Part shown: in pieces, positions 1 through 64,000 of the stretch
Position numbering within the stretch: position 1 is the first letter of the stretch
Layout of the letters: each line of letters starts with the position of its first letter
Notes under the pieces: model-generated
Told to the model about the DNA's origin: nothing
Database searches by the model: none
Seen by the model: the letters and a program-made list of their open reading frames with translations, nothing else
Assembly: GCF_017348835.2 (NCBI RefSeq)
Contig: NZ_CP071375.1
Strand: one strand, 5' to 3'
Length of the DNA stretch: 64,000 bases
Source: Escherichia coli
Lineage (GTDB): Bacteria > Pseudomonadota > Gammaproteobacteria > Enterobacterales > Enterobacteriaceae
Program-made: the position numbers and the translations under genes

Positions 1-779
1 CACCGAATTATCGCCAGTCTTGGCGGTTAGCGGGAGTGTGGCGACGGGCGATTAACCTGATGACGGAAAGCTGCGAACTGTTAACGCTGCATCGTCAGGG
101 TAGTGGTTTCGGCCCCGGAGGATGGGTGCTTCGCCGCGCGCAATTCGATGCGTTATGCGGTGGATTATGCGGCAATGAACGACCACAGGTTGTGGCTCAA
201 GGGATTCGCCTCGGGCGTTTCACGGTTAAACAGCCACAGCGTTATTGTTTGCTGCGTATTACGCCGCCTGCACATCCTCAACCGCTTGCCGCTGCATGGA
301 TGCAACGCGCGGAGGAAACCGGGCTTTTCGGGCCACTGGCGTTGGCGGCAAGCGATCCGCTGCCTGCTGAATTACGCCAGTTTCGTCACTGTTTTCAGGC
401 CGCGCTCAATGGCGTTAAGACCGACTGGCGGCACTGGCTGGGTAAAGGCCCCGGATTAACGCCAAGTCATGATGACACTCTGAGCGGAATGCTGCTGGCG
501 GCCTGGTATTATGGCGCTTTAGATGCGCGCTCTGGTCGCCCGTTTTTTGCCTGTTCCGACAATCTTCAACTCGTTACCACAGCGGTGAGCGTCAGTTATT
601 TACGTTATGCCGCGCAAGGATATTTCGCCTCGCCACTCCTGCACTTTGTTCATGCTCTGAGTTGCCCGAAACGTACCGCTGTTGCGATTGATTCGCTGCT
701 GGCGCTGGGGCATACGTCAGGGGCAGATACGCTGCTGGGGTTCTGGCTTGGCCAACAATTATTACAAGGAAAACCATGA
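1..779 (+). CDS. ylbF: DUF2877-family protein (YlbF-like), 5' end cut by window edge
   Basis: Frame is open from nt 3 with no in-frame stop until TGA 777-779; stop overlaps ATG of next gene (ATGA); position directly upstream of ybcF-purK fits E. coli gene order as recalled. Confidence 0.5.
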
Positions 780-1669
780 AAACACTGGTTGTGGCTCTTG
801 GGGGCAACGCCTTACTCCAGCGCGGTGAGGCGCTGACGGCAGAAAATCAATATCGCAATATCGCCAGTGCTGTACCCGCGCTGGCACGCCTGGCCCGTTC
901 TTATCGGTTGGCGATTGTTCACGGCAACGGGCCGCAGGTGGGGCTGCTGGCATTGCAGAATCTGGCGTGGAAAGAGGTAGAACCGTATCCGCTGGATGTG
1001 CTGGTGGCAGAAAGTCAGGGGATGATTGGCTATATGCTGGCGCAGAGTTTGAGCGCACAGCCGCAGATGCCGCCCGTGACGACGGTGCTGACGCGCATTG
1101 AGGTTTCGCCTGATGATCCGGCGTTTTTGCAGCCAGAGAAATTTATTGGTCCGGTTTATCAGCCAGAAGAACACGAGGCACTGGAAGCGGCTTACGGCTG
1201 GCAGATGAAACGTGATGGTAAATATTTACGCCGGGTGGTGGCGTCTCCGCAACCGCGTAAAATTCTCGACAGCGAAGCCATCGAGTTGTTGCTCAAAGAG
1301 GGGCATGTGGTGATTTGCAGTGGCGGCGGCGGTGTGCCTGTGACGGATGACGGAGCAGGGAGTGAAGCAGTGATTGATAAAGATCTCGCCGCTGCGTTGC
1401 TCGCCGAGCAGATTAATGCAGATGGACTGGTGATCATCACCGATGCTGATGCGGTATATGAAAACTGGGGAACGCCGCAGCAACGTGCCATTCGCCATGC
1501 CACACCGGATGAGTTAGCGCCATTTGCCAAAGCCGATGGTTCGATGGGGCCGAAGGTAACGGCGGTGAGTGGTTATGTCAGAAGCCGTGGTAAACCCGCG
1601 TGGATTGGGGCGTTATCGCGAATTGAAGAGACGCTGGCGGGCGAAGCGGGGACCTGTATTTCGCTGTAG
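776..1669 (+). CDS. ybcF: carbamate kinase-like protein
   Basis: 297-aa ORF; carbamate kinase family motifs ([26 protein letters not shown]); position upstream of purK. Confidence 0.85.
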
Positions 1670-1699
1670 TGATGAGAGCATCCGGCAATCGGTGCACCA

Positions 1700-1795
1700 T
1701 GCCTGATGCGACGCTTGACGCGTCTTATCAGGCCTACAATGGGTACCGGAGCGGTGTAGGCCGGATAAGGCGTTCACGCCGCATCCGGCAATCAA
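1700..1795. repeat. REP/BIME-like palindromic units in ybcF-purK intergenic region
   Basis: Two GC-rich imperfect palindromes (gcctgatgcgacgcttgacgcgtcttatcaggcctaca and gtaggccggataaggcgttcacgccgcatccggca) typical of enterobacterial REP elements. Confidence 0.6.
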
Positions 1796-1807
1796 ATGAG
1801 CACCAGG

Positions 1808-2875
1808 TTAACTGAACTTACTCTGCGCCCACATCACGCCGCTGGCATATTCTGGCGGCAGCAGCGGGATTAAGGCTTCCAGCGTCGCGGTCAGACGCGA
1901 TGTGTCGCTGTCGGTTAAATTCAGATGCCCCACTTTACGCCCCGGACGGACTTCTTTGTCGTACCAGTGCAGATGCACCAGCGGCAATTTCAGCCAGTCA
2001 TAATTCACATCGCTACCAATCAGGTTGATCATCACCGACGGACTATTCACTATCGGTTGCGGTAACGGCAGATCGGTAATCGCCCGCAGATGCAGCTCAA
2101 ACTGGCTGATGCTGGCACCGTTTTGTGTCCAGTGACCGCTGTTATGCACACGCGGTGCCAGTTCGTTGATCAACAGACCTTGCGGGGTGACAAAACACTC
2201 CATTGCCATCACGCCTACATAGCCCAGCTCCTGCATAATCGCCGAAAGCATCTCTTCGGCTTGCGCTTGCTGCTGCGCATTGGCCTGCGGGAAAGCGACG
2301 CTGGTGCGCAAAATACCGTCCTGATGCAGGTTATGCGTCAGCGGATAAAACACGGTGCTGCCATCAAAGCCGCGCGCGCCAACCAGCGACACTTCACCAG
2401 AGAAGTTTATGCCCTGCTCGACAATACATTCGCCGTAGCATTCAGCCGGTAACTGCTCGGTTTCATCGGCGCGTAAACGCCATTGACCGCGTCCGTCATA
2501 GCCACCAGTGCGACGCTTAACAATCGCCAGCTCACCTAAACGATCAAACACCGCAGGCCACTCGTTGCGTCCGGCAAGTAACTGCCACGGTGCAGTCGGC
2601 AGGTGGAGCTTATCGAAAAGCTGCTTCTGAGTCAGACGGTCAGCAATAATCGGGAACACATCGCGGTTCACAAAGGCCGGATGGCGCGCCAGCTCGCGGG
2701 TTAATGCGGTTTCCGGCCAGCGTTCTATCTCAGCGGTAATCACGCTTTGTTGAAAAGGCACCGCCGCCGGTTCAGCGTCCAGCCCGACTGGCCAGACAGC
2801 AATGCCTAACGGTTCGCCTGCCTGACGCAGCATACGGCCTAACTGCCCGTTACCGAGGACGCAAACCTGTTTCAT
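1808..2875 (-). CDS. purK: N5-carboxyaminoimidazole ribonucleotide synthase
   Basis: 355-aa ORF, ATP-grasp fold sequence matching PurK; overlaps purE stop. Confidence 0.95.
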
Positions 2876-3381
2876 GCCGCACCTCGCGGGTCCGGGTTTT
2901 CCAGCACTTCGTCGGTCTGGGCTTTGCGCCAGTCATTCAGACGCTGGTGCAGCTCTTTATCATGAGTCGCAAGAATTTGTGCTGCCAGTAACGCCGCGTT
3001 TGCCGCGCCAGCTTTACCAATCGCCAGCGTACCCACCGGAATGCCGCGCGGCATTTGTACGATGGAGTAGAGGCTATCGATACCGCTCAGTGCGGCGCTC
3101 TGTACTGGCACGCCCAGCACTGGCACCAGCGTTTTGGCGGCAATCATACCCGGCAGGTGCGCTGCGCCGCCTGCGCCCGCAATAATCACCTGATAACCGT
3201 TCTCTTCGGCGCTTTCGGCGAAGCTGAACAGTTTATCGGGGGTGCGGTGAGCAGAAACCACTTCAACGTGGTGCGGGACATTCAGGATTTCGAAGATTTC
3301 GGCGGCGAACTGCATGGTAGCCCAGTCGCTTTTGGACCCCATCACGATGGCGACACGCGCCGGATTATTGCGGGAAGACAT
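2872..3381 (-). CDS. purE: N5-CAIR mutase
   Basis: 169-aa product starting [22 protein letters not shown]-track ORF is longer but the internal ATG at 3379-3381 gives the canonical length. Confidence 0.95.
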
Positions 3382-3498
3382 GCGTCTTAAAACTCCTGTG
3401 GTGCACAACTCTCGGCTTTAGAGGGCACAGAGAATAGCACGGAAAGAGAGCAAGGAAAACGGTTGCGTGGCTGTGAAATCAGCAAAGTTGTGGGTTTT

Positions 3499-4221
3499 TT
3501 AAAACGGAAAATGAATCAGCTCAACGTCATCCGCCGTGACTTTCACCATCGAACCTTCCGTATGCCAGGCACCCAGTACCACGCGTAAAGCAGGTTGCTG
3601 GTTGGCGATAAGTTCATGTACCGCCGGGCGATGGGTATGCCCGTGAATCAGCCATTGCACCTGATGTTTTTCCATCGCACTGACCACCGCGTTTTGGTTA
3701 ACGTCCATGATCGCCAGCGATTTACTGCTGTTGGCTTCTTTACTGTTCGCGCGCATTCGCGCGGCAATGCGTTTGCGCACAAACAACGGCAGAGCGAGGA
3801 ATAGCGTTTGCAGCCAGGGTTTGTGGACTTTGGCGCGAAAAGCCTGATAACCCGCGTCATCGGTGCACAGCGTGTCGCCATGCATAATCAACACCCGACG
3901 ACCATAAAGTTCGAGCACCTTTTCTTCCGGCAATAACGTCATGCCGCTTTCACGGGCAAAGCGTTTGCCGAGCAGAAAATCACGGTTGCCATGAATGAAA
4001 TAACAGGGAACGCCGGAATCGGACACCGCTTTGATCGCTGCCGCCATCTGGCGATGGAGTGGGTTGGGATCGTCGTCGCCAATCCACGCTTCAAACAGAT
4101 CGCCAAGAATATACAGCGCGTCGGCATTGCGGGCTTCCCCCGCTAAAAAACGCAGAAAACCGGCGGTGATCGCCGGTTCTTCCACGCAGAGATGAAGATC
4201 TGCAATAAAGAGTGTCGCCAC
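3499..4221 (-). CDS. lpxH: UDP-2,3-diacylglucosamine pyrophosphatase
   Basis: 240-aa calcineurin-like phosphoesterase (DLHL, GDLFE, GNRD, HGHTH motifs). Confidence 0.9.
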
Positions 4222-4223
4222 GA

Positions 4224-4718
4224 TTACTCGCTAACGGTCACGCTTTCAATGATAACGTCTTCTTTTGGCACGTCCTGGTGCATACCGCTACGACCGGTTG
4301 CAACACCTTTGATTTTGTCTACCACGTCCATGCCTTCAACCACTTCAGCAAACACGCAGTAGCCCCAACCTTGCAGGCTTTCGCCAGAGAAGTTCAGGAA
4401 GTCGTTATCAACCACGTTGATGAAGAACTGTGCAGTTGCAGAGTGCGGAGCCTGAGTACGGGCCATTGCCAGCGTACCACGGGTATTTTTCAGGCCGTTG
4501 TTGGCTTCGTTTTTGATCGGTTCTTTGGTGGCTTTTTGTTTCATGCCCGGTTCAAAACCGCCGCCCTGAATCATAAAGCCGTTGATAACACGGTGGAAAA
4601 TGGTGTTGTTGTAAAAACCTTCGCGGCAGTAGTCCAGGAAGTTTTTAACTGTTTCAGGTGCTTTATCGTCAAAAGTTTTGATGACAATATCGCCGTGATT
4701 GGTGTGGAAAGTAACCAT
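4224..4718 (-). CDS. ppiB: peptidyl-prolyl cis-trans isomerase B (cyclophilin)
   Basis: 164-aa cyclophilin sequence ([27 protein letters not shown]...). Confidence 0.95.
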
Positions 4719-4891
4719 TTTTGCATCCTGTTCCGTTTGATTGGTGCTTCAACCCGGTTCGGGTCATATATAGGGTGGTGTTATAGCATAACCGCACGAT
4801 CGGATCATCACGCAATGTATGCTGATTCGCGCGGGAAATATGGGTATTATACGCAACTCAATTACCCACACATGTCTAAACGGAATCTTCG

Positions 4892-6277
4892 ATGCTAAAA
4901 ATCTTCAATACTCTGACACGCCAAAAAGAGGAATTTAAGCCTATTCACGCCGGGGAAGTCGGCATGTACGTGTGTGGAATCACCGTTTACGATCTCTGTC
5001 ATATCGGTCACGGGCGTACCTTTGTTGCTTTTGACGTGGTTGCGCGCTATCTGCGTTTCCTCGGCTATAAACTGAAGTATGTGCGCAACATTACCGATAT
5101 CGACGACAAAATCATCAAACGCGCCAATGAAAATGGCGAAAGCTTTGTGGCGCTGGTGGATCGCATGATCGCCGAAATGCACAAAGATTTTGATGCTTTG
5201 AACATTTTGCGCCCGGATATGGAGCCGCGCGCGACGCACCATATCGCAGAAATTATTGAACTCACTGAACAACTGATCGCCAAAGGTCACGCTTATGTGG
5301 CGGACAACGGCGACGTGATGTTCGACGTCCCGACCGATCCGACTTATGGCGTGCTGTCGCGCCAGGATCTCGACCAGCTGCAGGCAGGCGCGCGCGTTGA
5401 CGTGGTCGATGACAAACGCAACCCGATGGACTTCGTTCTGTGGAAGATGTCGAAAGAGGGCGAACCGAGCTGGCCGTCTCCGTGGGGCGCGGGCCGTCCT
5501 GGCTGGCACATTGAATGTTCGGCAATGAACTGCAAGCAGCTGGGTAACCACTTTGATATCCACGGCGGCGGTTCTGACCTGATGTTCCCACACCACGAAA
5601 ACGAAATCGCTCAGTCCACCTGTGCCCATGATGGTCAGTATGTGAACTACTGGATGCACTCCGGGATGGTGATGGTTGATCGCGAGAAGATGTCCAAATC
5701 GCTGGGTAACTTCTTCACCGTGCGTGATGTGCTGAAATACTACGACGCGGAAACCGTGCGTTACTTCCTGATGTCGGGACACTATCGCAGCCAGCTGAAC
5801 TACAGCGAAGAGAACCTGAAGCAGGCGCGTGCGGCGCTGGAGCGTCTCTACACTGCCCTGCGCGGCACAGACAAAACCGTTGCGCCTGCCGGTGGCGAAG
5901 CGTTTGAAGCGCGCTTTATTGAAGCGATGGACGACGATTTCAACACCCCGGAAGCCTATTCCGTACTGTTTGATATGGCGCGTGAAGTAAACCGTCTGAA
6001 AGCAGAAGATATGGCAGCGGCGAATGCAATGGCATCTCACCTGCGTAAACTTTCCGCTGTACTGGGCCTGCTGGAGCAAGAGCCGGAAGCGTTCCTGCAA
6101 AGCGGTGCGCAGGCAGACGACAGCGAAGTGGCTGAGATTGAAGCGTTAATTCAACAGCGTCTGGATGCCCGTAAAGCGAAAGACTGGGCGGCGGCAGATG
6201 CGGCGCGTGACCGTCTTAACGAGATGGGGATCGTGCTGGAAGATGGCCCGCAAGGGACCACCTGGCGTCGTAAGTAA
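4892..6277 (+). CDS. cysS: cysteine--tRNA ligase
   Basis: 461-aa class I aaRS with HIGH (CHIGHGR) and KMSKS motifs. Confidence 0.95.
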
Positions 6278-6288
6278 TTGCGCTGTTG

Positions 6289-6312
6289 CCGGATGCGAGT
6301 TTTCGCATCCGG
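6289..6312. terminator. hairpin between convergent cysS and ybcI (possible bidirectional terminator)
   Basis: Stem ccggatgcg / cgcatccgg with 6-nt loop, right after the cysS stop; no strong U-tract. Confidence 0.35.
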
Positions 6313-6834
6313 TTATCGCCTGCGCCACCACAATATTCCCATCAGCACCATCCCCGGCAACCACACCCACATCAATTCAGAAATAATCACCTGATGCCCG
6401 TACGGCGTGCTGTAACGAGACAATGCAAACGGCGCGACTTTGATCACCTGCCAGGGAGCGAAAAAGCGTTCATCTGACCACGGCCACAGCCAGCCAACGC
6501 CTTTACCGCCAGTGGTTACCGAATCCAGCAAGCTGTGCGATAGCAACGAGACGGTTAAAAACAGCCAGCAGCGAATCAGCCCAGCCCTGAACCATCGACG
6601 TCCAATCAGCACACATAACAGCGGGACAACAAACGCAAACACCAGCGAATGGGTAAACCCGCGATGACCAAAAACATTGCCGTAAGCAACGCCAAATTTA
6701 AACGACAATACGTCGGCATCGGGCAGCATCGCCAGGACGATTCCGGCAAATAACAGACGCGGCGGGATGATTATCGAACCCAACCCTAAACCAATGCATA
6801 GGGGAACGGCGGCGTGCGTAATAACGGTTGGCAT
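6313..6834 (-). CDS. ybcI: inner membrane protein, DUF457 family
   Basis: 173-aa hydrophobic ORF; position between cysS and ybcJ. Confidence 0.8.
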   Translation of the reverse strand: MPTVITHAAVPLCIGLGLGSIIIPPRLLFAGIVLAMLPDADVLSFKFGVAYGNVFGHRGFTHSLVFAFVVPLLCVLIGRRWFRAGLIRCWLFLTVSLLSHSLLDSVTTGGKGVGWLWPWSDERFFAPWQVIKVAPFALSRYSTPYGHQVIISELMWVWLPGMVLMGILWWRRR

Positions 6835-6941
6835 GATGGTCGCTTCGGCAAAATGTCGATGCTATCAGCATGGCTGAATGGGGCGTAGAGGGCAAAAGTC
6901 TGAAAAGAGAACCGGCCTGTTGATACAGGCCGGGAAAGGGA

Positions 6942-7154
6942 TCAGGCAACAACCTGTACGCTGTGACCTGCAAAACTCACTGTCTGCCCGGCGACGATTT
7001 TGCAGCGTTTGCGCGTTTCAACCGCACCGTCGACTTTCACCTGGCCTTCGGCAATCGCGATTTTCGCCTGCGCGCCGCTTTCGCTCCAGCCTTCCAGTTT
7101 CAGCAAGTCGCACAGCTCAACGTGCGGATGTTTACCTAAAGAAAATGTCGCCAT
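6942..7154 (-). CDS. ybcJ: S4-like RNA-binding protein
   Basis: 70-aa product from internal ATG (MATFSLGKHPHVELCDLLKLEGW...); ORF-track ORF is N-terminally extended. Confidence 0.8.
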   Translation of the reverse strand: MATFSLGKHPHVELCDLLKLEGWSESGAQAKIAIAEGQVKVDGAVETRKRCKIVAGQTVSFAGHSVQVVA

Positions 7155-7155
7155 G

Positions 7156-8022
7156 TTACTCACCCTGTGGATCATGATATTCAACGCACGCCTGAAGCGT
7201 GTTTTCAATCAGCGTGGCAACCGTCATCGGGCCAACGCCGCCCGGAACAGGCGTAATGTATGAGGCGCGTTTAGCCGCGTCTTCAAACACGACGTCGCCC
7301 ACAACTTTGCCATTTTCCAGACGGTTGATGCCGACATCAATCACAATTGCGCCTTCTTTGATCCAGTCACCAGGAATAAAGCCCGGCTTGCCGACGGCAA
7401 CGATCAGTAGATCGGCATTTTCTACGTGGTGACGCAGATTTTTAGTGAAGCGGTGAGTCACGGTAGTGGTGCAACCTGCGAGCAACAGTTCCATGCTCAT
7501 TGGACGACCGACGATATTCGATGCGCCAATCACCACGGCGTTGAGGCCGAAGGTATCAATGTTGTAACGCTCAAGCAGCGTGACGATACCGCGAGGGGTG
7601 CAGGGGCGCAGACGCGGCGCGCGCTGGCACAGGCGACCGACGTTATAAGGATGGAAACCGTCCACGTCTTTGTCCGGGTGAATACGTTCCAGCACTTTGA
7701 CGTTATCAATACCCGCCGGTAACGGCAGTTGAACCAGAATGCCATCGATGGTGTTGTCGGCATTCAGCGCATCGATAAGCTCCAGCAGCTCCGCTTCGCT
7801 GGTGGTTTCCGGGAGGTCATAAGAGCGGGAGACGAACCCGACTTCTTCACAAGCCTTACGTTTGCTTGCGACATAAATTTGCGATGCAGGGTTACTACCC
7901 ACCAGCACAACGGCCAGTCCTGGTGCCCGCAGTCCGGCTGCAATACGCGCCTGAACTTTTTGAGCAACTTCAGAGCGCACCTGCTGCGCAATCGTTTTAC
8001 CGTCAATAATCTTTGCTGCCAT
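7156..8022 (-). CDS. folD: bifunctional methylenetetrahydrofolate dehydrogenase/cyclohydrolase
   Basis: 288-aa ORF with FolD sequence. Confidence 0.95.
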
Positions 8023-8492
8023 CAGAGAGAGGATTCCATCTGTTACGTAGGTCGAAGGGGATGCGCCTATTTTGTCAGAAGCGGGGCGCGCTGTCAGGTT
8101 TCGTTTCAGATTTATCGCGTGAAGCGACCTCTTGCGAAGGTGAGGCGCACTGTCGCTGAGATTGAAAGCTTCATTTTTCGTCCATGATGGCGTTGTAAAT
8201 CTGGAACTGATTTATTTCCTTGTCTAAGGATTAAGATAATTTAAGAAATACCTGACAATATAAAAAGAATTTTCAGCCTGGTAATTTACCGCTTCAGGTC
8301 TATATTTGTGTTGAATATATTTTGCGCGGAAGTATTCATCTAACGGGGCTCTCTATTTTTTAGAATAGAGTGCATATTTTCAATTAAGACATTCTTAGAG
8401 GATAAAAAGGAATTTACTACTATCAGTGTCTTAAATAAAGTAATCGGTTATATACGGATGTGGAGTCGATAAATGAGATTGAAGGAATATAT

Positions 8493-9035
8493 ATGAAATT
8501 AAGATTTATTTCGTCTGCGCTGGCTGCCGCACTATTCGCCGCTACGGGTAGTTATGCTGCCGTTGTAGATGGCGGTACAATTCACTTTGAAGGCGAACTG
8601 GTGAATGCTGCCTGTTCAGTGAATACTGACTCGGCAGACCAGGTTGTCACACTCGGTCAATATCGTACCGATATTTTCAATGCTGTTGGTAATACCTCTG
8701 CATTAATTCCATTCACTATACAGTTGAACGACTGCGATCCTGTTGTTGCCGCTAATGCTGCCGTTGCATTTTCTGGTCAGGCTGATGCAATCAATGATAA
8801 TTTATTGGCCATTGCATCCAGTACCAATACAACAACAGCAACGGGTGTCGGTATTGAAATACTTGATAATACATCCGCAATTCTCAAACCTGATGGGAAT
8901 AGCTTCTCAACCAACCAGAACTTGATCCCCGGGACCAACGTTCTTCATTTTTCTGCACGTTATAAAGGCACCGGTACAAGTGCATCAGCAGGGCAAGCAA
9001 ATGCTGACGCGACTTTTATTATTAGATATGAATAA
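8493..9035 (+). CDS. sfmA: type 1-like fimbrial major subunit
   Basis: 180-aa fimbrillin with signal peptide, starts at ATG 8493 ([16 protein letters not shown]); first gene of chaperone-usher operon. Confidence 0.9.
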
Positions 9036-9254
9036 TCAAAACCACGTTGTTTTGAATTATATATCACGTCTTATAACAAAGTAATGTACCGGTTGTCTGA
9101 AGCGGTATGGTGGCAATGTAAATCGAAATCATGTTCACTTTGTATCATGCCGCTTTATTAAATGAAAAGGGAATGATGTGTTGTAAGAAACCAAAGCAAT
9201 CATTTCTTTATATTCCTTATTTTTGCCGTCAGGAATACACAAGGCGTATTAACT

Positions 9255-9947
9255 ATGATGACTAAAATAAAGTTATTGATGCTCATTATATTTTATTTAA
9301 TTATTTCGGCCAGCGCCCATGCTGCCGGAGGGATCGCATTAGGTGCCACGCGTATTATTTATCCCGCTGATGCTAAACAGACTGCGGTATGGATTAGAAA
9401 TAGCCATACCAATGAGCGCTTTCTGGTCAATTCGTGGATTGAAAACAGCAGCGGTGTAAAAGAAAAGTCATTCATCATTACACCGCCACTGTTTGTCAGT
9501 GAACCCAAAAGCGAAAATACTTTGCGTATTATTTACACCGGTCCACCGCTGGCAGCAGATCGTGAGTCTCTGTTCTGGATGAATGTTAAGACGATCCCTT
9601 CGGTAGATAAAAATGCATTGAACGGCAGGAATGTTTTGCAACTGGCGATTTTATCGCGCATGAAGTTATTTCTCCGTCCAATTCAATTACAAGAATTACC
9701 CGCAGAAGCACCGGACACACTCAAGTTTTCGCGATCCGGTAACTATATCAATGTTCATAATCCATCACCTTTTTATGTCACCCTGGTTAACTTACAAGTG
9801 GGCAGCCAAAAGTTGGGGAATGCTATGGCTGCACCCAGAGTTAATTCACAAATTCCCTTACCCTCAGGAGTGCAGGGAAAACTGAAATTTCAGACCGTTA
9901 ATGATTATGGTTCAGTAACCCCGGTCAGAGAAGTGAACTTAAACTAA
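9255..9947 (+). CDS. sfmC: fimbrial periplasmic chaperone
   Basis: 230-aa PapD-like chaperone. Confidence 0.9.
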
Positions 9948-9977
9948 CCGAATCATCTGACAATATCAGAGCTAATT

Positions 9978-12587
9978 ATGAAAATACCCACTACTACGGA
10001 TATTCCGCAGAGGTATACCTGGTGTCTGGCCGGAATTTGTTATTCATCTCTTGCCATTTTACCCTCCTTTTTAAGCTATGCGGAAAGTTATTTCAACCCG
10101 GCATTTTTATTAGAGAATGGCACATCCGTTGCTGATTTATCGCGCTTTGAGAGAGGTAATCATCAACCTGCGGGCGTGTATCGGGTGGATCTCTGGCGTA
10201 ATGATGAGTTCATTGGTTCGCAGGATATCGTATTTGAATCGACAACAGAAAATACTGGTGATAAATCAGGTGGGTTAATGCCCTGTTTTAACCAGGTACT
10301 TCTTGAACGAATTGGCCTTAATAGCAGTGCATTTCCCGAGTTAGCCCAGCAGCAAAACAATAAATGCATCAATTTACTGAAAGCTGTACCTGATGCCACA
10401 ATTAACTTTGATTTTGCAGCGATGCGCCTGAACATCACTATTCCTCAGATAGCGTTGTTGAGTAGCGCTCACGGTTACATTCCGCCTGAAGAGTGGGATG
10501 AAGGTATTCCTGCTTTACTCCTGAATTATAATTTCACCGGTAACAGAGGTAATGGTAACGATAGCTATTTTTTTAGTGAGCTCAGCGGGATTAATATTGG
10601 CCCGTGGCGTTTACGCAACAATGGTTCCTGGAACTATTTTCGCGGAAATGGATATCATTCAGAACAGTGGAATAATATTGGCACCTGGGTACAGCGCGCC
10701 ATTATTCCGCTGAAAAGTGAACTGGTAATGGGAGACGGCAATACAGGAAGTGATATTTTCGATGGTGTTGGATTTCGTGGTGTACGGCTTTATTCTTCCG
10801 ATAATATGTATCCTGATAGCCAGCAAGGGTTTGCCCCAACGGTACGTGGGATTGCCCGTACGGCGGCCCAGCTAACGATTCGGCAAAATGGTTTTATTAT
10901 CTATCAAAGCTATGTTTCCCCCGGCGCTTTTGAAATTACAGATTTGCACCCGACATCTTCAAATGGCGATCTGGATGTCACCATCGACGAGCGCGATGGC
11001 AATCAGCAGAATTACACAATTCCGTATTCAACAGTGCCAATTTTACAACGCGAAGGGCGTTTCAAATTTGACCTGACGGCGGGCGATTTTCGTAGCGGTA
11101 ATAGTCAGCAATCATCGCCTTTCTTTTTTCAGGGCACGGCACTCGGCGGTTTACCACAGGAATTTACTGCCTACGGCGGGACGCAATTATCTGCCAATTA
11201 CACCGCCTTTTTATTAGGGCTGGGGCGCAATCTCGGAAACTGGGGGGCAGTATCTCTGGATGTGACCCATGCGCGCAGTCAGTTAGCCGACGACAGTCGT
11301 CATGAGGGGGATTCTATTCGCTTCCTCTATGCGAAATCGATGAACACCTTCGGCACCAATTTTCAGTTAATGGGTTACCGCTATTCGACACAAGGTTTTT
11401 ATACCCTTGATGATGTTGCGTATCGTCGAATGGAGGGGTACGAATATGATTACGATTACGACGGTGAGCATCGCGATGAACCGATAATCGTGAATTACCA
11501 CAATTTACGCTTTAGCCGTAAAGACCGTTTGCAGTTAAATATTTCACAATCACTTAATGACTTTGGCTCGCTTTATATTTCTGGTACCCATCAAAAATAC
11601 TGGAATACTTCGGATTCAGATACGTGGTATCAGGTGGGGTATACCAGCAGCTGGGTTGGCATCAGTTATTCGCTCTCATTTTCGTGGAATGAATCTGTAG
11701 GGATCCCCGATAACGAACGTATTGTCGGACTTAATGTTTCAGTGCCTTTCAATGTTCTGACCAAACGTCGCTACACCCGGGAAAATGCGCTCGACCGCGC
11801 TTATGCCTCCTTGAACGCCAACCGTAACAGCAACGGGCAAAATAGCTGGCTGGCAGGTGTAGGTGGGACCTTACTGGAAGGCCACAACCTGAGTTATCAC
11901 GTAAGCCAGGGCGATACTTCGAATAATGGGTACACGGGCAGCGCCACGGCAAACTGGCAGGCCGCTTACGGTACGCTGGGGGTCGGGTATAACTACGACC
12001 GCGAGCAACATGACGTTAACTGGCAGCTGTCTGGCGGTGTGGTCGGACATGAAAATGGCATAACGCTGAGCCAGCCTTTAGGGGATACCAATGTTTTGAT
12101 TAAAGCGCCTGGCGCAGGCGGTGTACGCATTGAAAATCAAACTGGCATTTTAACCGACTGGCGCGGCTATGCGGTGATGCCGTATGCCACGGTTTATCGG
12201 TATAACCGTATCGCGCTTGATACCAATACGATGGGGAATTCCATCGATGTTGAAAAAAATATTAGCAGCGTTGTGCCGACGCAAGGCGCGTTGGTTCGTG
12301 CCAATTTTGATACCCGCATAGGCGTGCGGGCGCTCATTACCGTTACCCAGGGCGGAAAACCGGTGCCGTTTGGATCACTGGTACGGGAAAACAGTACCGG
12401 AATAACCAGTATGGTGGGTGATGACGGGCAAGTTTATTTAAGTGGTGCGCCATTGTCTGGTGAATTACTGGTTCAGTGGGGAGACGGCGCGAACTCACGC
12501 TGCATTGCGCACTATGTATTGCCGAAGCAAAGCTTACAGCAAGCCGTCACAGTTATTTCGGCAGTTTGCACACATCCTGGCTCATAA
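9978..12587 (+). CDS. sfmD: fimbrial outer membrane usher
   Basis: 869-aa usher. Confidence 0.9.
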
Positions 12588-12599
12588 AGGAAATTATCA

Positions 12600-13607
12600 A
12601 TGAAGATAATCTGCAGATTATTATTGGCGATGGCATGTTTGTGTCTGGCAAACATATCCTGGGCTACTGTTTGTGCAAATAGTACTGGCGTAGCAGAAGA
12701 TGAACACTATGATCTCTCAAATGTCTTTAATAGCACCAATAACCAGCCAGGGCAGATTGTTGTTTTACCTGAAAAATCCGGCTGGGTAGGTGTATCAGCA
12801 ATTTGTCCACCCGGCACGCTGGTGAATTATACATACCGTAGTTATGTCACCAACTTTATTGTTCAGGAAACTATCGATAATTATAAATATATGCAATTAA
12901 ATGATTATCTATTAGGTGCGATGAGTCTGGTTGATAGCGTGATGGATATTCAATTCCCCCCGCAAAATTATATTCGTATGGGAACAGATCCTAACGTTTC
13001 GCAAAACCTTCCGTTCGGGGTGATGGATTCTCGTTTGATATTTCGTTTAAAGGTTATTCGGCCCTTTATTAACATGGTGGAGATCCCCAGACAGGTGATG
13101 TTTACCGTGTATGTGACATCAACGCCTTACGATCCGTTGGTTACACCTGTTTATACCATTAGTTTTGGTGGCCGGGTTGAAGTACCGCAAAACTGCGAAT
13201 TAAATGCCGGGCAGATTGTTGAATTTGATTTTGGTGATATCGGCGCATCGTTATTTAGTGCGGCAGGGCCGGGTAATCGGCCTGCTGGTGTCATGCCGCA
13301 AACCAAGAGCATTGCGGTCAAATGTACGAATGTTGCTGCGCAGGCTTATTTAACAATGCGTCTGGAAGCCAGTGCCGTTTCTGGTCAGGCGATGGTGTCG
13401 GACAATCAGGATTTAGGTTTTATTGTCGCCGATCAGAACGATACGCCGATCACGCCTAACGATCTCAATAGCGTTATTCCTTTCCGTCTGGATGCAGCTG
13501 CGGCAGCCAATGTCACACTTCGCGCCTGGACTATCAGTATTACCGGTCAAAAACCGACCGAAGGGCCGTTTAGCGCGCTGGGGTATTTACGCGTCGATTA
13601 TCAATGA
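12600..13607 (+). CDS. sfmH: fimbrial adhesin-like subunit
   Basis: 335-aa ORF after the usher; true start may be a few codons downstream. Confidence 0.8.
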   Translation: MKIICRLLLAMACLCLANISWATVCANSTGVAEDEHYDLSNVFNSTNNQPGQIVVLPEKSGWVGVSAICPPGTLVNYTYRSYVTNFIVQETIDNYKYMQLNDYLLGAMSLVDSVMDIQFPPQNYIRMGTDPNVSQNLPFGVMDSRLIFRLKVIRPFINMVEIPRQVMFTVYVTSTPYDPLVTPVYTISFGGRVEVPQNCELNAGQIVEFDFGDIGASLFSAAGPGNRPAGVMPQTKSIAVKCTNVAAQAYLTMRLEASAVSGQAMVSDNQDLGFIVADQNDTPITPNDLNSVIPFRLDAAAAANVTLRAWTISITGQKPTEGPFSALGYLRVDYQ

Positions 13608-13617
13608 GGTACGGAGA

Positions 13618-14133
13618 ATGAGAAGAGTATTCTTTAGCTGTTTCTGCGGGTTACTGTGGAGTTCCAGTGGATGGGCAGTTGACCCTTTAGGAACGATTAA
13701 TATCAATTTGCACGGTAACGTTGTTGATTTCTCCTGTACCGTAAACACAGCGGATATTGATAAGACGGTAGATTTAGGCAGATGGCCTACGACACAACTA
13801 CTGACCGCTGGTGATACCACGGCACTCGTCCCTTTTAGCCTGCGGCTGGAGGGATGTCCTCCGGGTTCAGTTGCGATTTTATTTACGGGAACGCCGGCAT
13901 CTGATGCCAACCTGCTGGCTCTGGATGATCCCGCAATGGCACAAACCGTCGCCATCGAATTACGTAATAGCGATCGCTCCCGGCTCGCACTGGGGGAGGC
14001 GAGCCCGACTGAGGAAGTAGATGCAAATGGCAATGTCACACTAAACTTTTTTGCCAATTATCGAGCGTTAGCCAGCGGTGTTCGGCCAGGTGTGGCGAAA
14101 GCGGATGCGATATTTATGATCAATTATAATTAA
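13618..14133 (+). CDS. sfmF: fimbrial minor subunit
   Basis: 171-aa product from ATG 13618 (MRRVFFSCFCGLLWSSSGWA signal peptide). Confidence 0.85.
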   Translation: MRRVFFSCFCGLLWSSSGWAVDPLGTININLHGNVVDFSCTVNTADIDKTVDLGRWPTTQLLTAGDTTALVPFSLRLEGCPPGSVAILFTGTPASDANLLALDDPAMAQTVAIELRNSDRSRLALGEASPTEEVDANGNVTLNFFANYRALASGVRPGVAKADAIFMINYN

Positions 14134-14135
14134 TA

Positions 14136-14768
14136 TTATATTAATTCGTATAATTTGGCGTAGTCGATAAGCTCTACAATTGAATGCAAACCTAGCTTGC
14201 CATAAATATTAGATTTATGCGCACTAACTGTTTTATTGCTAAGTAATAACTTATCGGCAATTTCTTTATTAGATAATCCGCTGACCAGATAACGTAATAT
14301 CGTCACTTCACGATTAGATAGCACAGTGATCGTTGAACTATTCGTACTACATTTATTGCTTTTTATATAGTTGAGCGTTTCGCTGGGAAAAAAAGTGTAT
14401 CCGGAGAGGATCATCTGAACGGCATGAAAAATATCATTCTGATCATTGCATTTACTGACAAAACCGTTAGCACCAGCTTGTATTGCTCTGCCAGCATAAA
14501 AGCATTCTGATTTCGATGATAAAAATAACACTTTCACTGTGCTCTGGATTTGTTTGATCCTTTTCAGGAAGGTAAAACCGTCTGTTCCGGGCAAGTCTAT
14601 ATCCATAATGATTAAATCAACAGGACGGGTTCGGAGATAATCGATGGTTATGCGGTAATCATCCGTTTTCAGGACAATCTGCAATTCACTGTTTTTTTGC
14701 AACAGAACTTCAATAGACATTCTGATGATAGGATGAGTGTCCATAATGATCACCGACGTTGGTTTCAT
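14136..14768 (-). CDS. fimZ: LuxR-family response regulator of fimbrial expression
   Basis: 210-aa product from internal ATG (MKPTSVIIMDTHP...); receiver domain plus C-terminal LuxR HTH. Confidence 0.9.
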   Translation of the reverse strand: MKPTSVIIMDTHPIIRMSIEVLLQKNSELQIVLKTDDYRITIDYLRTRPVDLIIMDIDLPGTDGFTFLKRIKQIQSTVKVLFLSSKSECFYAGRAIQAGANGFVSKCNDQNDIFHAVQMILSGYTFFPSETLNYIKSNKCSTNSSTITVLSNREVTILRYLVSGLSNKEIADKLLLSNKTVSAHKSNIYGKLGLHSIVELIDYAKLYELI

Positions 14769-14951
14769 AGTTACCAGTCTCATAGGAGCGGACAATTTTC
14801 CGTTAGGGCGGTAAATTGTACTTTGATACATGAAAATACGGGTTTTCTTGATTCAGACGCGCAGCGGTGTGCATTTGTTTGCCGCTTTAGCGAAATAAAT
14901 CAGAAAATCAGACGCGGTCGTTCACTTGTTCAGCAACCAGATCAAAAGCCA

Positions 14952-14979
14952 TTGACTCAGCAAGGGTTGACCGTATAAT
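14952..14979 (+). promoter_or_regulatory. probable sigma-70 promoter of argU
   Basis: TTGACT (14952-14957), 16-nt spacer, TATAAT (14974-14979), about 30 nt upstream of the tRNA. Confidence 0.45.
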
Positions 14980-15010
14980 TCACGCGATTACACCGCATTG
15001 CGGTATCAAC

Positions 15011-15087
15011 GCGCCCTTAGCTCAGTTGGATAGAGCAACGACCTTCTAAGTCGTGGGCCGCAGGTTCGAATCCTGCAGGGCGCGCCA
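15011..15087 (+). tRNA. argU: tRNA-Arg (anticodon UCU)
   Basis: 77-nt sequence gcgcccttagctcagttggatagagcaacgaccttctaagtcgtgggccgcaggttcgaatcctgcagggcgcgcca with TCT anticodon and GTTCGAATC T-loop. Confidence 0.95.
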
Positions 15088-15089
15088 TT
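15043..15089. repeat. attL core (3' part of argU)
   Basis: cttctaagtcgtgggccgcaggttcgaatcctgcagggcgcgcca(tt) is repeated exactly at 58302-58348. Confidence 0.8.
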
Positions 15090-15102
15090 ACAATTCAATC
15101 AG

Positions 15103-16265
15103 TTACGCCTTCTTTATATCCTCCATAATTCCACAGTGGGACATATTTGGGACATGATCACCAAAAATGTCGTCTATTTTCCTTGCATGCTCTGTCAAAT
15201 GATTAGGCGCAAGGTGAGCATACCTACGAACCATTTCTATGGACTCCCATCCGCCCATTTCCTGAAGCACAGATAATGGGACGCCTGACTGGATCAGCCA
15301 GCTTGCCCAGGTGTGTCTGAGGTCATGGAAACGGAAATCTTCAATTCCTGCACGACGACAAGCTGATAGCCATGATGTCTTGCTGTCGATGCGCATCTTC
15401 CTGACCGCAGGCGTTGATGTTCCATCTGCTCGCTTAGCCGCCTTGGTATGTACAAACACCCATTTGTGATGCTTGCCTATTTGATCACGCAACACTTTAC
15501 AGGCGGTATCGTTCAGCGCCACACCAATGGCGCGGTTTGATTTGCTCTCTTCTGGATTCACCCAGGCAACTCGTCGCTGCATGTCGATTTGTTGCCATTC
15601 CAGATTTATGATGTTCGACTTTCTCAGACCAGTTGCCAGCGCAAACTTGACGACAGATTTCAGTGGTTCGGGGCACTCATCAATAAGGCGTTTTGCTTCC
15701 TCCTTTTCCAGCCATCTGACTCGCTTGTTTCTGACCGCTGGTATCTTGATGACAGGCGCTTTTTCCAGCCACTTCCAGTCGCGTTCTGCAGCACGGAGAA
15801 TGGCCTTTATCATGGCAAGATGCTTTGCCTTTGTCTGAGTTGATACTGGCTTTGGTTCATAAACAGGCGGTTCTTTACCTTTCCTGATGGCGGCCTGAAC
15901 TTTCTGTTTCCATATTTCTTTCGTCTTTCTGTTATGCATTCTGCTTACAGCAGAGTAAATCTTTGCCTCCGAGATATCTTTAAGCCTTATACCCTCAAAA
16001 TGTTCAAGCCAGAACTCAATCCGGCTTTTATCTGAATCGAGAGATTTTTATCAGCTTTTTCCTCAAGCCATCTTAGGCAGGCCTCTTCAAAAGTGACATC
16101 AGGTAAATCCCCTAGCTTTTCTACTCGCCAGAGTTCTGCTTTTCGCTTGTCGTGCAACTCCTGAGCTTGCCGCTTGTCCTTTGTGCCAAGAGATTCCTTA
16201 ATTCGTTTCCCGCCCGGGAGCGAATACGAGGCATACCATATTTCATTTCTGCGGAAGAGTGACAT
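15103..16265 (-). pseudogene. int: tyrosine integrase disrupted by a 1-nt frameshift
   Basis: N-terminal ORF (16265 to 15987) and catalytic C-terminal ORF (15939 to 15103, with R..HxxR..Y motifs) are in different frames; C-terminal frame is open upstream to a TAA at 16048-16050; frames meet at T5 homopolymer 16045-16049. Confidence 0.8.
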
Positions 16266-16492
16266 TTTCTTTCCTCTGTTATGCCATCACCCGCGCTCAC
16301 CTGGACAGTATGCAGCGGAGACTGAAGCGCCGCAATGCAAGCTTGCCGTGTTGTGAGGTAAGGAGATTTTGGCTTGGTTGGATCTTTACGTGTTGCCTGT
16401 AGGCGGCCTGTTCGTATCCAGTTGGTGGCGGTTGGTCTGGATATCTTAAGAAACTGACAGGCCTCATCGAGTGTGAGGCTGTATGGCTCCAT
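16121..16492 (-). CDS. xis: excisionase-like HTH protein (AlpA/Xis family)
   Basis: Starts [31 protein letters not shown] (HTH); stop of upstream gene overlaps its ATG; 3' end overlaps the int start; true length uncertain. Confidence 0.5.
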
Positions 16493-16797
16493 TATTTCAC
16501 CTCTTGCTGTGTCATTGTTGAAAAATGGATACCAGCTCGTTGCTGCCAGACGATCCAACCGAGAGTCATATCCCATGCCATGTATTCGTTATCGCCGTTT
16601 TTTGCTCTCCGACGATCTACTAAGTCACCGAAACGCTTTTCCATGAATAATTCATAGGCTTCGCGTTCATCTGGCTCTACTTCCAGAGATACGAGTGCGA
16701 TTTCATAAGCACGGCGCTCAATATCGTCTCGAACCTCTAGGCTGCTGATTCGTTCTTTGATTTCTTTAATCAGTTCTTTATTGGTAAATGTGGTCAT
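16492..16797 (-). CDS. prophage protein, YfdT-like
   Basis: 101-aa ORF, translationally coupled in the leftward early operon; size and order match CPS-53 yfdT as recalled. Confidence 0.55.
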   Translation of the reverse strand: MTTFTNKELIKEIKERISSLEVRDDIERRAYEIALVSLEVEPDEREAYELFMEKRFGDLVDRRRAKNGDNEYMAWDMTLGWIVWQQRAGIHFSTMTQQEVK

Positions 16798-17159
16798 TAT
16801 GCTCCAGCCTCCGGTGCTTTTGGCATTACTGCCCAGTGAGTGATATTGACGTTTTCAAGGTCCCCGACCTGAAATGTCCACTGCCATTCTCCGGTTTCTT
16901 TTTGTCCCCAGTTGTACCAGAGAGAACGCCAGCCAATCAGCCAGCCTTCTCCATTAGCATCAAATAACAGAACACTTTCATTTGCTGGTGGCAGTTCAGC
17001 TGACACTGGTATTATTTTGTTTTCCAGTGCCGCACATTTAGCTTCAAGCGCGTCGAATTTACGTAACAGGTACTCAGCATTTGTTTCGTTCACTTTCAGA
17101 TCTCGCGGTACACATTTCCCGCGAAGAAACCCTTCCATTTCGAAAACATTCATGCGCAT
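16797..17159 (-). CDS. prophage protein, YfdS-like
   Basis: 120-aa ORF with Trp-rich C-terminus; ATGA overlap with neighbours. Confidence 0.55.
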   Translation of the reverse strand: MRMNVFEMEGFLRGKCVPRDLKVNETNAEYLLRKFDALEAKCAALENKIIPVSAELPPANESVLLFDANGEGWLIGWRSLWYNWGQKETGEWQWTFQVGDLENVNITHWAVMPKAPEAGA

Positions 17160-17686
17160 TTGCGTAACTCCGATAAATCGTTAAAACGTTCCATAAACAT
17201 CCCGTAGGCATGACCCGGTGCCAGTGGAATCACGTTGAACATCTCTGTTGCCGGGATGCCTTCCAGTACAGGCCAGAAAGAGCCATCATCAAGCCCGAGA
17301 TCGCGGCGTTCGGTTGCCAGCATGATGAGATCGGCATATTTCACGGGTGTACTCATAACTAGGGGTAACCCGTATTTCTCACGGATTACGGCGTCTATTT
17401 TTTCTTCCATTTGTTTATAGTCAGGAAGAAGGCGTTTCAGTGGTGCGGGAATGTCCTGGCAATACGCTTCTGTTGCATCATGCATTAACGCTTCAAAAGC
17501 AAATTCCTGCGGCACCAGCTGGCTGCAAAGAACCGCATGTTGGGCGACGCTGTAGAAGTGCGAAAGATGACCGGCAAAGCGACAGATATTTGAAAGGGAA
17601 ACCGCGATATCGTTAATATCGATGTCGTCTTTATTTATCTTGTCATAATAAAAATGCTTCCCGGAAAAAGTTTTAATAAATGACAT
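17150..17686 (-). CDS. HD-domain phosphohydrolase, YfdR-like 5'-deoxynucleotidase
   Basis: 178-aa product from ATG 17684-17686; HD-domain motifs (H..HD.E.Y..D). Confidence 0.7.
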   Translation of the reverse strand: MSFIKTFSGKHFYYDKINKDDIDINDIAVSLSNICRFAGHLSHFYSVAQHAVLCSQLVPQEFAFEALMHDATEAYCQDIPAPLKRLLPDYKQMEEKIDAVIREKYGLPLVMSTPVKYADLIMLATERRDLGLDDGSFWPVLEGIPATEMFNVIPLAPGHAYGMFMERFNDLSELRKCA

Positions 17687-17813
17687 TTTGTTCTCCACGT
17701 ATATGCACTGCACCGCGCTGAATTCTGGTAAAAGGAAGCCCTCACCATCCGGTGATTATTGAGTTAATTACGTTTCCATAAATGCCCCCGCAGGGGCATT
17801 TGCAGTAATGAAA

Positions 17814-18638
17814 TCAGGCGGTGAAAGTACCAATAAAGGTTTCTACTTTGCTGTCTTTGAATTTCTCAACAAGCAGATCACGAAATTCGTTAGCCATTTC
17901 TTCCTGCACCGCTTCCAGCTGAATAATGCGCAGAACCAGTACAGGACGATCGCCAGTGATAATGCTGAGGCGTAATTTAAACGGACGTTCTTTCAGGCCT
18001 TCAAACGGAACGCATTTAAATTCAAATGCCACTGGCATAATGTCTTTGGTCTTCGCTTCGACAGACTCCATCAGGGAGCGTTTGCCGCTGAAGTCATTAT
18101 CTTCAAAATCAGCGGTCTGGTTTGCTTCAATCGTGATTTTACGGACTGCCGCAGCCGCTTTTGTTGCCTGAATGGCGTCACCATTAGCATCAAAGCCCAC
18201 AAGGTAGTCGGCCCAGTCTTCGATCCATTCTGCCAGTGACTTCTGGGAGTTACGCTCGCCGTTAACAGACAACAGAGCAGAGAACGGTGCTGTCTTTTTC
18301 AGTTTGAGAGTGGCAGTGTTATCTGCGTGACCTGGCTCATCAATAGTACCCAGGTTAAGCACACTGACGGCACGCATATTATCGGCATCGATAAAGCAGC
18401 GGGTGCCTTCATCTGCAAGATCTTTAGAATAACGGGTAAAATCATCGATGCAGGCAGTGGAAAGTGCACCACGGAAACGGAAGCGATTTAAATTAAATTT
18501 TTCCAGATCATGAATGCGGAAATTCTCAGGCAATGCCACAGCATCGGCACCAATCTTACTGATAATTTCATTAACACCCTGAGCAGAAATAAGGGCATGG
18601 ATTTGATTAATTGCAGTTGCGTCTAAGTTCTGAGACAT
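17814..18638 (-). CDS. DUF2303-family prophage protein (YfdQ-like)
   Basis: 274-aa ORF; size and position match CPS-53 yfdQ as recalled. Confidence 0.6.
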
Positions 18639-18703
18639 AATAAGTCCTCACTATATAAAGATATTCAGTGATGAGATAAATAATCAGTTTATTACGAACG
18701 ATA

Positions 18704-19066
18704 TTAACGACCTGCTGCGCGGAGTTTTCCGTCAGGTTCACCGGCAAGAGTCAGTAATTGTCCCTGGTCTTCCTGCAGAATAGTCAGGCGACCACCGCGA
18801 TTGACATACATCGGCGTTTCGGTGGTGTCTTCTTCGGAAATTTTCCCGCGGTTAGTCGGGCGAATATATGAGAGTTTGTGTTTGATTTTCACACGGTTCT
18901 CATCAAATGGTTCGATTTCCAGGTTGAGTGAGACCTTACCTTTGGTTTTCGTGTTCATCACACCGGAAGCGACTTCACTGAGAACTGCGCCGATTTTGGT
19001 TTCAAATACGCCGCCGTCCAGCTCCCCGATAAATGCCTGCACATCAGTACTGCGTTCGCTAGCCAT
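18704..19066 (-). CDS. prophage protein, YfdP-like
   Basis: 120-aa product from ATG 19064-19066 (MASERSTDVQAFIGELDGG...); first gene of the leftward operon. Confidence 0.55.
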   Translation of the reverse strand: MASERSTDVQAFIGELDGGVFETKIGAVLSEVASGVMNTKTKGKVSLNLEIEPFDENRVKIKHKLSYIRPTNRGKISEEDTTETPMYVNRGGRLTILQEDQGQLLTLAGEPDGKLRAAGR

Positions 19067-19114
19067 TTTGCTGCTCCTCATCATATCGACCCTGCAAGGC
19101 CGATTAGTTTCTCC

Positions 19115-19247
19115 ACAAAACAGAGAAGAACACCTGTGGTGGCCGCCGCCCGGATGGATTGGGTTATGAGCCCGTCGTCCGGTGATGCTCTTCTCTGTTT
19201 TGTAAAAAGGACGGTACCAGCCGGAAGCAAGGGTACAAGCTGGTACC
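19115..19247. promoter_or_regulatory. structured leader: 15-bp perfect inverted repeat plus leftward hairpin/U-tract
   Basis: acaaaacagagaaga (19115-19129) and its exact reverse complement (19189-19203) with 59-nt spacer; stem ggtaccagc/gctggtacc (19213-19247) followed on the minus strand by TTTTT (19204-19208). Confidence 0.4.
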
Positions 19248-19468
19248 GCCAGGACTACACACAGCATAAAGTTGTGGTGCCGGGTGCCCTCCCGGTGCCT
19301 GGCGAAGGTTGCACACCAGGCGGGTGGGTATCCACAGAAGGTCGACTGTCAGCCTCAACCTTAACCCGCGTGCGCTGAGCCGCATTCACCACAACGCTAA
19401 GGATTCTCTCTGGTTGAAAATACTTAGCTGTTATGTGCCTGCTTTTAGCCACATCAGGCGAGGTGGAC

Positions 19469-19522
19469 CTGGTTATTCCCCAACAACAAGGATTCGGTTA
19501 ATCTGGATATCCCCAACAACAA
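19469..19522 (+). repeat. two tandem ~20-nt direct repeats just upstream of the 19537 ORF
   Basis: ctggttattccccaacaacaa (19469-19489) and ctggatatccccaacaacaa (19503-19522), period about 33 nt. Confidence 0.6.
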
Positions 19523-19536
19523 TAAGAGTATTCAAT

Positions 19537-20052
19537 GTGATCGCTGAATTAACGGCAGCAATGACGGCTATTCGTGAAACAGCCCAGATTGCAAAACTAA
19601 TGAACGAGGCAAAAACTCAAGCTGAAGTAAATGCGGCTATTGGTGAGCTGAACTCAAAGCTTGCGTCTATTCAGCGCGAATGCGTGTCTCTCGTTGAACT
19701 GGTGGGCTCTTATCAAGAAATAAATGCTTCTCTCAAAGCTAAAATTGCAGAATTCGAAAACTTTGAGGCTCAGACGGAAGGCTATATCCTTAACCAACTT
19801 GAGTCGGGTACTTTTGTATACTCGAAGGAGGTAATCGTGAACGGTGGCAGCATAACCATGCATCTTTGCCCAAAATGTTTTGGACAAAAGATAGTATCGA
19901 TACTTCAACCATTCCCGGTTAGCGAAGATGAGCTTTTTCATAAAAGCAGGTGCCTCCACTGTGAAAATAAGTTTCTGATGAATAAAAATCCGGATTACGT
20001 ATCGCCTCCATCCATTGAGGAGTTGTCCAGAAAACTTAACGGCAATCTGTAG
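19537..20052 (+). CDS. hypothetical protein: N-terminal coiled-coil, C-terminal CxxC...CxxC zinc ribbon
   Basis: ORF frame open from 19309; plausible starts GTG 19537 or ATG 19561; heptad-like N-terminus (IAKLMNEAKTQAEVNAAIGELNSKLASIQREC), C-terminal HLCPKCFGQK...SRCLHCENKF; own hairpin terminator downstream. Confidence 0.6.
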   Translation: MIAELTAAMTAIRETAQIAKLMNEAKTQAEVNAAIGELNSKLASIQRECVSLVELVGSYQEINASLKAKIAEFENFEAQTEGYILNQLESGTFVYSKEVIVNGGSITMHLCPKCFGQKIVSILQPFPVSEDELFHKSRCLHCENKFLMNKNPDYVSPPSIEELSRKLNGNL

Positions 20053-20090
20053 ATTACTACTGTTGTGGATATCCAGATTGTTAAAGAGCT

Positions 20091-20114
20091 AAGCGTCCTG
20101 TAGGGCGCTTTTTT
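20091..20114 (+). terminator. rho-independent terminator of the 19537-20052 gene
   Basis: Stem aagcgtcc/gggcgctt with tgta loop, then T6. Confidence 0.6.
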
Positions 20115-20280
20115 GTTGCTAACGAATCATCCTGGACTTCATATGCCCCAGGCGGCTACTTCGTGGGCGTCCTGCCTGTTCGTTTTTGACATTTACTGAC
20201 TGCTTACGACACATGCACCGTGTTGCAACCAGATTTTGTTGTAATCCTGTAGTTGGTCTGGAACAAAAGATAAAATTAAA

Positions 20281-20317
20281 TTGCGAGATATGCAAGCGAT
20301 ATTTGCGAGGTATGCAA
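20281..20317. promoter_or_regulatory. OL-like operator pair with candidate leftward promoter
   Basis: 15-mers TTGCGAGATATGCAA (20281-20295) and TTGCGAGGTATGCAA (20303-20317) share TTGC-N7-GCAA with sites in the cI-cro intergenic region; minus strand carries TTGCAT / 17 nt / TATCTT. Confidence 0.5.
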
Positions 20318-20330
20318 ATTTATAGGTAGT

Positions 20331-20351
20331 AAAAAGCCACCTTTCGGTGGC
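20331..20351 (-). terminator. rho-independent terminator after the cI-like gene
   Basis: Hairpin gccacc-tttc-ggtggc (20336-20351) followed on the minus strand by TTTTT (20331-20335). Confidence 0.6.
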
Positions 20352-20371
20352 CGATGGATGGGATATTGAGG

Positions 20372-21064
20372 TTAATTATGTCTCTTAAGGGTTTGCGACT
20401 GACTGATTAAGACCTTTCCAAAGACCATGAATCGGTGTTCGTTTTCGCTAGTAATTCCCCATTCACGGTAAATCTGGTTATCAGAAATCACCAGCAGTTT
20501 GTCAGGAATCATTTGAAGTCTTTTAACGTATATTTTGTCATCAAAACCAAAGACATATATACCATCACCATCAAACTGATTGATGCTGACATCAACGAAG
20601 ATGAGATCTCCTGGCTCAATGGTTGGACACATACTGTCCCCACGAACGTTGATAACTTTGATGTGATTGGCTGGTCGTCCGCCGAACATTGATACAGCAT
20701 TATCAGTTCTGTATTCGATGGCATGAATCACATCAATGACATCACCGCCCTGGATAAGGCCATTTCCCGCACTGGCACTGATATCCAGCATTTCAATACG
20801 GAACACATCCTTCACCTGCGCAACATCCTCATTATTACTGTTTTTATATACAGTATTACTTTTGTGGGCAGAGGTAAAGAGATCAGCAATATCAACACCT
20901 AAGCTCTTGGCAATATTACTCAGTGTTTGTTCGGTAAATTGTTTTTGCTTACCCGTTTCTAAGCGCGAGATGTTCGCCGCATCTACTCCTATTGCTTCAG
21001 CGAGATCGGCGATTTTCATGTTCTTCGCTTGGCGAAGTTGTCTGACTCGGTTTCCTATGTTCAT
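20372..21064 (-). CDS. cI: CI-like phage repressor (HTH_XRE plus S24 LexA-like peptidase domain)
   Basis: 230-aa; N-terminal HTH (RVRQLRQAKNMKIADLAEAIGVDAANISRLETGK), C-terminal GDSM serine and VKR lysine; divergent from a cro-like gene. Confidence 0.85.
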   Translation of the reverse strand: MNIGNRVRQLRQAKNMKIADLAEAIGVDAANISRLETGKQKQFTEQTLSNIAKSLGVDIADLFTSAHKSNTVYKNSNNEDVAQVKDVFRIEMLDISASAGNGLIQGGDVIDVIHAIEYRTDNAVSMFGGRPANHIKVINVRGDSMCPTIEPGDLIFVDVSINQFDGDGIYVFGFDDKIYVKRLQMIPDKLLVISDNQIYREWGITSENEHRFMVFGKVLISQSQTLKRHN

Positions 21065-21161
21065 GCGTTTATTACATTTCTTTATTGCGTGATAAGCAAA
21101 TCAACTTGCGCAAAATAATTGCGTGAAATAACATGCATAACGCGCAATATTTGGAGGGCAT
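21065..21161. promoter_or_regulatory. OR-like operator/promoter region between cI and cro
   Basis: Repeated TTGCG/CGCAA half-sites; 15-mers TTGCGTGATAAGCAA (21085-21099) and ATGCATAACGCGCAA (21133-21147); RBS ggaggg before cro. Confidence 0.55.
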
Positions 21162-21422
21162 ATGCAATCACCATTACGAAATGTGCGTAAGGCGCATGGT
21201 TTCACTTTGCAGCATGTTGCTGCGGGTGTTCAAGTCAATCCAGCGACGTTGAGTCGTATTGAGAGGCTGGAGCAGATTCCATCTATCGAGCTTGCAGAAC
21301 GTTTAGCCAATTTTTTTAAGGGTGAAGTCAGCGAAATGCAGATTCTTTATCCGGCACGTTTTCAATCTAGCCAAAACCAGAATGGGTTTAAACCACAGGA
21401 ACAGGAGGTGAACCGTGGGTAA
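21162..21422 (+). CDS. cro: Cro-like HTH regulator
   Basis: 86-aa HTH_XRE protein (FTLQHVAAGVQVNPATLSRIER) divergent from cI. Confidence 0.75.
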   Translation: MQSPLRNVRKAHGFTLQHVAAGVQVNPATLSRIERLEQIPSIELAERLANFFKGEVSEMQILYPARFQSSQNQNGFKPQEQEVNRG

Positions 21423-21966
21423 GCATCACTGGAAAGTAGAAAAACAGCCTGAGTGTTACGTGAAAGCTGTCAGAAAAACTATCGCAGCGTTGCCGGGGGG
21501 GTACGCTGAAGCTGCTGACTGGCTGGATGTAACAGAGAACGCATTATTTAACCGCCTTCGTGCCGATGGCGATCAGATTTTCCCGCTGGGATGGGCAATG
21601 ATTTTGCAACGTGCTGGTGGAACTCACTTCATTGCTGACGCTGTGGCGCAGTCTGCAAATGGCGTCTTTGTGTCTCTTCCTGATGTCGAGGATGTGGACA
21701 ACGCCGATATCAACCAACGCCTGCTGGAAGTCATTGAACAGATCGGCAGTTATTCAAAACAGATTCGTTCAGCAATTGAAGACGGTGTAGTGGAACCGCA
21801 TGAGAAGACAGCAATTAACGATGAGCTGTACCTCTCAATTTCGAAGCTGCAGGAGCATGCAGCACTGGTCTACAAAATCTTTTGCGTTTCAGAAAGTAGT
21901 GACGCCCGCGAGTGTGCAGCTCCGGGCGCCGTGGCGTGTCGTGACTGTGGAGAAACTAACGCATGA
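21415..21966 (+). CDS. phage regulatory protein, possibly CII (CP76)-like
   Basis: 183-aa ORF directly after cro with overlapping start; family assignment from position and recalled similarity only. Confidence 0.4.
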
Positions 21967-22301
21967 ACAGTTTAACAACACACTACCGTCGCTCGCAACT
22001 GATTGCGCTTCCTGTACCGGGTGGAAAAGCGAAGGTGGAGTATTGCTATGCAGTAAATGTACCAGGTGACAGGGAAATTGTAACCCACAGCTTTGCAGAG
22101 TGGGCTGTGGGTGATTTCAACCGGCAGAAGGAGACAGTCCTTTGCGACAAGTTAACCGCTGGTTCAAAGATCACTACGGAGTGCCCGTCAGAGTCATTCG
22201 TTGGGAGCCGGAAACACAACGGGTTATCTACCTCCGTGAAGGCTATGAGCATGAGTGCTTCAGCCCGCTCGAACAGTTTCGTCGTAAATTCAGGGAAATA
22301 G
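21963..22301 (+). CDS. hypothetical ORF in a region with three overlapping protein-like frames
   Basis: ATGA coupling to upstream gene; C-terminal half looks non-coding while frame +2 carries protein-like sequence with no ATG; see findings. Confidence 0.3.
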
Positions 22302-22310
22302 AGGTCGGTC

Positions 22311-23252
22311 ATGAGCACTAAATTAACCGGCTATGTATGGGATGGTTGCGCTGCGTCAGGCATGAAATTATCCAGCGTGGCAATTATGGCCCGCCTGGCT
22401 GATTTCAGTAATGACGAAGGTGTGTGCTGGCCATCAATTGAAACCATTGCCCGTCAGATTGGCGCGGGGATGAGTACCGTCAGAACGGCTATCGCACGGC
22501 TGGAAGCAGAAGGCTGGTTAACGCGTAAGGCGCGTCGCCAGGGTAACCGCAATGCGTCGAATGTTTATCAGCTTAACGTTGCGAAGCTTCAGGCAGCGGC
22601 ATTTTCTCAACTGTCAGATTCTGACCCGTCAAAATCTGACGCATCAAAATCTGACCCGTCAAAATTTGATGCGTCGAAATCTGGCAAAAAAGCGGGTTTT
22701 CACCCGTCAGAATCTGGCGGGGATCCGTCAGTAAAATCAAAACATGATCCGTCAGATAAAAAAACTTCTCGTCCGGACGCTTCGCAACCGGACACGCAGA
22801 AGGCTGAACAGGAGTTTTTAACTCGCCATCCTGATGCGGTTGTATTCAGCCCTAAAAAGCGCCAGTGGGGAACGCAGGATGATTTGACCTGCGCACAGTG
22901 GCTCTGGAAAAAAATCATCGCCCTGTACGAGCAGGCCGCCGAATGTGACGGCGAGGTGGTTCGTCCCAAAGAACCGAACTGGACAGCCTGGGCAAACGAA
23001 ATTCGCCTGATGTGTGTGCAGGATGGTCGTACTCACAAACAAATCTGCGAGATGTACAGCCGCGTCAGCCGCGATCCGTTCTGGTGCCGTAACGTGCTCA
23101 GCCCGTCGAAGCTGCGGGAAAAATGGGATGAGCTTTCCCTGCGCTTATCGCCGTCCGTCAGCACGTACACCGAAAAACGCGAAGACCCGTACTTCAAAGC
23201 CAGTTACGACAACGTGGACTACAGCCAGATCCCGGCAGGATTCAGGGGGTGA
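22311..23252 (+). CDS. phage replication initiator (O-like, N-terminal HTH)
   Basis: 313-aa; N-terminal winged-helix/HTH_36-like region (MSTVRTAIARLEAEGWL), internal iteron-encoded linker; follows cro/cII. Confidence 0.7.
   Translation: MSTKLTGYVWDGCAASGMKLSSVAIMARLADFSNDEGVCWPSIETIARQIGAGMSTVRTAIARLEAEGWLTRKARRQGNRNASNVYQLNVAKLQAAAFSQLSDSDPSKSDASKSDPSKFDASKSGKKAGFHPSESGGDPSVKSKHDPSDKKTSRPDASQPDTQKAEQEFLTRHPDAVVFSPKKRQWGTQDDLTCAQWLWKKIIALYEQAAECDGEVVRPKEPNWTAWANEIRLMCVQDGRTHKQICEMYSRVSRDPFWCRNVLSPSKLREKWDELSLRLSPSVSTYTEKREDPYFKASYDNVDYSQIPAGFRG
22606..22760. repeat. iteron-like direct repeats inside the replication gene (candidate ori)
   Basis: Four tandem 15-nt units tgacccgtcaaaatc / tgacgcatcaaaatc / tgacccgtcaaaatt / tgatgcgtcgaaatc (22622-22681), then degenerate ccgtcag units and an A-rich tract. 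Confidence 0.5.
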
Positions 23253-23743
23253 TCATGAGTCTTTTGAATGACGTTCAGAAATTCATTGAAGCCCATCCGG
23301 GCTGTACTTCCGGAGACATTGCGGATGCTTTTGCAGGTTACTCACGGCAGCGCGTTCTGCAGTCAGCAAGCAAGTTACGTCAGAGTGGGCGTGTGGCTCA
23401 CCGTTGTGAAGGAGATACACACAGACATTTCCCGCGCCTGACTGAGAGAGCGCAGGATCCGGAACCACAACCAGTTCGTGAAACCAGACCTGTGCGCAAT
23501 TTCTATGTCGGCACTAACGACCCGCGGGTGATTTTGTGCCTGACCCGCCAGGCGGAAGAACTGGAGTCCAGGGGCTTATACCGTCGTGCTGCAACGGTGT
23601 GGATGGCGGCATTCCGTGAAAGCCACTCCCAGCAAGAGCGAAACAATTTTCTTGCGCGTCGTGAGCGGTGTTTACGGAAAAGCAGCAAGCGCGCTGTATC
23701 GGGTGAAGAGTGGTATCTGTCAGGGAATTACGTGGGGGCTTAA
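23249..23743 (+). CDS. hypothetical prophage protein with PerC-like motif
   Basis: 164-aa ORF, ATGA-coupled to the replication gene; segment EELESRGLYRRAATVWMAAF resembles PerC-family activators (recalled). Confidence 0.4.
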   Translation: MIMSLLNDVQKFIEAHPGCTSGDIADAFAGYSRQRVLQSASKLRQSGRVAHRCEGDTHRHFPRLTERAQDPEPQPVRETRPVRNFYVGTNDPRVILCLTRQAEELESRGLYRRAATVWMAAFRESHSQQERNNFLARRERCLRKSSKRAVSGEEWYLSGNYVGA

Positions 23744-24069
23744 TGACGACGTTAACTCAATGCCAGCAGCAGGTGCTGGATATGCTGATTTCTTACCAGA
23801 AAGAACGTGGCTTCCCGCCAACCAATCAGGAGGTGGCTACCATGCTGGGATACCGTTCAGTGAATGCAGCGGTGGAGCATCTTCGCGCACTGGAGAAAAA
23901 AGGCGTCATCACGATAAAGCGTGGCGTGGCCCGGGGCATCACGCTTCATACCGCGGTGAAGGACGACGACAGCGAGGTGGCCGGGATTATCCGCGCACTG
24001 CTTGCTGGTGAGGAAAACGCCAGGCTGCGTGCAACCCACTGGTTACATGAGAGGGGCCTGAAAGTATGA
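23743..24069 (+). CDS. LexA N-terminal DNA-binding-domain-like protein (no peptidase domain)
   Basis: 108-aa product from ATG 23743; winged-helix similarity to LexA DBD (LTQCQQQVLDMLISYQKERGFPPTNQEVATMLGYRSVNAAVEHLRALEKKGVI). Confidence 0.55.
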   Translation: MTTLTQCQQQVLDMLISYQKERGFPPTNQEVATMLGYRSVNAAVEHLRALEKKGVITIKRGVARGITLHTAVKDDDSEVAGIIRALLAGEENARLRATHWLHERGLKV

Positions 24070-24455
24070 AGCTGATCCTGCCTTTTCCGCCCAGCGTGAA
24101 CACGTACTGGCGACACCCCAACAAAGGGGCGTTTGCTGGTAAGAGCCTGATAAGCGCGGCGGGGCGAAAATTCCAGAGCGCGGCGTGCGCAGCAATAGTT
24201 GAGCAGTTACGTCGTCTGCCGAAACCAACGTCGGCACCTGCTTCAGTGGAGATCGTGTTGTTTCCTCCGGATAACAGGATCCGCGATCTGGACAACTATA
24301 ACAAGGCGCTGTTTGACGCCCTGACCCACGCGGGGGTGTGGGAAGACGACAGTCAGGTGAAAAGAATGCTGGTGGAGTGGGGACCGGTTATCCCGGAAGG
24401 GAAGGTCGAGATCACTATCAGTAAGTACGAGAAAACGGCGGGTGCAGCTGCCTGA
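24066..24455 (+). CDS. rusA: RusA-family Holliday junction resolvase
   Basis: 129-aa; RusA motifs including DLDN and acidic catalytic residues. Confidence 0.8.
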   Translation: MKLILPFPPSVNTYWRHPNKGAFAGKSLISAAGRKFQSAACAAIVEQLRRLPKPTSAPASVEIVLFPPDNRIRDLDNYNKALFDALTHAGVWEDDSQVKRMLVEWGPVIPEGKVEITISKYEKTAGAAA

Positions 24456-24474
24456 TCAAGAGGAGAAACGAAGT

Positions 24475-25284
24475 ATGAATAATCTGATGGTCATTGATGG
24501 TATTGAAGTTCGTCGTGATGCTTATGGGCGTTACAGCCTGAACGATCTGCATCGCGCAGCAGTAGCATCTGGTGCAAATGCCAGAACCAAGGAGCCAGGA
24601 AAGTTTCTTTCCAGCCAACAAACTGTTGAGCTTGTTCATGAATTAACCAACACCCAGAATTTGGGTGTTGACCCGGTGAGTGTGATTCATGGGGGAAATG
24701 AACGGGGAACGTATGTCTGTAAGGAACTGGTGTATGCCTATGCAATGTGGATCAGCCCGTCATTCCATCTGAAGGTGATCCGTACTTTCGATATGGTAAC
24801 CAGCGCGCCGGAAAAGTTATCCGGACAGGTTGCTGACAAGATGCAGGCTGGCGTGATTCTGCTGGACTTTATGCGCCGGGAGTTAAATCTGTCTAACTCA
24901 TCTGTGCTTGGGGCCTGTCAGAAACTCCAGGAGGCTGTTGGCTTACCGAATCTGGCACCGCGCTATGCCATTGATGCACCTGCTGACGCGCCTGATGGCT
25001 CAAGCCGCCCGACGCTGTCGCTGAGTGCACTGCTGAAGCAGTATGGTATCCGCCTGACGGCTAATCAGGCATATCACCAGATGGCGAAGCTGGGGATCGT
25101 TGAACAACGCGAACGATACAGCCGTACCGCGATTAACAACATCAAAAAATTCTGGTCGCTGACAGCGAAAGGTTGCATGTTCGGCAAGAACATCACCAGT
25201 CCCGCAAATCCGCGCGAGACGCAGCCGCATTTCTTCGAATCCCGATTCCCTGAGCTGTTAAAGCTGCTCGATACCGTTCATTGA
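24475..25284 (+). CDS. KilA-N domain protein (antirepressor-like)
   Basis: 269-aa from ATG 24475 with RBS aggag; N-terminal KilA-N/APSES-like domain. Confidence 0.65.
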   Translation: MNNLMVIDGIEVRRDAYGRYSLNDLHRAAVASGANARTKEPGKFLSSQQTVELVHELTNTQNLGVDPVSVIHGGNERGTYVCKELVYAYAMWISPSFHLKVIRTFDMVTSAPEKLSGQVADKMQAGVILLDFMRRELNLSNSSVLGACQKLQEAVGLPNLAPRYAIDAPADAPDGSSRPTLSLSALLKQYGIRLTANQAYHQMAKLGIVEQRERYSRTAINNIKKFWSLTAKGCMFGKNITSPANPRETQPHFFESRFPELLKLLDTVH

Positions 25285-25285
25285 G

Positions 25286-26281
25286 GTGAACGTGAGAGCG
25301 CTACTGACCCCCGAGATTGCCCCGCGTATGGGGATCGTATTGTTCAGACCCGGTTCAGAGCTGATGCCCCTGTTTATGCAGGGGCGTGTCCTGCTGGAGC
25401 CTGAGCCGGAACGTTATTCATCTTTTGCCAGTGGTGCCGTTCCGGCTGCATCACAACCGCTGGCGGATGATCCTGCCGTTCGGGCCGTGTTCCGCAATGA
25501 GGCAGTGATCCGTCGTGCTGGTGGCGTGGAATGTCTTGAAAGCTGGTTACTTCGTGAAAAAGGCTGCCAGTGGCCTCATTCCGACTGGCACAGCGAGAAC
25601 ATGACCACAATGCGACACGCGCCGGGCGCAATCCGTCTGTGCTGGCACTGCGATAACCAACTGCGCGATCAGTTCACGGAACGGCTGGAATCAATGGCAA
25701 CGGATAACTGTGCCCGCTGGGTGTTGTCTGTTGTGCGTCGGGATCTCGGTTTTGATGACAGTCACGTTGTGACAATGCCGGAACTGTGCTGGTGGCTGAT
25801 TCGTAATGATCTGGCGGATACCTTACCGGAAAGTGCAGCCCGTAAGGCACTGAGATTACCGAAGCCTTTTGTGCCGTCTGTCACCCGGGAAAGTGACCTG
25901 GTGCCTTCGGTTCCTGCCACCAGCATCATCCAGAATAAAGCGAAAAAGGTGCTGGCGCTGAAAGTGGATCCGGAGTCGCCGGACTCTTTTATGTTACGCC
26001 CAAAACGTCGCCGCTGGGTTAATGAAAAGTACACGCGATGGGTTAAGACGCAGCCGTGCGCATGTTGTGGAAAACCTGCTGATGATCCCCACCACCTGAT
26101 AGGCCACGGTCAGGGTGGAATGGGGACAAAAGCGCATGACCTCTTTGTGTTGCCTTTGTGCAGAAAGCATCACGACGAGCTGCATGCGGATACTGTGGCA
26201 TTCGAAGAGAAGTATGGCTCCCAGCTGGAGCTGATATTTCGTTTTATCGATCGTGCGCTGGCGATTGGTGTGCTGGCCTGA
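25286..26281 (+). CDS. DUF968-like prophage protein with C-terminal Cys/His (HNH-like) cluster
   Basis: 331-aa; C-terminus [18 protein letters not shown]...CRKHHDELH. Confidence 0.55.
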
Positions 26282-26298
26282 TTTTGTGGAGAAAGTTG

Positions 26299-26682
26299 AT
26301 GCGTGATATTCAGATGGTTCTTGAGCGTTGGGGAGCGTGGGCGGCTAATAATCATGAAGATGTGACTTGGTCGTCCATTGCCGCCGGTTTTAAGGGATTA
26401 ATTCCTTCAAAAGTAAAATCTCGCCCACAATGTTGTGACGATGACGCGATGATCATTTGCGGGTGCATGGCCCGTCTGAAAAAGAACAACAGCGACTTGC
26501 ACGATTTATTAGTAGATTATTATGTAGTCGGTATGACATTCATGTCACTGGCAGGTAAGCATTGCTGCTCTGATGGTTATATCGGGAAAAGGTTACAGAA
26601 GGCTGAGGGCATAATTGAAGGGATGTTAATGGCATTAGATATCCGGTTAGAGATGGATATCGTTGTTAATAACTCTAATTAA
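26299..26682 (+). CDS. quuD: late-gene antiterminator Q (DLP12 quuD-like)
   Basis: 127-aa product from ATG 26299 ([22 protein letters not shown]...); position before the lysis cassette. Confidence 0.75.
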
Positions 26683-26715
26683 TATGCCAATTGTTTACTA
26701 AAAATTATTAAAAAT

Positions 26716-26733
26716 GGGGCGTTGCAACGCCCC
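26716..26733. terminator. 18-bp perfect palindrome hairpin between Q and nmpC
   Basis: ggggcgttg/caacgcccc; T-rich tract on the minus-strand side. Confidence 0.4.
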
Positions 26734-26829
26734 CAAAAATAAAGGGTAATATATAACAGAAGGTTTATATAGTTAGAAGCAAGGTTGTGCTCCTAAAGGA
26801 AGTGGCTTGAGGGAGCCACTTATATGTTG

Positions 26830-26860
26830 GGGAGGCAAAGCCTCCCGCAACATATCTTTT
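26830..26860 (+). terminator. candidate tR'-like terminator downstream of Q
   Basis: Stem ggaggc/gcctcc (26830-26846) followed by TTTT at 26857-26860. Confidence 0.35.
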
Positions 26861-26870
26861 AGTAATCAAA

Positions 26871-27953
26871 TTAGAACTGGTAAACCATACCTACAGCAAC
26901 GATATCATCGGTAGCAACGCCAGATGCTTTCGTGAAATCGCTCTTATCAATCAGGTTGATTTTGTAATCAACAAAAGTGGACATATTTTTGTTGAAGTAA
27001 TAGGTTGCACCTACATCAATATATTCAACCAGGTCCTGATCACCCCACGCACCCAAGTCTTTTCCTTTAGATTGCAGGTAAGCAACGGACGGACGCAGAC
27101 CGAAGTCGAACTGATATTGTGCAACTACTTCGAAGTTTTGTGCTTTGTTGGCAATATGGTTATTACCAAAAACAGTCATGTTCTGGGTTTCAGAATAGGT
27201 GGTAGCCAGATAGATGTTGTTCGCATCATATTTCAGACCAGCTGCCCATACTTCAGCATTTTGACCAGATGCATTCAGGCTGTTGTTACCGTAGATAACC
27301 TGATTATTAGTGCGGTCAGATTTAGCATAGGTTGCACCTACACCGAATCCTTCATACTCATACGTAGTGGAGAAACCGAAACCATCACCATTAGCTTCAG
27401 TTACGTCAGTGCGGTCATTTTTACCCTGATACTGAGCAGCAAAGTTCAGACCATCAACCAGACCAAAGAAGTCGTTGTTACGATAAGTTGCAACACCAGT
27501 GGTGCGACCAGTCATGAACACATCTGTTTGGGTCCAGGTATCGCCACCGAATTCTGGCAGAACGTCAGTCCACGCACCGATGTCATATGCTACACCGTAG
27601 TTACGGCCGTAATCGATTGAGCCGTAGTCCCCGAATTTCAGGCCTGCAAATGCAAGACGGGTTTTGTCTTTGGAGGAGCCTTGAGATTCAGCGCGGTTGC
27701 CTTTGAATTCATATTCCCACTGACCGAAACCAGTCAGTTGATCGTTGATTTGGGTTTCACCTTTGAAGCCAAGACGGGCATAAGTAGTATCACCATCATC
27801 TGCATCATTAGAGGAGAAGTAGTGCTTGGCATTAACTTTCCCATATAGATCCAGCTTGTTACTGTCTTTATTATAAATTTCAGCTGCCTGAGCAGACATC
27901 GCCATCAGTACTGATGCGGCTACAGCAGAAATTGCCACTGTTAATTTTTTCAT
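26871..27953 (-). CDS. nmpC: outer membrane general porin (NmpC/OmpD-like), intact
   Basis: 360-aa 16-strand porin with signal peptide and C-terminal ...VGMVYQF. Confidence 0.9.
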
Positions 27954-28541
27954 CGTGAGCCCTTTTTTTTGAACTATTATTAAAAAATGATGTCACTGCG
28001 CGATAAATATTCATCTAATCAATGTGATTATTTCAAGATGTAAGTTTTAGTTTCTCATTTAATTTGTGAGGTAGATCTCTATTTTTATCTGAACTTTTTC
28101 TATCGAAACCTATTTATGGCTCTTATTTGAACAAAAATAAACCTATTAGCTAATTTATATTAATGGCTGTTATTTATGGAGGTTCTATAATTCGGCGGTT
28201 TAATTTAAATCAACTAAAAATAACGGCGGAAATTATTTGTAGGATATTTGTTGAGGTTTTCTTATGTATTTGTGGTGGTGTTTTGAACACTCGGTAGCAT
28301 TCTCATAAATATCATTCAGTGGTTTACGTACGTAAAAAATTGGTTATGCTGTTAAGAGTGGTTACTTCGTCACACAGCTTAAACCCGCCGTCGAGCTGGT
28401 TTTTCCATTTTTTGAGTCTCGATATTAGCTGATAACTCAATACCTGAGTTATTCACTGACTCCGAGTCTGTTACGTTTCTGCTTTTTTGCGATACGTTGT
28501 ATTCCCTCAATTTACACCCGCTTTGTCTGCGAGGTGGGGTT

Positions 28542-28757
28542 ATGAAATCCATGGATAAGTTAACAACGGGTGTCGCCTATGGCACCTCAGCAGGTAGTGC
28601 CGGTTACTGGTTTTTACAGCTGCTCGATAAAGTTACGCCCTCACAGTGGGCAGCAATAGGTGTGCTGGGTAGCCTGGTATTTGGCCTGCTGACGTACCTG
28701 ACAAACCTTTATTTCAAGATTAAAGAAGATAAGCGCAAGGCTGCGAGAGGTGAATAA
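28542..28757 (+). CDS. essD: pinholin (phage 21 S-like) with dual start
   Basis: 71-aa with MKSMDK dual-start motif (ATG 28542 and 28551), RBS gaggtgggg, two TM segments. Confidence 0.85.
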
Positions 28758-29254
28758 TGCCTCCATCATTACGAAAAGCCGTTGCTGCTGCTATTGGTGG
28801 CGGAGCAATTGCTATAGCATCAGTGTTAATCACTGGCCCAAGTGGTAACGATGGTCTGGAAGGTGTCAGCTACATACCATACAAAGATATTGTTGGTGTA
28901 TGGACTGTATGTCACGGGCATACAGGAAAAGACATCATGCTCGGTAAAACGTATACCAAAGCAGAATGCAAAGCACTCTTGAATAAAGACCTTGCCACTG
29001 TCGCCAGACAAATTAACCCGTACATCGAAGTCGATATACCGGAAACAACGCGCGGCGCTCTTTACTCATTCGTTTACAACGTGGGTGCTGGCAATTTCAG
29101 AACATCGACGCTTCTTCGCAAAATAAACCAGGGCGATATCAAAGGCGCATGTGATCAGCTACGTCGCTGGACATACGCTGGCGGTAAGCAATGGAAAGGC
29201 CTGATGACTCGCCGTGAGATTGAGCGTGAAATCTGTTTGTGGGGTCAGCAATGA
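28757..29254 (+). CDS. rrrD: SAR endolysin (lysozyme)
   Basis: 165-aa; N-terminal signal-anchor-release segment, T4-lysozyme-like catalytic region. Confidence 0.85.
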
Positions 29255-29712
29255 ACAGAGTAACCGCGATTATCTCCGCTCTGGTTATCTGCATCATCGT
29301 CTGCCTGTCATGGGCTGTTAATCATTACCGTGATAACGCCATTACCTACAAAGCCCAGCGCGACAAAAATGCCAGAGAACTGAAGCTGGCGAACGCCACC
29401 ATTACTGACATGCAGCAGCGCCAGCGTGATGTTGCTGCACTGGATGAAAAATACACGAAGGAGTTAGCTAATGCGAAAGCTGAAAATGATGCTCTGCGTG
29501 ATGATGTTGCCGCTGGTCGTCGTCGGTTGCACATCAAAGCAGTCTGTCAGTCAGTGCGTGAAGCCACCACCGCCTCCGGCGTGGATAATGCAGCCTCCCC
29601 CCGACTGGCAGACACCGCTGAACGGGATTATTTCACCCTCAGAGAGAGGCTGATCACTATGCAAAAACAACTGGAAGGAACCCAGAAGTATATTAATGAG
29701 CAGTGCAGATAG
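29251..29712 (+). CDS. rzpD: spanin inner-membrane subunit (Rz)
   Basis: 153-aa from ATG 29251 overlapping the endolysin stop; N-terminal TM plus coiled-coil. Confidence 0.8.
29471..29653 (+). CDS. rzoD: spanin outer-membrane lipoprotein (Rz1) embedded in Rz in +1 frame
   Basis: 60-aa with lipobox (LVVVGC) and Pro-rich segment, wholly inside Rz. Confidence 0.75.
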
Positions 29713-29743
29713 AGCTGCCCATATCGATGGGCAACTCATGCAA

Positions 29744-30037
29744 TTATTGTGAGCAATACACACGCGCTTCCAGCGGAGTATAAATGCCTAAAGTAATAAA
29801 ACCGAGCAATCCATTTACGAATGTTTGCTGGGTTTCTGTTTTAACAACATTTTCTGCGCCGCCACAAATTTTGGCTGCATCAACAGTTTTCTCCTGTCCA
29901 ATTCCCGAAACGAAGAAGTGATGGGTGATGGTTTCCTTTGGTGTTACTGCTGTCGGTTTGTTTCCAACAGTAAACGTCTGTTGAGCACATCCTGTAATAA
30001 GCATTGCCAGAGCGGCAGAAAACAACATTTTTTTCAT
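29744..30037 (-). CDS. bor: Bor lipoprotein
   Basis: 97-aa from ATG 30035-30037 (MKKMLFSAALAMLITGC lipobox). Confidence 0.85.
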   Translation of the reverse strand: MKKMLFSAALAMLITGCAQQTFTVGNKPTAVTPKETITHHFFVSGIGQEKTVDAAKICGGAENVVKTETQQTFVNGLLGFITLGIYTPLEARVYCSQ

Positions 30038-30399
30038 CTTATTATCCTGCATTGTTAAAAACGGCAGAATCCTATGTGACAACAATTAAACGATAATTAA
30101 ATGGATTGATGAAAATTAAAACTATATAGGTGTACGCTCAGACTATTGGAGGAAGTTGGGGACACTCAGAATCCTGTGGAATGAAATAAACCGGTCTATC
30201 CGTCTATTACCCTTTTAGCTGCGCTGTATCGTCGCCGTATTCCCGCATTAACCATGACCGTAGCCCGACGGGGAATTCCTTCTGCGTGAGTGTGCGGGAA
30301 TAATCAAAAACGATGCACACCGGGTTTTACTGTGCTGACAGACGCAGGGTTACCCTCATAGTCGCTTTTCCGGTGCGATGGTGGAAGAAACCGGGATGT

Positions 30400-30594
30400 T
30401 TATTCATCATCACTTTGGATTGATGTATATGCTCTCTTTTCTGACGTTAGTCTCCGACGGCAGGCTTCAATGACCCAGGCTGAGAAATTCCCGGACCCTT
30501 TTTGCTCAAGAGCGATGTTAATTTGTTCAATCATTTGGTTAGGAAAGCGGATGTTGCGGGTTGTTGTTCTGCGGGTTCTGTTCTTAGTTGACAT
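30400..30594 (-). CDS. DUF3950-family small protein (YlcI-like)
   Basis: 64-aa basic N-terminus; between bor and cos. Confidence 0.55.
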   Translation of the reverse strand: MSTKNRTRRTTTRNIRFPNQMIEQINIALEQKGSGNFSAWVIEACRRRLTSEKRAYTSIQSDDE

Positions 30595-30793
30595 GAGGTT
30601 GCCCCGTATTCAGTGTCGCTGATTTGTATTGTCTGAAGTTGTTTTTACGTTAAGTTGATGCAGATCAATTAATACGATACCTGCGTCATAATTGATTATT
30701 TGACGTGGTTTGATGGCGTAGATGCACGTTGTGACATGTAGATGATAATTATTATCATTTTGCGGGTCCTTTCCGGCGATCCGACAGGTTACG

Positions 30794-30805
30794 GGGCGGC
30801 GACCT
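30794..30805. other. cosN cohesive-end site
   Basis: ...ccgacaggttacg | GGGCGGCGACCT cgcgggttttcgctatttatgaaaattttccgg matches the lambda genome ends as recalled; terminase genes follow. Confidence 0.85.
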
Positions 30806-30982
30806 CGCGGGTTTTCGCTATTTATGAAAATTTTCCGGTTTAAGGCGTTTCCGTTCTTCTTCGTCGTAACTTAATGTTTTTATTTAAAACACCCTCTGAA
30901 AAGAAAGGAAACGACAGGTGCTGAAAACGAGCTTTTTGGCCTCTGTCGTTTCCTTTCTCTGTTTTTGTCCGTGGAATGAACA

Positions 30983-31502
30983 ATGGAAGTCAACAAAAAG
31001 CAGCTGGCTGACATTTTCGGCGCGAGTATCCGTACCATTCAGAACTGGCAGGAGCAGGGAATGCCCGTTCTGCGGGGTGGTGGCAAGGGTAATGAAGTGC
31101 TTTATGACTCTGCCGCCGCCATAAAATGGTATGCCGAAAGGGATGCTGAAATTGAGAACGAAAAGCTGCGCCGGGAAGTTGAAGAACTGCGGCAGGCCAG
31201 CGAGACAGATCTCCAGCCAGGGACTATTGAGTACGAACGCCATCGACTTACGCGTGCGCAGGCCGACGCACAGGAGCTGAAAAATGCCAGAGACTCCGCT
31301 GAAGTGGTGGAAACCGCATTCTGTACTTTCGTGCTGTCGCGGATCGCAGGTGAAATTGCCAGTATTCTCGACGGGATCCCCCTGTCGGTGCAGCGGCGTT
31401 TTCCGGAACTGGAAAACCGACATGTTGATTTCCTGAAACGGGATATCATCAAAGCCATGAACAAAGCAGCCGCGCTGGATGAACTGATACCGGGGTTGCT
31501 GA

Positions 31503-31528
<26 letters not shown>
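30983..31528 (+). CDS. nu1: terminase small subunit (Nu1)
   Basis: 181-aa, near-identical to lambda Nu1 as recalled. Confidence 0.9.
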
Positions 31529-35209
<3,681 letters not shown>

Positions 35210-35229
<20 letters not shown>

Positions 35230-36529
35230 TCTCCCGCATATTGCCAGCATGGCTTTTAATGAGCCGCTGATGCTTGAACCCGCCTATGCGCGGGTTTTCT
35301 TTTGTGCGCTTGCAGGCCAGCTTGGGATCAGCCGCCTGACGGATGCAGTATCCGGCGACAGCCTGACTGCCGGAGAGGCACCCGCGGCGCTGGCGTTATC
35401 CGGTGATGATGACGGACCACGACAGGCCCGGAGTTATCAGGTCATGAACGGCATCGCCGTGCTGCCGGTGTCCGGTACGCTGGTCAGCCGGACGCGGGCG
35501 CTGCAGCCGTATTCGGGGATGACCGGTTACAACGGCATTATCGCCCGTCTGCAACAGGCTGCCAGCGACCCGATGGTGGACGGCATTCTGCTCGATATGG
35601 ACACACCGGGCGGAATGGTGGCGGGAGCATTTGACTGTGCTGACATCATCGCCCGTGTGCGTGACATAAAACCGGTATGGGCGCTGGCCAACGACATGAA
35701 CTGCAGTGCAGGTCAGCTGCTTGCCAGCGCCGCCTCCCGGCGTCTGGTCACGCAGACCGCCCGGACAGGCTCCATCGGCGTCATGATGGCTCACAGTAAT
35801 TACGGTGCTGCCCTGGAGAAACAGGGCGTGGAAATCACGCTGATTTACAGCGGCAGCCATAAGGTGGATGGCAACCCCTACAGCCATCTACCGGGTGATG
35901 TCCGGGAAACACTGCAGTCCCGGATGGATGCAACCCGCCGGATGTTTGCGCAGAAGGTGTCGGCATATACCGGCCTGTCCGTGCAGGCTGTGCTGGATAC
36001 CGAGGCTGCAGTGTACAGCGGTCAGGAGGCCATTGATGCCGGACTGGCTGATGAACTTGTCAACAGCACCGATGCGATCACCGTTATGCGTGATGCACTG
36101 GATGCACGTAAATCCCGTCTCTCAGGAGGGCGAATGACCAAAGAGACTCAATCAACAACTGTTTCAGCCACTGCTTCGCAGGCTGACGTTACTGGCGTGG
36201 TGCCAGCGATGGAGGGCGAAAACGCCAGCGCGGCGCAGCCGGACGTGAACGCGCAGATCACCGCTGCGGTTGCGGCAGAAAACAGCCGCATTATGGGGAT
36301 CCTCAACTGTGAGGAGGCTCACGGACGCGAAGAACAGGCCCGCGTGCTGGCAGAAACCCCCGGTATGACCGTGGAAACGGCCCGCCGCATTCTGGCCGCA
36401 GCACCACAGAGTGCACAGGCGCGCAGTGATACTGCGCTGGATCGTCTGATGCAGGGGGCACCGGCACCGCTGGCTGCAGGTAACCCGGCATCTGATGCCG
36501 TTAACGATTTGCTGAACACACCAGTGTAA
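35210..36529 (+). CDS. C: head protease/scaffold (gpC, Nu3 in-frame C-terminal part)
   Basis: 439-aa from GTG 35210 (VTAELRNLPHIASMAFNEP...); S49 peptidase-like. Confidence 0.85.
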
Positions 36530-36538
36530 GGGATGTTT

Positions 36539-36871
36539 ATGACGAGCAAAGAAACCTTTACCCATTACCAGCCGCTGGGCAACAGTGACCCGGCTCATAC
36601 CGCAACCGCGCCCGGCGGATTGAGTGCGAAAGCGCCTGCAATGACCCCGCTGATGCTGGACACCGCCACCCGTAAGCTGGTTGCGTGGGATGGCACCACC
36701 GACGGTGCTGCCGTTGGCATTCTGGCGGTTGCTGCTGACCAGACCAGCACCACGCTGACGTTCTACAAGTCCGGCACGTTCCGTTATGAGGATGTGCTCT
36801 GGCCGGAGGCTGCCAGCGATGAGACGAAAAAACGGACCGCGTTTGCCGGAACGGCAATCAGCATCGTTTAA
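36539..36871 (+). CDS. D: head decoration protein D
   Basis: 110-aa [27 protein letters not shown]... Confidence 0.9.
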
Positions 36872-36926
36872 CCTTACCCTTCATCACTAAAGGCCGCCTG
36901 TGCGGCTTTTTTTACGGGATTTTTTT

Positions 36927-37952
36927 ATGTCGATGTACACAACCGCCCAGCTGCTGGCGGCAAATGAGCAGAAATTTAAGTTTGATCCGCTGTTTCTGCG
37001 TCTCTTTTTCCGTGAGAGCTATCCCTTCACCACGGAGAAAGTCTATCTCTCACAAATTCCGGGACTGGTAAACATGGCGCTGTACGTTTCGCCGATTGTT
37101 TCCGGTGAGGTTATCCGCTCCCGTGGCGGCTCCACCTCTGAATTTACGCCGGGATATGTCAAACCCAAGCATGAAGTGAATCCGCAGATGACCCTGCGTC
37201 GCCTGCCGGATGAAGATCCACAGAATCTGGCGGACCCGGCTTACCGCCGCCGTCGCATCATCCTGCAGAACATGCGAGACGAAGAGCTGGCCATTGCTCA
37301 GGTCGAAGAGATGCAGGCAGTTTCTGCCGTGCTTAAGGGCAAATACACCATGACCGGTGAAGCCTTCGATCCGGTTGAAGTGGATATGGGCCGCAGTGTG
37401 GCGAACAACATCACGCAGTCCGGCGGTACGGAGTGGAGCAAGCGTGACAAGTCCACGTATGACCCGACCGACGATATCGAAGCCTACGCGCTGAACGCCA
37501 GCGGTGTGGTGAATATCATCGTGTTTGATCCGAAAGGCTGGGCGCTGTTCCGTTCCTTCAAAGCCGTCAAGGAGAAGCTGGATACCCGTCGCGGCTCTCA
37601 TTCCGAGCTGGAGACAGCGGTAAAAGACCTGGGCGAAGCGGTGTCCTATAAGGGGATGTATGGCGATACGGCGATCGTCGTGTATTCCGGACAGTACGTG
37701 GAAAACGACGTCAAAAAGAACTTCCTTCCGGACAACACGATGGTGCTGGGGAACACTCAGGCACGCGGTCTGCGCACCTATGGCTGCATTCAGGATGCGG
37801 ACGCACAGCGCGAAGGTATTAACGCCTCTGCCCGCTACCCGAAAAACTGGGTGACCACCGGCGATCCGGCGCGTGAGTTCACCATGATTCAGTCAGCACC
37901 GCTGATGCTGCTGGCTGACCCTGATGCGTTCGTGTCCGTACAACTGGCGTAA
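36927..37952 (+). CDS. E: major capsid protein E
   Basis: 341-aa from ATG 36927 (MSMYTTAQLLAANEQKF...). Confidence 0.95.
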   Translation: MSMYTTAQLLAANEQKFKFDPLFLRLFFRESYPFTTEKVYLSQIPGLVNMALYVSPIVSGEVIRSRGGSTSEFTPGYVKPKHEVNPQMTLRRLPDEDPQNLADPAYRRRRIILQNMRDEELAIAQVEEMQAVSAVLKGKYTMTGEAFDPVEVDMGRSVANNITQSGGTEWSKRDKSTYDPTDDIEAYALNASGVVNIIVFDPKGWALFRSFKAVKEKLDTRRGSHSELETAVKDLGEAVSYKGMYGDTAIVVYSGQYVENDVKKNFLPDNTMVLGNTQARGLRTYGCIQDADAQREGINASARYPKNWVTTGDPAREFTMIQSAPLMLLADPDAFVSVQLA

Positions 37953-37993
37953 TCATGGCCCTTCGGGGCCATTTTCTCTCTGTGGAGGAGTCC

Positions 37994-38389
37994 ATGACGA
38001 AAGATGAACTGATTGCCCGTCTTCAGGTGCTGGGTGAGCAACTGAACCGTGATGTCAGCCTGACGGGGACGAAAGAAGAACTGGCACTCCGTGTGGCAGA
38101 GCTGGAAGAGGAGCTTGATGACACGGATGACGCTGCCGGTCAGGACACATCTGTCAGCCCGGAAAATGCGCTGACCGGACATGAAAATGAGGTTGTATCA
38201 GCGCAGCCGGATACCGTGACTGATACGGCTGATCTGGTCACGGTTGTGGCACTGGTGACGCTGCATACTGATGCACTTCACGCCACGCGGGATGAGGCTG
38301 TGGCATTTGTGCTGCCGGGAACGGCGTTCCGTGTCTCTGCCGGTGTGGCAGCTGAAATGACAGAGCGCGGCCTGGCCAGAATGCAATAA
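37994..38389 (+). CDS. FI: DNA packaging protein FI
   Basis: 131-aa from ATG 37994 with RBS ggaggag. Confidence 0.8.
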   Translation: MTKDELIARLQVLGEQLNRDVSLTGTKEELALRVAELEEELDDTDDAAGQDTSVSPENALTGHENEVVSAQPDTVTDTADLVTVVALVTLHTDALHATRDEAVAFVLPGTAFRVSAGVAAEMTERGLARMQ

Positions 38390-38400
38390 CGGGAGGCGCT

Positions 38401-38775
38401 GTGGCTGATTTCGATAACCTGTTCGATGCTGCCATTGCCTGCGCCGATGAAACGATACGCGGGTACATGGGAACGTCAGCCACCATGACATCCGGTGAGC
38501 AGTCCGGTGCTGTGATACGTGGTGTTTTTGATGACCCTGAAAATATCAGCTATGCCGGACAGGGCGTGCGCGTTGAAGGCTCCAGCCCGTCCCTGTTTGT
38601 CCGGACTGATGATGTGCGGCAGCTGCGGCGCGGCGACACGCTGACCATCGGTGAGGAAAACTTCTGGATAGACCGGATTTCGCCGGATGATGGCGGAAGC
38701 TGTCATCTCTGGCTTGGGCGGGGCGTACCGCCTGCCGTTAACCGTCGCCGCTGGAAGGGGGATGTATGGCCATAA
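38401..38775 (+). CDS. FII: head-tail connector FII
   Basis: 124-aa, GTG start. Confidence 0.85.
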   Translation: MADFDNLFDAAIACADETIRGYMGTSATMTSGEQSGAVIRGVFDDPENISYAGQGVRVEGSSPSLFVRTDDVRQLRRGDTLTIGEENFWIDRISPDDGGSCHLWLGRGVPPAVNRRRWKGDVWP

Positions 38776-39344
38776 AAGGTCTTGAGCAGGCCGTTGAAAA
38801 CCTCAGCCGTATCAGCAGAACGGCGGTGCCCGGTGCCGCCGCAATGGCCATTAACCGCGTTGCTTCATCCGCGATATCGCAGTCGGTGTCACAGGTTGCC
38901 CGTGAGACAAAGGTACGCCGGAAACTGGTAAAGGAAAGGGCCAGGCTGAAAAGGGCCACGGTCAAAAATCCGCAGGCCAGAATCAAGGTTAACCGGGGGG
39001 ATTTGCCCGTAATCAAGCTGGGTAATGCGCGGGTTGTCCTTTCGCGCCGCAGGCGTCGTAAAAAGGGGCAGCGTTCATCCCTGAAAGGTGGCGGCAGCGT
39101 GCTTGTGGTGGGTAACCGTCGTATTCCCGGCGCGTTTATTCAGCAACTGAAAAATGGCCGGTGGCATGTTATGCAGCGTGTGGCCGGGAAAAACCGTTAC
39201 CCCATTGATGTGGTGAAAATCCCGATGGCGGTGCCGCTGACCACGGCGTTTAAACAAAATATTGAGCGGATACGGCGTGAACGTCTTCCGAAAGAGCTGG
39301 GCTATGCGCTGCAGCATCAACTGAGGATGGTAATAAAGCGATGA
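38766..39344 (+). CDS. Z: tail completion protein Z
   Basis: 192-aa lambda Z-like. Confidence 0.85.
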   Translation: MAIKGLEQAVENLSRISRTAVPGAAAMAINRVASSAISQSVSQVARETKVRRKLVKERARLKRATVKNPQARIKVNRGDLPVIKLGNARVVLSRRRRRKKGQRSSLKGGGSVLVVGNRRIPGAFIQQLKNGRWHVMQRVAGKNRYPIDVVKIPMAVPLTTAFKQNIERIRRERLPKELGYALQHQLRMVIKR

Positions 39345-39736
39345 AACATACTGAACTCCGTGCAGCCGTACTGGATGCACTGGAGAAGCATGACACCGGG
39401 GCGACGTTTTTTGATGGTCGCCCCGCTGTTTTTGATGAGGCGGATTTTCCGGCAGTTGCCGTTTATCTCACCGGCGCTGAATACACGGGCGAAGAGCTGG
39501 ACAGCGATACCTGGCAGGCGGAGCTGCATATCGAAGTTTTCCTGCCTGCTCAGGTGCCGGATTCAGAGCTGGATGCGTGGATGGAGTCCCGGATTTATCC
39601 GGTGATGAGCGATATCCCGGCACTGTCAGAGTTGATCACCAGTATGGTGGCCAGTGGCTATGACTACCGACGCGACGATGATGCGGGCCTGTGGAGTTCA
39701 GCCGATCTGACTTATGTCATTACCTATGAAATGTGA
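39341..39736 (+). CDS. U: tail terminator protein U
   Basis: 131-aa lambda U-like. Confidence 0.85.
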
Positions 39737-39743
39737 GGACGCT

Positions 39744-40484
39744 ATGCCTGTACCAAATCCTGTAATGCCGGTGAAAGGTGCCGGGACCACCCTGTGGGTT
39801 TATAAGGGGAGCGGTGACCCTTATGCGAATCCGCTTTCAGACGTTGACTGGTCGCGTCTGGCAAAAGTTAAAGACCTGACGCCCGGCGAACTGACCGCTG
39901 AGTCCTATGACGACAGCTATCTCGATGATGAAGATGCGGACTGGACTGCGACCGGGCAGGGGCAGAAATCAGCCGGAGATACCAGCTTCACGCTGGCGTG
40001 GATGCCCGGAGAGCAGGGGCAGCAGGCGCTGCTGGCGTGGTTTAATGAAGGTGATACCCGTGCCTATAAAATCCGCTTCCCGAACGGCACGGTCGATGTG
40101 TTCCGTGGCTGGGTCAGCAGTATCGGTAAAGCGGTGACGGCGAAGGAAGTGATCACCCGCACGGTGAAGGTCACCAATGTGGGACGTCCGTCGATGGCAG
40201 AAGATCGCAGCACGGTCACAGCGGCAACCGGCATGACCGTGACGCCTGCCAGCACCTCGGTGGTGAAAGGGCAGAGCACCACGCTGACCGTGGCATTCCA
40301 GCCGGAAGGCGCAACCGACAAGAGCTTCCGTGCGGTGTCTGCGGATAAAACAAAAGCCACCGTGTCGGTCAGTGGTATGACCATCACCGTGAAAGGTGTT
40401 GCTGCAGGCAAGGTCAACATTCCGGTCGTATCCGGTAATGGTGAACTTGCTGCGGTTGCAGAAATCACTGTCACCGACAGTTAA
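39744..40484 (+). CDS. V: major tail tube protein V
   Basis: 246-aa from ATG 39744; C-terminal Ig-like domain. Confidence 0.9.
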
Positions 40485-40499
40485 TCCGGAGAGTCAGCG

Positions 40500-40922
40500 A
40501 TGTTCCTGAAAACCGAATCATTTGAACATAACGGCGTGACCGTCACGCTTTCTGAACTTTCAGCCCTGCAGCGTATTGAGCATCTCGCCCTGATGAAACG
40601 GCAGGCAGAACAGGCGGAGTCAGACAGCAACCGGAAGTTTACAGTGGAAGACGCCATCAGAACCGGTGCTTTTGTGGTGGCGATGTCCCTGTGGCATAAC
40701 CATCCGCAGAAGACAAAGCAGCCTTCCATGAATGAAGCCGTTAAACAGATTGAGCAGGAAGTGCTTACCACCTGGCCCACAGAGGCAATTTCTCATGCTG
40801 AAAACGTGGTGTACCGGCTGTCCGGTATGTATGAGTTTGTGGTGAATGATGCCCCTGAACAGGCAGAGGACGCCGGGCCTGCAGAGCCTGTTTCTGCGGG
40901 AAAGTGTTCGACGGTGAGCTGA
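40500..40922 (+). CDS. G: tail assembly chaperone G
   Basis: 140-aa lambda G-like. Confidence 0.85.
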   Translation: MFLKTESFEHNGVTVTLSELSALQRIEHLALMKRQAEQAESDSNRKFTVEDAIRTGAFVVAMSLWHNHPQKTKQPSMNEAVKQIEQEVLTTWPTEAISHAENVVYRLSGMYEFVVNDAPEQAEDAGPAEPVSAGKCSTVS

Positions 40923-41338
40923 GTTTTGCCCTGAAACTGGCGCGCGAGATGGGGCGACCCGACTGGCGTGCCATGCTTGCCGGGATGTCATCCACGGAGT
41001 ATGCCGACTGGCACCGCTTTTACAGTACCCATTATTTTCATGATGTTCTGCTGGATATGCACTTTTCCGGGCTGACGTACACCGTGCTCAGCCTGTTTTT
41101 CAGCGATCCGGATATGCATCCGCTGGATTTCAGTCTGCTGAACCGGCGTGAGGCTGACGAAGAGCCTGAAGATGATGTGCTGATGCAGAAAGCGGCAGGG
41201 CTTGCCGGAGGCGTCCGCTTTGGCCCGGACGGGAATGAAGTTATCCCCGCTTCCCCGGATGTGGCGGACATGACGGAGGATGACGTAATGCTGATGACAG
41301 TATCAGAAGGGATCGCAGGAGGAGTCCGGTATGGCTGA
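40500..41338 (+). CDS. T: G-T fusion product made by programmed -1 ribosomal frameshift
   Basis: Slippery heptamer G GGA AAG at 40898-40904 near the end of G; the T frame lacks its own start context and continues to 41338. Confidence 0.75.
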
Positions 41339-43892
41339 ACCGGTAGGCGATCTGGTCGTTGATTTAAGTCTGGATGCGGCCAGATTTGACGAGCAGATGG
41401 CCAGAGTCAGGCGTCATTTTTCCGGTACGGAAAGTGATGCGAAAAAAACAGCGGCAGTCGTTGAACAGTCGCTGAGCCGACAGGCGCTGGCTGCACAGAA
41501 AGCGGGGATTTCCGTCGGGCAGTATAAAGCCGCCATGCGTATGCTGCCTGCACAGTTCACCGACGTGGCCACGCAGCTTGCAGGCGGGCAAAGTCCGTGG
41601 CTGATCCTGCTGCAACAGGGGGGGCAGGTGAAGGACTCCTTCGGCGGGATGATCCCCATGTTCAGGGGGCTTGCCGGTGCGATCACCCTGCCGATGGTGG
41701 GGGCCACCTCGCTGGCGGTGGCGACCGGTGCGCTGGCGTATGCCTGGTATCAGGGCAACTCAACCCTGTCCGATTTCAACAAAACGCTGGTCCTTTCCGG
41801 CAATCAGGCGGGACTGACGGCAGATCGTATGCTGGTCCTGTCCAGAGCCGGGCAGGCGGCAGGGCTGACGTTTAACCAGACCAGCGAGTCACTCAGCGCA
41901 CTGGTTAAGGCGGGGGTAAGCGGTGAGGCTCAGATTGCGTCCATCAGCCAGAGTGTGGCGCGTTTCTCCTCTGCATCCGGCGTGGAGGTGGACAAGGTCG
42001 CTGAAGCCTTCGGGAAGCTGACCACAGACCCGACGTCGGGGCTGACGGCGATGGCACGCCAGTTCCATAACGTGACGGCGGAGCAGATTGCGTATGTTGC
42101 TCAGTTGCAGCGTTCCGGCGATGAAGCCGGGGCATTGCAGGCGGCGAACGAGGCCGCAACGAAAGGGTTTGATGACCAGACCCGCCGCCTGAAAGAGAAC
42201 ATGGGCACGCTGGAGACCTGGGCAGACAGGACTGCGCGGGCCTTCAAATCCATGTGGGATGCGGTGCTGGATATTGGTCGTCCTGATACCGCGCAGGAGA
42301 TGCTGATTAAGGCAGAGGCTGCGTTTAAGAAAGCAGACGACATCTGGAATCTGCGCAAGGATGATTATTTTGTTAACGATGAAGCGCGGGCGCGTTACTG
42401 GGATGATCGTGAAAAGGCCCGTCTTGCGCTTGAAGCCGCCCGAAAGAAGGCTGAGCAGCAGACTCAACAGGACAAAAATGCGCAGCAGCAGAGCGATACC
42501 GAAGCGTCACGGCTGAAATATACCGAAGAGGCGCAGAAGGCTTACAAACGGCTGCAGACGCCGCTGGAGAAATATACCGCCCGTCAGGAAGAACTGAACA
42601 AGGCACTGAAAGACGGGAAAATCCTGCAGGCGGATTACAACACGCTGATGGCGGCGGCGAAAAAGGATTATGAAGCGACGCTGAAAAAGCCGAAACAGTC
42701 CGGCGTGAAGGTGTCTGCGGGCGATCGTCAGGAAGACAGTGCTCATGCTGCCCTGCTGACGCTTCAGGCAGAACTCCGGACGCTGGAGAAGCATGCCGGA
42801 GCGAATGAGAAAATCAGCCAGCAGCGCCGGGATTTGTGGAAGGCAGAAAGTCAGTTCGCGGTACTGGAGGAGGCGGCACAACGTCGCCAGCTGTCCGCAC
42901 AGGAGAAATCCCTGCTGGCGCATAAAGATGAGACGCTGGAGTACAAACGCCAGCTGGCTGCACTTGGCGACAAGGTTACGTATCAGGAGCGCCTGAACGC
43001 GCTGGCGCAGCAGGCGGATAAATTCGCACAGCAGCAACGGGCAAAACGGGCCGCCATTGATGCGAAAAGCCGGGGGCTGACTGACCGGCAGGCAGAACGG
43101 GAAGCCACGGAACAGCGCCTGAAGGAACAGTATGGCGATAATCCGCTGGCGCTGAATAACGTCATGTCAGAGCAGAAAAAGACCTGGGCGGCTGAAGACC
43201 AGCTTCGCGGGAGCTGGATGGCAGGCCTGAAGTCCGGCTGGAGTGAGTGGGAAGAGAGCGCCACGGACAGTATGTCGCAGGTAAAAAGTGCAGCCACGCA
43301 GACCTTTGATGGTATTGCACAGAATATGGCAGCGATGCTGACCGGCAGTGAGCAGAACTGGCGCAGCTTCACCCGTTCCGTGCTGTCCATGATGACAGAA
43401 ATTCTGCTTAAGCAGGCAATGGTGGGGATTGTCGGGAGTATCGGCAGCGCCATTGGCGGGGCTGTTGGTGGCGGCGCATCCGCGTCAGGCGGTACAGCCA
43501 TTCAGGCCGCTGCGGCGAAATTCCATTTTGCAACCGGAGGATTTACGGGAACCGGCGGCAAATATGAGCCAGCGGGGATTGTTCACCGTGGTGAATTTGT
43601 CTTCACGAAGGAGGCAACCAGCCGGATTGGCGTGGGGAATCTCTACCGGCTGATGCGCGGCTATGCCACCGGTGGTTATGTCGGTACACCGGGCAGTCTG
43701 GCTGACAGCCGGTCGCAGGCGTCCGGGACGTTTGAGCAGAATAACCATGTGGTGATTAACAACGACGGCACGAACGGGCAGATAGGTCCGGCTGCTCTGA
43801 AGGCGGTGTATGACATGGCCCGCAAGGGTGCCCGTGATGAAATTCAGACACAGATGCGTGATGGTGGCCTGTTCTCCGGAGGTGGACGATGA
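41331..43892 (+). CDS. H: tail tape measure protein H
   Basis: 853-aa lambda H-like. Confidence 0.9.
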   Translation: MAEPVGDLVVDLSLDAARFDEQMARVRRHFSGTESDAKKTAAVVEQSLSRQALAAQKAGISVGQYKAAMRMLPAQFTDVATQLAGGQSPWLILLQQGGQVKDSFGGMIPMFRGLAGAITLPMVGATSLAVATGALAYAWYQGNSTLSDFNKTLVLSGNQAGLTADRMLVLSRAGQAAGLTFNQTSESLSALVKAGVSGEAQIASISQSVARFSSASGVEVDKVAEAFGKLTTDPTSGLTAMARQFHNVTAEQIAYVAQLQRSGDEAGALQAANEAATKGFDDQTRRLKENMGTLETWADRTARAFKSMWDAVLDIGRPDTAQEMLIKAEAAFKKADDIWNLRKDDYFVNDEARARYWDDREKARLALEAARKKAEQQTQQDKNAQQQSDTEASRLKYTEEAQKAYKRLQTPLEKYTARQEELNKALKDGKILQADYNTLMAAAKKDYEATLKKPKQSGVKVSAGDRQEDSAHAALLTLQAELRTLEKHAGANEKISQQRRDLWKAESQFAVLEEAAQRRQLSAQEKSLLAHKDETLEYKRQLAALGDKVTYQERLNALAQQADKFAQQQRAKRAAIDAKSRGLTDRQAEREATEQRLKEQYGDNPLALNNVMSEQKKTWAAEDQLRGSWMAGLKSGWSEWEESATDSMSQVKSAATQTFDGIAQNMAAMLTGSEQNWRSFTRSVLSMMTEILLKQAMVGIVGSIGSAIGGAVGGGASASGGTAIQAAAAKFHFATGGFTGTGGKYEPAGIVHRGEFVFTKEATSRIGVGNLYRLMRGYATGGYVGTPGSLADSRSQASGTFEQNNHVVINNDGTNGQIGPAALKAVYDMARKGARDEIQTQMRDGGLFSGGGR

Positions 43893-44218
43893 AAACCTTC
43901 CGCTGGAAAGTGAAACCCGGTATGGATGTGGCTTCGGCCCCTTCTGTAAGAAAGGTGCGCTTTGGTGATGGCTATTCCCAGCGAGCGCCTGCCGGGCTGA
44001 ATGCCAACCTGAAAACGTACAGCGTGACGCTTTCTGTCCCCCGTGAGGAGGCCACGGTACTGGAGTCGTTTCTGGAAGAGCACGGGGGCTGGAAATCCTT
44101 TCTGTGGACGCCGCCTTATGAGTGGCGGCAGATAAAGGTGACCTGCGCAAAATGGTCGTCGCGGGTCAGTATGCTGCGTGTTGAGTTCAGCGCAGAGTTT
44201 GAACAGGTGGTGAACTGA
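43889..44218 (+). CDS. M: tail tip protein M
   Basis: 109-aa. Confidence 0.85.
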   Translation: MKTFRWKVKPGMDVASAPSVRKVRFGDGYSQRAPAGLNANLKTYSVTLSVPREEATVLESFLEEHGGWKSFLWTPPYEWRQIKVTCAKWSSRVSMLRVEFSAEFEQVVN

Positions 44219-44916
44219 TGCAGGATATCCGGCAGGAAACACTGAATGAATGCACCCGTGCGGAGCAGTCGGCCAGCGTGGTGCTCTGGGAAATCGACCT
44301 GACAGAGGTCGGTGGAGAACGTTATTTTTTCTGTAATGAGCAGAACGAAAAAGGTGAGCCGGTCACCTGGCAGGGGCGACAGTATCAGCCGTATCCCATT
44401 CAGGGGAGCGGTTTTGAACTGAATGGCAAAGGCACCAGTACGCGCCCCACGCTGACGGTTTCTAACCTGTACGGTATGGTCACCGGGATGGCGGAAGATC
44501 TGCAGAGTCTGGTCGGCGGAACGGTGGTCCGGCGTAAGGTTTACGCCCGTTTTCTGGATGCGGTGAACTTCGTCAACGGAAACAGTGACGCCGATCCGGA
44601 GCAGGAGGTGATCAGCCGCTGGCGCATCGAGCAGTGCAGCGAACTGAGCGCGGTGAGTGCCTCCTTTGTACTGTCCACGCCGACGGAAACGGATGGCGCT
44701 GTTTTTCCGGGACGTATCATGCTGGCCAACACCTGCACCTGGACCTATCGCGGTGACGAGTGCGGTTATAGCGGTCCGGCTGTCGCGGATGAATATGACC
44801 AGCCAACGTCCGATATCACGAAGGATAAATGCAGCAAATGCCTGAGCGGTTGTAAGTTCCGCAATAACGTCGGCAACTTTGGCGGCTTCCTTTCCATTAA
44901 CAAACTTTCGCAGTAA
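44218..44916 (+). CDS. L: tail tip protein L
   Basis: 232-aa. Confidence 0.9.
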   Translation: MQDIRQETLNECTRAEQSASVVLWEIDLTEVGGERYFFCNEQNEKGEPVTWQGRQYQPYPIQGSGFELNGKGTSTRPTLTVSNLYGMVTGMAEDLQSLVGGTVVRRKVYARFLDAVNFVNGNSDADPEQEVISRWRIEQCSELSAVSASFVLSTPTETDGAVFPGRIMLANTCTWTYRGDECGYSGPAVADEYDQPTSDITKDKCSKCLSGCKFRNNVGNFGGFLSINKLSQ

Positions 44917-44921
44917 ATCCC

Positions 44922-45665
44922 ATGACACAGACAGAATCAGCGATTCTGGCGCACGCCCGGCGATGTGCGCCAGCGGAGTCGTGCGGCTTTGTGGTAAGCA
45001 CGCCGGAGGGGGAAAGATATTTCCCCTGCGTGAATATCTCCGGTGAGCCGGAGGCGTATTTCCGTATGTCGCCGGAAGACTGGCTGCAGGCAGAAATGCA
45101 GGGTGAGATTGTGGCGCTGGTCCACAGCCACCCCGGTGGTCTGCCCTGGCTGAGTGAGGCCGACCGGCGGCTGCAGGTGCAGAGTGATTTGCCGTGGTGG
45201 CTGGTCTGCCGGGGGACGATTCATAAGTTCCGCTGTGTGCCGCATCTCACCGGGCGGCGCTTTGAGCACGGTGTGACGGACTGTTACACACTGTTCCGGG
45301 ATGCTTATCATCTGGCGGGGATTGAGATGCCGGACTTTCATCGTGAGGATGACTGGTGGCGTAACGGCCAGAATCTCTATCTGGATAATCTGGAGGCGAC
45401 GGGGCTGTATCAGGTGCCGTTGTCAGCGGCACAGCCGGGCGATGTGCTGCTGTGCTGTTTTGGTTCATCGGTGCCGAATCACGCCGCAATTTACTGCGGC
45501 GACGGCGAGCTGCTGCACCATATTCCTGAACAACTGAGCAAACGAGAGAGGTACACCGACAAATGGCAGCGACGCACACACTCCCTCTGGCGTCACCGGG
45601 CATGGCGCGCATCTGCCTTTACGGGGATTTACAACGATTTGGTCGCCGCATCGACCTTCGTGTGA
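44922..45665 (+). CDS. K: tail tip assembly protein K (JAMM/MPN plus NlpC/P60-like)
   Basis: Open frame from 44922; HSHPGGLPWLSEAD JAMM-type motif; classical lambda K start corresponds to ATG 45066. Confidence 0.8.
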   Translation: MTQTESAILAHARRCAPAESCGFVVSTPEGERYFPCVNISGEPEAYFRMSPEDWLQAEMQGEIVALVHSHPGGLPWLSEADRRLQVQSDLPWWLVCRGTIHKFRCVPHLTGRRFEHGVTDCYTLFRDAYHLAGIEMPDFHREDDWWRNGQNLYLDNLEATGLYQVPLSAAQPGDVLLCCFGSSVPNHAAIYCGDGELLHHIPEQLSKRERYTDKWQRRTHSLWRHRAWRASAFTGIYNDLVAASTFV

Positions 45666-46234
45666 AAACGGGGGCTGAAGCCATCCGGGCACTGGCCACA
45701 CAGCTCCCGGCGTTTCGTCAGAAACTGAGCGACGGCTGGTATCAGGTACGGATTGCCGGGCGGGACGTCAGCACGTCCGGGTTAACGGCGCAGTTACATG
45801 AGACTCTGCCTGATGGCGCTGTGATTCATATTGTTCCCAGAGTCGCCGGGGCCAAGTCAGGTGGCGTATTCCAGATTGTCCTGGGGGCTGCCGCCATTGC
45901 CGGATCATTCTTTACCGCCGGAGCCACCCTTGCAGCATGGGGGGCAGCCATTGGGGCCGGTGGTATGACCGGCATCCTGTTTTCTCTCGGTGCCAGTATG
46001 GTGCTCGGTGGTGTGGCGCAGATGCTGGCACCGAAAGCCAGAACTCCCCGTACACAGACAACGGATAACGGTAAGCAGAACACCTATTTCTCCTCACTGG
46101 ATAACATGGTTGCCCAGGGCAATGTTCTGCCTGTTCTGTACGGGGAAATGCGCGTGGGGTCACGCGTGGTTTCTCAGGAGATCAGCACGGCAGACGAAGG
46201 GGATGGTGGTCAGGTTGTGGTGATTGGTCGCTGA
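45563..46234 (+). CDS. I: tail tip assembly protein I
   Basis: 223-aa, overlaps K as in lambda. Confidence 0.85.
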   Translation: MAATHTLPLASPGMARICLYGDLQRFGRRIDLRVKTGAEAIRALATQLPAFRQKLSDGWYQVRIAGRDVSTSGLTAQLHETLPDGAVIHIVPRVAGAKSGGVFQIVLGAAAIAGSFFTAGATLAAWGAAIGAGGMTGILFSLGASMVLGGVAQMLAPKARTPRTQTTDNGKQNTYFSSLDNMVAQGNVLPVLYGEMRVGSRVVSQEISTADEGDGGQVVVIGR

Positions 46235-46294
46235 TGAAAAACGTTTTATGTGAAACCGCCTCCGGGCGGTTTTGTCGTTTATGGAGCGTGAGGA

Positions 46295-49200
46295 ATGGGT
46301 AAAGGCAGCAGTAAGGGGCATACTCCGCGCGAAGCGAAGGACAACCTGAAGTCCACGCAGTTGCTGAGTGTGATCGATGCCATCAGCGAAGGGCCGGTTG
46401 AAGGTCCGGTGGATGGATTAAAAAGCGTGCTGCTGAACAGTACGCCAGTGCTGGACACTGAGGGGAATACCAACATCTCCGGCGTCACGGTGGTGTTCCG
46501 GCCCGGTGAGCAGGAGCAGACACCGCCGGAGGGATTTGAATCCTCCGGCTCCGAGGCGGTGCTGGGTACGGAAGTGAAATACGACACGCCGATTACCCGG
46601 ACCATCACGTCGGCAAACATCGACCGTCTGCGCTTTACCTTCGGTGTGCAGGCACTGGTGGAAACCACCTCAAAGGGGGACCGGAATCCGTCGGAAGTCC
46701 GCCTGCTGGTTCAGATACAGCGTAACGGTGGCTGGGTGACGGAAAAAGACATCACCATTAAAGGCAAAACCACCTCACAGTATCTGGCCTCGGTGGTGGT
46801 GGATAACCTGCCGCCGCGCCCGTTTAATATCCGGATGCGCAGGATGACGCCGGACAGCACCACAGACCAGCTGCAGAACAAAACGCTCTGGTCGTCATAC
46901 ACCGAAATCATCGATGTGAAACAGTGCTACCCGAACACGGCACTGGTCGGCGTACAGGTGGATTCGGAGCAGTTCGGCAGCCAGCAGGTGAGCCGTAATT
47001 ATCATCTTCGCGGGCGCATTCTGCAGGTGCCGTCGAACTATAACCCGCAGACGCGACAATACAGCGGTATCTGGGACGGAACGTTAAAACCGGCATACAG
47101 CAACAACATGGCCTGGTGTCTGTGGGATATGCTGACCCATCCGCGCTGCGGCATGGGGAAACGTCTTGGTGCGGCGGATGTGGATAAATGGGCGCTGTAT
47201 GTCATCGGCCAGAATTGCGACCAGTCGGTGCCGGATGGCTTTGGTGGCACGGAACCGCGTATCACCTGTAATGCGTACCTGACCACGCAGCGCAAGGCGT
47301 GGGATGTGCTCAGTGATTTCTGCTCGGCGATGCGCTGTATGCCGGTATGGAACGGGCAGACGCTGACGTTCGTGCAGGACCGGCCATCGGATAAGGTGTG
47401 GACCTATAACCGCAGTAATGTGGTGATGCCGGATGATGGCGCGCCGTTCCGCTACAGCTTCAGCGCCCTGAAGGACCGTCATAATGCCGTTGAGGTGAAC
47501 TGGATTGACCCGAATAACGGCTGGGAGACGGCGACAGAGCTTGTGGAGGATACGCAGGCCATTGTCCGTTACGGTCGTAACGTCACGAAGATGGATGCCT
47601 TTGGCTGTACCAGCCGGGGGCAGGCACACCGCGCCGGGCTGTGGCTGATTAAAACGGAGCTGCTGGAGACGCAGACCGTGGACTTCAGCGTGGGCGCAGA
47701 AGGGCTTCGCCATGTACCGGGCGATGTCATTGAAATCTGTGATGATGACTATGCCGGTATCAGCACCGGCGGGCGTGTGCTGGCGGTGAACAGCCAGACC
47801 CGGACGCTGACGCTCGACCGTGAAATCACGCTGCCATCCTCCGGTACCACGCTGATAAGCCTGGTTGACGGAAGTGGCAATCCGGTCAGCGTGGAGGTTC
47901 AGTCCGTCACCGACGGCGTGAAGGTGAAAGTGAGCCGTGTTCCTGACGGCGTTGCCGGATACAGCGTGTGGGGGCTGAAGCTGCCGACGCTGCGCCAGCG
48001 CCTGTTCCGCTGTGTGAGTATCCGTGAGAACGACGACGGCACGTATGCCATCACTGCCGTGCAGCATGTACCGGAAAAAGAGGCCATCGTGGATAACGGA
48101 GCGCACTTTGACGGCGACCAGAGCGGCACGGTGAATGGTGTCACGCCGCCAGCGGTGCAGCACCTGACCGCAGAAGTCACCGCAGACAGTGGGGAGTATC
48201 AGGTGCTGGCGCGCTGGGACACGCCGAAGGTAGTGAAGGGTGTGAGCTTTATGCTTCGCCTGACCGTGGCCGCCGATGACGGCAGTGAGCGGCTGGTCAG
48301 CACGGCCCGGACGACGGAAACCACTTACCGCTTCAGGCAGCTGGCGCTGGGGCGTTACACGCTGACGGTCCGGGCGGTAAATGCCCGGGGACAGCAGGGC
48401 GATCCGGCGTCGGTATCGTTCCGGATTGCCGCCCCGGCAGCGCCGTCGCGGATTGAGCTGACGCCGGGCTATTTTCAGATAACTGCCACGCCGCATCTTG
48501 CCGTTTATGATCCGACGGTACAGTTTGAGTTCTGGTTCTCGGAAACGCGGATTACCGATATCAGGCAGGTTGAAACCACAGCCCGCTACCTTGGCACGGG
48601 GCTGTACTGGATAGCCGCCAGTATCAATATCAAACCGGGCCATGATTATTACTTTTATATCCGCAGTGTGAACACCGTTGGCAAATCGGCATTCGTGGAG
48701 GCCGTCGGTCGGGCGAGCGATGATGCGGAAGGTTACCTGGATTTTTTCAAAGGCAAGATAACCGAATCCCATCTCGGTAAAGAGCTGCTGGAAAAAGTTG
48801 ATCTGACGGAGGATAACGCCAGCAGACTGGATGAGTTTTCGAAAGAGTGGAAGGACGCTAACGATAAATGGAATGCCATGTGGGGCGTCAAAATTGAGCA
48901 GACCAAAGACGGCAAACATTATGTCGCGGGTATTGGCCTCAGCATGGAGGACACGGAGGAAGGCAAGCTGAGCCAGTTTCTGGTTGCTGCTAACCGTATC
49001 GCGTTTATTGACCCGGCAAACGGGAATGAAACGCCGATGTTTGTGGCGCAGGGCAACCAGATATTCATGAACGACGTGTTCCTGAAACGCCTGACGGCAC
49101 CCACCATTACCAGCGGTGGCAGTCCTCCGGTATTTTCCCTGACATCAGACGGAAAGCTGACCGCTAAAAATGCGGATATCAGTGGCAGTGTGAATGCGAA

Positions 49201-49708
49201 CTCAGGGACGCTCAACAATGTCACGGTAAATGAAAACTGTACGATTAAGGGCATGCTGGAGGCGACTCAGGTCAGAGGTGACTTCGTTAAAGCTGTATCC
49301 AAATCATTTCCGAAACAGGCTGGTACGTGGGGTAACACGGAAACACCAAACGGGACGGTTACAGTCACCATCAGCGATGATCATAACTTTGACCGTCAAA
49401 TCATTATTCCGCCCATTATCTTTAACGGAATAGCGTATAGCGATCCGGGAAGTGGTAATAACCCGGGAGGTACAAGATACACGGGTTATGGTTTTGAAGT
49501 TCGCAAAAACGGTGTATTAATCGCATCCAGAGAAACTAAAGGGGCCATTCCCGGTAGCTACAGTGCGGTTATTGATATGCCGAGTGGCAGGGGAAGCGTC
49601 ACTCTGGAGTTTAAGGTTTTCCATAAAGGCAATCAGTGGGCAGGTAATATCACCGACTGTACGGTGATTGTGACCAAAAAAGCCGCTTCCGGCATCAGTA
49701 TTCGTTGA
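46295..49708 (+). CDS. J: central tail fibre / host specificity protein J
   Basis: 1137-aa lambda J-like. Confidence 0.95.
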
Positions 49709-49777
49709 AATTGTTATAACCCATATAAGGGCACCAGAAATGGTGCCTTTTTTATTGCAGAAAAGCGAGAGGTAATT

Positions 49778-50377
49778 ATGCGTAAACTTTATGCCGCCAT
49801 TTTGTCCGCAGCCATTTGTCTGGCCGTATCCGGTGCGCCTGCATGGGCATCTGAACATCAGTCCACGCTGAGCGCGGGGTATCTTCATGCCTCGACGAAC
49901 GTTCCCGGCAGCGATGATCTTAACGGGATTAACGTGAAATACCGTTATGAGTTTACGGACACACTGGGGCTGGTGACGTCATTCAGCTATGCAGGAGACA
50001 AGAATCGCCAGCTTACCCGTTACAGCGATACCCGCTGGCATGAAGATTCCGTGCGTAACCGCTGGTTCAGCGTGATGGTGGGGCCGTCTGTGCGCGTGAA
50101 TGAATGGTTCAGCGCGTATGCGATGGCGGGTATGGCTTACAGCCGTGTGTCGACTTTCTCCGGGGATTATCTCCGCGTAACTGACAACAAGGGGAAAACG
50201 CACGACGTGCTGACCGGAAGTGATGACGGTCGCCACAGCAACACGTCTCTGGCGTGGGGAGCTGGCGTGCAGTTTAACCCGACCGAATCCGTGGCCATTG
50301 ATATTGCTTATGAAGGCTCCGGCAGTGGCGACTGGCGCACTGACGGTTTCATCGTGGGTGTCGGTTATAAATTCTGA
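49778..50377 (+). CDS. lom: Lom outer membrane protein (Ail/Lom/PagC family)
   Basis: 199-aa beta-barrel OMP with signal peptide, C-terminal ...GVGYKF. Confidence 0.85.
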
Positions 50378-50441
50378 TTAGCCAGGTAACACAGTGTTAT
50401 GACAGCCCGCCGGTTCTGGCGGGCTTTTTTGTGGGGGGAAT

Positions 50442-53402
50442 ATGGCAGTAAAGATTTCAGGTGTACTGAAAGACGGCACAGGAAAACCGGTACAGAACTG
50501 CATAATCCAGCTGAAAGCAAAACGTAACAGCACCACGGTGGTGGTGAACACGCTGGCCTCAGAAAATCCGGATGAAGCCGGGCGTTACAGCATGGACGTT
50601 GAGTACGGTCAGTACAGCGTTATTCTGTTGGTGGAGGGATTCCCGCCGTCACATGCCGGGACCATCACCGTGTATGAAGATTCTCAACCCGGTACGCTGA
50701 ATGATTTTCTCGGTGCCATGACGGAGGATGATGCCCGTCCGGAGGCACTGCGTCGTTTTGAACTGATGGTGGAAGAGGTGGCGCGTAACGCGTCCGTGGT
50801 GGCACAGAACACGGCAGCCGCAAAGAAGTCAGCCAGTGATGCCAGCACATCTGCCAGTGAGGCGGCAACCCGTGCGACTGATGCTGCAGATTCAGCACGT
50901 GCAGCCAGCACGTCAGCCGGACAGGCCGCGTCGTCGGCTCAGTCAGCGTCTTCCAGCGCAGGAACGGCATCAGCAAAAGCCTCTGAGGCATCAAAAAGTG
51001 CTGCCGCTGCAGAGTCCTCAAAAAGCGCGGCGGCTACCAGTGCCGGTGCGGCGAAAACGTCAGAAACGAATGCGGCAGCGTCAGAACAATCAGCCGCCAC
51101 TTCTGCATCCACCGCGACCACGAAAGCGTCAGAAGCTGCCACCTCAGCCCGGGATGCGGCGGCCTCAAAAGAGGCGGCAAAATCATCAGAAACGAGCGCA
51201 GCCTCGAGCGCCAGTAATGCCGCTTCCTCGGCAACGGCGGCAGGAAATTCCGCGAAGGCGGCAAAGACGTCTGAGACAAACGCTAAGTCCTCTGAAACGG
51301 CAGCAGCACAGAGTGCCTCCGCAGGCGCAGACTCAAAAACAGCGGCTGCATCATCTGCCAGCGCCGCGTCAACAAGTGCCGGGCAGGCCTCAGCCAGTGC
51401 CACCGCTGCCGGAAAGTCGGCAGAAAGTGCCGCATCGTCTGCTTCAACAGCCACAACGAAGGCTGGCGAAGCCACTGAACAGGCCAGCGCAGCAGCGAGT
51501 TCTGCTTCCGCAGCGAAGACATCCGAAACGAACGCGAAAGCGTCGGAAACCAGCGCAGAATCCTCAAAAACTGCTGCCGCATCGTCAGCCAGTTCGGCGG
51601 CGTCATCGGCATCATCTGCGTCTGCTTCAAAAGATGAGGCGACCAGACAAGCGTCAGCAGCGAAGAGCAGCGCCACGACGGCATCCACGAAGGCGACAGA
51701 GGCAGCTGGCAGTGCGACGGCGGCAGCTCAGAGCAAAAGTACGGCGGAATCCGCGGCAACGCGCGCCGAGACAGCGGCAAAACGGGCAGAGGATATTGCA
51801 TCCGCCGTGGCGCTTGAAGATGCGAGCACGACGAAAAAGGGGATAGTACAGCTCAGCAGTGCGACTAACAGCACTTCCGAGTCACTGGCGGCAACGCCAA
51901 AAGCAGTTAAGTCCGCGTATGACCTGGCTAACGGGAAATACACCGCACAGGATGCAACGACAGCACAGAAAGGGATAGTTCAGCTCAGCAGCGCGACCAA
52001 CAGCACATCTGAAATGCTGGCGGCAACGCCAAAGTCGGTAAAGGCAGCCTATGACCTTGCTAACGGGAAATATACCGCTCAGGACGCTACGACAGCACAA
52101 AAAGGAATTATCCAGCTCAGTAGTGCAACCAACAGCGCATCTGAAACGCTTGCCGCGACACCGAAAGCAGTGAAAGCAGCTAATGATAATGCGAATGGTC
52201 GGGTACCTTCTGCCCGTAAGGTGAATGGTAAGGCGCTTTCAGCGGATATAACACTGACGCCGAAAGATATTGGTACGCTTAACTCAACAACAATGTCATT
52301 CAGCGGTGGTGCTGGTTGGTTCAAATTAGCAACGGTAACCATGCCACAGGCGAGTTCTGTTGTTTCAATTACGTTGATTGGTGGCGCGGGATTTAACGTG
52401 GGGTCACCTCAACAGGCAGGTATATCTGAACTTGTTTTGCGTGCAGGTAATGGTAATCCGAAGGGGATTACTGGTGCTTTATGGCAGCGCACATCGACAG
52501 GGTTTACAAATTTTGCCTGGGTCAATACATCTGGTGATACTTACGATATTTACGTTGCAATCGGAAATTATGCGACTGGTGTAAATATTCAATGGGATTA
52601 TACCAGTAATGCCAGCGTGACTATTCATACGTCACCAGCATATTCTGCTAATAAGCCGGAAGGGTTAACGGACGGTACAGTTTATTCACTCTATACGCCA
52701 TCAGAGCAGTTTTATCCGCCTGGCGCACCAATCCCGTGGCCATCAGATACCGTTCCGTCTGGTTATGCCCTGATGCAGGGGCAGACTTTTGACAAATCTG
52801 CATACCCGAAACTTGCAGCCGCTTATCCGTCAGGCGTGATCCCTGATATGCGTGGCTGGACGATTAAGGGCAAACCCGCCAGTGGTCGTGCCGTATTGTC
52901 TCAGGAACAGGACGGCATTAAATCGCACACCCACAGCGCCAGCGCATCCAGTACGGATTTGGGGACGAAAACCACATCGTCGTTTGATTACGGCACTAAA
53001 TCCACGAATAACACCGGGGCTCATACGCACAGTCTGAGCGGCTCTACAAGCTCGGCCGGAGCACACTCGCACGTTGATGGTCGCAGGTTTAATACAAGCA
53101 CTTTTAAAGACACCTATCAGTATGGTTCTACAGCTGTCGGAAGTAACTCATACCAGGTACAAGGGGCGGTTGGTCTGGGCATTGGCACGATGGCGAATAC
53201 GAACTCTGCTGGCGCGCATACCCACTCACTGTCCGGCACTGCTGCAAGCGCAGGTGCACACGCACATACTGTCGGTATTGGTGCTCATACGCACTCCGTT
53301 GCGATTGGCTCACATGGACACACCATCACCGTTAACGCTGCTGGTAACGCGGAAAACACCGTCAAAAACATCGCATTTAACTATATTGTGAGGCTTGCAT
53401 AA
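50442..53402 (+). CDS. stf: side tail fibre protein (Stf)
   Basis: 986-aa; conserved N-terminus, long Ala/Ser-rich low-complexity region, three tandem 40-aa repeats, C-terminal HxH repeats. Confidence 0.85.
51835..52194 (+). repeat. 3 x 120-nt tandem in-frame repeats within stf
   Basis: Repeat protein unit [15 protein letters not shown](S/M)LAATPK(A/S)VK(S/A)[18 protein letters not shown]. Confidence 0.7.
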
Positions 53403-53986
53403 TGGCATTCAGAATGAGTGAACAAGCACGGACCATAAAAATTTATAATCTGCTGGCCGGAACTAATGAATTTATTGGTGAAGGTGATGCATATATTCCG
53501 CCTCATACAGGTCTGCCAGCAAACAGTACCGATATTGCACCACCAGATATTCCTGCTGGCTTTGTGGCTGTTTTCAACAGTGATGAGGCATCGTGGCATC
53601 TCGTTGAAGACCATCTGGGTAAAACGGTTTATGACGTAGCGTCAGGGGACGAGTTATTTATTTCTGAACTCGGTCCGTTACCGGAAAATGTTACCTGGTT
53701 ATCGCCGGAAGGGGAGTTTCAGAAGTGGAACGGCACAGCCTGGGTGAAAGATGCAGAAGCAGAAAAACTGTTCCGGATCCGAGAGGCGGAAGAAATAAAA
53801 AACAGCCTGATGCAGGTAGCCAGTGAGCATATTGCGCCACTTCAGGATGCTGTAGATCTGGAAATCGCAACGGAGGAAGAAACCTCATTGTTGGAAGCCT
53901 GGAAAAAGTATCGGGTGTTGCTGAACCGTGTTGATACATCAACTGCACCTGATATTGAGTGGCCTACGAATCCTGTCAGGGAGTAA
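53402..53986 (+). CDS. tfa: tail fibre assembly protein (Tfa)
   Basis: 194-aa, start overlaps the stf stop. Confidence 0.85.
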
Positions 53987-54040
53987 TCATTGGGATTATG
54001 CCGCAGCACGTCTTAAGCAAGAACGTGCTGCGGTTGGATG

Positions 54041-54709
54041 CTATTTTTTCCCTGAAGCGGAAAACATTACTACAGTACCTTGAACCTTGGTTTTAACATT
54101 CTCGAAATGCTCTGAGAGTATATGTGTTAAGCCTTCTTCGGAATCTTTTGTGTTTGAAAAGATGCCTTTCTGATTGTAAATGCGCATCAGTTTTTGACCG
54201 AAGCTATTGTGCACAACTCCATCGCCAAGAATTGTGGCTCCGTATAGAGTTCCATCGTCAGTTAAGGCCTGCGCCGCATTGCGTATTACACAGCTTTTTG
54301 TAGATATATTTCCAGGCAGGCAGTGAAGAAGGTAAAACATGGAAATGGAATCAAATTGACCATGTAACGCCGCGGGATAAGGTTCAAAAACATCATGGCT
54401 AATTTTATGTTTAATTTTTGATTCCCCAGCCCTTGTAGATGCCGCGTTCAGGCTAGCTTCGTTCAAATCCATTAAAGATATCAGACTACTCTCAGGTACG
54501 TGAGTAAGGTAAAACCCAGTTCCAACACCAATATCCAGATGGTTGTTACCTAAATGTTCCAGAAAGTGTGGAAGAAGGTGTTCCTTTGTAGGACATCCCC
54601 ATGCAAGCCGATTTGATACTCCCAAAACCCACCAGTCATAAAGCTTTAGGGTAAGTGGTGTGTAAATTTTAGCCCCATCATCTGTGTTTTTTTTCATTAA
54701 TTTCACCAT
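54041..54709 (-). CDS. class I SAM-dependent methyltransferase (YbcY-like)
   Basis: 222-aa; LDIGVGTGF SAM-binding motif I; convergent with tfa. Confidence 0.65.
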   Translation of the reverse strand: MVKLMKKNTDDGAKIYTPLTLKLYDWWVLGVSNRLAWGCPTKEHLLPHFLEHLGNNHLDIGVGTGFYLTHVPESSLISLMDLNEASLNAASTRAGESKIKHKISHDVFEPYPAALHGQFDSISMFYLLHCLPGNISTKSCVIRNAAQALTDDGTLYGATILGDGVVHNSFGQKLMRIYNQKGIFSNTKDSEEGLTHILSEHFENVKTKVQGTVVMFSASGKK

Positions 54710-54765
54710 GTTATAGTTTTATTTGTGAATTAAATCAATTATGGCGATGAATTACAAGGGGTTAA

Positions 54766-55071
54766 ATGCTGCCGCAGCATAGCGATATTGAAATAGCCTG
54801 GTATGCTTCGATACAACAGGAGCCGAATGGCTGGAAGACCGTCACCACACAGTTCTACATCCAGGAATTCAGTGAGTATATTGCGCCACTGCAGGATGCT
54901 GTAGATCTGGAAATCGCAACGGAGGAAGAAAGATCGTTGCTGGAGGCATGGAATAAATATCGGGTATTGTTGAATCGAGTTGATACATCAGTAGCTCTGG
55001 GTATGAAGCTGTTTGTAACTCATGTTACAGTAACAGTCATTACTATCTCGAAGGTGCAAAATGTATATTGA
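54766..55071 (+). pseudogene. tail fibre assembly gene remnant (tfaX-like)
   Basis: 101-aa ORF whose residues 39-75 repeat the C-terminal Tfa segment [35 protein letters not shown], then diverges. Confidence 0.6.
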
Positions 55072-55254
55072 TTTGATATTTTATAAATTTACTTCGAATC
55101 TGGCACGTCAACTTTTGATTAAAGTAATATCAGTTTTCGGCGAAAAAAGGACCGTGTACATGAGACGATTTCATACAATAATAACAAAAATATGAATATG
55201 CTCCCAATGCAATATATGTTTTGCATTGGGAGCAAATAGCGGAATATTTTGAAA

Positions 55255-56739
55255 TTATTGTATTTCTGCTTCAGAATTTCCTGGGCAGTATATATTTTCT
55301 ATTTTTTGTGGAGTGATCAGGTGATGTACAACTGCTTTATCTACACATAAATTAACTCCGGTGAGAGCTAATGTATGCCCATCACCATTTATTGTTAGTA
55401 ACGGGCTGGAAAATTTCTCTGCCATCTTACGGGCATTAATCCAGGGCGTTGTTGGGTCGTATTTGTGTGCTATAAACAGTAAACCAGAGGGCAGAACAGT
55501 ATTTTTCAGGCGAGTTTTGTTCAGGTCGCTATGTATTGGCCATAATTCACAAAAATCAGGTGAATCGGAACGTCCATTGTCAAAGTTAATAGCCGGGAAG
55601 GCATTCGCAAGAGCGTCTTTTCGGGATTTTCGCTCTTCTGGTGTTAATTGCTCATCCCCCTGATCTACACAGAGGATTACCCCCGAAGCATCGCTTGACT
55701 CTTCTGAGGCTATCGGAGCACTGAGCGCAGTTTCAATTTCATTACTGACAATCCCCTGAGAGAACTGGCGTATGGCAGTTGCAAGGGTTGGCCATGATGA
55801 ACGCCATAGCAGAAGGTCTGTTGTTAATGATATGAGTTCATCTGAAGATATATTTTCTCTCTTACTGTCTAATAAAGGTTTGTGATGTAATTTTGATAAT
55901 AGCTCATGGAACTGAGTTATTGCCTTATCTCTGTCTGAAGAAAGCGGGCAACTTTTTGTACGCGCACACCAGGATGCAAAGCGATCAAACGTTTCCTGAT
56001 AACTCTGTGCCTGTTTGAGTTGCCATGTGAAGTTGTCCTCCAGGTCATCGATATCGACGACTCCATCAAGAACGATAGATCTTACGTTGTAGGGAAAACG
56101 TTCTGCATATAAGGCTGCAATTTGAGTTCCATACGAATACGCCACGGCTGTCAGTTGTTTATCCCCCAAGGCTTGCCTAATACGATCAATATCGTATACA
56201 GCCTCGTTAGAGCCGATATGGCGAATGACTTCGGCTCCGGTATTATGGATACAGGCATTAATTTTATTTAATACTTGTTGCTTTTCGGTTATGTTTTCCT
56301 GAGTCTCTGTATCTGATTGCCGGCAGTTTATTGTCGGAGTGGACTGTCCGACGCCTCGAGGATCAAATCCAATAATATCCCATGACTCACGAAGATTTGT
56401 GACTGGCCAGTCAAAGTTAATATAAGGATTTATGCCTGGTAACCCGGGACCACCACTTATTATCAGGATACTTCCTTTATGCTTGCTTTTTGCCGGCAAT
56501 TTTGTCAACGCTAGTTTGACTTGTGATTTTTTTTCATAAGAAGCATCTCCGCCTGTGTCTGTATATTTTAATGGAACAGACAAATAACCACATAGTAAGT
56601 CAGGAGACGGTTTTTCCTCACCAAACCAGTGGTTGAATTGACTGGCCATACAGGATTGCCACTGTATCTGCTGGGCAGATACGGTTACTGGTAGAAGTAA
56701 CGTTAAAACAACTTTGAAATGAGTAATTATTTTTCGCAT
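55255..56739 (-). CDS. secreted alpha/beta-hydrolase-fold protein, probably S33-type peptidase/esterase
   Basis: 494-aa; signal-peptide-like N-terminus (MRKIITHFKVVLTLLLPVTVSAQQ), GGPG segment, nucleophile-elbow-like AYSYG; AT-rich; hairpin ctcccaatgca...tgcattgggag downstream. Confidence 0.65.
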   Translation of the reverse strand: MRKIITHFKVVLTLLLPVTVSAQQIQWQSCMASQFNHWFGEEKPSPDLLCGYLSVPLKYTDTGGDASYEKKSQVKLALTKLPAKSKHKGSILIISGGPGLPGINPYINFDWPVTNLRESWDIIGFDPRGVGQSTPTINCRQSDTETQENITEKQQVLNKINACIHNTGAEVIRHIGSNEAVYDIDRIRQALGDKQLTAVAYSYGTQIAALYAERFPYNVRSIVLDGVVDIDDLEDNFTWQLKQAQSYQETFDRFASWCARTKSCPLSSDRDKAITQFHELLSKLHHKPLLDSKRENISSDELISLTTDLLLWRSSWPTLATAIRQFSQGIVSNEIETALSAPIASEESSDASGVILCVDQGDEQLTPEERKSRKDALANAFPAINFDNGRSDSPDFCELWPIHSDLNKTRLKNTVLPSGLLFIAHKYDPTTPWINARKMAEKFSSPLLTINGDGHTLALTGVNLCVDKAVVHHLITPQKIENIYCPGNSEAEIQ

Positions 56740-56925
56740 TGTGTCTCTGAATATCGGAATAAAGATAAGATTTGAATATATTGAGGTCTTGTGTTGCGGT
56801 AAGAGATTACACGTTATGACATAGGTTAAATGCTTACAAAATTAGTGGATATTGCCTACTTGTAACTGTAAACAAATTCCCCGGGGTTATACAATACCAC
56901 CGGGGAGAAAATCTGGTTAACTTCG

Positions 56926-57879
56926 TTAAAAGGTGTACTTAAGACCAGCAGTAGTGATGAAGTTATAGTTTTCTATGCCTGCACCATTTTTGCTGTAGTC
57001 TGAAGTGTTATCATTGTGATCATAAAGTGAAGTATTACCTTTTTTATTCGTAACCCGATTCCATGCGCCTTCAACATAAACTTTTGCGTTAGGTGTTACG
57101 TAATAACCTGCATTGACTGCAACAGAATAGTAATTTTGGTCTTTGACTTTACTGCGATAAGTGATTCTTTTTCCTGGGTCATAGTGCTCATCGTTATCAG
57201 ATGCTTCCACCCAGCCGCTGTATTTAAATGTGCCACCTAGCTCAAAATCTTCATAACGATAACTTCCAGTCAAGCCAATGTAGGGCATTTTAAAACGTTG
57301 TTTGTAGCCGATTGCTCTTTCTCCATTCGGGAAGGAGCCGATATCATCTCTGAATCCCTCCTCAGAACTGTAGATATAGGAACCACCTCTGGCTGTAAAG
57401 CTATAACGGCTTTCCTGATATCCGGCCATGAGTCCCAGGCGGTAATTGGGTTCGTTGAGGAGCCAGCCTTTGATATTCAGATCAAATTCGTTGGCATAAT
57501 TGAGTTGTGTATCAGGGTGCCTACTTTCATCTGTCCAGGTTCCGGGGTTACTGGAATCCATCCAGTCCTGATCGACCATATTGCCACCTCGGCTGCCGAG
57601 AGTAGTCCAGCCCGCAGCCCCAATAGATATCTGGGGCATCAAATCCCAATTAATTGCACCTTTAATAATTGCAGCGTTATTGAATTTCCAGTCGAGTTGA
57701 CTGACTTTTCGGCCTCCTTCTTCAGCTAGATAAACGCGCTCTTTTGTTTTTCCGCTCAGAGTTCCAAGACTAATGTCCGCATTTATGTTGTCAGGAGTAA
57801 ACGATATAGTCTCGGTAGAAGCAAAAGAGCTGATCGCAATAGGGGTTGTCAGAACTATTCCCAGAAGTTTCGCCCGCAT
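56926..57879 (-). CDS. ompT: omptin outer membrane protease
   Basis: 317-aa matching E. coli OmpT as recalled (MRAKLLGIVLTTPIAISSFA ... TAGLKYTF). Confidence 0.95.
   Translation of the reverse strand: MRAKLLGIVLTTPIAISSFASTETISFTPDNINADISLGTLSGKTKERVYLAEEGGRKVSQLDWKFNNAAIIKGAINWDLMPQISIGAAGWTTLGSRGGNMVDQDWMDSSNPGTWTDESRHPDTQLNYANEFDLNIKGWLLNEPNYRLGLMAGYQESRYSFTARGGSYIYSSEEGFRDDIGSFPNGERAIGYKQRFKMPYIGLTGSYRYEDFELGGTFKYSGWVEASDNDEHYDPGKRITYRSKVKDQNYYSVAVNAGYYVTPNAKVYVEGAWNRVTNKKGNTSLYDHNDNTSDYSKNGAGIENYNFITTAGLKYTF

Positions 57880-64000: not shown

Follow-up and report, generated by a model that had tools for sequence, protein, structure and literature searches.

A probable single-base deletion divides the intD integrase gene of a full-length argU prophage of Escherichia coli

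Described relatives of the prophage

In Escherichia coli K-12, the prophage DLP12 has an intact IntD and excises at low frequency, while the prophage Qin, whose integrase is inactive, does not (PMC3105296). Excision of DLP12 is promoted by over-expressed IntD (bioRxiv 10.1101/2024.12.20.629666). Both are remnants: the intact intD of DLP12, with a run of six A residues (A6), sits in a decayed 21-kb element (PMC3105296), and Qin, which carries the intQ pseudogene, is heavily decayed. Relatives are also recorded as temperate, plaque-forming phages. The int-xis regions of Kati (PP925833.1) and PhiR49_1 (PV340568.1) match that of the prophage described here at 99.9% nucleotide identity, with one extra base that gives an in-frame A6 integrase. 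They cover 86% of the prophage collinearly at 90 to 99% identity; the immunity region, some accessory genes, and the tail-fibre genes are not alike. The viability of the PhiR phages is taken solely from GenBank host fields, and a literature search on them found nothing relevant.

The window, which is the whole 64,000-nucleotide stretch of E. coli DNA analyzed here, contains a prophage at the same fimZ-argU-intD locus as K-12 DLP12. The two have the tRNA-Arg(UCU) att site in common, and the window integrase would have the 387 aa of K-12 IntD (WP_001350488.1) if one base were added. In contrast to the DLP12 remnant, the window prophage is full length (43.3 kb) and its integrase gene is broken. 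It resembles Qin in having an inactive integrase and in its predicted failure to excise, and differs from it in that a single missing base is the lesion and the phage genome is complete apart from this.

A near-identical locus is present in E. coli PE164 (NZ_CP114128.1), a pig isolate from Nanjing (PMC12233904). Only 6 substitutions (at window positions 72, 15192, 16490, 24035, 26496, and 59738) and 0 indels separate PE164 from the window over 64 kb (99.97% identity), so the NCBI annotation of PE164 is transferable. Its intD is recorded as a pseudogene (LZG51_RS17820), which PGAP labels "frameshifted; internal stop." The PE164 gene has the same lesion, a run of five A residues (A5), in the same prophage with the same flanks. 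It differs from the window by two further changes in the PE164 record: a GAG to TAG substitution in the C-terminal frame of int (window 15192), which explains the words "internal stop," and an ATG to ATA substitution (window 16490) that removes the start codon of xis.

The intD pseudogene and its prophage

An earlier note, made from the sequence alone, described the integrase of this prophage as divided into an N-terminal and a catalytic C-terminal frame by a one-base shift in a homopolymer. The list of open reading frames and their translations confirmed every coordinate that it gave for the two frames. The parts of the gene are as follows.

15987..16265, minus strand: N-terminal reading frame of intD, from the ORF list; 92 aa, of which 73 are native and 19 are out of frame, followed by TAA
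15103..16047, minus strand: C-terminal reading frame of intD, containing the remainder of the stretch that joins the N-terminal part to the catalytic domain, and the catalytic domain itself; its first start codon is the ATG at 15939
16045..16049, minus strand: A5 run on the coding strand (T5 on the plus strand), A6 in homologues; site of the probable 1-nt deletion, at codons Lys73-Lys74

The junction on the coding strand reads GCT GAT AAA AAT CTC, with the A5 run at 16049 to 16045. The catalytic region of the integrase is held by a 278-aa ORF (15103 to 15939, minus strand), and is encoded downstream in the -1 frame relative to the native start. Upstream of the ATG at 15939, 36 residues are read in the C-terminal frame, and translation of the frame bore out the claim that it reaches back to the TAA at 16048 to 16050. 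No Shine-Dalgarno-like sequence was found upstream of this ATG. In wild-type intD, A6 is the longest homopolymer, and the remaining runs measure 5 nt or less.

When one A is inserted at the A5 run, a single 387-codon ORF results, as had been proposed (about 387 aa). The exact sequence of the restored protein is already known from 138 contigs in a public protein collection, and 383 of its 387 residues are identical to those of K-12 IntD (8 nucleotide differences after the A is added); the split gene is therefore no chance resemblance. The Pfam domain Phage_integrase (PF00589) matches residues 184 to 355 of the restored protein (E = 2.6e-46, profile positions 1 to 171 of 172), and the integrase families phrog_10426 and phrog_1 match as well. 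Alignment to the solved HP1 integrase identified the catalytic motifs, namely, the Arg in ATGLR, H-x-x-R, and the Tyr in RYAH: ATGLR is paired in the alignment, HVLRHTFAS falls in the H-x-x-R region, and RYAHLAP is paired with RYAHFAP. A functional tyrosine recombinase gene has one uninterrupted frame, and this one is split at the A5 run (16045 to 16049). Since the N-terminal and catalytic frames are separated there, the gene is a pseudogene of the tyrosine integrase family. Near-identity to K-12 IntD, a position beside argU, and an att core repeated at the far end of the element make it a pseudogene of the DLP12-type (argU-specific) intD. For annotation, the two ORFs are halves of one pseudogene and not separate genes.

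The element around the gene is delimited by the following features.

15011..15087, plus strand: argU, tRNA-Arg (anticodon UCU), the integration target, found by ARAGORN and annotated as tRNA-Arg in PE164 and K-12
15043..15089, no strand: attL core, a 47-nt exact direct repeat over the 3' part of argU, found by exact repeat search
58302..58348, no strand: attR core, the second 47-nt copy, found by repeat search; the PhiR49_1 record begins and ends at the att sites
15043..58348, no strand: DLP12-family lambdoid prophage, 43.3 kb from att to att, ompT cargo included, delimited from the att repeats, annotation, and phage alignment
16121..16492, minus strand: intact xis (excisionase) ORF of 123 aa, which overlaps the int start by 145 nt and has a full-length match to phrog_2907 (E = 1.1e-45)

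The intD pseudogene lies 16 nt from argU, and the flank is fimZ-sfm, as in K-12. A near-consensus sigma-70 promoter is found just upstream of argU (14952 to 14979, plus strand; TTGACT, a 16-nt spacer, and TATAAT; 11 of 12 matches) and is presumably the promoter of this tRNA gene.

The rest of the prophage had been described as intact in appearance, and this held on every count: the 47-nt att core is present at both ends, xis is full length, no core gene is flagged, and the 86% collinearity is with phages taken as viable. According to the PE164 annotation, the regulation and replication genes encode a repressor, Cro-like regulators, an O-like replication protein, RusA, and Q, and the lysis genes encode holin, lysozyme, and Rz. 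Head functions are represented by Nu1/A terminase, portal, protease, decoration, and capsid genes, and the tail genes form a full series through J, with Lom and tail fibres in addition. An OmpC-like porin, iss, a methyltransferase, an alpha/beta hydrolase, and ompT make up the cargo. The NCBI annotation of PE164 flags no broken structural, lysis, or regulatory gene in the prophage. The only flags besides intD are on a tail-fibre-assembly remnant and on a short hypothetical gene (19081 to 19392), which PGAP calls frameshifted both in PE164 and in the unrelated strain 05-3629 and which reflects either an older common lesion or an annotation artefact.

The xis ORF is equally present in other clean loci. 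It is unannotated or called partial by PGAP in several genomes, despite its match to the whole PHROG. The possibility that xis is broken too, suggested by a 64-aa call in one A5-carrying locus (L008) and by a "partial" HTH protein called by PGAP in 05-3629, was ruled out: the short call in L008 reflects a private 1-nt deletion, and the 123-aa ORF spans the whole excisionase PHROG.

Several accessory genes are distributed along the element. The OmpC/NmpC-like porin gene (26871 to 27953) lies between Q and the lysis genes, iss (29744 to 30037), which encodes a bor-like serum-survival lipoprotein, follows the lysis genes, and a lom homologue is found in the tail region. The genes for the SAM methyltransferase (54041 to 54709), the alpha/beta hydrolase (55255 to 56739), and ompT (56926 to 57879) are all inside the att repeats. 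PhiR49_1 likewise carries ompT with the same methyltransferase and hydrolase cargo, and ompT is therefore phage-borne here. Just beyond attR, envY is split by an IS3-family element in the PE164 annotation (pieces at 58392 to 58673 and 59981 to 60466, transposase at 58726 to 59939). The contig of the draft assembly GCA_032490275.1 appears to stop near window position 58745, at this IS3 element.

Occurrence of the A5 run and alternative explanations

A census was made of 5426 complete RefSeq E. coli genomes, and the 81-nt segment that spans the run was found in 1635 of them. Of these, 1586 contain an exact match to its 82-nt A6 form, and PE164 alone matches the A5 form exactly (1 of 1635). Complete RefSeq genomes normally have A6, with A5 restricted to a single lineage. 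The earlier note had proposed that homopolymer length be compared with that of intD in other E. coli genomes, and the outcome agrees with its suggestion that one A is missing. The 92-aa product, which can be encoded only by the A5 allele, occurs on 53 contigs of a far larger protein collection.

The A5 run was also found outside complete genomes. It is carried by two draft assemblies (GCA_032490275.1 and GCA_019365205.1) and by Logan read-derived contigs from SRR14865169 and SRR27418558, all of them gap-free and 100% identical to the window over the 1.2 to 6.8 kb compared. At both sites of substitution within this region, the two drafts and two Logan contigs side with the window and not with PE164. 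At least two of these observations are independent (PE164 versus the drafts), and the drafts may have been assembled from the reads of some of the Logan runs. At least two separately sequenced isolates thus have the lesion in common.

The foremost alternative is an artefact: base calling in the homopolymer would have missed one A, and the genome itself would have A6 and a whole integrase. The rarity of A5 among complete genomes is in its favor, as is the noise in some other assemblies that carry A5: two of these (L006 and L008) have private indels in xis, and in two more (L012 and L013) a second A5 run, at gene position 502, is one A short, perhaps through noise in homopolymer sequencing. These four carriers show that A6 can be miscalled as A5 in error-prone assemblies. 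However, sequencing error is unlikely for the window, since the same A5 recurs in several separate assemblies and read-derived contigs (PE164, the two drafts, and the two Logan contigs) that are gap-free and identical to it over kilobases, at 99.97% for PE164 and 100% for the others. The window assembly is also not generally indel-prone: PGAP flags only one other frameshifted gene within 64 kb, and that flag recurs in the unrelated strain 05-3629. The nonsense codon in int and the lost xis start codon in the PE164 record argue against an artefact as well. Judged from assemblies and contigs, the A5 deletion is probably real and clonally inherited, and the artefact retains only a small residual chance.

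A5 is not confined to the window type of intD. Counting that type, gap-free contigs show it on three or more haplotypes, the others being those of the Logan contigs from SRR7223132 (L010, 3001 to 4163) and SRR30896577 (L011), which align to the window without gaps and with several differences. In L010, the NLEWQQ motif of intD is in addition interrupted by a stop codon. The recurrence of A5 is a mixture of true independent slippage events and homopolymer miscalls. Under neutrality, slippage would be expected first at the longest homopolymer, which is A6, and the presence of A5 on at least three haplotypes could come from selection, neutral slippage, or sequencing noise alike. There is a slim chance, no greater than that of the artefact, that A6 at Lys73-Lys74 is a recurrent "grounding" site, at which independent E. 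coli lineages would repeatedly lose one A, reversibly, and so fix an otherwise complete prophage with its ompT, iss, and porin genes; the free N-terminal fragment might persist.

Slightly less probable still is a phase-variable tract or selected hot spot, where an A6/A5 switch toggles the mobility of the prophage or the loss of an A is repeatedly selected and so keeps the ompT, iss, and porin cargo in place. The three or more haplotypes and the 53 contigs encoding the 92-aa product count in its favor. Against it, A5 is found in about 1 in 1600 complete genomes, so that polymorphism of tract length is not common, and 6 nt is far below the length of known contingency tracts. A5 and A6 were the only tract lengths found. 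That A5 recurs at the longest homopolymer matches what neutral slippage predicts, and sequencing noise accounts for some of the repeated cases.

Least probable of all, and in our judgment very hard to sustain, is that the A5 gene still gives full-length Int through recoding, whether the ribosome undergoes a programmed -1 frameshift at GAU AAA AAU or the A run is transcribed with slippage. Moving back one base at AAA would yield exactly the wild-type ...ADKKSLD..., and there is a GAGG motif some 11 nt before the run, but this candidate was rejected for want of a canonical heptamer (the zero-frame U AAA AAU is not of the form X XXY YYZ), of a downstream structure (a 126-nt stretch that takes in the site and the sequence downstream is predicted to be no more stably folded than shuffled sequence, with an MFE of -28.3 kcal/mol where shuffles average -25.3, z = -0.88), and of a conserved two-frame layout, the in-frame A6 version being exact in 1586 of 1635 genomes and present in the phages as well. 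In E. coli, transcription slips efficiently only on A/T runs of about 9 or longer, and the A5 run falls short of this. Later disruptive mutations in A5 lineages (the TAG in PE164 and the NLEWQQ stop in L010) further argue that the gene is dead. The earlier note had itself allowed for a sequencing error or a slippage-prone site; the first of these caveats proved unlikely, and no sign was found that the run is a site of recoding or of phase variation.

Predicted loss of excision and its meaning

The reading that we strongly favor is that of a genuine A6 to A5 deletion in the longest homopolymer of intD, in a full-length argU prophage, which arose by slippage, is clonal, and leaves the prophage with no full-length Int and grounded in the chromosome. 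Replication slippage would have removed one A from A6, and the A5 allele would since have passed down by clonal descent within a small E. coli lineage, PE164 among its members. A ribosome that begins at the native start is predicted to stop after 92 aa, and the catalytic domain would be left in the other frame, behind an ATG that has no ribosome-binding site; because of this early stop and the displaced catalytic domain, no full-length integrase would be made. As attL, attR, and xis are all intact in the window, the defect would be confined to the trans-acting recombinase. The prophage would thereby be deprived of site-specific excision, except where the run on rare occasions reverts or slips, or where another prophage provides Int. 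Judged from the sequence, the lesion probably leaves the prophage unable to excise, and such a loss fits the data on DLP12 and Qin in K-12.

The two further changes in PE164 may reflect continued decay. The chance that at least 2 of 6 substitutions fall in the 1.39-kb int-xis module of a 64-kb stretch is 0.0067, which fits a module already free of selection, although errors in the PE164 record may contribute.

The observation of a frameshifted intD is correct, and the event is an ordinary one that is already known, being annotated as frameshifted in the near-identical PE164 record; its relevance beyond the window strain is little. In the PE164 lineage, the argU prophage and its ompT, iss, and porin cargo are predicted to be transmitted vertically and not released as excised phage. 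The locus shows clearly how the domestication of a prophage begins, with the recombinase lost through a single base while the att sites, xis, and all virion genes are still intact.

Follow-up and report, generated by a model that had tools for sequence, protein, structure and literature searches.

The yfdPQRST module and a covarying leader RNA in the early-left operon of an N-less lambdoid prophage of Escherichia coli

Introduction

What does a lambdoid prophage carry in its early-left operon when neither Red-type recombination genes nor an N gene is recognized there, and how would such an operon be transcribed? Both questions are raised by a prophage in the 64,000-nucleotide stretch of the Escherichia coli contig NZ_CP071375.1 analyzed here (hereafter the window). 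The 3' part of argU (from 15043) recurs at 58302 as an exact direct repeat of at least 40 nt, and the prophage thus spans approximately 15043-58350 (~43 kb). As the integrase gene is broken, the prophage may never complete the lytic cycle.

We regard it as fairly probable that the locus represents the early-left (PL) operon of a lambdoid prophage of the SfV/ST64B type at argU, lacking a Red-type module and N, in which yfdPQRST would be a cargo blocking DnaA-dependent initiation, followed by xis and the broken int (Table 1). The module is already known, as its genes are a published DnaA-inhibition set (PMC4776307) and the prophage falls in a published Rec-less, N-less phage class (PMC12315714); for this reason, we consider the finding of the module itself ordinary. 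The only fresh element is a leader RNA near the operon start that is unannotated and covaries strongly; it might stand in for N.

Table 1. Features between argU and the repressor gene (window coordinates)
Feature	Position	Strand	Remarks
tRNA-Arg (argU) carrying attL	15011-15084	+	Rfam tRNA, 72 bits; PE164 annotation
disrupted intD-type integrase in two pieces (278 and 92 aa)	15103-16265	-	RefSeq 'frameshifted; internal stop'
xis (excisionase)	16121-16492	-	PHROG 2907, E 1e-45; start codon (ATG) overlaps the stop codon of yfdT by one base
yfdT	16492-16797	-	101 aa; 99/101 identical to K-12 YfdT
yfdS	16797-17159	-	120 aa; C-terminal DUF551 (Pfam E 4e-4); 118/120 identical to K-12 YfdS
yfdR	17150-17686	-	178 aa; HD-domain, YfbR-like; 175/178 identical to K-12 YfdR
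9-bp G+C-rich hairpin (AAAUGCCCC-UGC-GGGGCAUUU)	17780-17801	-	in the yfdQ-yfdR gap; read from the sequence
yfdQ	17814-18638	-	274 aa; DUF2303 (PF10065); 271/274 identical to K-12 YfdQ
yfdP	18704-19066	-	120 aa; homologues carry PF27127; 117/120 identical to K-12 YfdP
Long hairpin, 18-nt arms 94% complementary	19115-19203	-	~25 bp when MFE-folded; directly upstream of yfdP
STnc100/PasD-like structured RNA, terminator-like hairpin and U5 at its end	19201-19425	-	Rfam RF02076
Opposite-strand 171-aa gene, coiled coil and CxxC...CxxC	19537-20052	+	PHROG 1244; replaces SfV orf33
Three-helix leader RNA, 64 nt	20121-20184	-	covariance model R1 match 20103-20196, 92.6 bits; ~75 nt after PL
OL/PL: 15-bp operators 20281-20295 and 20303-20317, overlapping TTGCAT-17-TATCTT promoter	20267-20317	-	promoter scan
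cI-type repressor, HTH and S24 peptidase	20372-21064	-	PHROG 4/CI-like; followed by a terminator at 20335-20352

Genes of the module

The interval 16492-19066 is filled by five minus-strand ORFs corresponding to yfdP, yfdQ, yfdR, yfdS and yfdT, which lie in this order on one strand ahead of xis and int as in the annotations of K-12 and SfV. The first-pass annotation had described five leftward genes forming a yfdPQRST-like module. The gene content was borne out by the ORF list and by strain PE164, in which the DNA matches at 100% and RefSeq gives the same genes (yfdP, yfdQ, yfdR and yfdT by name), and the likeness amounts to gene identity: the proteins are 98-99% identical to those of CPS-53 (KpLE1) in K-12, and order, lengths and junctions agree. 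The DNA of the module is 97% identical to SfV orf28-32. Judged by sequence, the module is the CPS-53 yfdPQRST of K-12 and SfV orf32-28, beyond mere likeness.

Some details of the initial description need to be amended. The product sizes were right in value, but their actual order is 120, 274, 178, 120 and 101 aa, the last two having been swapped. Translational coupling had been claimed for all five genes; it fits the yfdR/yfdS overlap of 10 nt and the single base shared by yfdS and yfdT (TAATG; the same arrangement is found between yfdT and xis), but not the gapped yfdP/yfdQ (65 nt) and yfdQ/yfdR (127 nt) junctions. The module had been placed between xis and the immunity region, which is correct as to position, but it does not abut the latter, as 1.3 kb separates yfdP from cI. 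Among the products, that of yfdT matched no Pfam family, while YfdQ, for which the structure model reached a pLDDT of 90.5, matched the 'YfdQ protein' of PDB 9o7m (E = 5e-44).

YfdR and the initiation of host replication

One of the five products had been taken for an HD-domain protein of the YfdR type, and database searches agree. YfdR matched the Pfam families YfbR-like (E = 1.2e-5) and HD_3 (E = 6e-3), the PHROG 'deoxyribonucleoside 5' monophosphate phosphatase' (E = 3e-109) and PDB 2gz4 (E = 8e-13). Its sequence, which differs from that of K-12 YfdR by the three substitutions V23D, R92Q and P108L, contains the HDxxE signature of HD-domain proteins (HDATE in LMHDATEAY) and fits the H...HD...D pattern of metal ligands in this domain.

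These matches bear on the possibility that YfdR acts mainly as a 5'-deoxynucleotidase altering dNMP/dNTP pools, for phage replication or host starvation, as the first-pass annotation had suggested. The HD signature with its visible HDxxE motif fits the YfbR-like family, and RefSeq and PHROGs name the protein 5'-deoxynucleotidase or dNMP phosphatase. On the other hand, YfdR scored 20.6 bits with the NCBIfam YfbR equivalog (NF003009), for which the cut-off is 122, so that the equivalog level is not reached; this was the only NCBIfam match among the five yfd proteins, none of which attained a curated cut-off. [quoted passage not shown] With these affinities and the binding to DnaA domain I, a nucleotide-pool role is the less supported reading, and we regard it as unlikely.

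The inhibition of DnaA, which we favor, draws on experiments with the near-identical proteins of K-12. Multicopy yfdQ and yfdR together with either yfdS or yfdT block initiation at oriC, while yfdP is dispensable (Noguchi and Katayama 2016, PMC4776307). The same combination suppressed the overinitiation of hda-185, dnaAcos and seqA mutants, and initiation was also inhibited in the wild type as well as in vitro. Binding of purified K-12 YfdR to DnaA domain I depends on Phe46, and the protein is a competitor of DiaA and DnaB (PMC4776307). These functional data come from multicopy overexpression; deletion of yfdQRST gives no replication phenotype, and the authors concede that the effect on replication may be an artefact (PMC4776307). 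The other genes had initially been described as being of unknown role, which no longer holds for yfdQ and yfdS/yfdT, as they are needed with yfdR for the inhibition of oriC (PMC4776307).

By analogy with the K-12 proteins, DnaA binding and oriC inhibition are likely for the copies in this prophage. [quoted passage not shown] As near-identical viable phages, PhiR29_1 and SfV, exist, the module is a useful test bed for the shut-off of host initiation during lytic growth.

Absence of Red, Gam and N

No match to the Red, Gam or N families was found in scans against PHROGs, NCBIfam and PADLOC, and fold searches with the models of YfdQ and YfdP showed no similarity to Red-beta/RecT/Erf/Rad52, Exo, Gam or SSB. 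The components of a lambdoid Rec module, namely an exonuclease, an annealing protein, an SSB and an anti-RecBCD function in the early-left operon, were thus not detected. Arginine-rich N-termini were equally absent, since no leftward ORF from cI to yfdP has 5 or more Arg in the 18-residue N-terminal window, and a visual reading of 20085-20262 gave no boxA/boxB-like motif. The family, fold and arginine scans uphold the earlier statement that no exo/bet/gam or N-like gene is seen. Homology of the module ORFs to Red or N, which the first-pass annotation had named as grounds for abandoning its view, was seen neither in the family scans nor in the fold searches of YfdQ and YfdP. A basic reading frame of 31 codons at approximately 20119-20215 merely overlies the invariant core of the leader RNA described below.

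Could the module itself be a cryptic recombination or repair system, in which YfdQ, with YfdP, is an unrecognized annealing or end-binding factor replacing Red? It occupies the usual place of the Rec module in lambdoid phages, and YfdP, YfdQ and YfdR travel together downstream of the leader RNA (38, 32 and 34 of 79 contexts, respectively). Deletion of yfdQ causes weak sensitivity to MMS and H2O2 (cited in PMC4776307), and the YfdQ homologue 9o7m belongs to a large assembly, as 36 identical chains were deposited. Against this stand the lack of fold similarity noted above and the Stx2c-converting phage records that match most of the module (query 274-2852). Furthermore, phage ArgO145 has both the cluster and a complete, separate Rec module, the cluster is not universal in Rec-less phages, and Zheng et al. 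judged a recombination role unlikely (PMC12315714). We consider this proposal improbable.

The same low probability is given to the view that low-level expression from the prophage aids host stress survival or phage resistance rather than lytic growth: the module is intact in the decayed CPS-53 of K-12 and here despite the broken integrase, and strains deleted for CPS-53, yfdQ or yfdS are more sensitive to H2O2 or acid (Wang 2010, cited in PMC4776307), but the genes follow a PL under repressor control and are oriented like early lytic functions, the viable phages SfV, SfIV, PhiR29 and Kati carry the module as well, and no PADLOC defence-system model matched any of the six proteins scanned.

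Under the DnaA-inhibition reading, the recombination that forms concatemers would be left to host RecBCD/RecA. Other phages share the lack of Red and N, which defines a published class, that of lambdoid phages with yfdPQR in the early-left operon but with neither a Rec module nor N (Zheng et al. 2025, PMC12315714). The prophage shares with the 'No Rec module' phages of that study (LLS functional type group; ST64B and phiNP) the absence of SSB, exonuclease, annealing and anti-RecBCD genes and of an N homologue, the yfdP/Q/R-type genes, and a bias of Chi towards the top strand as well as towards the right third of the vegetative map. Chi itself occurs five times on the top strand (16984, 21613, 24368, 25517 and 25788) and once on the bottom strand (25917) in 43.3 kb, which is not above the third-order Markov expectation of 4.4. 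Thus, the prophage agrees with the 'No Rec module - high Chi' class in gene absences but has five active-orientation Chi, whereas that class is defined by at least eight and its phages typically have 8-25 on the top strand; the broken integrase is a further difference.

The region between yfdP and cI

Three elements are found in the 1.3 kb between yfdP and cI: a region of structured RNA, a gene on the opposite strand that has a terminator of its own, and the conserved leader RNA. These non-coding features upstream of yfdP, missed in the earlier note, bear on the transcription of an N-less operon. Rfam searches of the whole window at gathering scores and of 16000-21500 at E <= 5 gave just tRNA, IS009, ALIL and a sub-threshold STnc100.

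The last of these covers model positions 1-206 of RF02076 (36.5 bits, E = 2e-6; gathering score 47), and its equivalents were matched in SfV, PhiR29_1 and ST64B. Folding of 19060-19450 gave a z of -5.45. The frameshifted pseudogene annotated by PGAP at 19081-19392 is a miscall of a structured RNA; the G that is extra when compared with SfV and PhiR29_1 falls in a hairpin loop of the STnc100-like RNA.

The terminator of the opposite-strand gene is found at 20091-20110, and the gene is bracketed by 26-nt inverted repeats (19500-19525 and 20054-20079). The operator motif is confined to OL/PL and 21085-21147, between cI and cro. Transcripts from PL would cross approximately 1.2 kb of untranslated, highly structured RNA, including the end hairpin of the STnc100-like RNA, before reaching yfdP.

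A conserved leader RNA downstream of PL

The leader RNA is predicted to form three helices, P1 (AACGAA/UUCGUU), P2 (GGC/GCC) and P3 (CCUGG/CCAGG), with an invariant AGGCAGGACGCCCACGAAGUAGCC. In the alignment, 95.6% of the cells are paired, and compensatory cells numbered 245 versus 71 in shuffles, none of 500 shuffles scoring as high. The 178 nt after PL folded alone were no more stable than shuffles (z = +0.4), and the structure thus emerged only from comparative data. Model R1 found one copy in the window and none after PR, and the leader RNA has no match in Rfam (16000-21500, E <= 5). A hammerhead-type RNA was rejected, as its junction lengths, checked by eye, do not fit. The GGA of the P2 loop is reminiscent of a CsrA site.

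At least 120 viral contigs contain the leader RNA, as do 28% of complete E. coli genomes and phages of Aeromonas, Yersinia, Pectobacterium, Klebsiella and Providencia. In most phages, the PL transcript starts right at this RNA: among 108 other contexts, 57 have a promoter that matches at least 9 of 12 positions and whose -10 hexamer ends a median of 14 nt before P1. No conserved protein gene adjoins it, and the frequencies of YfdP, YfdQ and YfdR downstream are those given above. A strict scan for perfect-stem terminators downstream of the leader RNA in the 108 contexts gave 5 on the sense strand versus 34 on the antisense strand. As sense-strand terminators are the rarer, an intrinsic-terminator logic lacks statistical support.

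We regard the leader RNA as a candidate N-independent antiterminator, a function suggested by its position, and as the best candidate for N-less read-through to yfdP. More tentatively, it is possible, though we would not call it probable, that the leader RNA represents a new and widespread class of protein-independent early-operon regulators, be it an RNA polymerase-binding antiterminator, an anti-Rho element or a riboswitch-like aptamer, which replaces N in temperate phages of the SfV, ST64B, ZF40, mEp237 and SPN3UB types and also heads the pre-early operons of T5-like Providencia phages. Its newness was judged against Rfam 15 and put, and the antiterminator RNAs of King 2011 may include it.

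Comparison with known systems

The closest relatives of the locus are SfV orf32-orf28 and their counterparts in SfII, SfIV, PhiR29_1 and Kati, with 97-99.6% DNA identity including the STnc100-like region and the leader RNA. In the SfV-type phages, the module likewise lies between xis and cI, but SfV has a different immunity region and, in place of the opposite-strand 171-aa gene, orf33 (99 aa, not arginine-rich). In K-12, by contrast, the module is left over in a prophage remnant of 10 kb at argW, while the 43-kb prophage at argU has immunity, replication and lambda-like late genes. Conservation with K-12 begins approximately 20 nt ahead of the yfdP start codon. Upstream of this point, CPS-53 has an unrelated sequence (the yfdO side), which lacks PL, the leader RNA and the STnc100-like region, and model R1 found nothing in the CPS-53 locus.

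The STnc100-like RNA shares with STnc100 (RF02076) and the PasD sRNAs a prophage location and a full-length alignment including the terminal hairpin, although the predicted copy here scores under the gathering threshold. STnc100 and PasD are diverged relatives in Stx-type prophages (bioRxiv 10.64898/2026.05.13.724894).

The put RNAs of HK022 and HK639 resemble the leader RNA by analogy only, in similar size (~64-70 nt) and in being transcribed right after an early promoter of an N-less phage. The put RNAs, which act in cis to allow read-through of terminators unless the zinc-binding domain of RNAP beta' is mutated, form two tandem stem-loops, in contrast to the closed three-way junction of the leader RNA, and their motifs GAACGGCGCG...AAACCAUGCGUCGG are absent from the latter when compared by eye. 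Because there are no motifs in common with HK022 putL or the annotated HK639 putL, and model R1 gave no match on HK022 and HK639, membership of the leader RNA in the put family was rejected. To our knowledge, processive antitermination by RNA only is known from just one phage family, put. If the function proposed here is true, a second, put-unrelated and far more widespread early-operon RNA would explain how many temperate phages manage without N, and the leader RNA would serve as a new tool for probing RNA polymerase or Rho control.

As regards YfdR, lambda P and Bacillus subtilis SirA, proteins of mobile-element or developmental origin, likewise bind DnaA and block initiation at oriC, and the Phe46/Phe49 patch of DnaA domain I is the contact used by SirA as well as by YfdR (PMC4776307). 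Neither is homologous to YfdR; lambda P binds DnaA domain III and also serves as a helicase loader. Unlike lambda P and SirA, YfdR is an HD-fold protein that requires partner proteins.

Module genes and their published functions

The five minus-strand ORFs filling 16492-19066 are exactly those claimed in the first-pass annotation, which gave all five product sizes correctly and swapped only the order of the last two. In the order of transcription, they are yfdP (120 aa), yfdQ (274), yfdR (178), yfdS (120) and yfdT (101). The translational coupling proposed for them was found at yfdR/yfdS (10-nt overlap), yfdS/yfdT and yfdT/xis (TAATG), but not at yfdP-yfdQ and yfdQ-yfdR, which are separated by gaps of 65 and 127 nt, respectively. 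The hairpin located in the latter gap may be a processing/stability element or a weak terminator. The products are nearly identical to those of CPS-53, the K-12 prophage remnant (YfdP 117/120, YfdQ 271/274, YfdR 175/178, YfdS 118/120 and YfdT 99/101), and the module DNA is 97-99.6% identical to SfV orf28-32, SfIV, PhiR29_1 and Kati.

YfdP and YfdQ belong to PF27127 and DUF2303/PF10065, respectively, YfdS contains DUF551, and no Pfam family was matched by YfdT. The HD fold assigned to YfdR was borne out (Pfam YfbR-like, E 1.2e-5; PDB 2gz4, E 8e-13). YfdR was rejected as a YfbR equivalog in NCBIfam (20.6 bits; cut-off, 122).

The yfd genes have been studied by Noguchi and Katayama (PMC4776307), who isolated yfdQRST because, in multicopy, it suppresses hda-185. 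The yfd set blocks initiation in vitro as well as in cells of the wild type and of the dnaAcos and seqA mutants. Binding of purified YfdR to DnaA depends on Phe46, and YfdR competes with DiaA and DnaB; its nucleotide affinities were noted to be far below those of YfbR (PMC4776307). Deletion of the yfd genes gave no phenotype, and the same authors leave overexpression artefacts possible and consider that the role of these genes in an ancestral phage may have been host shut-off (PMC4776307). DnaA-directed inhibition of host initiation, and not the change in nucleotide pools suggested previously, is the best-supported function of the module.

Lambdoid phages without a Rec module have been described as a class of 68 among 314, typified by phage LLS, in which an N homologue is lacking and the early-left operon includes yfdR/Q/P-type genes (Zheng et al., PMC12315714). 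A hidden recombination role of the yfd cluster was judged unlikely, as ArgO145 has the cluster alongside a complete Rec module (PMC12315714). Both the genes of the module and the phage class have therefore been described before, and the prophage examined here is an instance of that class. Overall, the first-pass annotation made a real observation with minor errors, and its interpretation was partly right but outdated.

Most members of the Rec-less class carry abundant Chi sites (PMC12315714). The prophage has five on the top strand (16984, 21613, 24368, 25517 and 25788) and one on the bottom strand (25917), a count that is not above the third-order Markov expectation (4.4) and is not statistically significant. 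All lie within 16984-25917, the right third of the vegetative map (int-to-Q segment). Their orientation and position agree with the class, whereas their number is below the class norm of at least 8.

The prophage and its setting

The 3' part of argU is repeated at 58302, bounding a prophage of 43.3 kb with a lambda-like late region. Apart from the split integrase gene, the prophage, including xis, looks intact, and it may be fixed at its site. The chromosome of E. coli strain PE164 matches the segment 14800-21500 at 100% identity, and 189 of the 5,426 complete E. coli genomes contain 80% or more of this segment. Two Rfam matches above gathering were observed elsewhere: IS009 sRNA near the tail-fibre end of the prophage (53745-53943, plus strand, 225 bits) and the ALIL pseudoknot, an IS3-type frameshift element, just outside attR (59007-59123, plus strand, 120 bits). 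The right operons of SfV (L002, 9153-9341) and ST64B (L007, 242-430) contain an isrK gene next to a C4 antisense RNA gene, each scoring above gathering, whereas the prophage in the window has neither.

Features of the prophage and of a compared phage
Feature	Position	Strand	Remarks
tRNA-Arg (argU)	15011-15084		Prophage insertion site, downstream of sfmF and fimZ
intD-type integrase	15103-16265	-	Split by frameshift and internal stop
Hairpin in yfdQ-yfdR gap	17780-17801	-	9 bp, G+C-rich; without a good U-tract after it
Hairpin before yfdP	19115-19203	-	18-nt arms, ~25 bp in fold; directly upstream of yfdP ribosome-binding site
STnc100/PasD-like structured RNA	19201-19425	-	Overlaps PGAP pseudogene 19081-19392
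171-aa gene	19537-20052	+	PHROG 1244, function undescribed; coiled coil and two CxxC pairs (CxxC...CxxC)
Leader RNA	20121-20184	-	64 nt, invariant core of 24 nt; unannotated
OL	20281-20317		Two operator copies, left of cI
OR	21085-21147		Two operator copies, between cI and cro
Leader RNA in Providencia phage PR1 (T5-like)	2490-2585 (L011)		In both terminal repeats

Search for recombination and N functions

No recombination, Gam, N or defence family was found in the PHROGs, NCBIfam and PADLOC scans. Structure models were made for YfdQ and YfdP, the two conserved proteins of undescribed role, and in the fold search neither model bore a resemblance to Red-beta/RecT/Erf/Rad52, lambda Exo, Gam or SSB. 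The YfdQ AlphaFold model had no fold relative in the PDB library, which lacks entry 9o7m. This entry, a deposited "YfdQ protein" for which no paper was found, was retrieved by a PDB sequence search with YfdQ (E 5e-44) and contains 36 identical chains, implying that YfdQ forms or joins a large assembly. Judging from the model, DUF2303 appears to represent a new fold that builds such an assembly.

Between cI and yfdP, the leftward strand was scanned for arginine-rich N-termini without finding an N-like ORF, and SfV orf33, which occupies the N position, is not arginine-rich. As the family, fold and arginine-rich ORF searches were all empty, the earlier statement that no exo/bet/gam or N-like gene was seen stands. 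Near the lysis/terminase boundary, a 64-aa ORF (30400-30594, minus strand) has an arginine- and threonine-rich N-terminus (MSTKNRTRRTTTRNIRF...); its position and orientation are wrong for N, and it might encode a small DNA-binding protein.

The stretch between PL and yfdP

Within the 64-kb window, only OL and OR carry the 15-bp operator motif (TTGCGAGnTATGCAA), and a promoter (TTGCAT-17-TATCTT; PL) overlaps OL. Leftward of PL, in the 1.3 kb passed over by the first-pass annotation, lie four features, namely a conserved block of ~66 nt, an opposite-strand gene, an STnc100-like region and a hairpin before yfdP. The block is kept in SfV and PhiR29_1 despite different immunity regions. The opposite-strand gene converges on cI, is antisense to the PL transcript and occupies the place of SfV orf33; with its own terminator and 26-nt inverted repeats on both sides (85% complementary, 19500-20110), the region looks like a moron or small cassette. 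The hairpin before yfdP is conserved in SfV and PhiR29_1 but absent from K-12.

The STnc100-like region aligned over the full length of Rfam STnc100 with 36.5 bits (E 2e-6), below the gathering score of 47, and ends in a 13-bp hairpin plus U5, terminator-like, 135 nt before yfdP. PGAP calls the overlapping stretch a frameshifted pseudogene. The "frameshift" is one extra G relative to SfV and PhiR29_1 and, in the STnc100 alignment, falls inside a hairpin loop; the folding energy of 19060-19450 is -164.8 kcal/mol versus -132.5 in shuffles (z = -5.45), and matching sub-threshold STnc100 signals were found upstream of the yfdP homologues in SfV, PhiR29_1 and ST64B. On these sequence grounds, an RNA is a better reading than a pseudogene. 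STnc100 and PasD are diverged prophage sRNA relatives according to a 2026 preprint.

A conserved leader RNA downstream of PL

The leader RNA came to light while the statement on the absence of N was being tested, and merits separate follow-up. A MAFFT alignment of 14 diverse copies yielded an RNAalifold structure of three helices, the closing P1 (6 bp), the invariant P2 (3 bp) and the hairpin P3 (5 bp), which enclose the invariant AGGCAGGACGCCCACGAAGUAGCC. In this alignment, 96.9% of cells are paired and compensatory changes occur in all 11 pairs of P1 and P3. The covariation score was 0.676 versus 0.176 in shuffles (0/500 as high), and at most 0.15 with helix partners slid. With 81 distinct sequences, pairing extends to 95.6% of cells and compensatory cells number 245 versus 71 in shuffles, albeit this alignment was fitted to the covariance model R1 and thus leans towards the structure. 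No Rfam match was found. With R1, the window gave a single hit (20103-20196, minus strand, 92.6 bits); no hit was obtained near PR or in K-12 CPS-53, HK022 or HK639.

Blastn with 116 nt recovered the block from 56 phage records, unannotated in every one, including SfII/IV/V, ST64B, phiNP, mEp237, SPN3UB, Pantoea AH07, Yersinia YeP1-3, Pectobacterium ZF40, Klebsiella phages and Aeromonas pAEv1818; phage lambda, P22, HK022 and HK639 were not among them. The block is present in 1,526 of the 5,426 complete E. coli genomes (28%), and the invariant core in at least 120 IMG/VR contigs. T5-like Providencia phages also have the leader RNA, in their terminal repeats, so it is not confined to temperate lambdoid phages. 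The PR1 copy follows a T5-type early promoter (TTGCTT-16-TATACT) and heads the pre-early operon with the A1/A2 DNA-transfer genes.

Among the annotated temperate-phage loci examined, eight have the leader RNA 100-170 nt beyond the stop codon of a co-oriented repressor-type gene (cI-like, S24/LexA-like or XRE/DicA-type). A sigma-70 promoter matching at 9/12 or better ends a median of 14 nt before P1 in 57 of the 108 contexts, implying that transcripts normally begin with the leader RNA; in the window, it lies at about +75. Same-strand homologues of YfdP, YfdQ and YfdR lie downstream in 38, 32 and 34 of 79 contexts, respectively, and the remaining contexts carry RecE-type or other cargo. The first downstream ORFs represent various unrelated families, and none carries an N annotation. 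Thus, the leader RNA goes with the promoter rather than with the yfd genes and lacks a neighbouring protein partner. It is a genuine RNA structure, conserved and close to the promoter, in phages for which an N homologue was neither detected nor annotated.

From its position, size and context, we infer that the leader RNA is the foremost candidate for processive antitermination without N, or for anti-Rho protection of a long untranslated leader. A strict scan of up to 1.5 kb downstream found sense-strand terminators in 5 of the 108 contexts versus 34 antisense, which counts against simple intrinsic-terminator logic. Three other readings may apply: a riboswitch-like aptamer would fit the three-way junction, which is closed and has invariant junction nucleotides, the GGA in the P2 loop makes a host-protein binding site a candidate, and the leader RNA could be a 5' stabiliser of the transcript. 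Zheng et al. speculated that early antitermination in the Rec-less phages is carried out by a put-like RNA (PMC12315714). The annotated putL of HK639 has motifs quite different from those of the leader RNA, which would act like put, the antiterminator RNA of HK022 and HK639, yet lies outside the put family.

What the first reader, a model, noticed from the sequence alone, without database searches (positions are those of the whole stretch)
19067..20114. Uncharacterised coiled-coil/zinc-ribbon gene with a structured, repeat-bearing leader in the immunity-adjacent moron slot
A ~470 bp non-coding leader precedes a 163-172 aa ORF (19537/19561-20052) that converges on the cI-like repressor gene and has its own terminator (20091-20114). 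The leader carries a perfect 15-bp inverted repeat (19115-19129 / 19189-19203, 59-nt spacer), a 9-bp-stem hairpin with a minus-strand U-tract (19204-19247), and two tandem ~20-nt direct repeats with a CCCCAACAACAA core (19469-19489, 19503-19522) just upstream of the start codon. The protein has a heptad-rich N-terminus and a C-terminal CPKC...CLHC zinc ribbon and matches no family I recognise. This position is where lambdoid phages carry lysogen-expressed exclusion genes (rex, sieB), so it is a candidate novel superinfection-exclusion/abortive-infection or regulatory module, possibly with an RNA component.
Basis: partly seen in the sequence, partly recalled or inferred. Interest (0 to 1): 0.78.

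Follow-up and report, generated by a model that had tools for sequence, protein, structure and literature searches.

The report
Rip1-family phage-defence gene at sieB locus
The unknown gene is a distant, so far unannotated relative of Rip1, a recently solved prophage protein that detects an invading phage's DNA-packaging ring, and it sits behind the classic lambda/P22 sieB promoter; most of its supposed 470-base leader belongs to other features on the opposite strand.

Summary
They do not form one leader.

- **19068-19203, minus strand:** a long hairpin in the 5' UTR of yfdP.
- **19201-19425, minus strand:** an STnc100-like structured RNA with its own terminator. It scores below Rfam's threshold.
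- **About 19436-19536:** this alone belongs to the ORF. It is homologous to the lambda/P22 sieB promoter and leader. The two CCCCAACAACAA repeats fall in the promoter spacer and at the predicted mRNA start.

The ORF (GTG 19537-20052, 171 aa) is a real, conserved protein. It belongs to PHROG 1244 together with phage HK446 Rip1 ("ring interacting pore 1", PDB 9oox, solved bound to T6 small terminase) and HK620 HkaP. Profile E is 2e-19, Foldseek probability is 1.0, and the four-cysteine zinc ribbon is invariant.

The same leader and trailer carry at least four other unrelated cargo genes in other phages, and they are more conserved than the cargo.

The exclusion/abortive-infection guess is therefore supported by homology and position. 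The claims of a new family and a structured leader are not. This is a new member of a known kind.

Three things remain unexplained: the inverted repeat flanking the cargo, a 31-nt element upstream, and the repeated 13-mer.

The parts
19537..20052 (+). Rip1-family gene. 171 aa, GTG start. N-terminal helical hairpin followed by a C-terminal beta/zinc-ribbon domain.
   Evidence: ORF. Start confirmed by homologues. phrog_1244 at E 9e-60. PDB 9oox Rip1 at profile E 2.2e-19 and single-sequence E 2.7e-7. Foldseek probability 1.0. Invariant C111/C114/C139/C142, VY and SILQ.
19476..19504 (+). Predicted PsieB-type promoter. -35 TTCCCC at 19476-19481, 17-nt spacer, -10 TAATCT at 19499-19504. Predicted transcript start near 19510.
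   Evidence: These columns align to the promoter (29690-29720) and sieB RNA start (29727) annotated in the P22 GenBank record. The -10 pattern TA...T is kept in lambda (TAAACT), HK446 (TAAAAT), Klebsiella (TAATCT) and Edwardsiella (TAGTCT). The start site in this phage is inferred, not measured.
19477..19489 (+). Direct repeat 1 (TCCCCAACAACAA). It overlaps the -35 hexamer and the promoter spacer.
   Evidence: Conserved in 6 genera. The lambda/P22/HK446 version is ACCCCTACAG.
19510..19522 (+). Direct repeat 2 (TCCCCAACAACAA). It forms the first 13 nt of the predicted 5' UTR and is followed by the Shine-Dalgarno AAGAG at 19524-19528.
19436..19466 (.). Conserved 31-nt element GCCTG..CCAC..CAGGC..GTGG, about -45 to -75 from the predicted start. 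It also marks the mosaic junction between the left block and the cassette.
   Evidence: Shared with HK446 and HK620 and with lambda, P22 and many other phages. The stems are invariant and the loops vary, with one double change CCGC/GCGG. Function unknown.
19500..19525 (.). Left arm of the 26-nt inverted repeat that flanks the cargo (core AATCTGGATATCC).
   Evidence: I1, 85% complementary. The duplex scores z -2.8 to -5.2 in 6 loci. Present with three cargo types.
20054..20079 (.). Right arm of the inverted repeat (core GGATATCCAGATT), just before the terminator.
   Evidence: No inverted arrangement in 5,426 E. coli genomes.
20091..20116 (+). Intrinsic terminator of the cassette.
   Evidence: Conserved in Citrobacter, Salmonella, Klebsiella and Lelliottia loci, and after the different cargo of SfIV.
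19201..19425 (-). STnc100-like structured RNA with its own terminator (stem about 19209-19221/19239-19251, then U5). This is not part of the ORF's leader.
   Evidence: RF02076 at 36.5 bits against a gathering score of 47, E 1.4e-5, full-length match. Found at the same place in SfV, SfIV, e14, phiES15 and ST64B. Consensus fold has 9 pairs changed on both sides, and the terminator stem is kept with different sequence.
19068..19203 (-). Long hairpin (about 25-bp stem, 53-nt loop) in the 5' UTR of yfdP.
   Evidence: The block 19000-19251 is about 96% identical in mEp460, cdtI and Stx2c phages that differ further right.
18704..19066 (-). yfdP, the first gene of the leftward early operon (context).
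20267..20317 (-). Predicted PL and OL. Operators TTGCGAGrTATGCAA at 20281-20295 and 20303-20317; -35 TTGCAT at 20295-20290; -10 TATCTT at 20272-20267. Leftward transcription from here runs antisense through the ORF.
   Evidence: Related sites lie in the cI-cro interval. The promoter hexamers were read by eye and are inferred.
20372..21064 (-). cI-like repressor (HTH plus S24 peptidase) (context).

Best explanation
The ORF is a prophage-encoded anti-phage gene of the Rip1 family. It occupies the sieB locus of an SfV/e14-like lambdoid prophage.

**Shown here**
- It is homologous in sequence and fold to HK446 Rip1.
- It sits, like HK446 rip1 and HK620 hkaP, on the strand opposite the leftward early operon.
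- It lies behind a leader homologous to the lambda/P22 sieB leader and ends at its own terminator.

**Inferred**
- In the lysogen it is transcribed from the weak PsieB-type promoter (TTCCCC-17-TAATCT), starting near 19510. The 5' UTR is short and CA-rich.
- When another phage infects, the protein recognises that phage's small-terminase ring. It assembles on the ring through its zinc-ribbon/beta domain into a multimer of about 12 subunits. The N-terminal helices form a pore, so the cell dies or stalls before progeny are made (abortive infection).
- When the resident prophage is induced, transcription from PL (about 20260, leftward) runs antisense through the gene. This probably silences it, in the way P22's sas antisense RNA neutralises sieB.

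The rest of the supposed leader is unrelated: a minus-strand STnc100-like RNA and a hairpin in the yfdP 5' UTR.
For: **Homology to Rip1**
- A profile of 35 homologues matches PDB 9oox_L "ring interacting pore 1 (Rip1)" at E 2.2e-19 over residues 5-156.
- The single sequence matches at E 2.7e-7. BLASTP against HK446_037 gives 27% identity, E 4e-11.
- The AlphaFold model (pLDDT 89.7) finds only the 9oox chains in the PDB, with probability 1.0, TM 0.56/0.73 and 28% identity.
- The window ORF, HK446 Rip1 and HK620 HkaP all fall in phrog_1244, at E 9e-60, 2e-53 and 8e-51.
- Four Cys, VY and SILQ are invariant across E. coli, Klebsiella, Edwardsiella, HK446, HK620 and Pseudomonas JBD30 members.

**What Rip1 does**
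- The 9oox title reads "HK446 Rip1 in complex with the T6 small terminase".
- A preprint lists Rip1 among systems that sense the small terminase (10.64898/2026.04.30.721860).

**Locus**
- HK446 rip1 and HK620 hkaP lie between N and cIII, antisense to the PL operon.
- The window leader matches lambda 34394-34464, directly upstream of sieB.
- It aligns column for column with the annotated P22 sieB promoter and RNA start.

**Selection and spread**
- The family is conserved down to 40% identity in many Enterobacterales.
- In 5 of 7 further loci the gene is again reverse-oriented next to the immunity region.
- The gene is in 644 of 5,426 complete E. coli genomes.
Against: - Identity to the one characterised member is only 27-28%, so the trigger and the oligomeric state could differ.
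- No experiment on this subfamily was found, and the primary Rip1 paper is not in the searchable library. The mechanism rests on a PDB title, a meeting report and a one-line citation.
- PADLOC 2023 has no model for the family.
- The promoter and start site are transferred from P22 by alignment. The -35 is poor (3 of 6) and the consensus scan found no promoter in the region.
- No evidence here bears on antisense silencing, and no Esc-like internal product was examined.
Confidence: 0.6

Rival explanations
1. The protein has the Rip1 fold but a different job. This divergent subfamily might sense another phage ring (portal, another oligomeric ring protein) or block packaging by sequestering its target, without forming a pore or killing the cell.
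For: Identity to HK446 Rip1 is only 27-28%. The C-terminal region between the two CxxC pairs and the tail vary in length and sequence among subfamily members, as expected for a specificity surface. The Pseudomonas homologues sit between the terminase genes of Mu-like phages, which is a different context.
Against: The whole length aligns, including the helical N-terminal half, and the invariant residues are shared. The gene uses the same locus and leader as rip1 and hkaP.
Confidence: 0.25
2. The mRNA is held inactive by hok-like fold-back pairing. The sequence just upstream of the Shine-Dalgarno (19500-19525) would pair with the 3' UTR (20054-20079) and keep a toxic protein untranslated until the mRNA is processed.
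For: The 26-nt inverted repeat is 85% complementary. The duplex dG is -21 to -34 kcal/mol, z -2.8 to -5.2, in 6 loci, and the distal right arm varies while staying complementary (for example Klebsiella GGGG opposite CCCC).
Against: By alignment to the mapped P22 sieB start, transcription begins near 19510. The strongest 13 nt of the left arm would then be mostly upstream of the mRNA. The repeat is absent from lambda, P22, HK446, HK620, Edwardsiella and Arsenophonus members.
Confidence: 0.08
3. One reading: the whole 470-nt stretch is one structured leader or riboregulator that controls the downstream ORF.
For: The hairpins and repeats are real.
Against: The stretch breaks into blocks with separate histories. 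19000-19251 travels with yfdP. About 19250-19466 travels with the STnc100-like RNA. 19429-20089 travels with the ORF, including into an O157:H7 Rac-like prophage that lacks the other two blocks. The terminator and the Rfam match are on the minus strand. The proximal leader has no excess folding energy.
Confidence: 0.03
4. The inverted repeats make the cargo an invertible (phase-variable) DNA segment.
For: Inverted repeats flank the gene exactly.
Against: A query built for the inverted junction found no genome with 80% or more coverage among 5,426 complete E. coli genomes, although 1,121 genomes carry the parts. No recombinase gene is adjacent.
Confidence: 0.02

Closest known systems
Rip1 ("ring interacting pore 1") of Escherichia phage HK446, PDB 9oox
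   Same: Same PHROG (1244). The alignment covers the full length. The fold is the same: a helical hairpin followed by a beta/zinc-ribbon domain. The four Cys, VY and SILQ are invariant. The gene is a reverse-oriented moron behind a sieB-type leader in a lambdoid prophage.
   Different: Identity is only 27-28%. The window protein lacks Rip1's roughly 10 extra N-terminal residues and has a longer, different C-terminal tail. HK446 rip1 abuts N and has neither the flanking inverted repeat nor its own terminator. Activity, trigger and oligomer are untested for this subfamily.
sieB locus of lambda and P22 (SieB/Esc and the sas antisense RNA)
   Same: Same genomic slot and a homologous promoter/leader, including the 31-nt upstream element, the duplicated CCCC-ACA motif and the -10. 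The orientation is antisense to PL. The general role is prophage-expressed abortive exclusion (PMC10461980, PMC12197685).
   Different: The protein is unrelated to SieB: no BLASTP alignment and hhalign probability 0.2%. Whether an Esc-like product or a sas-like RNA exists here is unknown.
HK620 HkaP ("putative superinfection exclusion protein")
   Same: Same PHROG, slot and leader.
   Different: 28% identity. HkaP's function was assigned by position only.
STnc100 / PasD prophage sRNAs (Rfam RF02076), for the minus-strand element at 19201-19425
   Same: Full-length match to the model. The closing helix UUGUGGUG/CACCACAA, the internal hairpins and a 3' terminator are all present.
   Different: It scores below Rfam's gathering score (36.5 against 47). 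It lies beside the leftward early operon rather than next to Q, where PasD is reported to lie. It overlaps the annotated "ymfH" ORF in e14.

Membership tests
Rip1 family (PHROG 1244) | Significant sequence similarity to HK446 Rip1 over most of its length. | tested here: met
   Profile E 2.2e-19 covering residues 5-156. Single sequence E 2.7e-7. BLASTP E 4e-11. Shared phrog_1244.
Rip1 family (PHROG 1244) | Same fold as the solved Rip1 chain. | tested here: met
   Foldseek against the PDB finds only 9oox_L and 9oox_M below E 0.001, with probability 1.0, TMq 0.56, TMt 0.73 and rmsd 3.5. The model has pLDDT 89.7.
Rip1 family (PHROG 1244) | CxxC...CxxC zinc ribbon and the VY / SILQ motifs. | tested here: met
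   These are invariant in the 9-sequence cross-subfamily alignment and in the 35-sequence alignment.
Rip1 family (PHROG 1244) | Prophage-encoded stand-alone gene, reverse-oriented to the lytic operon. | tested here: met
Rip1 family (PHROG 1244) | Protects the lysogen against other phages. | not testable with these tools
   Needs plaque assays. For HK446 Rip1 this was stated only in PMC12908700.
Rip1 family (PHROG 1244) | Binds the small-terminase ring as a multimer of about 12 subunits and forms a pore. | not testable with these tools
   Known for HK446 Rip1 with T6 TerS from the PDB title and a meeting report. No multimer modelling tool is available here.
Lambdoid sieB locus (PsieB leader) | Upstream DNA homologous to the lambda/P22 sieB promoter and leader, directly before the gene. 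| tested here: met
   Lambda 34394-34464 matches at 76% over 71 nt, just upstream of sieB at 34482. Alignments with P22 and lambda.
Lambdoid sieB locus (PsieB leader) | Transcript starts at the position mapped in P22. | not testable with these tools
   The position is transferred by alignment to about 19510. It needs 5'-end mapping.
Lambdoid sieB locus (PsieB leader) | The encoded protein is SieB. | tested here: not met
   No BLASTP alignment. hhalign probability 0.2%.
Lambdoid sieB locus (PsieB leader) | A sas-type antisense RNA and an Esc-type internal product that spare the resident phage. | not tested
   Only the geometry is seen: the predicted PL transcript is antisense to the gene.
STnc100 (Rfam RF02076), for 19201-19425 (-) | Reaches the family's gathering score. 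| tested here: not met
   36.5 bits against 47 in the window. 29-41 bits in five related phages.
STnc100 (Rfam RF02076), for 19201-19425 (-) | Consensus helices supported by comparative data. | tested here: inconclusive
   Six sequences give 62 predicted pairs, 9 of them with changes on both sides, and the terminator stem is replaced but kept. However, the covariation term is +1.12 and the core is nearly invariant.
Invertible DNA switch | Both orientations of the segment occur between the inverted repeats. | tested here: not met
   0 of 5,426 E. coli genomes carry the inverted junction.

The most novel reading that the evidence does not exclude
The sieB-type leader and trailer may form a conserved, portable chassis. 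It would consist of the 31-nt upstream element, a promoter with the duplicated 13-mer, the cargo-flanking inverted repeat and the terminator. Lambdoid phages would use it to express interchangeable abortive-infection toxins (SieB, Rip1 family, ECs1072 family, the phrog_6315 cassette) in the lysogen. They would switch any of them off during their own lytic growth, for instance because the antisense PL transcript folds through the inverted repeat into an RNase III substrate or sas-like RNA. The cargo families of unknown function found behind this leader would then be new defence genes.
Probability: 0.2. Interest if true: 0.6.

Novelty: new member of a known kind. Interest (0 to 1): 0.4.

Why it matters
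- **Annotation.** The gene is labelled "hypothetical protein" in every source checked, yet it is in 644 of 5,426 complete E. coli genomes, including O157:H7 prophages, and in Salmonella, Klebsiella, Citrobacter and others. Naming it a Rip1-family defence gene is a useful annotation transfer. It also gives a 27%-identical second subfamily for testing how specificity for terminase rings is encoded.
- **Gene discovery.** The shared sieB-type leader can be searched as a DNA motif. It finds other cargo genes of unknown function in the same slot that may be defence genes.
- **Method.** A gap between divergent genes can hold several independent elements on both strands and should not be read as one leader.

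Tried and rejected
- **Pfam, NCBIfam and PADLOC on the ORF.** These gave only weak coiled-coil or chance hits. PADLOC 2023 predates Rip1.
- **Invertible switch.** Rejected.
- **Structured proximal leader.** RNA folding of 19432-19560 gave z +1.2, and the homologous leaders gave inconsistent folds.
- **Long-range 5'-3' UTR pairing.** The complementarity is real, but the P22-derived start site leaves the core of the left arm outside the mRNA. This idea was downgraded.
- **Promoter scan.** The consensus scan found no promoter in 18900-21300 on either strand, not even PR or PL, so it is too strict to be informative here.
- **Promoter for the STnc100-like RNA.** Searched by eye upstream of 19425; nothing convincing was found.
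- **Primary Rip1 paper.** Searches for "ring interacting pore", Rip1 plus terminase, and HK446 did not find it in the library. The Ranade and Poteete papers are not held.
- **SieB homology of the protein.** None.
- **PL-proximal conserved block 20118-20187.** It showed no excess folding energy (z +0.2) and no Rfam match.
Full report
**Setting.** The window matches an E. coli chromosome (strain PE164) at 100% identity over 19000-20400 and is taken to correspond across 15000-24400. It carries an SfV/e14-like lambdoid prophage integrated beside a tRNA-Arg gene. From left to right the region holds a frameshifted integrase, an excisionase, yfdT, yfdS, yfdR, yfdQ and yfdP (all minus strand). Then come the region in question, a cI-like repressor (minus), and cro and ymfL (plus).

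All the listed features are present: the ORF at 19537-20052, its terminator at 20091-20110, the perfect 15-bp inverted repeat, the hairpin with a minus-strand U tract, the two CCCCAACAACAA repeats and the CPKC...CLHC motif. The inverted repeat and the hairpin are far more stable than shuffled sequence when folded on the minus strand (z -4.7 and -4.8).

**The 470-bp "leader" is three modules with separate histories.** Comparison with phage and E. coli records shows sharp mosaic joints.

- **Block 19000-19251.** This holds the 5' end of yfdP, the long hairpin and the terminator hairpin. It is about 96% identical in mEp460, cdtI and Stx2c phages, which diverge to the right of 19251.
- **Block about 19077-19466.** This is shared with SfV, SfII, SfIV and the K-12 e14 element, where it is annotated as the gene "ymfH".
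- **Block 19429-20089.** This holds the proximal leader, the ORF and the trailer. It occurs at 94% identity in an O157:H7 Rac-type prophage next to racR, without the other two blocks.

**The minus-strand features.** The long hairpin (19068-19203, about 25 bp of stem) lies in the 5' UTR of yfdP.

- Rfam's permissive search places a full-length but sub-threshold match to the prophage sRNA STnc100 at 19425-19201 on the minus strand (36.5 bits against a gathering score of 47, E 1.4e-5).
- Equivalent sub-threshold matches lie at the same place in SfV, SfIV, e14, phiES15 and ST64B.
- An alignment of the six gives a multi-branched consensus. Its closing helix is invariant, and the sequence of its terminator stem is replaced in phiES15 and ST64B while the pairing is kept.
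- One-base indels among window, SfV and e14 fall inside the "ymfH" reading frame. PGAP calls that frame frameshifted in two genomes. It is probably not a protein gene.
- The canonical PasD sRNAs, which are related to STnc100, are reported next to the Q antiterminator gene (Zhu, Shabalina and Storz preprint). This copy therefore sits in a different context. Nothing found here ties this RNA to the ORF.

**The ORF is a Rip1-family protein.**

- The protein has more than 120 homologues across Enterobacterales, down to 40% identity, all called hypothetical. They begin MIAEL, which fixes the GTG at 19537 as the start.
- Pfam, NCBIfam and PADLOC give nothing meaningful.
- PHROGs places it in phrog_1244 at E 9e-60.
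- A profile of 35 members matches one solved structure, 9oox chain L, "ring interacting pore 1 (Rip1)", at E 2.2e-19 over residues 5-156. The single sequence matches at E 2.7e-7.
- The AlphaFold model (pLDDT 89.7; two long helices, then a beta domain) finds only the 9oox chains in the PDB: probability 1.0, TM 0.56/0.73, 28% identity. The entry is [quoted passage not shown].
- HK446 gp37 and HK620 HkaP fall in the same PHROG.
- The four cysteines, a VY pair and a SILQ motif are invariant from E. coli to Pseudomonas phage JBD30.

**What is known of Rip1.** The evidence I could reach is thin. A meeting report calls it a prophage-encoded protein from the Maxwell laboratory that blocks incoming phage replication. 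In that report, 12 Rip1 monomers cap an 11-subunit terminase complex, suggesting a pore-based defence (PMC12908700). A preprint lists it among systems that sense the small terminase. The primary paper is not in the library.

**The slot is the sieB locus, and the proximal leader is the sieB promoter region.**

- In HK446 and HK620 the gene lies between N and cIII on the strand opposite PL.
- The 105 nt before the window ORF align with the sequence before HK446 rip1 and HK620 hkaP, although the proteins are only 27% identical.
- They also match lambda 34394-34464, directly upstream of sieB at 34482.
- The P22 GenBank record annotates the sieB promoter and the sieB RNA start. In the alignment the promoter corresponds to window TTCCCC (19476-19481), a 17-nt spacer and TAATCT (19499-19504). 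The RNA start falls near 19510.
- The first CCCCAACAACAA repeat therefore lies in the -35/spacer region. The second is the first 13 nt of a roughly 27-nt 5' UTR that ends in AAGAG and GTG. Lambda, P22 and HK446 carry the same duplication as ACCCCTACAG.
- This proximal leader is not thermodynamically structured (z +1.2).

**A conserved chassis with changing cargo.**

- Across Citrobacter, Klebsiella and Lelliottia the leader is 84-88% identical to the window, while the coding DNA is 66-69% identical and the protein 45-62%.
- SfIV keeps the window's leader up to 19520 and its trailer from 20073, but carries a different ORF of the ECs1072 family.
Of these, 53 carry Rip1-like genes (33 distinct sequences) and 48 carry the ECs1072-family gene. 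In most of the other 19 the leader precedes a small proline-rich ORF followed by a phrog_6315 membrane protein.
- With lambda and P22 SieB, that makes at least four unrelated cargos behind one leader.
Its core, AATCTGGATATCC / GGATATCCAGATT, recurs with all three cargo types, in degenerate form with the ECs1072 cargo.
- It is not an inversion switch: no E. coli genome among 5,426 carries the inverted junction.
- It is unlikely to act in the sense mRNA, because the core of the left arm lies upstream of the inferred start. Both arms are present in the antisense PL transcript.
- A 31-nt element further upstream (19436-19466, GCCTG..CCAC..CAGGC..GTGG) is nearly invariant in its paired parts and variable in its loops. 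It shows one double change (CCGC/GCGG) and also occurs in phages that lack the rest of the leader.
- I could not assign a function to the inverted repeat, the 31-nt element or the duplicated 13-mer.

**Likely mechanism.** *Shown:* homology, fold, locus, leader homology and terminator. *Inferred:*

- Lysogenic expression from the PsieB-type promoter.
- Recognition of an invading phage's small-terminase ring by the C-terminal domain, multimer assembly, pore formation by the helical N-terminal half, and abortive infection.
- Silencing during induction. The operators TTGC-N7-GCAA at 20281-20317 recur in the cI-cro interval and mark a leftward PL near 20260. Its transcript is antisense to the gene, the geometry used by P22, whose sas antisense RNA switches sieB translation to the protective Esc product (Ranade and Poteete 1993, as summarised in PMC12197685 and bioRxiv 10.1101/787010). 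Whether anything similar happens here is untested.

**Verdict.** The gene is not a new family, and the "structured leader" combines unrelated elements. The finding is a new, divergent and widespread member of a known kind: 644 of 5,426 complete E. coli genomes carry it, always labelled hypothetical. The most interesting residue is the conserved sieB-type chassis and its unexplained repeats.

Noticed in passing
window 19201-19425 (-); also L002 3202-3417, L003 3125-3346, L005 2703-2925, L010 2529-2647, L011 2469-2654: An STnc100-like structured RNA with its own terminator lies at the head of the leftward early operon in SfV-, e14-, ST64B- and phiES15-type phages. It always scores below Rfam's gathering score (29-41 bits against 47). 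Related PasD sRNAs are reported next to Q, so this is a different context. In E. coli K-12 it underlies the annotated gene ymfH, whose frame is broken by 1-nt indels among close relatives, so ymfH is probably not a protein gene.
   Followed up: partly
window 19068-19203 (-): A hairpin with a stem of about 25 bp (dG -57 kcal/mol, z -4.7) sits in the 5' UTR of yfdP, immediately after the sRNA-like terminator. Its stem includes that terminator's U tract. It looks like an RNase III-type substrate and is inherited together with yfdP.
   Followed up: partly
window 19436-19466: A 31-nt element, GCCTG-N7-CCAC-N2-CAGGC-N3-GTGG, has interleaved complementary segments in a pseudoknot-like arrangement. 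The paired parts are nearly invariant and the loops vary. It is found upstream of sieB-slot genes in lambda, P22, HK446 and HK620. It also occurs in phages without that leader (SfV, e14, phiES15, and Hafnia and Providencia phages). It coincides with a mosaic junction.
   Followed up: partly
window 20118-20187: This block, just downstream of the predicted PL on the minus strand, is 86-97% conserved in SfV, SfIV, e14 and another E. coli prophage, whatever their immunity type or slot cargo. It has no Rfam match and no excess folding energy. No N-like gene is apparent between PL and the early-left genes, although at least one terminator lies in the way.
   Followed up: partly
window 20281-20317 and 21085-21147: Operator-like sites TTGC-N7-GCAA occur as two perfect copies left of cI and as two weaker copies between cI and cro. 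They define the immunity specificity of this prophage.
   Followed up: partly
IMG/VR loci such as L046 (1380-2000), L050, L061, L069: The same leader precedes a third cargo. It consists of a 30-40 codon proline-rich ORF (MSYDYEERHMPPFKRPEPPPKPDDSD), a 150-aa protein with two hydrophobic segments (phrog_6315, unknown function) and another small proline-rich ORF. This may be an uncharacterised exclusion cassette.
   Followed up: partly
L005 3036-3470 (SfIV_36) and 48 IMG/VR loci: The ECs1072-family protein (NF033230, phrog_5286, 144 aa, unknown function) uses the identical leader and trailer as the Rip1-like gene. Its position makes it a candidate defence gene.
   Followed up: no
L022 2501-2995 (JBD30_030); DMS3, D3112 orf25, MP38: Rip1-family homologues in Pseudomonas Mu-like phages are reverse-oriented inserts between the genes flanking the terminase large subunit. 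This places them next to the kind of protein Rip1 is said to sense.
   Followed up: no
window 15011-15084, 53745-53943, 59007-59123: Rfam hits at gathering threshold: a tRNA at the prophage border, annotated tRNA-Arg in the matching genome; an IS009 element; and an ALIL frameshift pseudoknot, which is an IS3-family signal. The integrase next to the tRNA is annotated as frameshifted in the matching genome, so the prophage may be unable to excise.
   Followed up: no
L002 6054-6242 (SfV), L010 5069-5145 (ST64B): IsrK and C4 antisense RNA matches above gathering score lie to the right of the immunity region in the related phages SfV and ST64B.
   Followed up: no

Follow-up and report, generated by a model that had tools for sequence, protein, structure and literature searches.

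Predicted operators and promoters of a lambda-like immunity region, with a leftward promoter facing an inverted cargo cassette, in an SfV/e14-type prophage of Escherichia coli

Introduction

The immunity region of phage lambda is composed of OL with the promoter pL, the repressor gene cI, OR with the promoters pRM and pR, and cro; the weakest of its operators lies over pRM, and the cI mRNA transcribed from that promoter is leaderless. Stx phage 933W reportedly has only two OL operators, as predicted for the locus described here. The repressor and operator sequence of 933W are unrelated to those of the present locus, and that phage uses N. In coliphage 186, pR and pL are convergent promoters 62 bp apart, and this convergence is the switch itself.

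The locus lies in a stretch of 64,000 nucleotides of E. coli DNA (contig NZ_CP071375.1; ‘the window’ below), which is 100% identical to the chromosome of E. coli PE164 and contains a lambdoid prophage (SfV/e14/CPS-53 type) adjoined by a tRNA gene. As in lambda, a CI protein with a helix-turn-helix (HTH) and a RecA-stimulated autocleavage domain is encoded divergently from cro, a single dyad, the putative operator, is repeated on both sides of cI so as to overlap the predicted pL, pR and pRM, adjacent sites are 22–24 bp apart, and the cI mRNA from pRM is probably leaderless. In contrast to lambda, the operator spans 15 bp (TTGCG-N5-YGCAA) where that of lambda spans 17 bp, OL has two sites instead of three, the site over pRM is among those with the strongest scores, there are no rex genes between cI and OL, there is neither an N gene nor a nutR, and the pL leader holds an inverted cargo gene. 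The region is very probably an SfV/e14-like lambdoid prophage switch of the classical OL/pL–OR/pR/pRM layout, and its sole unusual feature is that pL would have to read backwards through an inserted gene cassette with a boxA signal.

Closer comparisons are offered by other phages of enterobacteria. SfII, mEp460 and Stx2a_1447/WGPS2 have the same half-sites, and SfII has the same immunity region, but their slot between pL and yfdP holds other cargo. SfV, SfIV and PhiR29_1 share the gene order and the flanks, with OL/pL at the same place after the cI terminator, but have another repressor, GTAC-type operators and a consensus pL. In the records of SfII, mEp460 and the Stx2a phages annotation is limited to cI, cro and the terminator, with neither operators nor pL, and the SfV record marks a ‘putative operator region’ between cI and cro. 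A literature search with the operator strings of this immunity type gave no match, and a search of solved structures gave no near relative of the repressor for which an operator is known (the best matches were ClgR, UmuD and dh434, E ~1e-4). An earlier description of operators of this type seems to be lacking from the searchable literature; the sequence of the region is already public.

Results

A CI/cro immunity region of the SfII type

Between 20121 and 21600 the DNA is 99.4% identical to Shigella phage SfII (KC736978), whose annotation gives the genes as cI, cro and cII, and mEp460 and Stx2a-converting phages share ~91% DNA identity with the immunity region. Its genes and the terminator of cI are as follows.

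20372–21064, minus strand: CI-type repressor, 230 aa, with HTH and S24 domains; cI in the SfII annotation.
20335–20352, minus strand: intrinsic terminator of the cI transcript, GGCCACC-GAAA-GGTGGCT followed by TTTTT (−13.2 kcal/mol); a terminator in the SfII annotation.
21162–21422, plus strand: cro-like HTH gene, 86 aa, matching HTH repressor PHROGs; cro in the SfII annotation.
21415–21966, plus strand: YmfL / CII-like regulator (NF041471, 168 bits).
18704–19066, minus strand: yfdP, at the head of the early-left operon; presumably the true target of pL.

The repressor joins an N-terminal XRE helix-turn-helix (Pfam HTH_3/HTH_26, E 1e-11 to 1e-12) to a C-terminal S24 domain (Peptidase_S24, E 1e-18) with Ala99-Gly100, Ser144 and Lys181. 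These domains are observed directly, as are the motif statistics, the conservation and the co-variation of operator with repressor type reported below. The cro-like gene is divergent from cI across a spacer of 97 bp (21065–21161), and the N-terminal domain of cI could not be aligned with Cro by BLASTP. To the left of the immunity region, yfdR, yfdQ and yfdP all lie on the minus strand.

One dyad motif on both sides of cI

The sequence-only reading of this DNA had proposed that the repressor binds four matching 15-mers, one pair just beyond the 3′ end of the cI-like gene and the other in the cI–cro spacer, and had remarked on extra half-sites in that spacer. All four 15-mers are present as described, as are the half-sites (TTGCG/CGCAA at 21106, 21109 and 21119).

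20281–20295: putative OL1, 15-bp dyad TTGCGAGATATGCAA, covering the pL −35 hexamer and 9 nt of the spacer.
20303–20317: putative OL2, 15-bp operator TTGCGAGGTATGCAA, its centre 22 bp from that of OL1, upstream of the pL −35.
21085–21099: OR3-like operator TTGCGTGATAAGCAA, over the pRM −35.
21106–21123: central half-site cluster, consisting of the palindrome TTGCGCAA (21106–21113) and TTGCG (21119–21123), and containing the pR −35.
21133–21147: OR1-like operator ATGCATAACGCGCAA (reverse complement TTGCGCGTTATGCAT), overlapping the pR −10.

A scan of the 64-kb window for TTGC-N7-GCAA, which the same reading had suggested for the whole prophage, recovered seven sites in all against 2.96 expected, a number reached in 0/100 shuffles. 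Three of the seven lie in the intergenic DNA to either side of the repressor gene (~416 bp in total), where ~0.02 sites would be expected (Poisson estimate, P ~1e-6). The two sides also predict each other: with a position weight matrix (PWM) built from the left pair alone, 21085–21099 was the best site outside OL in the 64-kb window, and with one built from the right pair alone, 20281–20295 was the best site outside OR. Pentamers TTGCG/CGCAA number five in the 97-bp cI–cro spacer, against 0.21 expected (P = 3e-6). The next-best PWM site, at 25173, is within a long ORF, scores well below the OL and OR sites, and is probably due to chance.

Conservation of the sites and co-variation with the repressor

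Viral contigs scanned for the OL-type dyad pair yielded at least 120 loci, and in 98 of the 120 listed a full-length cI of ≥90% identity ends ~95 nt from the pair. Among the matches listed, the OL pair is spaced by 22, 23 or 24 bp in the 98 loci, an OR3-like site lies at +800 to +812 from OL in 96/98, and an OR1-like site of the form ATGC-N6-CGCAA is found in 95/97; both the OR3-like and the OR1-like sites were outside the search pattern of the scan. The palindrome TTGCGCAA is invariant in all relatives, while the TTGCG at 21119 is present in close relatives only. Lying at the pR −35, TTGCGCAA is a plausible weak candidate for OR2, a site poorly defined by the conservation of one good half-site only.

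The pattern persists in more distant relatives. In mEp460 and Stx2a_1447 the TTGCG and TGCAA/CGCAA half-sites are kept at all four sites and the central 5 bp vary; OL1 in particular is kept in SfII, mEp460, Stx2a_1447 and relatives with a 70% identical cI. Four loci with a 70–73% identical cI retain two dyads after the cI terminator despite diverged surrounding DNA, and their cI–cro spacers retain two dyads and TTGCGCAA. Pseudomonas prophages whose repressor is similar in the HTH only (38–40% identity) have three dyads spaced by 23 bp on one side and two on the opposite side.

The heteroimmune phages SfV and PhiR29_1 have a different cI, yet both flanks are common to them and the present prophage, PhiR29_1 even having the same ORF in the pL leader. 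Both carry GTAC-type repeats (GGTACA-type palindromes) at the OL and the OR positions alike. Because the operator sequence changes with the repressor while the positions stay fixed, the motifs are assigned as OL and OR. That the motifs flanking the cI-like gene are repressor operators is thus supported by the site statistics, by conservation and by co-variation with repressor type. That they should instead be chance repeats, or be bound by some host regulator that has nothing to do with the prophage repressor, is scarcely credible: beyond the shortness of the motif nothing speaks for it, the site counts and the PWM cross-validation contradict chance, and a host regulator is hard to reconcile with a motif strictly tied to one repressor type in at least 98 loci and replaced by a different one where the repressor differs.

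Predicted promoters pL, pRM and pR

20267–20295, minus strand: predicted pL; −35 TTGCAT (20295–20290), 17-nt spacer, −10 TATCTT (20272–20267), predicted start ~20260.
21071–21099, minus strand: predicted pRM; −35 TTGCTT (21099–21094), 17-nt spacer, −10 TGTAAT (21076–21071).
21106–21134, plus strand: predicted pR; −35 TTGCGC (21106–21111), −10 TAACAT (21129–21134).

All three promoters are weak matches to consensus (the −35 hexamers match at 3/6 positions), and a consensus promoter scan of 18900–21500 called no promoter, for which reason pL, pRM and pR were assigned from geometry and conservation. The half-site TTGC also supplies the first bases of the −35 hexamer at pL, pRM and pR. The geometry of operator over −35 is alike on the two sides of cI, 21085–21099 lying on pRM as OL1 lies on pL, and 22/41 promoter positions are identical between the two. 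Only 6 nt separate the pRM −10 from the cI ATG, so that the cI mRNA is probably leaderless, and cI has no Shine-Dalgarno sequence upstream. The pRM −10 (ATTACA beside the cI start) is retained in the four loci with a 70–73% identical cI, and the pR −10 reads TAATAT in mEp460 and Stx2a.

The minus-strand TTGCAT/17 nt/TATCTT element, which the sequence-only reading had taken for a repressor-controlled, pL-like promoter, is present and is overlapped by the left pair. Its interpretation as a promoter gains weight from relatives: in 97/98 loci (among the matches listed) OL has AAGATA, the pL −10, exactly 8 nt to its left, and at the position equivalent to pL a consensus leftward promoter, TTGACA-16-CATAAT, occurs in the heteroimmune SfV and PhiR29_1. 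Among the loci with a 70–73% identical cI, AAGATA is present in L058 and L076 and absent in L042, and the sequence of L078 ends before the site. An alternative is that the left pair comprises auxiliary operators only, without a promoter, serving in looping to OR or as a roadblock to cI read-through, with the early-left genes using another promoter. The weakness of the pL match and its absence from the consensus-scan calls are in keeping with this, but the alternative appears very improbable, given the fixed 8-nt spacing, the retention of the −10 in L058 and L076 despite diverged flanks, and the consensus promoter of the heteroimmune relatives at the same position. Moreover, consensus scan and inspection revealed no other promoter from 20260 to yfdP, and read-through, which a roadblock would have to stop, is already stopped by the cI terminator.

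With the left pair read as OL at a promoter, the switch can be sketched as follows, repressor binding, promoter activity and transcript fate all being what we infer from sequence. Repressor dimers would bind 15-bp dyads of consensus TTGCG-N5-YGCAA. OL would consist of two adjacent dyads just past the cI terminator, with OL1 over the pL −35 and OL2 22 bp upstream of it, a spacing fit for pairwise cooperative binding. In the cI–cro spacer, a strong dyad would lie over the pRM −35 and another over the pR −10/+1, with TTGCGCAA as a weak third site. In the lysogen, repressor would shut pL and pR and limit its own synthesis; upon RecA activation it would presumably be cleaved at Ala99-Gly100. Induction would then allow pL to fire, producing a transcript made up of a leader of ~170 nt, boxA, the antisense of ORF 19537–20052, and a structured RNA with a terminator (19247–19204), before arriving at yfdP-yfdQ-yfdR...xis/int.

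The path of the pL transcript

20121–20187, minus strand: conserved pL leader block, common to the heteroimmune SfV and PhiR29_1 and present in a diverged form in L042.
20091–20110, plus strand: terminator of ORF 19537–20052; the plus-strand hairpin (−11.5 kcal/mol) runs into a U-tract, its minus-strand counterpart (−7.5 kcal/mol) into none.
19201–19425, minus strand: conserved structured RNA domain ending in the intrinsic terminator 19204–19247; sub-threshold STnc100-like match.

The same reading had routed a leftward transcript antisense through 19537–20052 to a hairpin and U-tract at 19204–19247. This path is probably right, since no minus-strand terminator is predicted before 19247 and the terminator of the ORF is weak in reverse. 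The hairpin itself is confirmed, its 13-bp stem (−27 kcal/mol) leading into UUUUU. In an alignment of E. coli with Salmonella phages, five base pairs of that stem are changed on both sides with pairing kept, and CCUUUUUAC is invariant. The domain upstream of the terminator is multi-stem and nearly invariant, and is regarded as non-coding because of one-base indels; a second hairpin of ~25 bp (z = −7.2) follows the terminator. Membership of the domain in the STnc100 family was considered and rejected: Rfam RF02076 matched 19201–19425 over the full model at 36.5 bits (E = 5e-6), below the gathering threshold of 47 bits, and the family context differs, a preprint on Pas/STnc100 locating it beside Q and TerB genes rather than in early-left leaders, so that the domain is a relative at best. 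Folds of the leader block (20115–20195) were no better than those of shuffles on either strand.

The pL transcript thus faces a conserved intrinsic terminator in a phage without N. No N-like antiterminator was found by tblastn with lambda N and the N-like protein of L150, nor was there a suitable arginine-rich small ORF in the early-left region; SfII, SfV and SfIV likewise have no N (PMC3851460). Scanning the pL transcript for C-rich, G-poor, rut-like stretches was uninformative. As a possible pL transcript, sRNA-17 of an mEp460-like prophage in E. coli RS218 was also considered; two pL-leader strings and the OL operator, in both orientations, were absent from the supplements of PMC7719688.

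An exchangeable cargo gene faces pL

19500–20079: cargo cassette bounded by inverted repeats at 19500–19525 and 20054–20079 (AATCTGGATATCC... / ...GGATATCCAGATT) and containing ORF 19537–20052.
19537–20052, plus strand: ORF with a PHROG match (phrog_1244); function unassigned by Pfam/PADLOC.

The ORF is a real coding sequence, 19/28 substitutions against 94% identical copies falling at third codon positions. PADLOC and Pfam gave no match for it. The antisense ORF of 101 aa at 19654–19959 was rejected as a gene on the same grounds, since substitutions cluster at the third positions of the plus frame (19/28). No promoter for the plus-strand ORF was found in 19400–19536 by consensus scan and inspection, pL itself being only predicted.

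Homologues of phrog_1244 were found at 27 loci, with 32–100% identity. In all informative loci the gene runs opposite to both sets of neighbours, a repressor-sized gene to one side and the early-left genes to the other, and the repressor-sized neighbours belong to at least eight size classes, RacR in EDL933 among them. Each copy has AATCTGGATATCC upstream and, downstream, GGATATCCAGATT followed by GTTAAAGAGC and a terminator; L028 has a different cargo between the same inverted-repeat arms. More generally, the slot between pL and the structured RNA is variable, holding no cargo (600–680 nt), other small plus-strand ORFs or, in SfV, a minus-strand ORF. Because other cargo fills the same slot in relatives, the ORF is regarded as exchangeable cargo (a moron) in the pL leader.

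The sequence-only reading had gone further and made the ORF the object of the switch, the left promoter acting mainly to silence it on induction through convergent transcription or antisense RNA. In keeping with this, the phrog_1244 family is always antisense to the early-left transcript (27 loci, at least eight repressor size classes), and no reverse terminator shields the ORF from pL. However, pL, OL and the downstream operon are also present in relatives without the ORF, including those with empty slots of 600–680 nt; the same slot is used by other cargo; no promoter of the ORF was found by consensus scan; and a boxA on the pL strand suggests a design for the passage of pL transcription rather than for collision. 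Silencing as the main role of pL is therefore unlikely. The arrangement is the canonical lambdoid one, in which OL/pL drives the early-left operon (yfdP, yfdQ, yfdR ... xis/int), and not a device aimed at the ORF. It does recall coliphage 186 and the inverted morons of the lambda bor type in that a gene of the lysogenic state faces a lytic promoter, but compared with 186 the overlap is of at least 500 nt and the candidate ORF is one for which no promoter was found.

A boxA opposite the cargo gene

20073–20089, minus strand (the strand transcribed from pL): boxA-like 17-mer GCTCTTTAACAATCTGG, ~185 nt after pL.

The 17-mer matches rrn boxA at 12/13 positions and is identical to one in the T7 early leader (PMC11863960), and every copy of the phrog_1244 ORF has it at its end; the shorter string GCTCTTTAACAA (20089–20078) is unique in the window. 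Across viral contigs the 17-mer occurs in very diverse flanks, at several loci ~50–80 nt downstream of consensus promoters; in T7-like contigs an Ocr-like gene follows it, and in L150 it is followed by a hairpin resembling boxB and by an N-like gene. As in rrn operons, the T7 early leader and nutL of the N type, the boxA here is on the transcribed strand after the promoter, but unlike N-type nutL it comes with no N and no obvious boxB, and is tied to slots with inverted-repeat cassettes. It was found only in loci whose slot carries such a cassette (18 of the 120 OL-dyad loci listed), and boxA as a universal feature of the phage group was rejected on that count.

A tentative reading, which we hold to be possible but doubtful, is that these parts make up a portable cassette tolerant of read-through, always inverted in the early-left leader and spread over many heteroimmune prophages, with two arms, a plus-strand cargo, an opposite-strand boxA and a unidirectional terminator. 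Its layout would be the AATCTGGATATCC arm, a plus-strand gene (phrog_1244 or another), the GGATATCCAGATT arm, the opposite-strand boxA and the one-way terminator; removal of the cargo restores an 18-bp palindrome from the arms. The boxA would recruit Nus factors of the host to the pL transcript, allowing an untranslated antisense stretch of ~1 kb to be transcribed without Rho-dependent polarity on yfdP...xis/int, and the inverted arms would pair across the cargo and could form a processing or insulating stem. The cargo gene would be expressed only during repression of pL. The arrangement thus suggests a cassette built to let leftward transcription through, and may make the cargo gene lysogen-specific.

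An inverted boxA cassette in an N-less pL leader bears on how polarity is avoided and how a conserved terminator is passed without N, and together with the structured RNA and terminator it forms the part of the region with more potential than the operators. The operators, for their part, supply a testable consensus (TTGCG-N5-YGCAA) and a promoter map for an immunity group found very commonly among prophages of E. coli and Shigella, SfII, mEp460 and several Stx2a/Stx2c phages included. Such a map aids annotation and the prediction of superinfection immunity and induction; the general understanding of such switches is unchanged by it. The queried region was matched in part in 3133/5426 complete E. 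coli genomes, and ≥80% of it was covered in only 99.

Structured RNA and terminator in the early-left leader

Between the predicted leftward early promoter, pL, and yfdP, the first gene of the early-left operon, lie two adjoining structured elements:

19201-19425, minus strand: multi-stem RNA domain
19105-19203, minus strand: second hairpin, ~25 bp, directly 3′ of the terminator U-tract

The multi-stem domain is nearly invariant and common to E. coli and Salmonella phages. Existing annotation calls it ymfH or a ‘frameshifted hypothetical protein’, despite one-base indels that rule it out as coding sequence. Its match to STnc100 (RF02076) is full-length but sub-threshold, and its 3′ end is a terminator with covariation support. 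It is possible that the domain acts as a cis-acting antiterminator, or is processed to an sRNA, in phages without N, the lambda-type antiterminator.

The terminator U-tract contributes to the 5′ arm of the second hairpin, which is of very high stability (z = −7.2) and has one covarying pair between E. coli and Salmonella. The ribosome-binding site of yfdP follows shortly after this hairpin.

An intergenic stretch of P1 (L239, 70077-70108) is 94% identical to window 19365-19396, 32 nt of the conserved RNA core; it is flanked by upl and the TerB-like tciA, with tRNA genes and a ‘dicF-like region’ nearby.

A boxA-like 17-mer and a conserved block in the pL leader

Nearer the promoter, the leader carries two further elements:

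20073-20089, minus strand: 17-mer GCTCTTTAACAATCTGG, similar to rrn boxA
20121-20187: block kept in heteroimmune phages

The 17-mer occurs once within the window, ~185 nt into the predicted pL transcript. It shares 12/13 positions with rrn boxA, and the T7 early leader contains exactly the same 17-mer. Among viral contigs it is common, sited 3′ of strong promoters and ahead of an N-like gene.

The block is present in SfV, SfII and PhiR29_1, and in diverged form in the comparison locus L042, whose version, judged by eye, has a CCUGG/CCAGG stem with compensatory changes at two places. For 20121-20187 the energy of the fold was not significant.

A cassette between inverted-repeat arms

The plus-strand ORF, cargo in the pL leader, is flanked by the arms of a 26-nt inverted repeat (85% complementary):

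19500-19525 and 20054-20079: inverted-repeat arms

The same arms enclose ORF homologues down to 32% identity and, in the related locus L028, different cargo. Without cargo, the cores of the two arms (AATCTGGATATCC and GGATATCCAGATT) would together give a perfect 18-bp palindrome.

A parallel arrangement is found in the EDL933 Rac-like prophage (L006):

L006 4560-4640 and 5190-5290: AGGC/GCCTAAT-type repeats, either side of racR

These repeats, accompanied by a leftward TTGACA-17-TATAGT, are a further OL/OR pair, and downstream of the repeats and promoter-like element lies the same ORF cassette in the same inverted orientation.

Other elements in the window

15011-15084: tRNA gene adjoining the prophage integrase pseudogene
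53745-53943 and 59007-59123: IS009 and ALIL pseudoknot (Rfam matches)

The tRNA gene is likely the prophage attachment site. The ALIL pseudoknot is a frameshift element of an insertion sequence.

Follow-up and report, generated by a model that had tools for sequence, protein, structure and literature searches.

Small genes nested on the same strand within another gene, in a different frame and with their own ribosome-binding site and start codon, are known from bacteriophages, as in lambda Rz/Rz1 and the phiX174-type arrangements, and phage early operons are known for translational coupling through overlapping stop and start codons (ATGA and similar). The locus described here lies in a 64,000-nucleotide stretch of Escherichia coli DNA (contig NZ_CP071375.1 of assembly GCF_017348835.2), referred to below as the window, and has features of both. 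Its likeness to Rz/Rz1 and the phiX174-type genes is that a nested arrangement, in this case a gene of the Pfam family DUF4222 inside ymfM, appears to have been kept across diverged phages. It departs from Rz/Rz1 in two respects: there both products are constrained and have a joint function, whereas here sequence constraint is found in DUF4222 only and the tail of ymfM appears constrained just to stay open; and DUF4222 lies in the +2 (-1) frame relative to ymfM, whereas Rz1 is in the +1 frame.

The closest described locus is that of the e14 prophage of E. coli K-12. Positions 21940-22330 of the window match e14 ymfM (b1148) with 99% nucleotide identity over 391 nt, and b1148, annotated as 'cell division inhibitor YmfM', is the same 112-aa ORF flanked, as in the window, by ymfL and the replication gene. 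In the sections of the preprint considered here, ymfM is identified as the SfiC cell-division inhibitor of e14 and treated as a single gene, with the whole ORF in pBAD24 and a ΔymfM deletion, and no frame-specific ymfM mutants are described (Ansari et al., bioRxiv 10.1101/2020.11.19.390815). Earlier library clones are described as carrying either ymfL(142-185) together with ymfM and ymfN(1-92), or the whole ymfN-ymfK region.

The interval forms the early-right operon of a lambdoid prophage of the e14/SfII type, in which a cI-like gene on the minus strand is followed by a cro-like gene, ymfL (cII-like), ymfM, DUF4222 and an O-like replication gene (Table 1). E. coli strains 05-3629 and PE164 match positions 21400-22350 at 100% identity and Shigella phage SfII matches at 98%; of 5,426 complete E. 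coli genomes, 1,867 contain at least 80% of this segment.

Table 1. Features of the early-right operon segment, in window coordinates.
Feature	Position	Strand	Basis and remarks
cro-like HTH gene	21162..21422	+	ORF list; PGAP: HTH protein; annotated cro in SfII
ymfL, cII-like regulator	21415..21966	+	Window frame 1; 183 aa; GTG start
89-aa frame-2 chance ORF (CxxC-x11-CxxC)	21800..22069	+	ORF list; codon-position pattern, homologues
ymfM N-terminal domain (codons 1-62)	21963..22148	+	Window frame 0; identity to b1148
ymfM C-terminal tail (codons 63-112 + TAG)	22149..22301	+	Overprinted on DUF4222
AAGGAG ribosome-binding site of DUF4222 gene	22128..22133	+	Sequence
DUF4222 gene	22142..22321	+	59 aa; TTG start; window frame 2; Pfam
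O-like replication initiator	22311..23252	+	PHROG 391, E = 1.7e-135

The genes follow one another end to start. The last 8 nt of the cro-like gene overlap the GTG start of ymfL, the ymfL stop and the ymfM ATG share the sequence ATGA, and the ymfM TAG (22299-22301) touches the GAGG ribosome-binding site of the replication gene (22301-22304). The DUF4222 gene, 160 nt of which lie inside ymfM, ends with a TAA at 22319-22321, and so shares 11 nt with the replication gene, whose ATG is at 22311. In these junctions, and in the same end-to-start chaining among its relatives, the locus resembles the coupled early operons of phages; it differs from the known cases in that coupling is here read from the geometry and the replication gene has a GAGG of its own. 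On the evidence set out below, the interval is probably an intact, translationally chained early operon containing an overprinted gene pair, and reflects neither indels nor recoding. Further downstream, at 22620-22683, the O-like replication gene contains 4.3 copies of a 15-nt unit (TCTGACCCGTCAAAA); the units encode DPSKSDASKS peptide repeats and look like origin iterons situated within the initiator gene, as in lambda.

An earlier note on this DNA, made from the sequence alone, had drawn attention to three mutually overlapping protein-like frames at 21415-21966, 21800-22069 and 21963-22301, all of which are present in the ORF list at these positions. The first is ymfL, which matches the NCBIfam YmfL family NF041471 with 168.1 bits (cut-off 90) and belongs to PHROG 101, CII-like. 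Counts of variable sites at codon positions 1, 2 and 3 within the e14-like clade give 15/12/73 for its 5' part, a coding pattern, and 8/6/14 for its tail at 21800-21962, where constraint is weak, and together these results indicate that ymfL in frame 1 is a real gene. The NF041471 model spans residues 16-156 and the Cys-containing C-terminal tail (21886-21966) lies beyond it; K-12 ymfL differs from that of the window in this tail.

The second frame, an 89-aa ORF in frame 2, was said in the earlier note to end in a convincing CxxC-x12-CxxC zinc ribbon. The spacing in the sequence is CxxC-x11-CxxC, and the motif is retained in many close relatives of the window, as would be expected of a real zinc-ribbon peptide or of a frameshift product that extends YmfL. 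Read in its own frame, the ORF has variable sites of 6/14/8 at 21800-21962 and 14/1/1 at 21963-22069, both non-coding patterns in which the variation falls at its positions 1 and 2 because these are the wobble positions of ymfL and ymfM. Moreover, the Cys motif is interrupted by a stop in at least 31 near-identical loci, diverged lineages have other residues in place of the cysteines, no ATG and many stops, and the ORF has no family match in NCBIfam or PHROGs. The likelihood of a zinc-ribbon product or YmfL extension is thus close to nil, and we rejected this ORF as a gene because of its codon-position pattern, its stops and its unconserved cysteines.

Frame 2 is open from 22115, following a TGA at 22112-22114, and the AAGGAG at 22128-22133 stands 8 nt upstream of a TTG at 22142, which the earlier note had named as a possible start. 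The frame-2 sequence that it had called clean and protein-like corresponds at 22139-22300 to Pfam DUF4222 (PF13973; E = 2.9e-19, model positions 1-52 of 53), and PGAP assigns the DUF4222 name to the same 22142-22321 ORF. To place this gene among its relatives we collected 259 viral loci with diverged protein queries and scored the geometry over 261 sequences. The DUF4222 match is in frame +2 of the ymfM ATG in 257 of the 261 listed loci, usually at an offset of 179. The codon at the DUF4222 start in the listed loci is TTG in 160, ATG in 65, GTG in 29 and ACG in one, so that 254 of 255 have TTG, ATG or GTG at this point, and a GGAG or GGAGG is visible upstream in nearly all lineages. The conservation of a start codon and a GGAG at the N-terminus of DUF4222 argues that it is an independently initiated gene, and we take the TTG of the window to be the local counterpart of the ATG and GTG codons of its relatives.

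The pattern of variation points in the same direction. When the overlap (22142-22301) is read as DUF4222, variable sites number 12/4/21 at the three codon positions, a coding pattern. Substitution classes in the overlap were counted over six clades as changes seen out of changes possible. Those silent in DUF4222 and non-synonymous in ymfM, the commonest class, were seen at 77/297 for transitions and 38/231 for transversions; those non-silent in DUF4222 and synonymous in ymfM at 20/301 and 12/310; and those non-silent in both frames at 16/290 and 32/1097. Non-silent DUF4222 changes are therefore seen at 0.03-0.07 of opportunities, which indicates that the DUF4222 protein is under purifying selection, with a ratio of about 0.2. 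The AlphaFold model of the product is confident (pLDDT 84.6), and the predicted fold is a small SH3/Tudor-like barrel. Most of the 91 representative DUF4222 clusters are stand-alone proteins of 57-80 aa, and some stand-alone genes are without any overlapping ORF. A sequence search of solved structures returned nothing for DUF4222 or YmfM, and a search of the literature found no study of DUF4222 function; the family is named a single time in each of five papers, and in no title or abstract.

The gene of the window shares with typical PF13973 members of enterobacterial lambdoid prophages a full-length match, a length of 59 aa and a position just upstream of the replication initiator. Unlike in other DUF4222 lineages, where it is a separate gene following a gene of 58-61 aa, in the window and other e14-type loci it is embedded out of frame in ymfM, with a TTG start. 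The DUF4222 C-terminus varies in length, and its stop lies 4-89 nt inside the next gene, so in many lineages DUF4222 overlaps the replication gene too, again out of frame. Nonsense alleles of DUF4222 are found in some prophage copies (L139, L135 and others), 8 of 146 possible ones having been seen. We also noted that AAGGA at 22128-22132 can pair with UCCUU at 22138-22142 to give a 6-bp hairpin in which the ribosome-binding site of DUF4222 would be masked; compared with shuffled sequences, folding of the RNA from 22090 to 22180 did not show this hairpin to be significant (z = -0.54), and it was set aside on that account and because its sequence is not conserved in other lineages.

Annotations disagree about this segment. 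In genomes annotated by PGAP, ymfL is followed by a 59-aa DUF4222 protein with a TTG start and by the replication gene, with no ymfM (for example L001 3243-3422). The K-12 RefSeq record (NC_000913.3, 1203822-1204180; L003 5323-5681) and the GenBank record of SfII have the 112-aa ORF and no DUF4222. Neither style of annotation shows both genes, although PHROGs contains families for the 112-aa protein, for a 63-aa N-terminal version and for the 59-aa DUF4222 protein. The suggestion in the earlier note that overlapping genes are missed by ORF finders therefore holds for ymfM and DUF4222, of which each pipeline calls one, and fails for the supposed zinc ribbon. The K-12 and SfII records, which list the 112-aa ORF only, and the assignment of the published phenotype to ymfM are what would be expected if YmfM were the sole real gene and the DUF4222 frame an artefact of annotation. 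This we consider extremely improbable in view of the strength of the Pfam match, the many DUF4222 clusters that are stand-alone and in some cases free of any overlap, the variation that places selection on the DUF4222 frame, and the confidence of the predicted fold. We conclude that DUF4222 at 22142-22321 is a real gene.

The earlier note had also suggested that indels have broken one or two genes here or that genes are recoded. In a reading of this kind, an ancestral gene has been split by a frameshift, or a programmed -1 frameshift yields a fusion of about 118 aa between the ymfM N-domain and DUF4222. Such fusions do occur as rare database proteins (P0030, P0052, P0059 and P0065, with 14 members), and in P0214 another N-terminal module is in frame with DUF4222. 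The rare fusions are joined at four different points, however, and are best seen as indel variants of the common arrangement; the out-of-frame geometry is the rule among the listed loci, including viral lineages with only 38% DUF4222 identity, and it recurs in the 1,867 E. coli genomes that carry the segment; and the start codon and ribosome-binding site are conserved exactly at the DUF4222 N-terminus. Furthermore, distant relatives have two separate genes, and the stretch 22115-22145 is not conserved between lineages. No slippery heptamer of the form X XXY YYZ is present in 22115-22145, and we found no signal for the recoding that had been suggested; a programmed -1 frameshift was rejected on the grounds that this stretch is without such a heptamer and varies between lineages. 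The conserved geometry also argues that the locus is neither a pseudogene nor the product of a sequencing frameshift, and a broken or frameshifted gene is accordingly very unlikely, and the arrangement is better read as an overprinted pair of intact genes. Proteins P0030, P0052, P0059 and P0065 themselves may be real alleles or assembly errors.

The outer gene, ymfM, occupies 21963-22301 in window frame 0 and encodes 112 aa, and its two parts behave quite differently. From 21963 to 22141 variable sites number 4/1/23, a coding pattern, and synonymous changes in this N-terminal region are seen at about 0.08 of opportunities versus 0.02-0.03 for non-synonymous changes. Residues 1-53 of YmfM align with free-standing proteins of 58-61 aa with an hhalign probability of 98% (E = 2e-13), and AlphaFold predicts three strands and two helices, with pLDDT in 10-residue blocks of 58-73 over residues 11-70. 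YmfM-type proteins were found down to about 45% identity; their first ~60 residues are conserved, and the rest is Ser/Thr-rich and poorly conserved, with total lengths always of 112-117 aa. NCBIfam and Pfam have no YmfM model, and Pfam finds nothing in the 112-aa ORF. These comparisons indicate that the N-terminal ~60 residues form a real, conserved domain. Within the overlap the ymfM reading gives 4/21/12, with position 2 the most variable. The earlier note had seen frame 0 decay into Ser-rich sequence after about 22150, and purifying selection on ymfM indeed ends at the DUF4222 start, with residues 68-112 at pLDDT below 40. The amino-acid sequence of the ymfM tail is, by this measure, unconstrained.

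The tail frame is consistently open. A ymfM-type ORF of 111-117 aa is present in 255 of the 261 listed loci, and the frame is open in all of at least eight diverged lineages, with DUF4222 identity down to 38%, as well as in L276, a locus found through its DUF4222 protein and not through YmfM. The best 80 loci from the YmfM alignment are near-identical, and divergence was taken from the diverged-protein queries; L181 and L182, whose ymfM ORFs measure 80 and 235 aa, derive from deletion or recombination and are uninformative. In nearly all lineages the ymfM stop precedes the next ATG by 9 nt or follows it by 11 nt.

Substitutions that would close the frame are missing. Among third-position changes silent in DUF4222, none of the 45 that create a stop in the ymfM frame was seen, compared with 14 of 50 comparable changes that put a stop into the third frame and 100 of 470 other silent changes (Fisher p = 5e-5 for all loci, the alleles being not fully independent because the clades share ancestry). 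Two of the locus sets in this comparison consist of the best 80 tblastn matches to a full-length query, in which truncated alleles may be under-sampled; for the loci with no matches discarded the counts are 0/36 versus 87/438 (p = 0.001). When mutation type is matched (NTY to NTR), the test gives p = 0.003 for all loci and p = 0.09 for the unbiased subset. The split-type control clades yielded only one and five identical loci (P0223 and P0230), too few for use, and the third frame and the N-terminal region therefore served as internal controls; off-frame stop classes are not depleted in the N-terminal region (3/48 and 7/37 versus 44/569). No stop in the ymfM frame occurs in data in which DUF4222 nonsense alleles reach 8/146.

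Openness by chance was simulated over the ~53 shared codons, conditioned on the DUF4222 protein of each lineage and on local codon usage, giving values of 0.01-0.18 with a median of 0.07. Calibrated on ordinary genes of the window, the simulation gives 829 off-frame stops where 763 are present, and of the 53-codon stretches of these genes 12.7% have this frame open. Six DUF4222 genes in split-type or unrelated contexts, none of them read across by an upstream ORF, served as controls; the frame is open in three (L268, L269 and L277), versus about 0.4 expected, which suggests that composition or shared history may contribute to openness. The openness of these three could also reflect an unrecognised use of the frame.

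These data bear on a simpler explanation, that the ymfM tail is meaningless read-through, chance or composition being enough to leave the alternate frame of DUF4222 open without selection. The tail evolves as if neutral and is predicted to be disordered, half of the control genes are open without any ORF using the frame, and so is a fair share of ordinary stretches. Set against this are the complete lack of stop-creating silent changes, versus 28% in the unused third frame, the openness of all of at least nine lineages whose synonymous divergence is saturated, the position of the stop at the start of the next gene, and the accumulation of nonsense alleles in DUF4222 and not in the ymfM frame. 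We therefore regard pure read-through as unlikely, and selection for an open ymfM tail frame as likely but not proven.

The form of the locus in more distant prophages suggests how the overlap may have arisen. There the cII-like gene is followed by a gene of 58-61 aa, then by DUF4222 and the replication gene; the small gene stops at the start of DUF4222, either as ATGA or within a few nucleotides, and the split-form DUF4222 stops in turn at the start of the replication gene. An Entomohabitans prophage (L263) lacks DUF4222, and its N-domain is a 78-aa gene sharing 11 nt with the replication gene. At e14-type loci a C opens the second codon of DUF4222, with the result that no TGA is formed at the junction and the N-domain ORF continues. 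The simplest history is that in the e14-type lineages the N-domain gene lost its stop and was extended C-terminally across DUF4222, an instance of overprinting. A second subfamily of N-terminal modules, with the pattern MN[SI]VNRFRPA.QF.C.PLVG...NYQP..MV.AF..MN.KG, is also found upstream of DUF4222. It is in frame with DUF4222 in P0214 (123 aa), a possible natural fusion; in P0076 (L266 2001-2339) and at ~1330-1680 of L276 its reading frame crosses DUF4222 in the manner of ymfM.

If the tail is maintained while its sequence is free, selection would presumably act on the transit of ribosomes through it or on its length. Transit could deliver ribosomes to the ribosome-binding site of the replication gene, keep the mRNA covered by ribosomes, or throttle the weak TTG start of DUF4222; length would count if YmfM needs a disordered tail. 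Preservation of transit or coupling falls, in our judgement, just short of an even chance, and the replication gene has a GAGG ribosome-binding site of its own, such that coupling is not obviously needed. A functional disordered tail ranks below this and is a more tentative suggestion. A bolder proposal, which we think somewhat unlikely, is that the ymfM tail is kept open for the act of translation and not for its product and, separately, that the SOS-inducible SfiC filamentation comes wholly or in part from DUF4222, or from the N-domain alone.

The dual coding bears directly on the published phenotype. The pBAD24-ymfM clone includes codons 1-53 of the 59 in DUF4222, together with the TTG start and the ribosome-binding site before it, and hence nearly the whole Pfam domain. 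Since this clone, the ΔymfM deletion and the library clones affect both genes together, assignment of the phenotype to one product is ambiguous, and among the papers listed in our literature search none connects ymfM with an overlapping gene. The inhibitory product behind the filamentation credited to YmfM is thus ambiguous between ymfM and the nested DUF4222.

The literature on K-12 gives ymfM the phenotype of the 35-year-old SfiC division inhibitor, and this named gene shares its DNA with a conserved protein of 59 residues that is predicted to fold well; the e14 prophage of K-12 holds a conserved gene that is missing from the reference annotation. As an instance of overprinting on one strand within a phage early operon, the locus adds a new and well-supported case to a phenomenon already known. 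It is also a clean natural case, related prophages having preserved the extended form alongside the split, ancestral-type one, and the presence of a single sequence-constrained reading makes the locus useful for asking what selection preserves in dual-coding DNA.

Follow-up and report, generated by a model that had tools for sequence, protein, structure and literature searches.

A probable lambda-type replication origin inside the initiator gene of an SfII/SfIV-type lambdoid prophage, with likely recruitment of the host DnaC-type loader

Introduction

The replication initiator encoded within a 64-kb stretch of Escherichia coli DNA (the window, by which the whole analysed stretch is meant) carries inside its own gene six palindromic iterons, an AT-rich tract and an inverted repeat, and ends with the terminal motif of the host protein DnaT. 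With a probability of about 0.6, we consider this region to be an origin and initiator of the lambda type, belonging to an SfII/SfIV-type lambdoid prophage and recruiting a DnaC-type helicase loader, here that of the host. An earlier note on this DNA had read it as a lambda-O-like origin inside the initiator gene, and this reading is borne out by the homology of the C-terminal domain and by the layout, since the iterons, the AT-rich tract and the inverted repeat fall in the stretch that separates the two protein domains, as they do in ori-lambda. The same note had stated that the next genes do not resemble P, DnaC or DnaB, with which the profile matches and the RefSeq annotation agree.

Other replicons offer a comparison. 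Iteron plasmids such as pSC101, R6K, RK2 and F contain iterons and an AT-rich region and encode a single winged-helix initiator; for the helicase and its loader they rely on the host, whose DnaA, DnaB and DnaC are used by their Rep proteins. In contrast to them, the window has its iterons in coding sequence, no accompanying DnaA boxes and a lambda-O-type C-terminal domain. Another comparison is with lambdoid phages. SfIV gp41 and the ‘O protein family’ of SfII are the same gene as that of the window (98.7–99.7% identity); SfIV orf41-45 have been published as a ‘replication module’, with no origin named and the lack of a loader unremarked (PMC3851460). HTH_36 proteins located beside cI were reported for Stx-phage types Eru5, 6, 8, 11 and 13 (PMC8951638), and Eru1-3 carry their own helicases (PMC8044961); in these two papers origins, iterons, tails and loaders are not described for the HTH_36 proteins.

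The initiator protein

The initiator (Table 1) matches, over residues 1–313, the PHROG 391 profile ‘replication initiation O-like’ (E 1.7e-135), and 2370 homologues were obtained at E≤1e-5. RefSeq labels it ‘helix-turn-helix domain-containing protein’, and in phage records it is called ‘replication protein O’ or ‘primosomal protein’. In the AlphaFold2 model, N- and C-terminal domains are folded and residues 103–159 and 283–313 are disordered. The N-terminal domain is modelled as H-H-H-H-strand-strand (pLDDT 72–89), has a Pfam HTH_36 match at residues 23–70 together with GntR and MarR matches, and was paired by Foldseek with MarR/ArsR-type winged helices. These winged helices, for the N-terminal domain, were the only solved-structure matches; neither phmmer against PDB sequences nor Foldseek of the model found a solved relative of the C-terminal domain. 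Pfam did not find Phage_rep_O in the initiator, and the N-terminal part has no similarity to lambda O. Judged by sequence, the N-terminal DNA-binding domain is outside the lambda O family and has HTH_36 instead.

The C-terminal domain, in contrast, is homologous to that of lambda O. BLASTP aligned the initiator with lambda O over 216 amino acids (30% identity, E 1e-25; homologous residues approximately 167–277), and tblastn with the initiator matched O of both lambda and 933W. The gp15 protein of phi80 has a homologous C-terminal domain as well (35% identity, E 2e-25) and iterons inside its gene; however, its N-terminal domain and iterons are its own, its tail is ...DFNNTDW, and it is accompanied by the P-like gp14. 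Further profile matches were found to PHROG 2514 ‘DnaD-like helicase loader’ (E 2.9e-29), for the C-terminal domain to PHROG 4880 ‘replisome organizer’ (E 5.7e-12), and, weakly, to Pfam DnaD_N (E 0.005). In tblastn, matches to Bacillus phage organisers had 40–46% identity over 58–88 amino acids. Upstream, a small DUF4222 gene overlaps the start of the initiator gene; a PF13973 gene also lies directly 5' of the initiator in L097, L099, L104, L105, L106 and L013.

Table 1. Coordinates of the putative origin, the initiator gene and neighbouring features in the window
Feature	Position	Strand	Basis or detail
DUF4222 small gene, overlaps initiator start	22142..22321	+	PF13973, recurrent upstream neighbour of initiator family
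Replication initiator gene, 313 aa	22311..23252	+	PHROG 391 profile, Pfam HTH_36, SfIV gp41 identity
N-terminal winged-helix DNA-binding domain, aa 1-98, presumed iteron reader	22311..22604	+	AlphaFold2, Foldseek, Pfam
Iterons 1-5, GTCARAATCTGAC, 15-bp phasing	22613..22685	.	starts 22613, 22628, 22643, 22658, 22673
Spacer AAAAAGCGGGTTTTCACC between iterons 5 and 6	22686..22705	.	A run + T run
Iteron 6, GTCAGAATCTGGC, 33 bp beyond iteron 5	22706..22718	.	near-palindrome match
AT-rich tract, candidate unwinding element	22722..22769	.	AT content, GATC sites, conservation
GC-rich inverted repeat GTCCGG-N11-CCGGAC, right of AT-rich tract	22771..22793	.	sequence, conservation
Lambda-O-type C-terminal domain, aa 160-280	22788..23150	+	BLASTP vs lambda O and phi80 gp15; pLDDT ~90
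C-terminal tail DNVDYSQIPAGFRG, aa 300-313, DnaT-type terminal motif	23208..23249	+	comparison with DnaT; disordered in model
PerC-family gene (yfdN-like), in place of lambda P	23249..23743	+	PerC/ANR-type families, RefSeq
LexA-DNA-binding-domain-like gene	23743-24069		
RusA gene	24066-24455		

Anatomy of the putative origin

The earlier description of four tandem 15-nt units at 22622–22681, with degenerate copies and a neighbouring A-rich tract, in a segment encoding a repetitive linker, held in every part. Tandem Repeats Finder resolves 22620–22683 into 15-nt units (4.3 copies, 81% matches) or, alternatively, into 30-nt units (2.1 copies, 88%). Aligned to the palindrome, the repeated unit becomes the 13-bp near-palindrome GTCARAATCTGAC, six copies of which lie within 22613–22718, and a degenerate seventh iteron is present at 22736–22748. 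Matches to this unit with at most two mismatches occur six times within the 106 bp of the array versus twice in the rest of the 64 kb, and the chance of such clustering is approximately 1e-18, as estimated from the match counts with a Poisson model. The repeats are in frame within ORF 22311–23252 and encode SDSDPSKSDASKSDPSKFDASKSGKK; the iterons take up codons 101–136, between the winged helix and the C-terminal domain. Iteron 5 ends with C at 22685, and the A run of the following spacer, counting the preceding A, is A6 at 22686–22691. The spacer is partially conserved in homologues, and in its region a small terminator-like hairpin (22706–22693 on the minus strand) is followed by a T run; a scan for promoter-like sites gave none in the vicinity of the origin.

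Within 22000–23500, the AT content of 40-mers peaks at 22730–22769 (72% AT), and GATC (Dam) sites at 22722 and 22746 are located inside a 24-bp direct repeat, GATCCGTCAG. The stretch 22722–22769 is nearly invariant in 12 of 12 diverse homologues, even in those with different iterons. Its AT content is nevertheless modest, only 72%, which counts against the proposed explanation. The GC-rich inverted repeat next to it is kept in homologues as TGTCCGGACGCTTCGCAACCGGAC; in the lambda origin, too, an inverted repeat lies beyond the AT-rich tract. A search for DnaA boxes, as the earlier note had suggested, gave no 9-mer within one mismatch of TTATCCACA in 22000–24500; two 8/9 matches (21693 and 21946) lie over 650 bp away on the upstream side, about the number expected by chance.

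This arrangement is that of ori-lambda, in which the origin likewise falls within the initiator gene, in the segment that separates the DNA-binding domain from the C-terminal one, and palindromic iterons are followed by an AT-rich tract. The details differ, since lambda has four 18-bp sites spaced 20–24 bp apart at O codons ~117–145, whereas the window has six 13-bp sites with 15-bp phasing. By analogy with lambda, it is proposed that dimers of the N-terminal winged helix would bind the six phased 13-bp palindromic iterons in the part of their own gene that encodes the disordered linker, and that the nucleoprotein complex would destabilise the adjoining AT-rich tract, as the lambda O-some does.

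Constraint on the array at the level of DNA

An in-frame repeat that encodes a disordered segment rich in Ser, Asp and Lys might be merely a low-complexity linker made by slippage, with the true origin placed elsewhere or dependent on host DnaA. The codon usage of homologues makes this hardly credible, since synonymous sites are frozen specifically in the linker segment. The diversity of homologues used here was drawn from contigs encoding homologues and from DNA-pattern scans; the search for relatives with a diverse alignment gave only relatives at least 98% identical, which are the basis of the 80 near-identical viral contigs mentioned below. Serine is encoded by TCA or TCT at 134 of 156 positions in the linker versus 60 of 254 in the remainder of these genes (Fisher p 8e-37). 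Identical residues have identical codons in a fraction of 0.85 in the linker versus 0.42 in the N-terminal domain and 0.50 in the C-terminal domain; in the inverted-repeat part of the linker this fraction is 0.76.

The units are also palindromic and phased, and they covary with the DNA-binding domain, which counts against a mere linker. Homologues down to 44% identity of the N-terminal domain retain the array in the same place and with the same 15-bp phasing. The phasing is found also in Klebsiella phage 1 LV-2017, phiNP, YeP3, phiP27 and seven genomic homologues, and the 33-bp step to iteron 6 in phiNP, phiP27 and Klebsiella phage 1 LV-2017. The flanks of the iterons vary with the N-terminal subtype: GT-CAGAATCTG-AC in the type of the window, TT-..-AA in P0100 and TC-..-GA in P0092, while P0102 and P0113 have iterons of the form TCAAnnnTTGA. 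SfV orf39, with another N-terminal domain, has entirely different repeats. The lack of any DnaA box at ≤1 mismatch in the gene also stands against dependence on DnaA. The pattern of constraint supports the array being a cis-acting DNA element and not just a repetitive linker, and the N-terminal domain, with which it covaries, is the presumed reader of the iterons.

A replication module without a loader gene

No homologue of P, DnaC or DnaB was found with tblastn in the 64-kb window (best E 0.046), none is present in the whole SfIV genome, and the 80 near-identical viral contigs contain no loader or helicase gene. The initiator is 99.7% identical to gp41 of Shigella phage SfIV, and the origin stretch of SfIV is 100% identical to that of the window. 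SfIV is UV-inducible and plaque-forming (PMC3851460). Since this phage forms plaques without a loader gene, the replication module evidently works without a phage loader. The copy in the window may itself never be induced successfully, because the integrase of this prophage is a pseudogene. The term ‘initiator-solo’ was reportedly used by Weigel and Seitz in 2006; the literature search found no paper for it.

The PerC-family gene could be considered as an unrecognised helicase loader or adaptor, translationally coupled to the initiator like lambda P. It stands where lambda has P and overlaps the stop codon of the initiator, it is present in 79 of the 80 near-identical contigs, and in SfV, mEp460, cdtI and Stx2c phages it accompanies the final 76 nt of the initiator gene. 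However, its product matches only regulator families of the PerC/ANR type, and the gene is absent after the same-tail initiators of phiNP, Klebsiella phage 1 LV-2017, P0051, P0075, P0092, P0085 and P0094, where its place is taken by methylases, a ParB-like protein or small uncharacterised ORFs. Because it is missing from these seven related solo modules, the PerC-like gene is rejected as a hidden loader, and such a role appears very improbable.

The C-terminal tail and the type of loader

The initiator of the window ends with ...DYSQIPAGFRG, i.e., ...VDYSQIPAGFRG, and its close relatives end with ISEPDTEIPPGFRG. E. coli DnaT ends with ...VSEPDSQIPPGFRG (...EPDSQIPPGFRG), and its terminal motif is invariant in DnaT orthologues. 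The two proteins thus share PDxxIPxGFRG at the extreme C-terminus, as part of the motif [VI]SxPDxxIPxGFRG. The likeness is limited to the tail: in hhalign, the profile of the C-terminal domain plus tail aligned with the DnaT profile over the last 17 columns only (E 7e-5), and Pfam gave no match in the initiator of PF17948, the three-helix ssDNA-binding domain at the C-terminus of DnaT. Homology of the O-type C-terminal domain to the DnaT C-terminal domain was therefore rejected, as was that of the type B and type C domains, for which hhalign gave nothing significant with phiNP and SfV. The protein of the window thus has neither the N- nor the C-terminal domain of DnaT, and DnaT acts at forks via PriA/PriB and not at iterons. 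Some phage initiators do contain a full DnaT C-terminal domain plus the tail (E 1e-26 to 1e-40). In total, the tail was found on at least five unrelated types of C-terminal domain: O-like, B, C, DnaT-like and one further. SfV orf39 has in common with the window only the last 76 nt, which encode the tail, and the PerC-like gene; its N-terminal domain, repeat array and type of C-terminal domain are different. A literature search on the motif (PPGFRG/PAGFRG) gave no relevant paper.

The tail follows the type of loader. In unbiased scans of IMG/VR, among initiators that end with ...IP[PA]GFRG*, P is associated with 0 of 97, a DnaC-like gene with 58 and no loader with 39, whereas P is next in 95 of 97 of those ending with ...NTDWIYG and a DnaC-like gene in none. 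When family members are counted singly, P accompanies none of nine GFR-type tails and all of six W-type tails (Fisher p 2e-4). Lambda O itself, with a Phage_rep_O N-terminus, the ...NTDWIYGVDL tail and a P gene, differs in all three from the window, which has HTH_36, ...IPAGFRG and no P. The core of the C-terminal domain is 66–78% identical among P-associated, DnaC-associated and solo relatives; it is thus alike across the loader classes, and it is the tail, not the core, that tracks the loader. Along its entire length, the DnaC-like neighbour in the phages shares 47% identity with E. coli DnaC. In the host, dnaT is immediately 5' of dnaC, and many phage modules have the same order, a GFRG-ending protein and then a DnaC-type ATPase. 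The tail is encoded right next to the downstream gene, and part of this association could therefore stem from linkage in mosaic exchange and not from function. Against the reading of the tail as a loader contact also counts phiP27 L17, which has no tail and yet works with a phage-encoded DnaC and DnaB.

Possible partners of the tail

Helicase delivery is proposed to be carried out by a DnaC-type loader instead of phage P. Because the prophage encodes no loader, the disordered ...IPAGFRG tail most probably engages the DnaB–DnaC complex of the host, or a host factor delivering it. Published work on DnaT counts against this: the paper on the preprimosome structure names the N-terminal domain of DnaT rather than its tail as candidate recruiter of DnaB/DnaC (PMC13377028), and loss of DnaT residues 154–179 mainly reduces ssDNA binding and cooperativity (PMC4132743). 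In a crude AlphaFold2 pseudo-complex, in which E. coli DnaC was joined through a (G4S)6 linker to the final 28 residues of DnaT (alignment of 112 DnaC-family sequences), DnaC folded with pLDDT above 90, but the tail reached only 51–55 and did not dock with confidence; the model thus lends no support to binding of monomeric DnaC.

The tail might instead dock the initiator on the restart primosome, on PriA and/or PriB, so that the helicase would come via PriA-PriB-DnaT at an opened or transcribed origin and no direct contact with DnaC or DnaB would be made. The failure of the pseudo-complex to dock on DnaC would agree with this, as would an acidic stretch followed by IPxGF in the tail, which we take as loosely resembling SSB-type docking tips. 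The motif is that of DnaT, and a hydrophobic interface docks the C-terminal domain of DnaT on PriA (PMC13377028), although the published text consulted does not describe the extreme tail as part of that interface; a DnaT–DnaC contact is undocumented (PMC5778457). What such docking leaves unexplained is the frequent presence of a phage DnaC paralogue beside the tail, and never of P, and we regard it as unlikely.

Another possibility, to which we also give a small chance, is that the tail aids ssDNA binding or oligomerisation and stabilises the opened AT-rich region, while the helicase would be obtained by the O-type C-terminal domain contacting DnaB–DnaC directly or another host factor. The DnaT fragment 84–153 binds dT30 approximately twofold more weakly and less cooperatively than 84–179 (PMC4132743), and the DnaT C-terminal domain makes filaments on ssDNA (PMC13377028). 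However, most of the at least five types of C-terminal domain with the tail are not known to bind ssDNA, and the strict exclusion of the tail from modules of the P type is what a loader-specific contact predicts.

A wider proposal may be put forward tentatively, and we hold it as possible rather than probable. ...IPxGFRG would be a portable docking signal for loaders of the DnaC family, used by initiators of at least five architectures for their own DnaC paralogue or for host DnaB–DnaC, and the same peptide in DnaT would be the missing link from the PriA-PriB-DnaT preprimosome to DnaB–DnaC. The dnaT-dnaC operon would then be the cellular counterpart, a domesticated copy or the source, of the phage cassette of initiator C-terminus plus loader, and for P the corresponding signal would be the ...NTDWIYG tail of lambda O.

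Concluding remarks

The origin-in-initiator design of lambda is textbook knowledge, but the helicase-loading route of lambdoid phages without P, DnaC or DnaB was previously unstated, and loading without a phage loader is now a concrete, testable proposal. Across hundreds of viral contigs, the type of loader can be predicted almost perfectly from the last ~14 residues of the initiator, and the class without a loader carries the terminal motif of host DnaT. In a 2026 structural paper, the recruitment of DnaB–DnaC by the DnaT-containing preprimosome is described as unknown (PMC13377028); the phage modules are in effect domain swaps made by nature, and they point to the DnaT tail. The module occurs very commonly in prophages of E. 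coli, Shigella, Salmonella and Klebsiella, serotype-converting phages and Stx-phage relatives among them, and its origin is unannotated in the records examined. For annotators, the tail rule provides a quick guide to the dependence of a phage on host DnaC.

The initiator gene and its prophage

The origin stretch, composed of iterons, an AT-rich tract and an inverted repeat, and the product of the gene that contains it are identified here, with a probability of roughly 85%, as a replication origin and its initiator (see the table of features). The gene lies in a lambdoid prophage with an integrase pseudogene (frameshifted intD), and this copy may be excision-deficient; the window is 100% identical to the chromosome of E. 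coli strain PE164. The protein belongs to PHROGs family 391, “replication initiation O-like” (E 1.7e-135), and the only Pfam domain found in it, HTH_36, is a winged helix that spans residues 23-70. The gene is common, with 2370 homologues and occurrence in more than 580 viral contigs, and it is 99.7% identical to Shigella phage SfIV gp41 and 98.7% to the SfII gene. It is preceded by a cI-like repressor gene, a cro-like gene, YmfL (cII-like) and a DUF4222 small ORF, and followed by a PerC-family gene, a LexA-DNA-binding-domain-like gene, RusA, a KilA-N gene, a DUF968/HNH gene and Q.

Features of the prophage and the putative origin
Feature	Position	Remarks
Prophage	15103-30040	at tRNA-Arg (argU/DLP12 site)
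ORF	21963-22301	phrog_1170; annotated gp40 in SfIV
ORF	22142-22321	DUF4222; the one annotated by RefSeq in the window
Initiator gene	22311-23252	313 aa; RefSeq “helix-turn-helix domain-containing protein”
Iterons	starts 22613, 22628, 22643, 22658, 22673, then 22706	near-palindrome GTCARAATCTGAC
Degenerate iteron copy	22736	
AT-rich tract	22730-22769	most AT-rich 40-mer of the region, 72% AT; array on its left
GC-rich inverted repeat	22771-22793	GTCCGG-N11-CCGGAC; after the AT-rich tract

The cargo of the prophage includes iss (about 29744-30037) and a porin gene resembling ompC (26871-27953), and the early-left genes (yfdP, Q, R, T) are shared with the K-12 prophage CPS-53. Together with the DLP12 site and the SfIV-like module, this makes it a mosaic of DLP12-, CPS-53- and SfIV-like modules. 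The two ORFs just 5' of the initiator gene overlap in different frames, and annotation pipelines differ on which of them to accept as real; DUF4222 recurs directly 5' of HTH_36 initiators, both in modules with P and in those without a phage loader. A mosaic junction falls within the initiator gene (23177-23743 region): in SfV, mEp460, cdtI, Ayreon and Stx2a/Stx2c phages, only its last 76 nt, encoding the tail, and the PerC-like gene match the window, at 97-99% identity, and the rest of the initiator is unrelated. The deposited initiator CDS of the Yersinia phage YeP3 starts at 3576 and probably lacks 25 codons at its 5' end, since with an in-frame start at 3501 (ORF 3501-4517) the conserved N-terminus MSVKLSSFVWDGCAAAGM... 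is regained. The YeP3 protein has a type B C-terminal domain, a class other than the lambda-O type, and a long non-GFRG extension; a 156-aa gene of no known function lies downstream.

The iteron array as a DNA element

Tandem Repeats Finder resolves 22620-22683 into 4.3 copies of 15 nt or 2.1 copies of 30 nt, which agrees with the four-unit 15-nt array that an earlier note had placed inside the initiator gene. In the symmetry register, the unit is a 13-bp near-palindrome, and matches with at most two mismatches number six within 106 bp vs two in the rest of the 64 kb. The A-rich tract reported near the array was also recovered; it contains two GATC sites, 24 bp apart, within a GATCCGTCAG direct repeat. 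DnaA boxes were looked for beside the array, and none accompanies it.

In the AlphaFold2 model, the residues encoded by the origin stretch (103-159) are disordered (pLDDT <50) and flanked by two domains modelled with confidence, a winged helix (1-98) and a helical domain (160-280). The reading that the repeats are nothing but a linker is contradicted by synonymous-site data. Across eight diverged genes, the fraction of identical residues that also share the codon is 0.85 at positions 98-150 and 0.76 at 151-172, vs 0.42 in the N-terminal and 0.50 in the C-terminal domain; synonymous sites are thus frozen exactly where protein constraint is lowest. Among 12 diverse homologues, serine is encoded by TCA/TCT in 134 of 156 cases in the linker and 60 of 254 elsewhere in the same genes. 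Klebsiella phage 1 LV-2017, Citrobacter phage phiNP, YeP3 and phiP27 all keep the array with its 15-bp phasing and the 33-bp gap between the starts of the final two sites; the N-terminal domain of phiP27 is just 44% identical to that of the window. The bases flanking the CAGAATCTG core vary with the N-terminal subtype (GT..AC in the window, TT..AA in the relative P0100, TC..GA in P0092, TCAAnnnTTGA in P0102 and P0113), and SfV orf39, with another N-terminal domain, has a wholly different repeat. Codon choice, synonymous sites and conservation with covariation say that the array, as judged from sequence, is a DNA element.

Several further elements were observed. The A-run/T-run spacer between iterons 5 and 6 is partly kept in homologues; its minus strand (22693-22706) carries a terminator-like hairpin, CGGGTGAAAACCCG, followed by a T run, which could be a bend, a terminator of leftward transcription or chance. 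The GATC pair (22722-22749) is invariant across the initiator family, and among the related loci L004, L005, L006, L011, L013, L098 and L106 many modules have a Dam-type methylase gene directly after the initiator or loader, which hints at control of the origin by methylation or SeqA. Two half-site-like copies of CCGTCAGA(T/A), 26 bp apart (22451-22489, repeat D12), fall in the part encoding the recognition helix of the N-terminal domain; they could be additional weak sites for binding, or due to chance.

Comparison with bacteriophage lambda

The closest known system is lambda ori/O/P, and the window module would work like it. The lambda-O-like origin claimed by the earlier note stands in the order of elements (iterons, AT-rich tract, inverted repeat), located within the gene and between both protein domains as in lambda, where the iteron annotation covers O codons about 117-145. 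It also stands in residues about 167-277, for which BLASTP shows homology to the lambda O C-terminal domain (E 1e-25), in lambda the part working with P, and to that of phi80 gp15 (E 2e-25). The likeness does not extend to the N-terminal domain, which comes from another family, to the sites, which are shorter and more tightly phased (15 bp), or to the C-terminal tail. Two features of a lambda-type module are missing, namely its family of N-terminal domain and a P partner.

Absence of a phage-encoded loader

The earlier statement that no helicase-loader gene follows was borne out. The tblastn queries were DnaC of E. coli, lambda P and two further P proteins, phi80 gp14, DnaC and DnaB of phiP27, and a DnaC paralogue from a phage. 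They gave no match in the 64-kb window (best E 0.046), none in the whole genome of SfIV (best E 0.12) and none in 80 IMG/VR contigs (883 kb in total) with an initiator at least 98% identical. SfIV is UV-induced, forms plaques and is propagated lytically (PMC3851460), and its 195-bp origin stretch is identical to that of the window, which argues that the module functions without a phage loader. The PerC-like gene directly downstream is unlikely to be a hidden loader, as it is missing from seven related modules that also lack one. The phage records and papers examined contain no origin annotation and no discussion of the missing loader.

The tail and the downstream loader

The protein ends in ...ASYDNVDYSQIPAGFRG, many of its relatives in ISEPDTEIPPGFRG, and E. 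coli DnaT in ...NTVSEPDSQIPPGFRG; the motif SEPDxxIPxGFRG is essentially invariant in DnaT orthologues. In profile-profile comparison of DnaT with the window family, the tail is the sole aligned part (E 7e-5), and “primosomal protein I” annotations in phage records are presumably due to it. A literature search for the motif returned no paper containing it.

Family members with other tails, 66-78% identical to the window protein in the core of the C-terminal domain, end in ...NTDWIYG... (like lambda O) or ...DWNxxxGWExxL. Such W-type tails are followed by a Phage_lambda_P gene in 6/6 cases (lambda, P0045, P0100, P0113, P0067, P0065), vs none of nine lineages with the DnaT-like GFR-type tail, eight of which have no loader and one (P0102) a DnaC paralogue. 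When IMG/VR was scanned without bias, by IUPAC pattern, for ORFs with the terminus D..IP[PA]GFRG*, 120 loci were obtained, which fall into 31 protein clusters. Their C-terminal domains are of the O-type, type B, type C, DnaT-type and other kinds, and their N-terminal domains of at least three types; in the 1.5 kb that follow the ORF, P was found in 0/97, a DnaC-like gene in 58/97 and no loader in 39/97. Among 120 loci from a second scan, for ORFs containing NTDWIYG, P lies downstream in 95/97 and DnaC-like genes in none, the two exceptions being unrelated proteins. Within one 80%-identity cluster, the DnaC paralogue is present in some members and absent in others. The tail-coding DNA adjoins the downstream gene, and linkage contributes to the association; that the tail is retained on unrelated domains, and beside downstream genes of many unrelated kinds, argues for function.

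In the mechanism judged most likely, dimers of the N-terminal domain would sit on the phased palindromes and the nucleoprotein complex would melt the neighbouring AT-rich tract. A DnaC-type loader carrying DnaB would then be fetched by the O-type C-terminal domain together with the DnaT-type tail. Since no paralogue is encoded in the window, this loader would be that of the host, DnaB-DnaC. The step from tail to DnaC(-DnaB) is tentative, with odds slightly short of even. A DnaT-DnaC contact was never documented according to reviews (PMC5778457), a 2026 preprimosome structure left DnaB/DnaC recruitment open and favoured the DnaT N-terminal domain (PMC13377028), and an AlphaFold2 single-chain pseudo-complex of DnaC and the tail gave no docking. 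PriA or PriB was considered as the docking target, as was a role of the tail in ssDNA binding or oligomerisation; DnaT truncated at residue 153 binds ssDNA more weakly (PMC4132743).

Implication for DnaT

The host dnaT lies directly upstream of dnaC, and phage modules have the same gene order. Full-length alignment of the phage DnaC paralogue with E. coli DnaC gives 47% identity. Fourteen of the viral proteins from the GFRG scan carry the complete DnaT C-terminal domain with the tail (hmmsearch, E 1e-26 to 1e-40). Such phage replication proteins in IMG/VR loci (L127, L123, L131, L117, L150 and others) have 264-350 aa, with DUF1376-like (MAALPYMQLYIADYL...) or other domains ahead of the DnaT domain, and several are followed by DnaC paralogues. 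The gene itself was already known; what is added here is a rule that ties the tail to the loader, and what this implies for DnaT. The DnaT-domain phage proteins suggest that dnaT-dnaC and the phage initiator-loader cassettes share ancestry.
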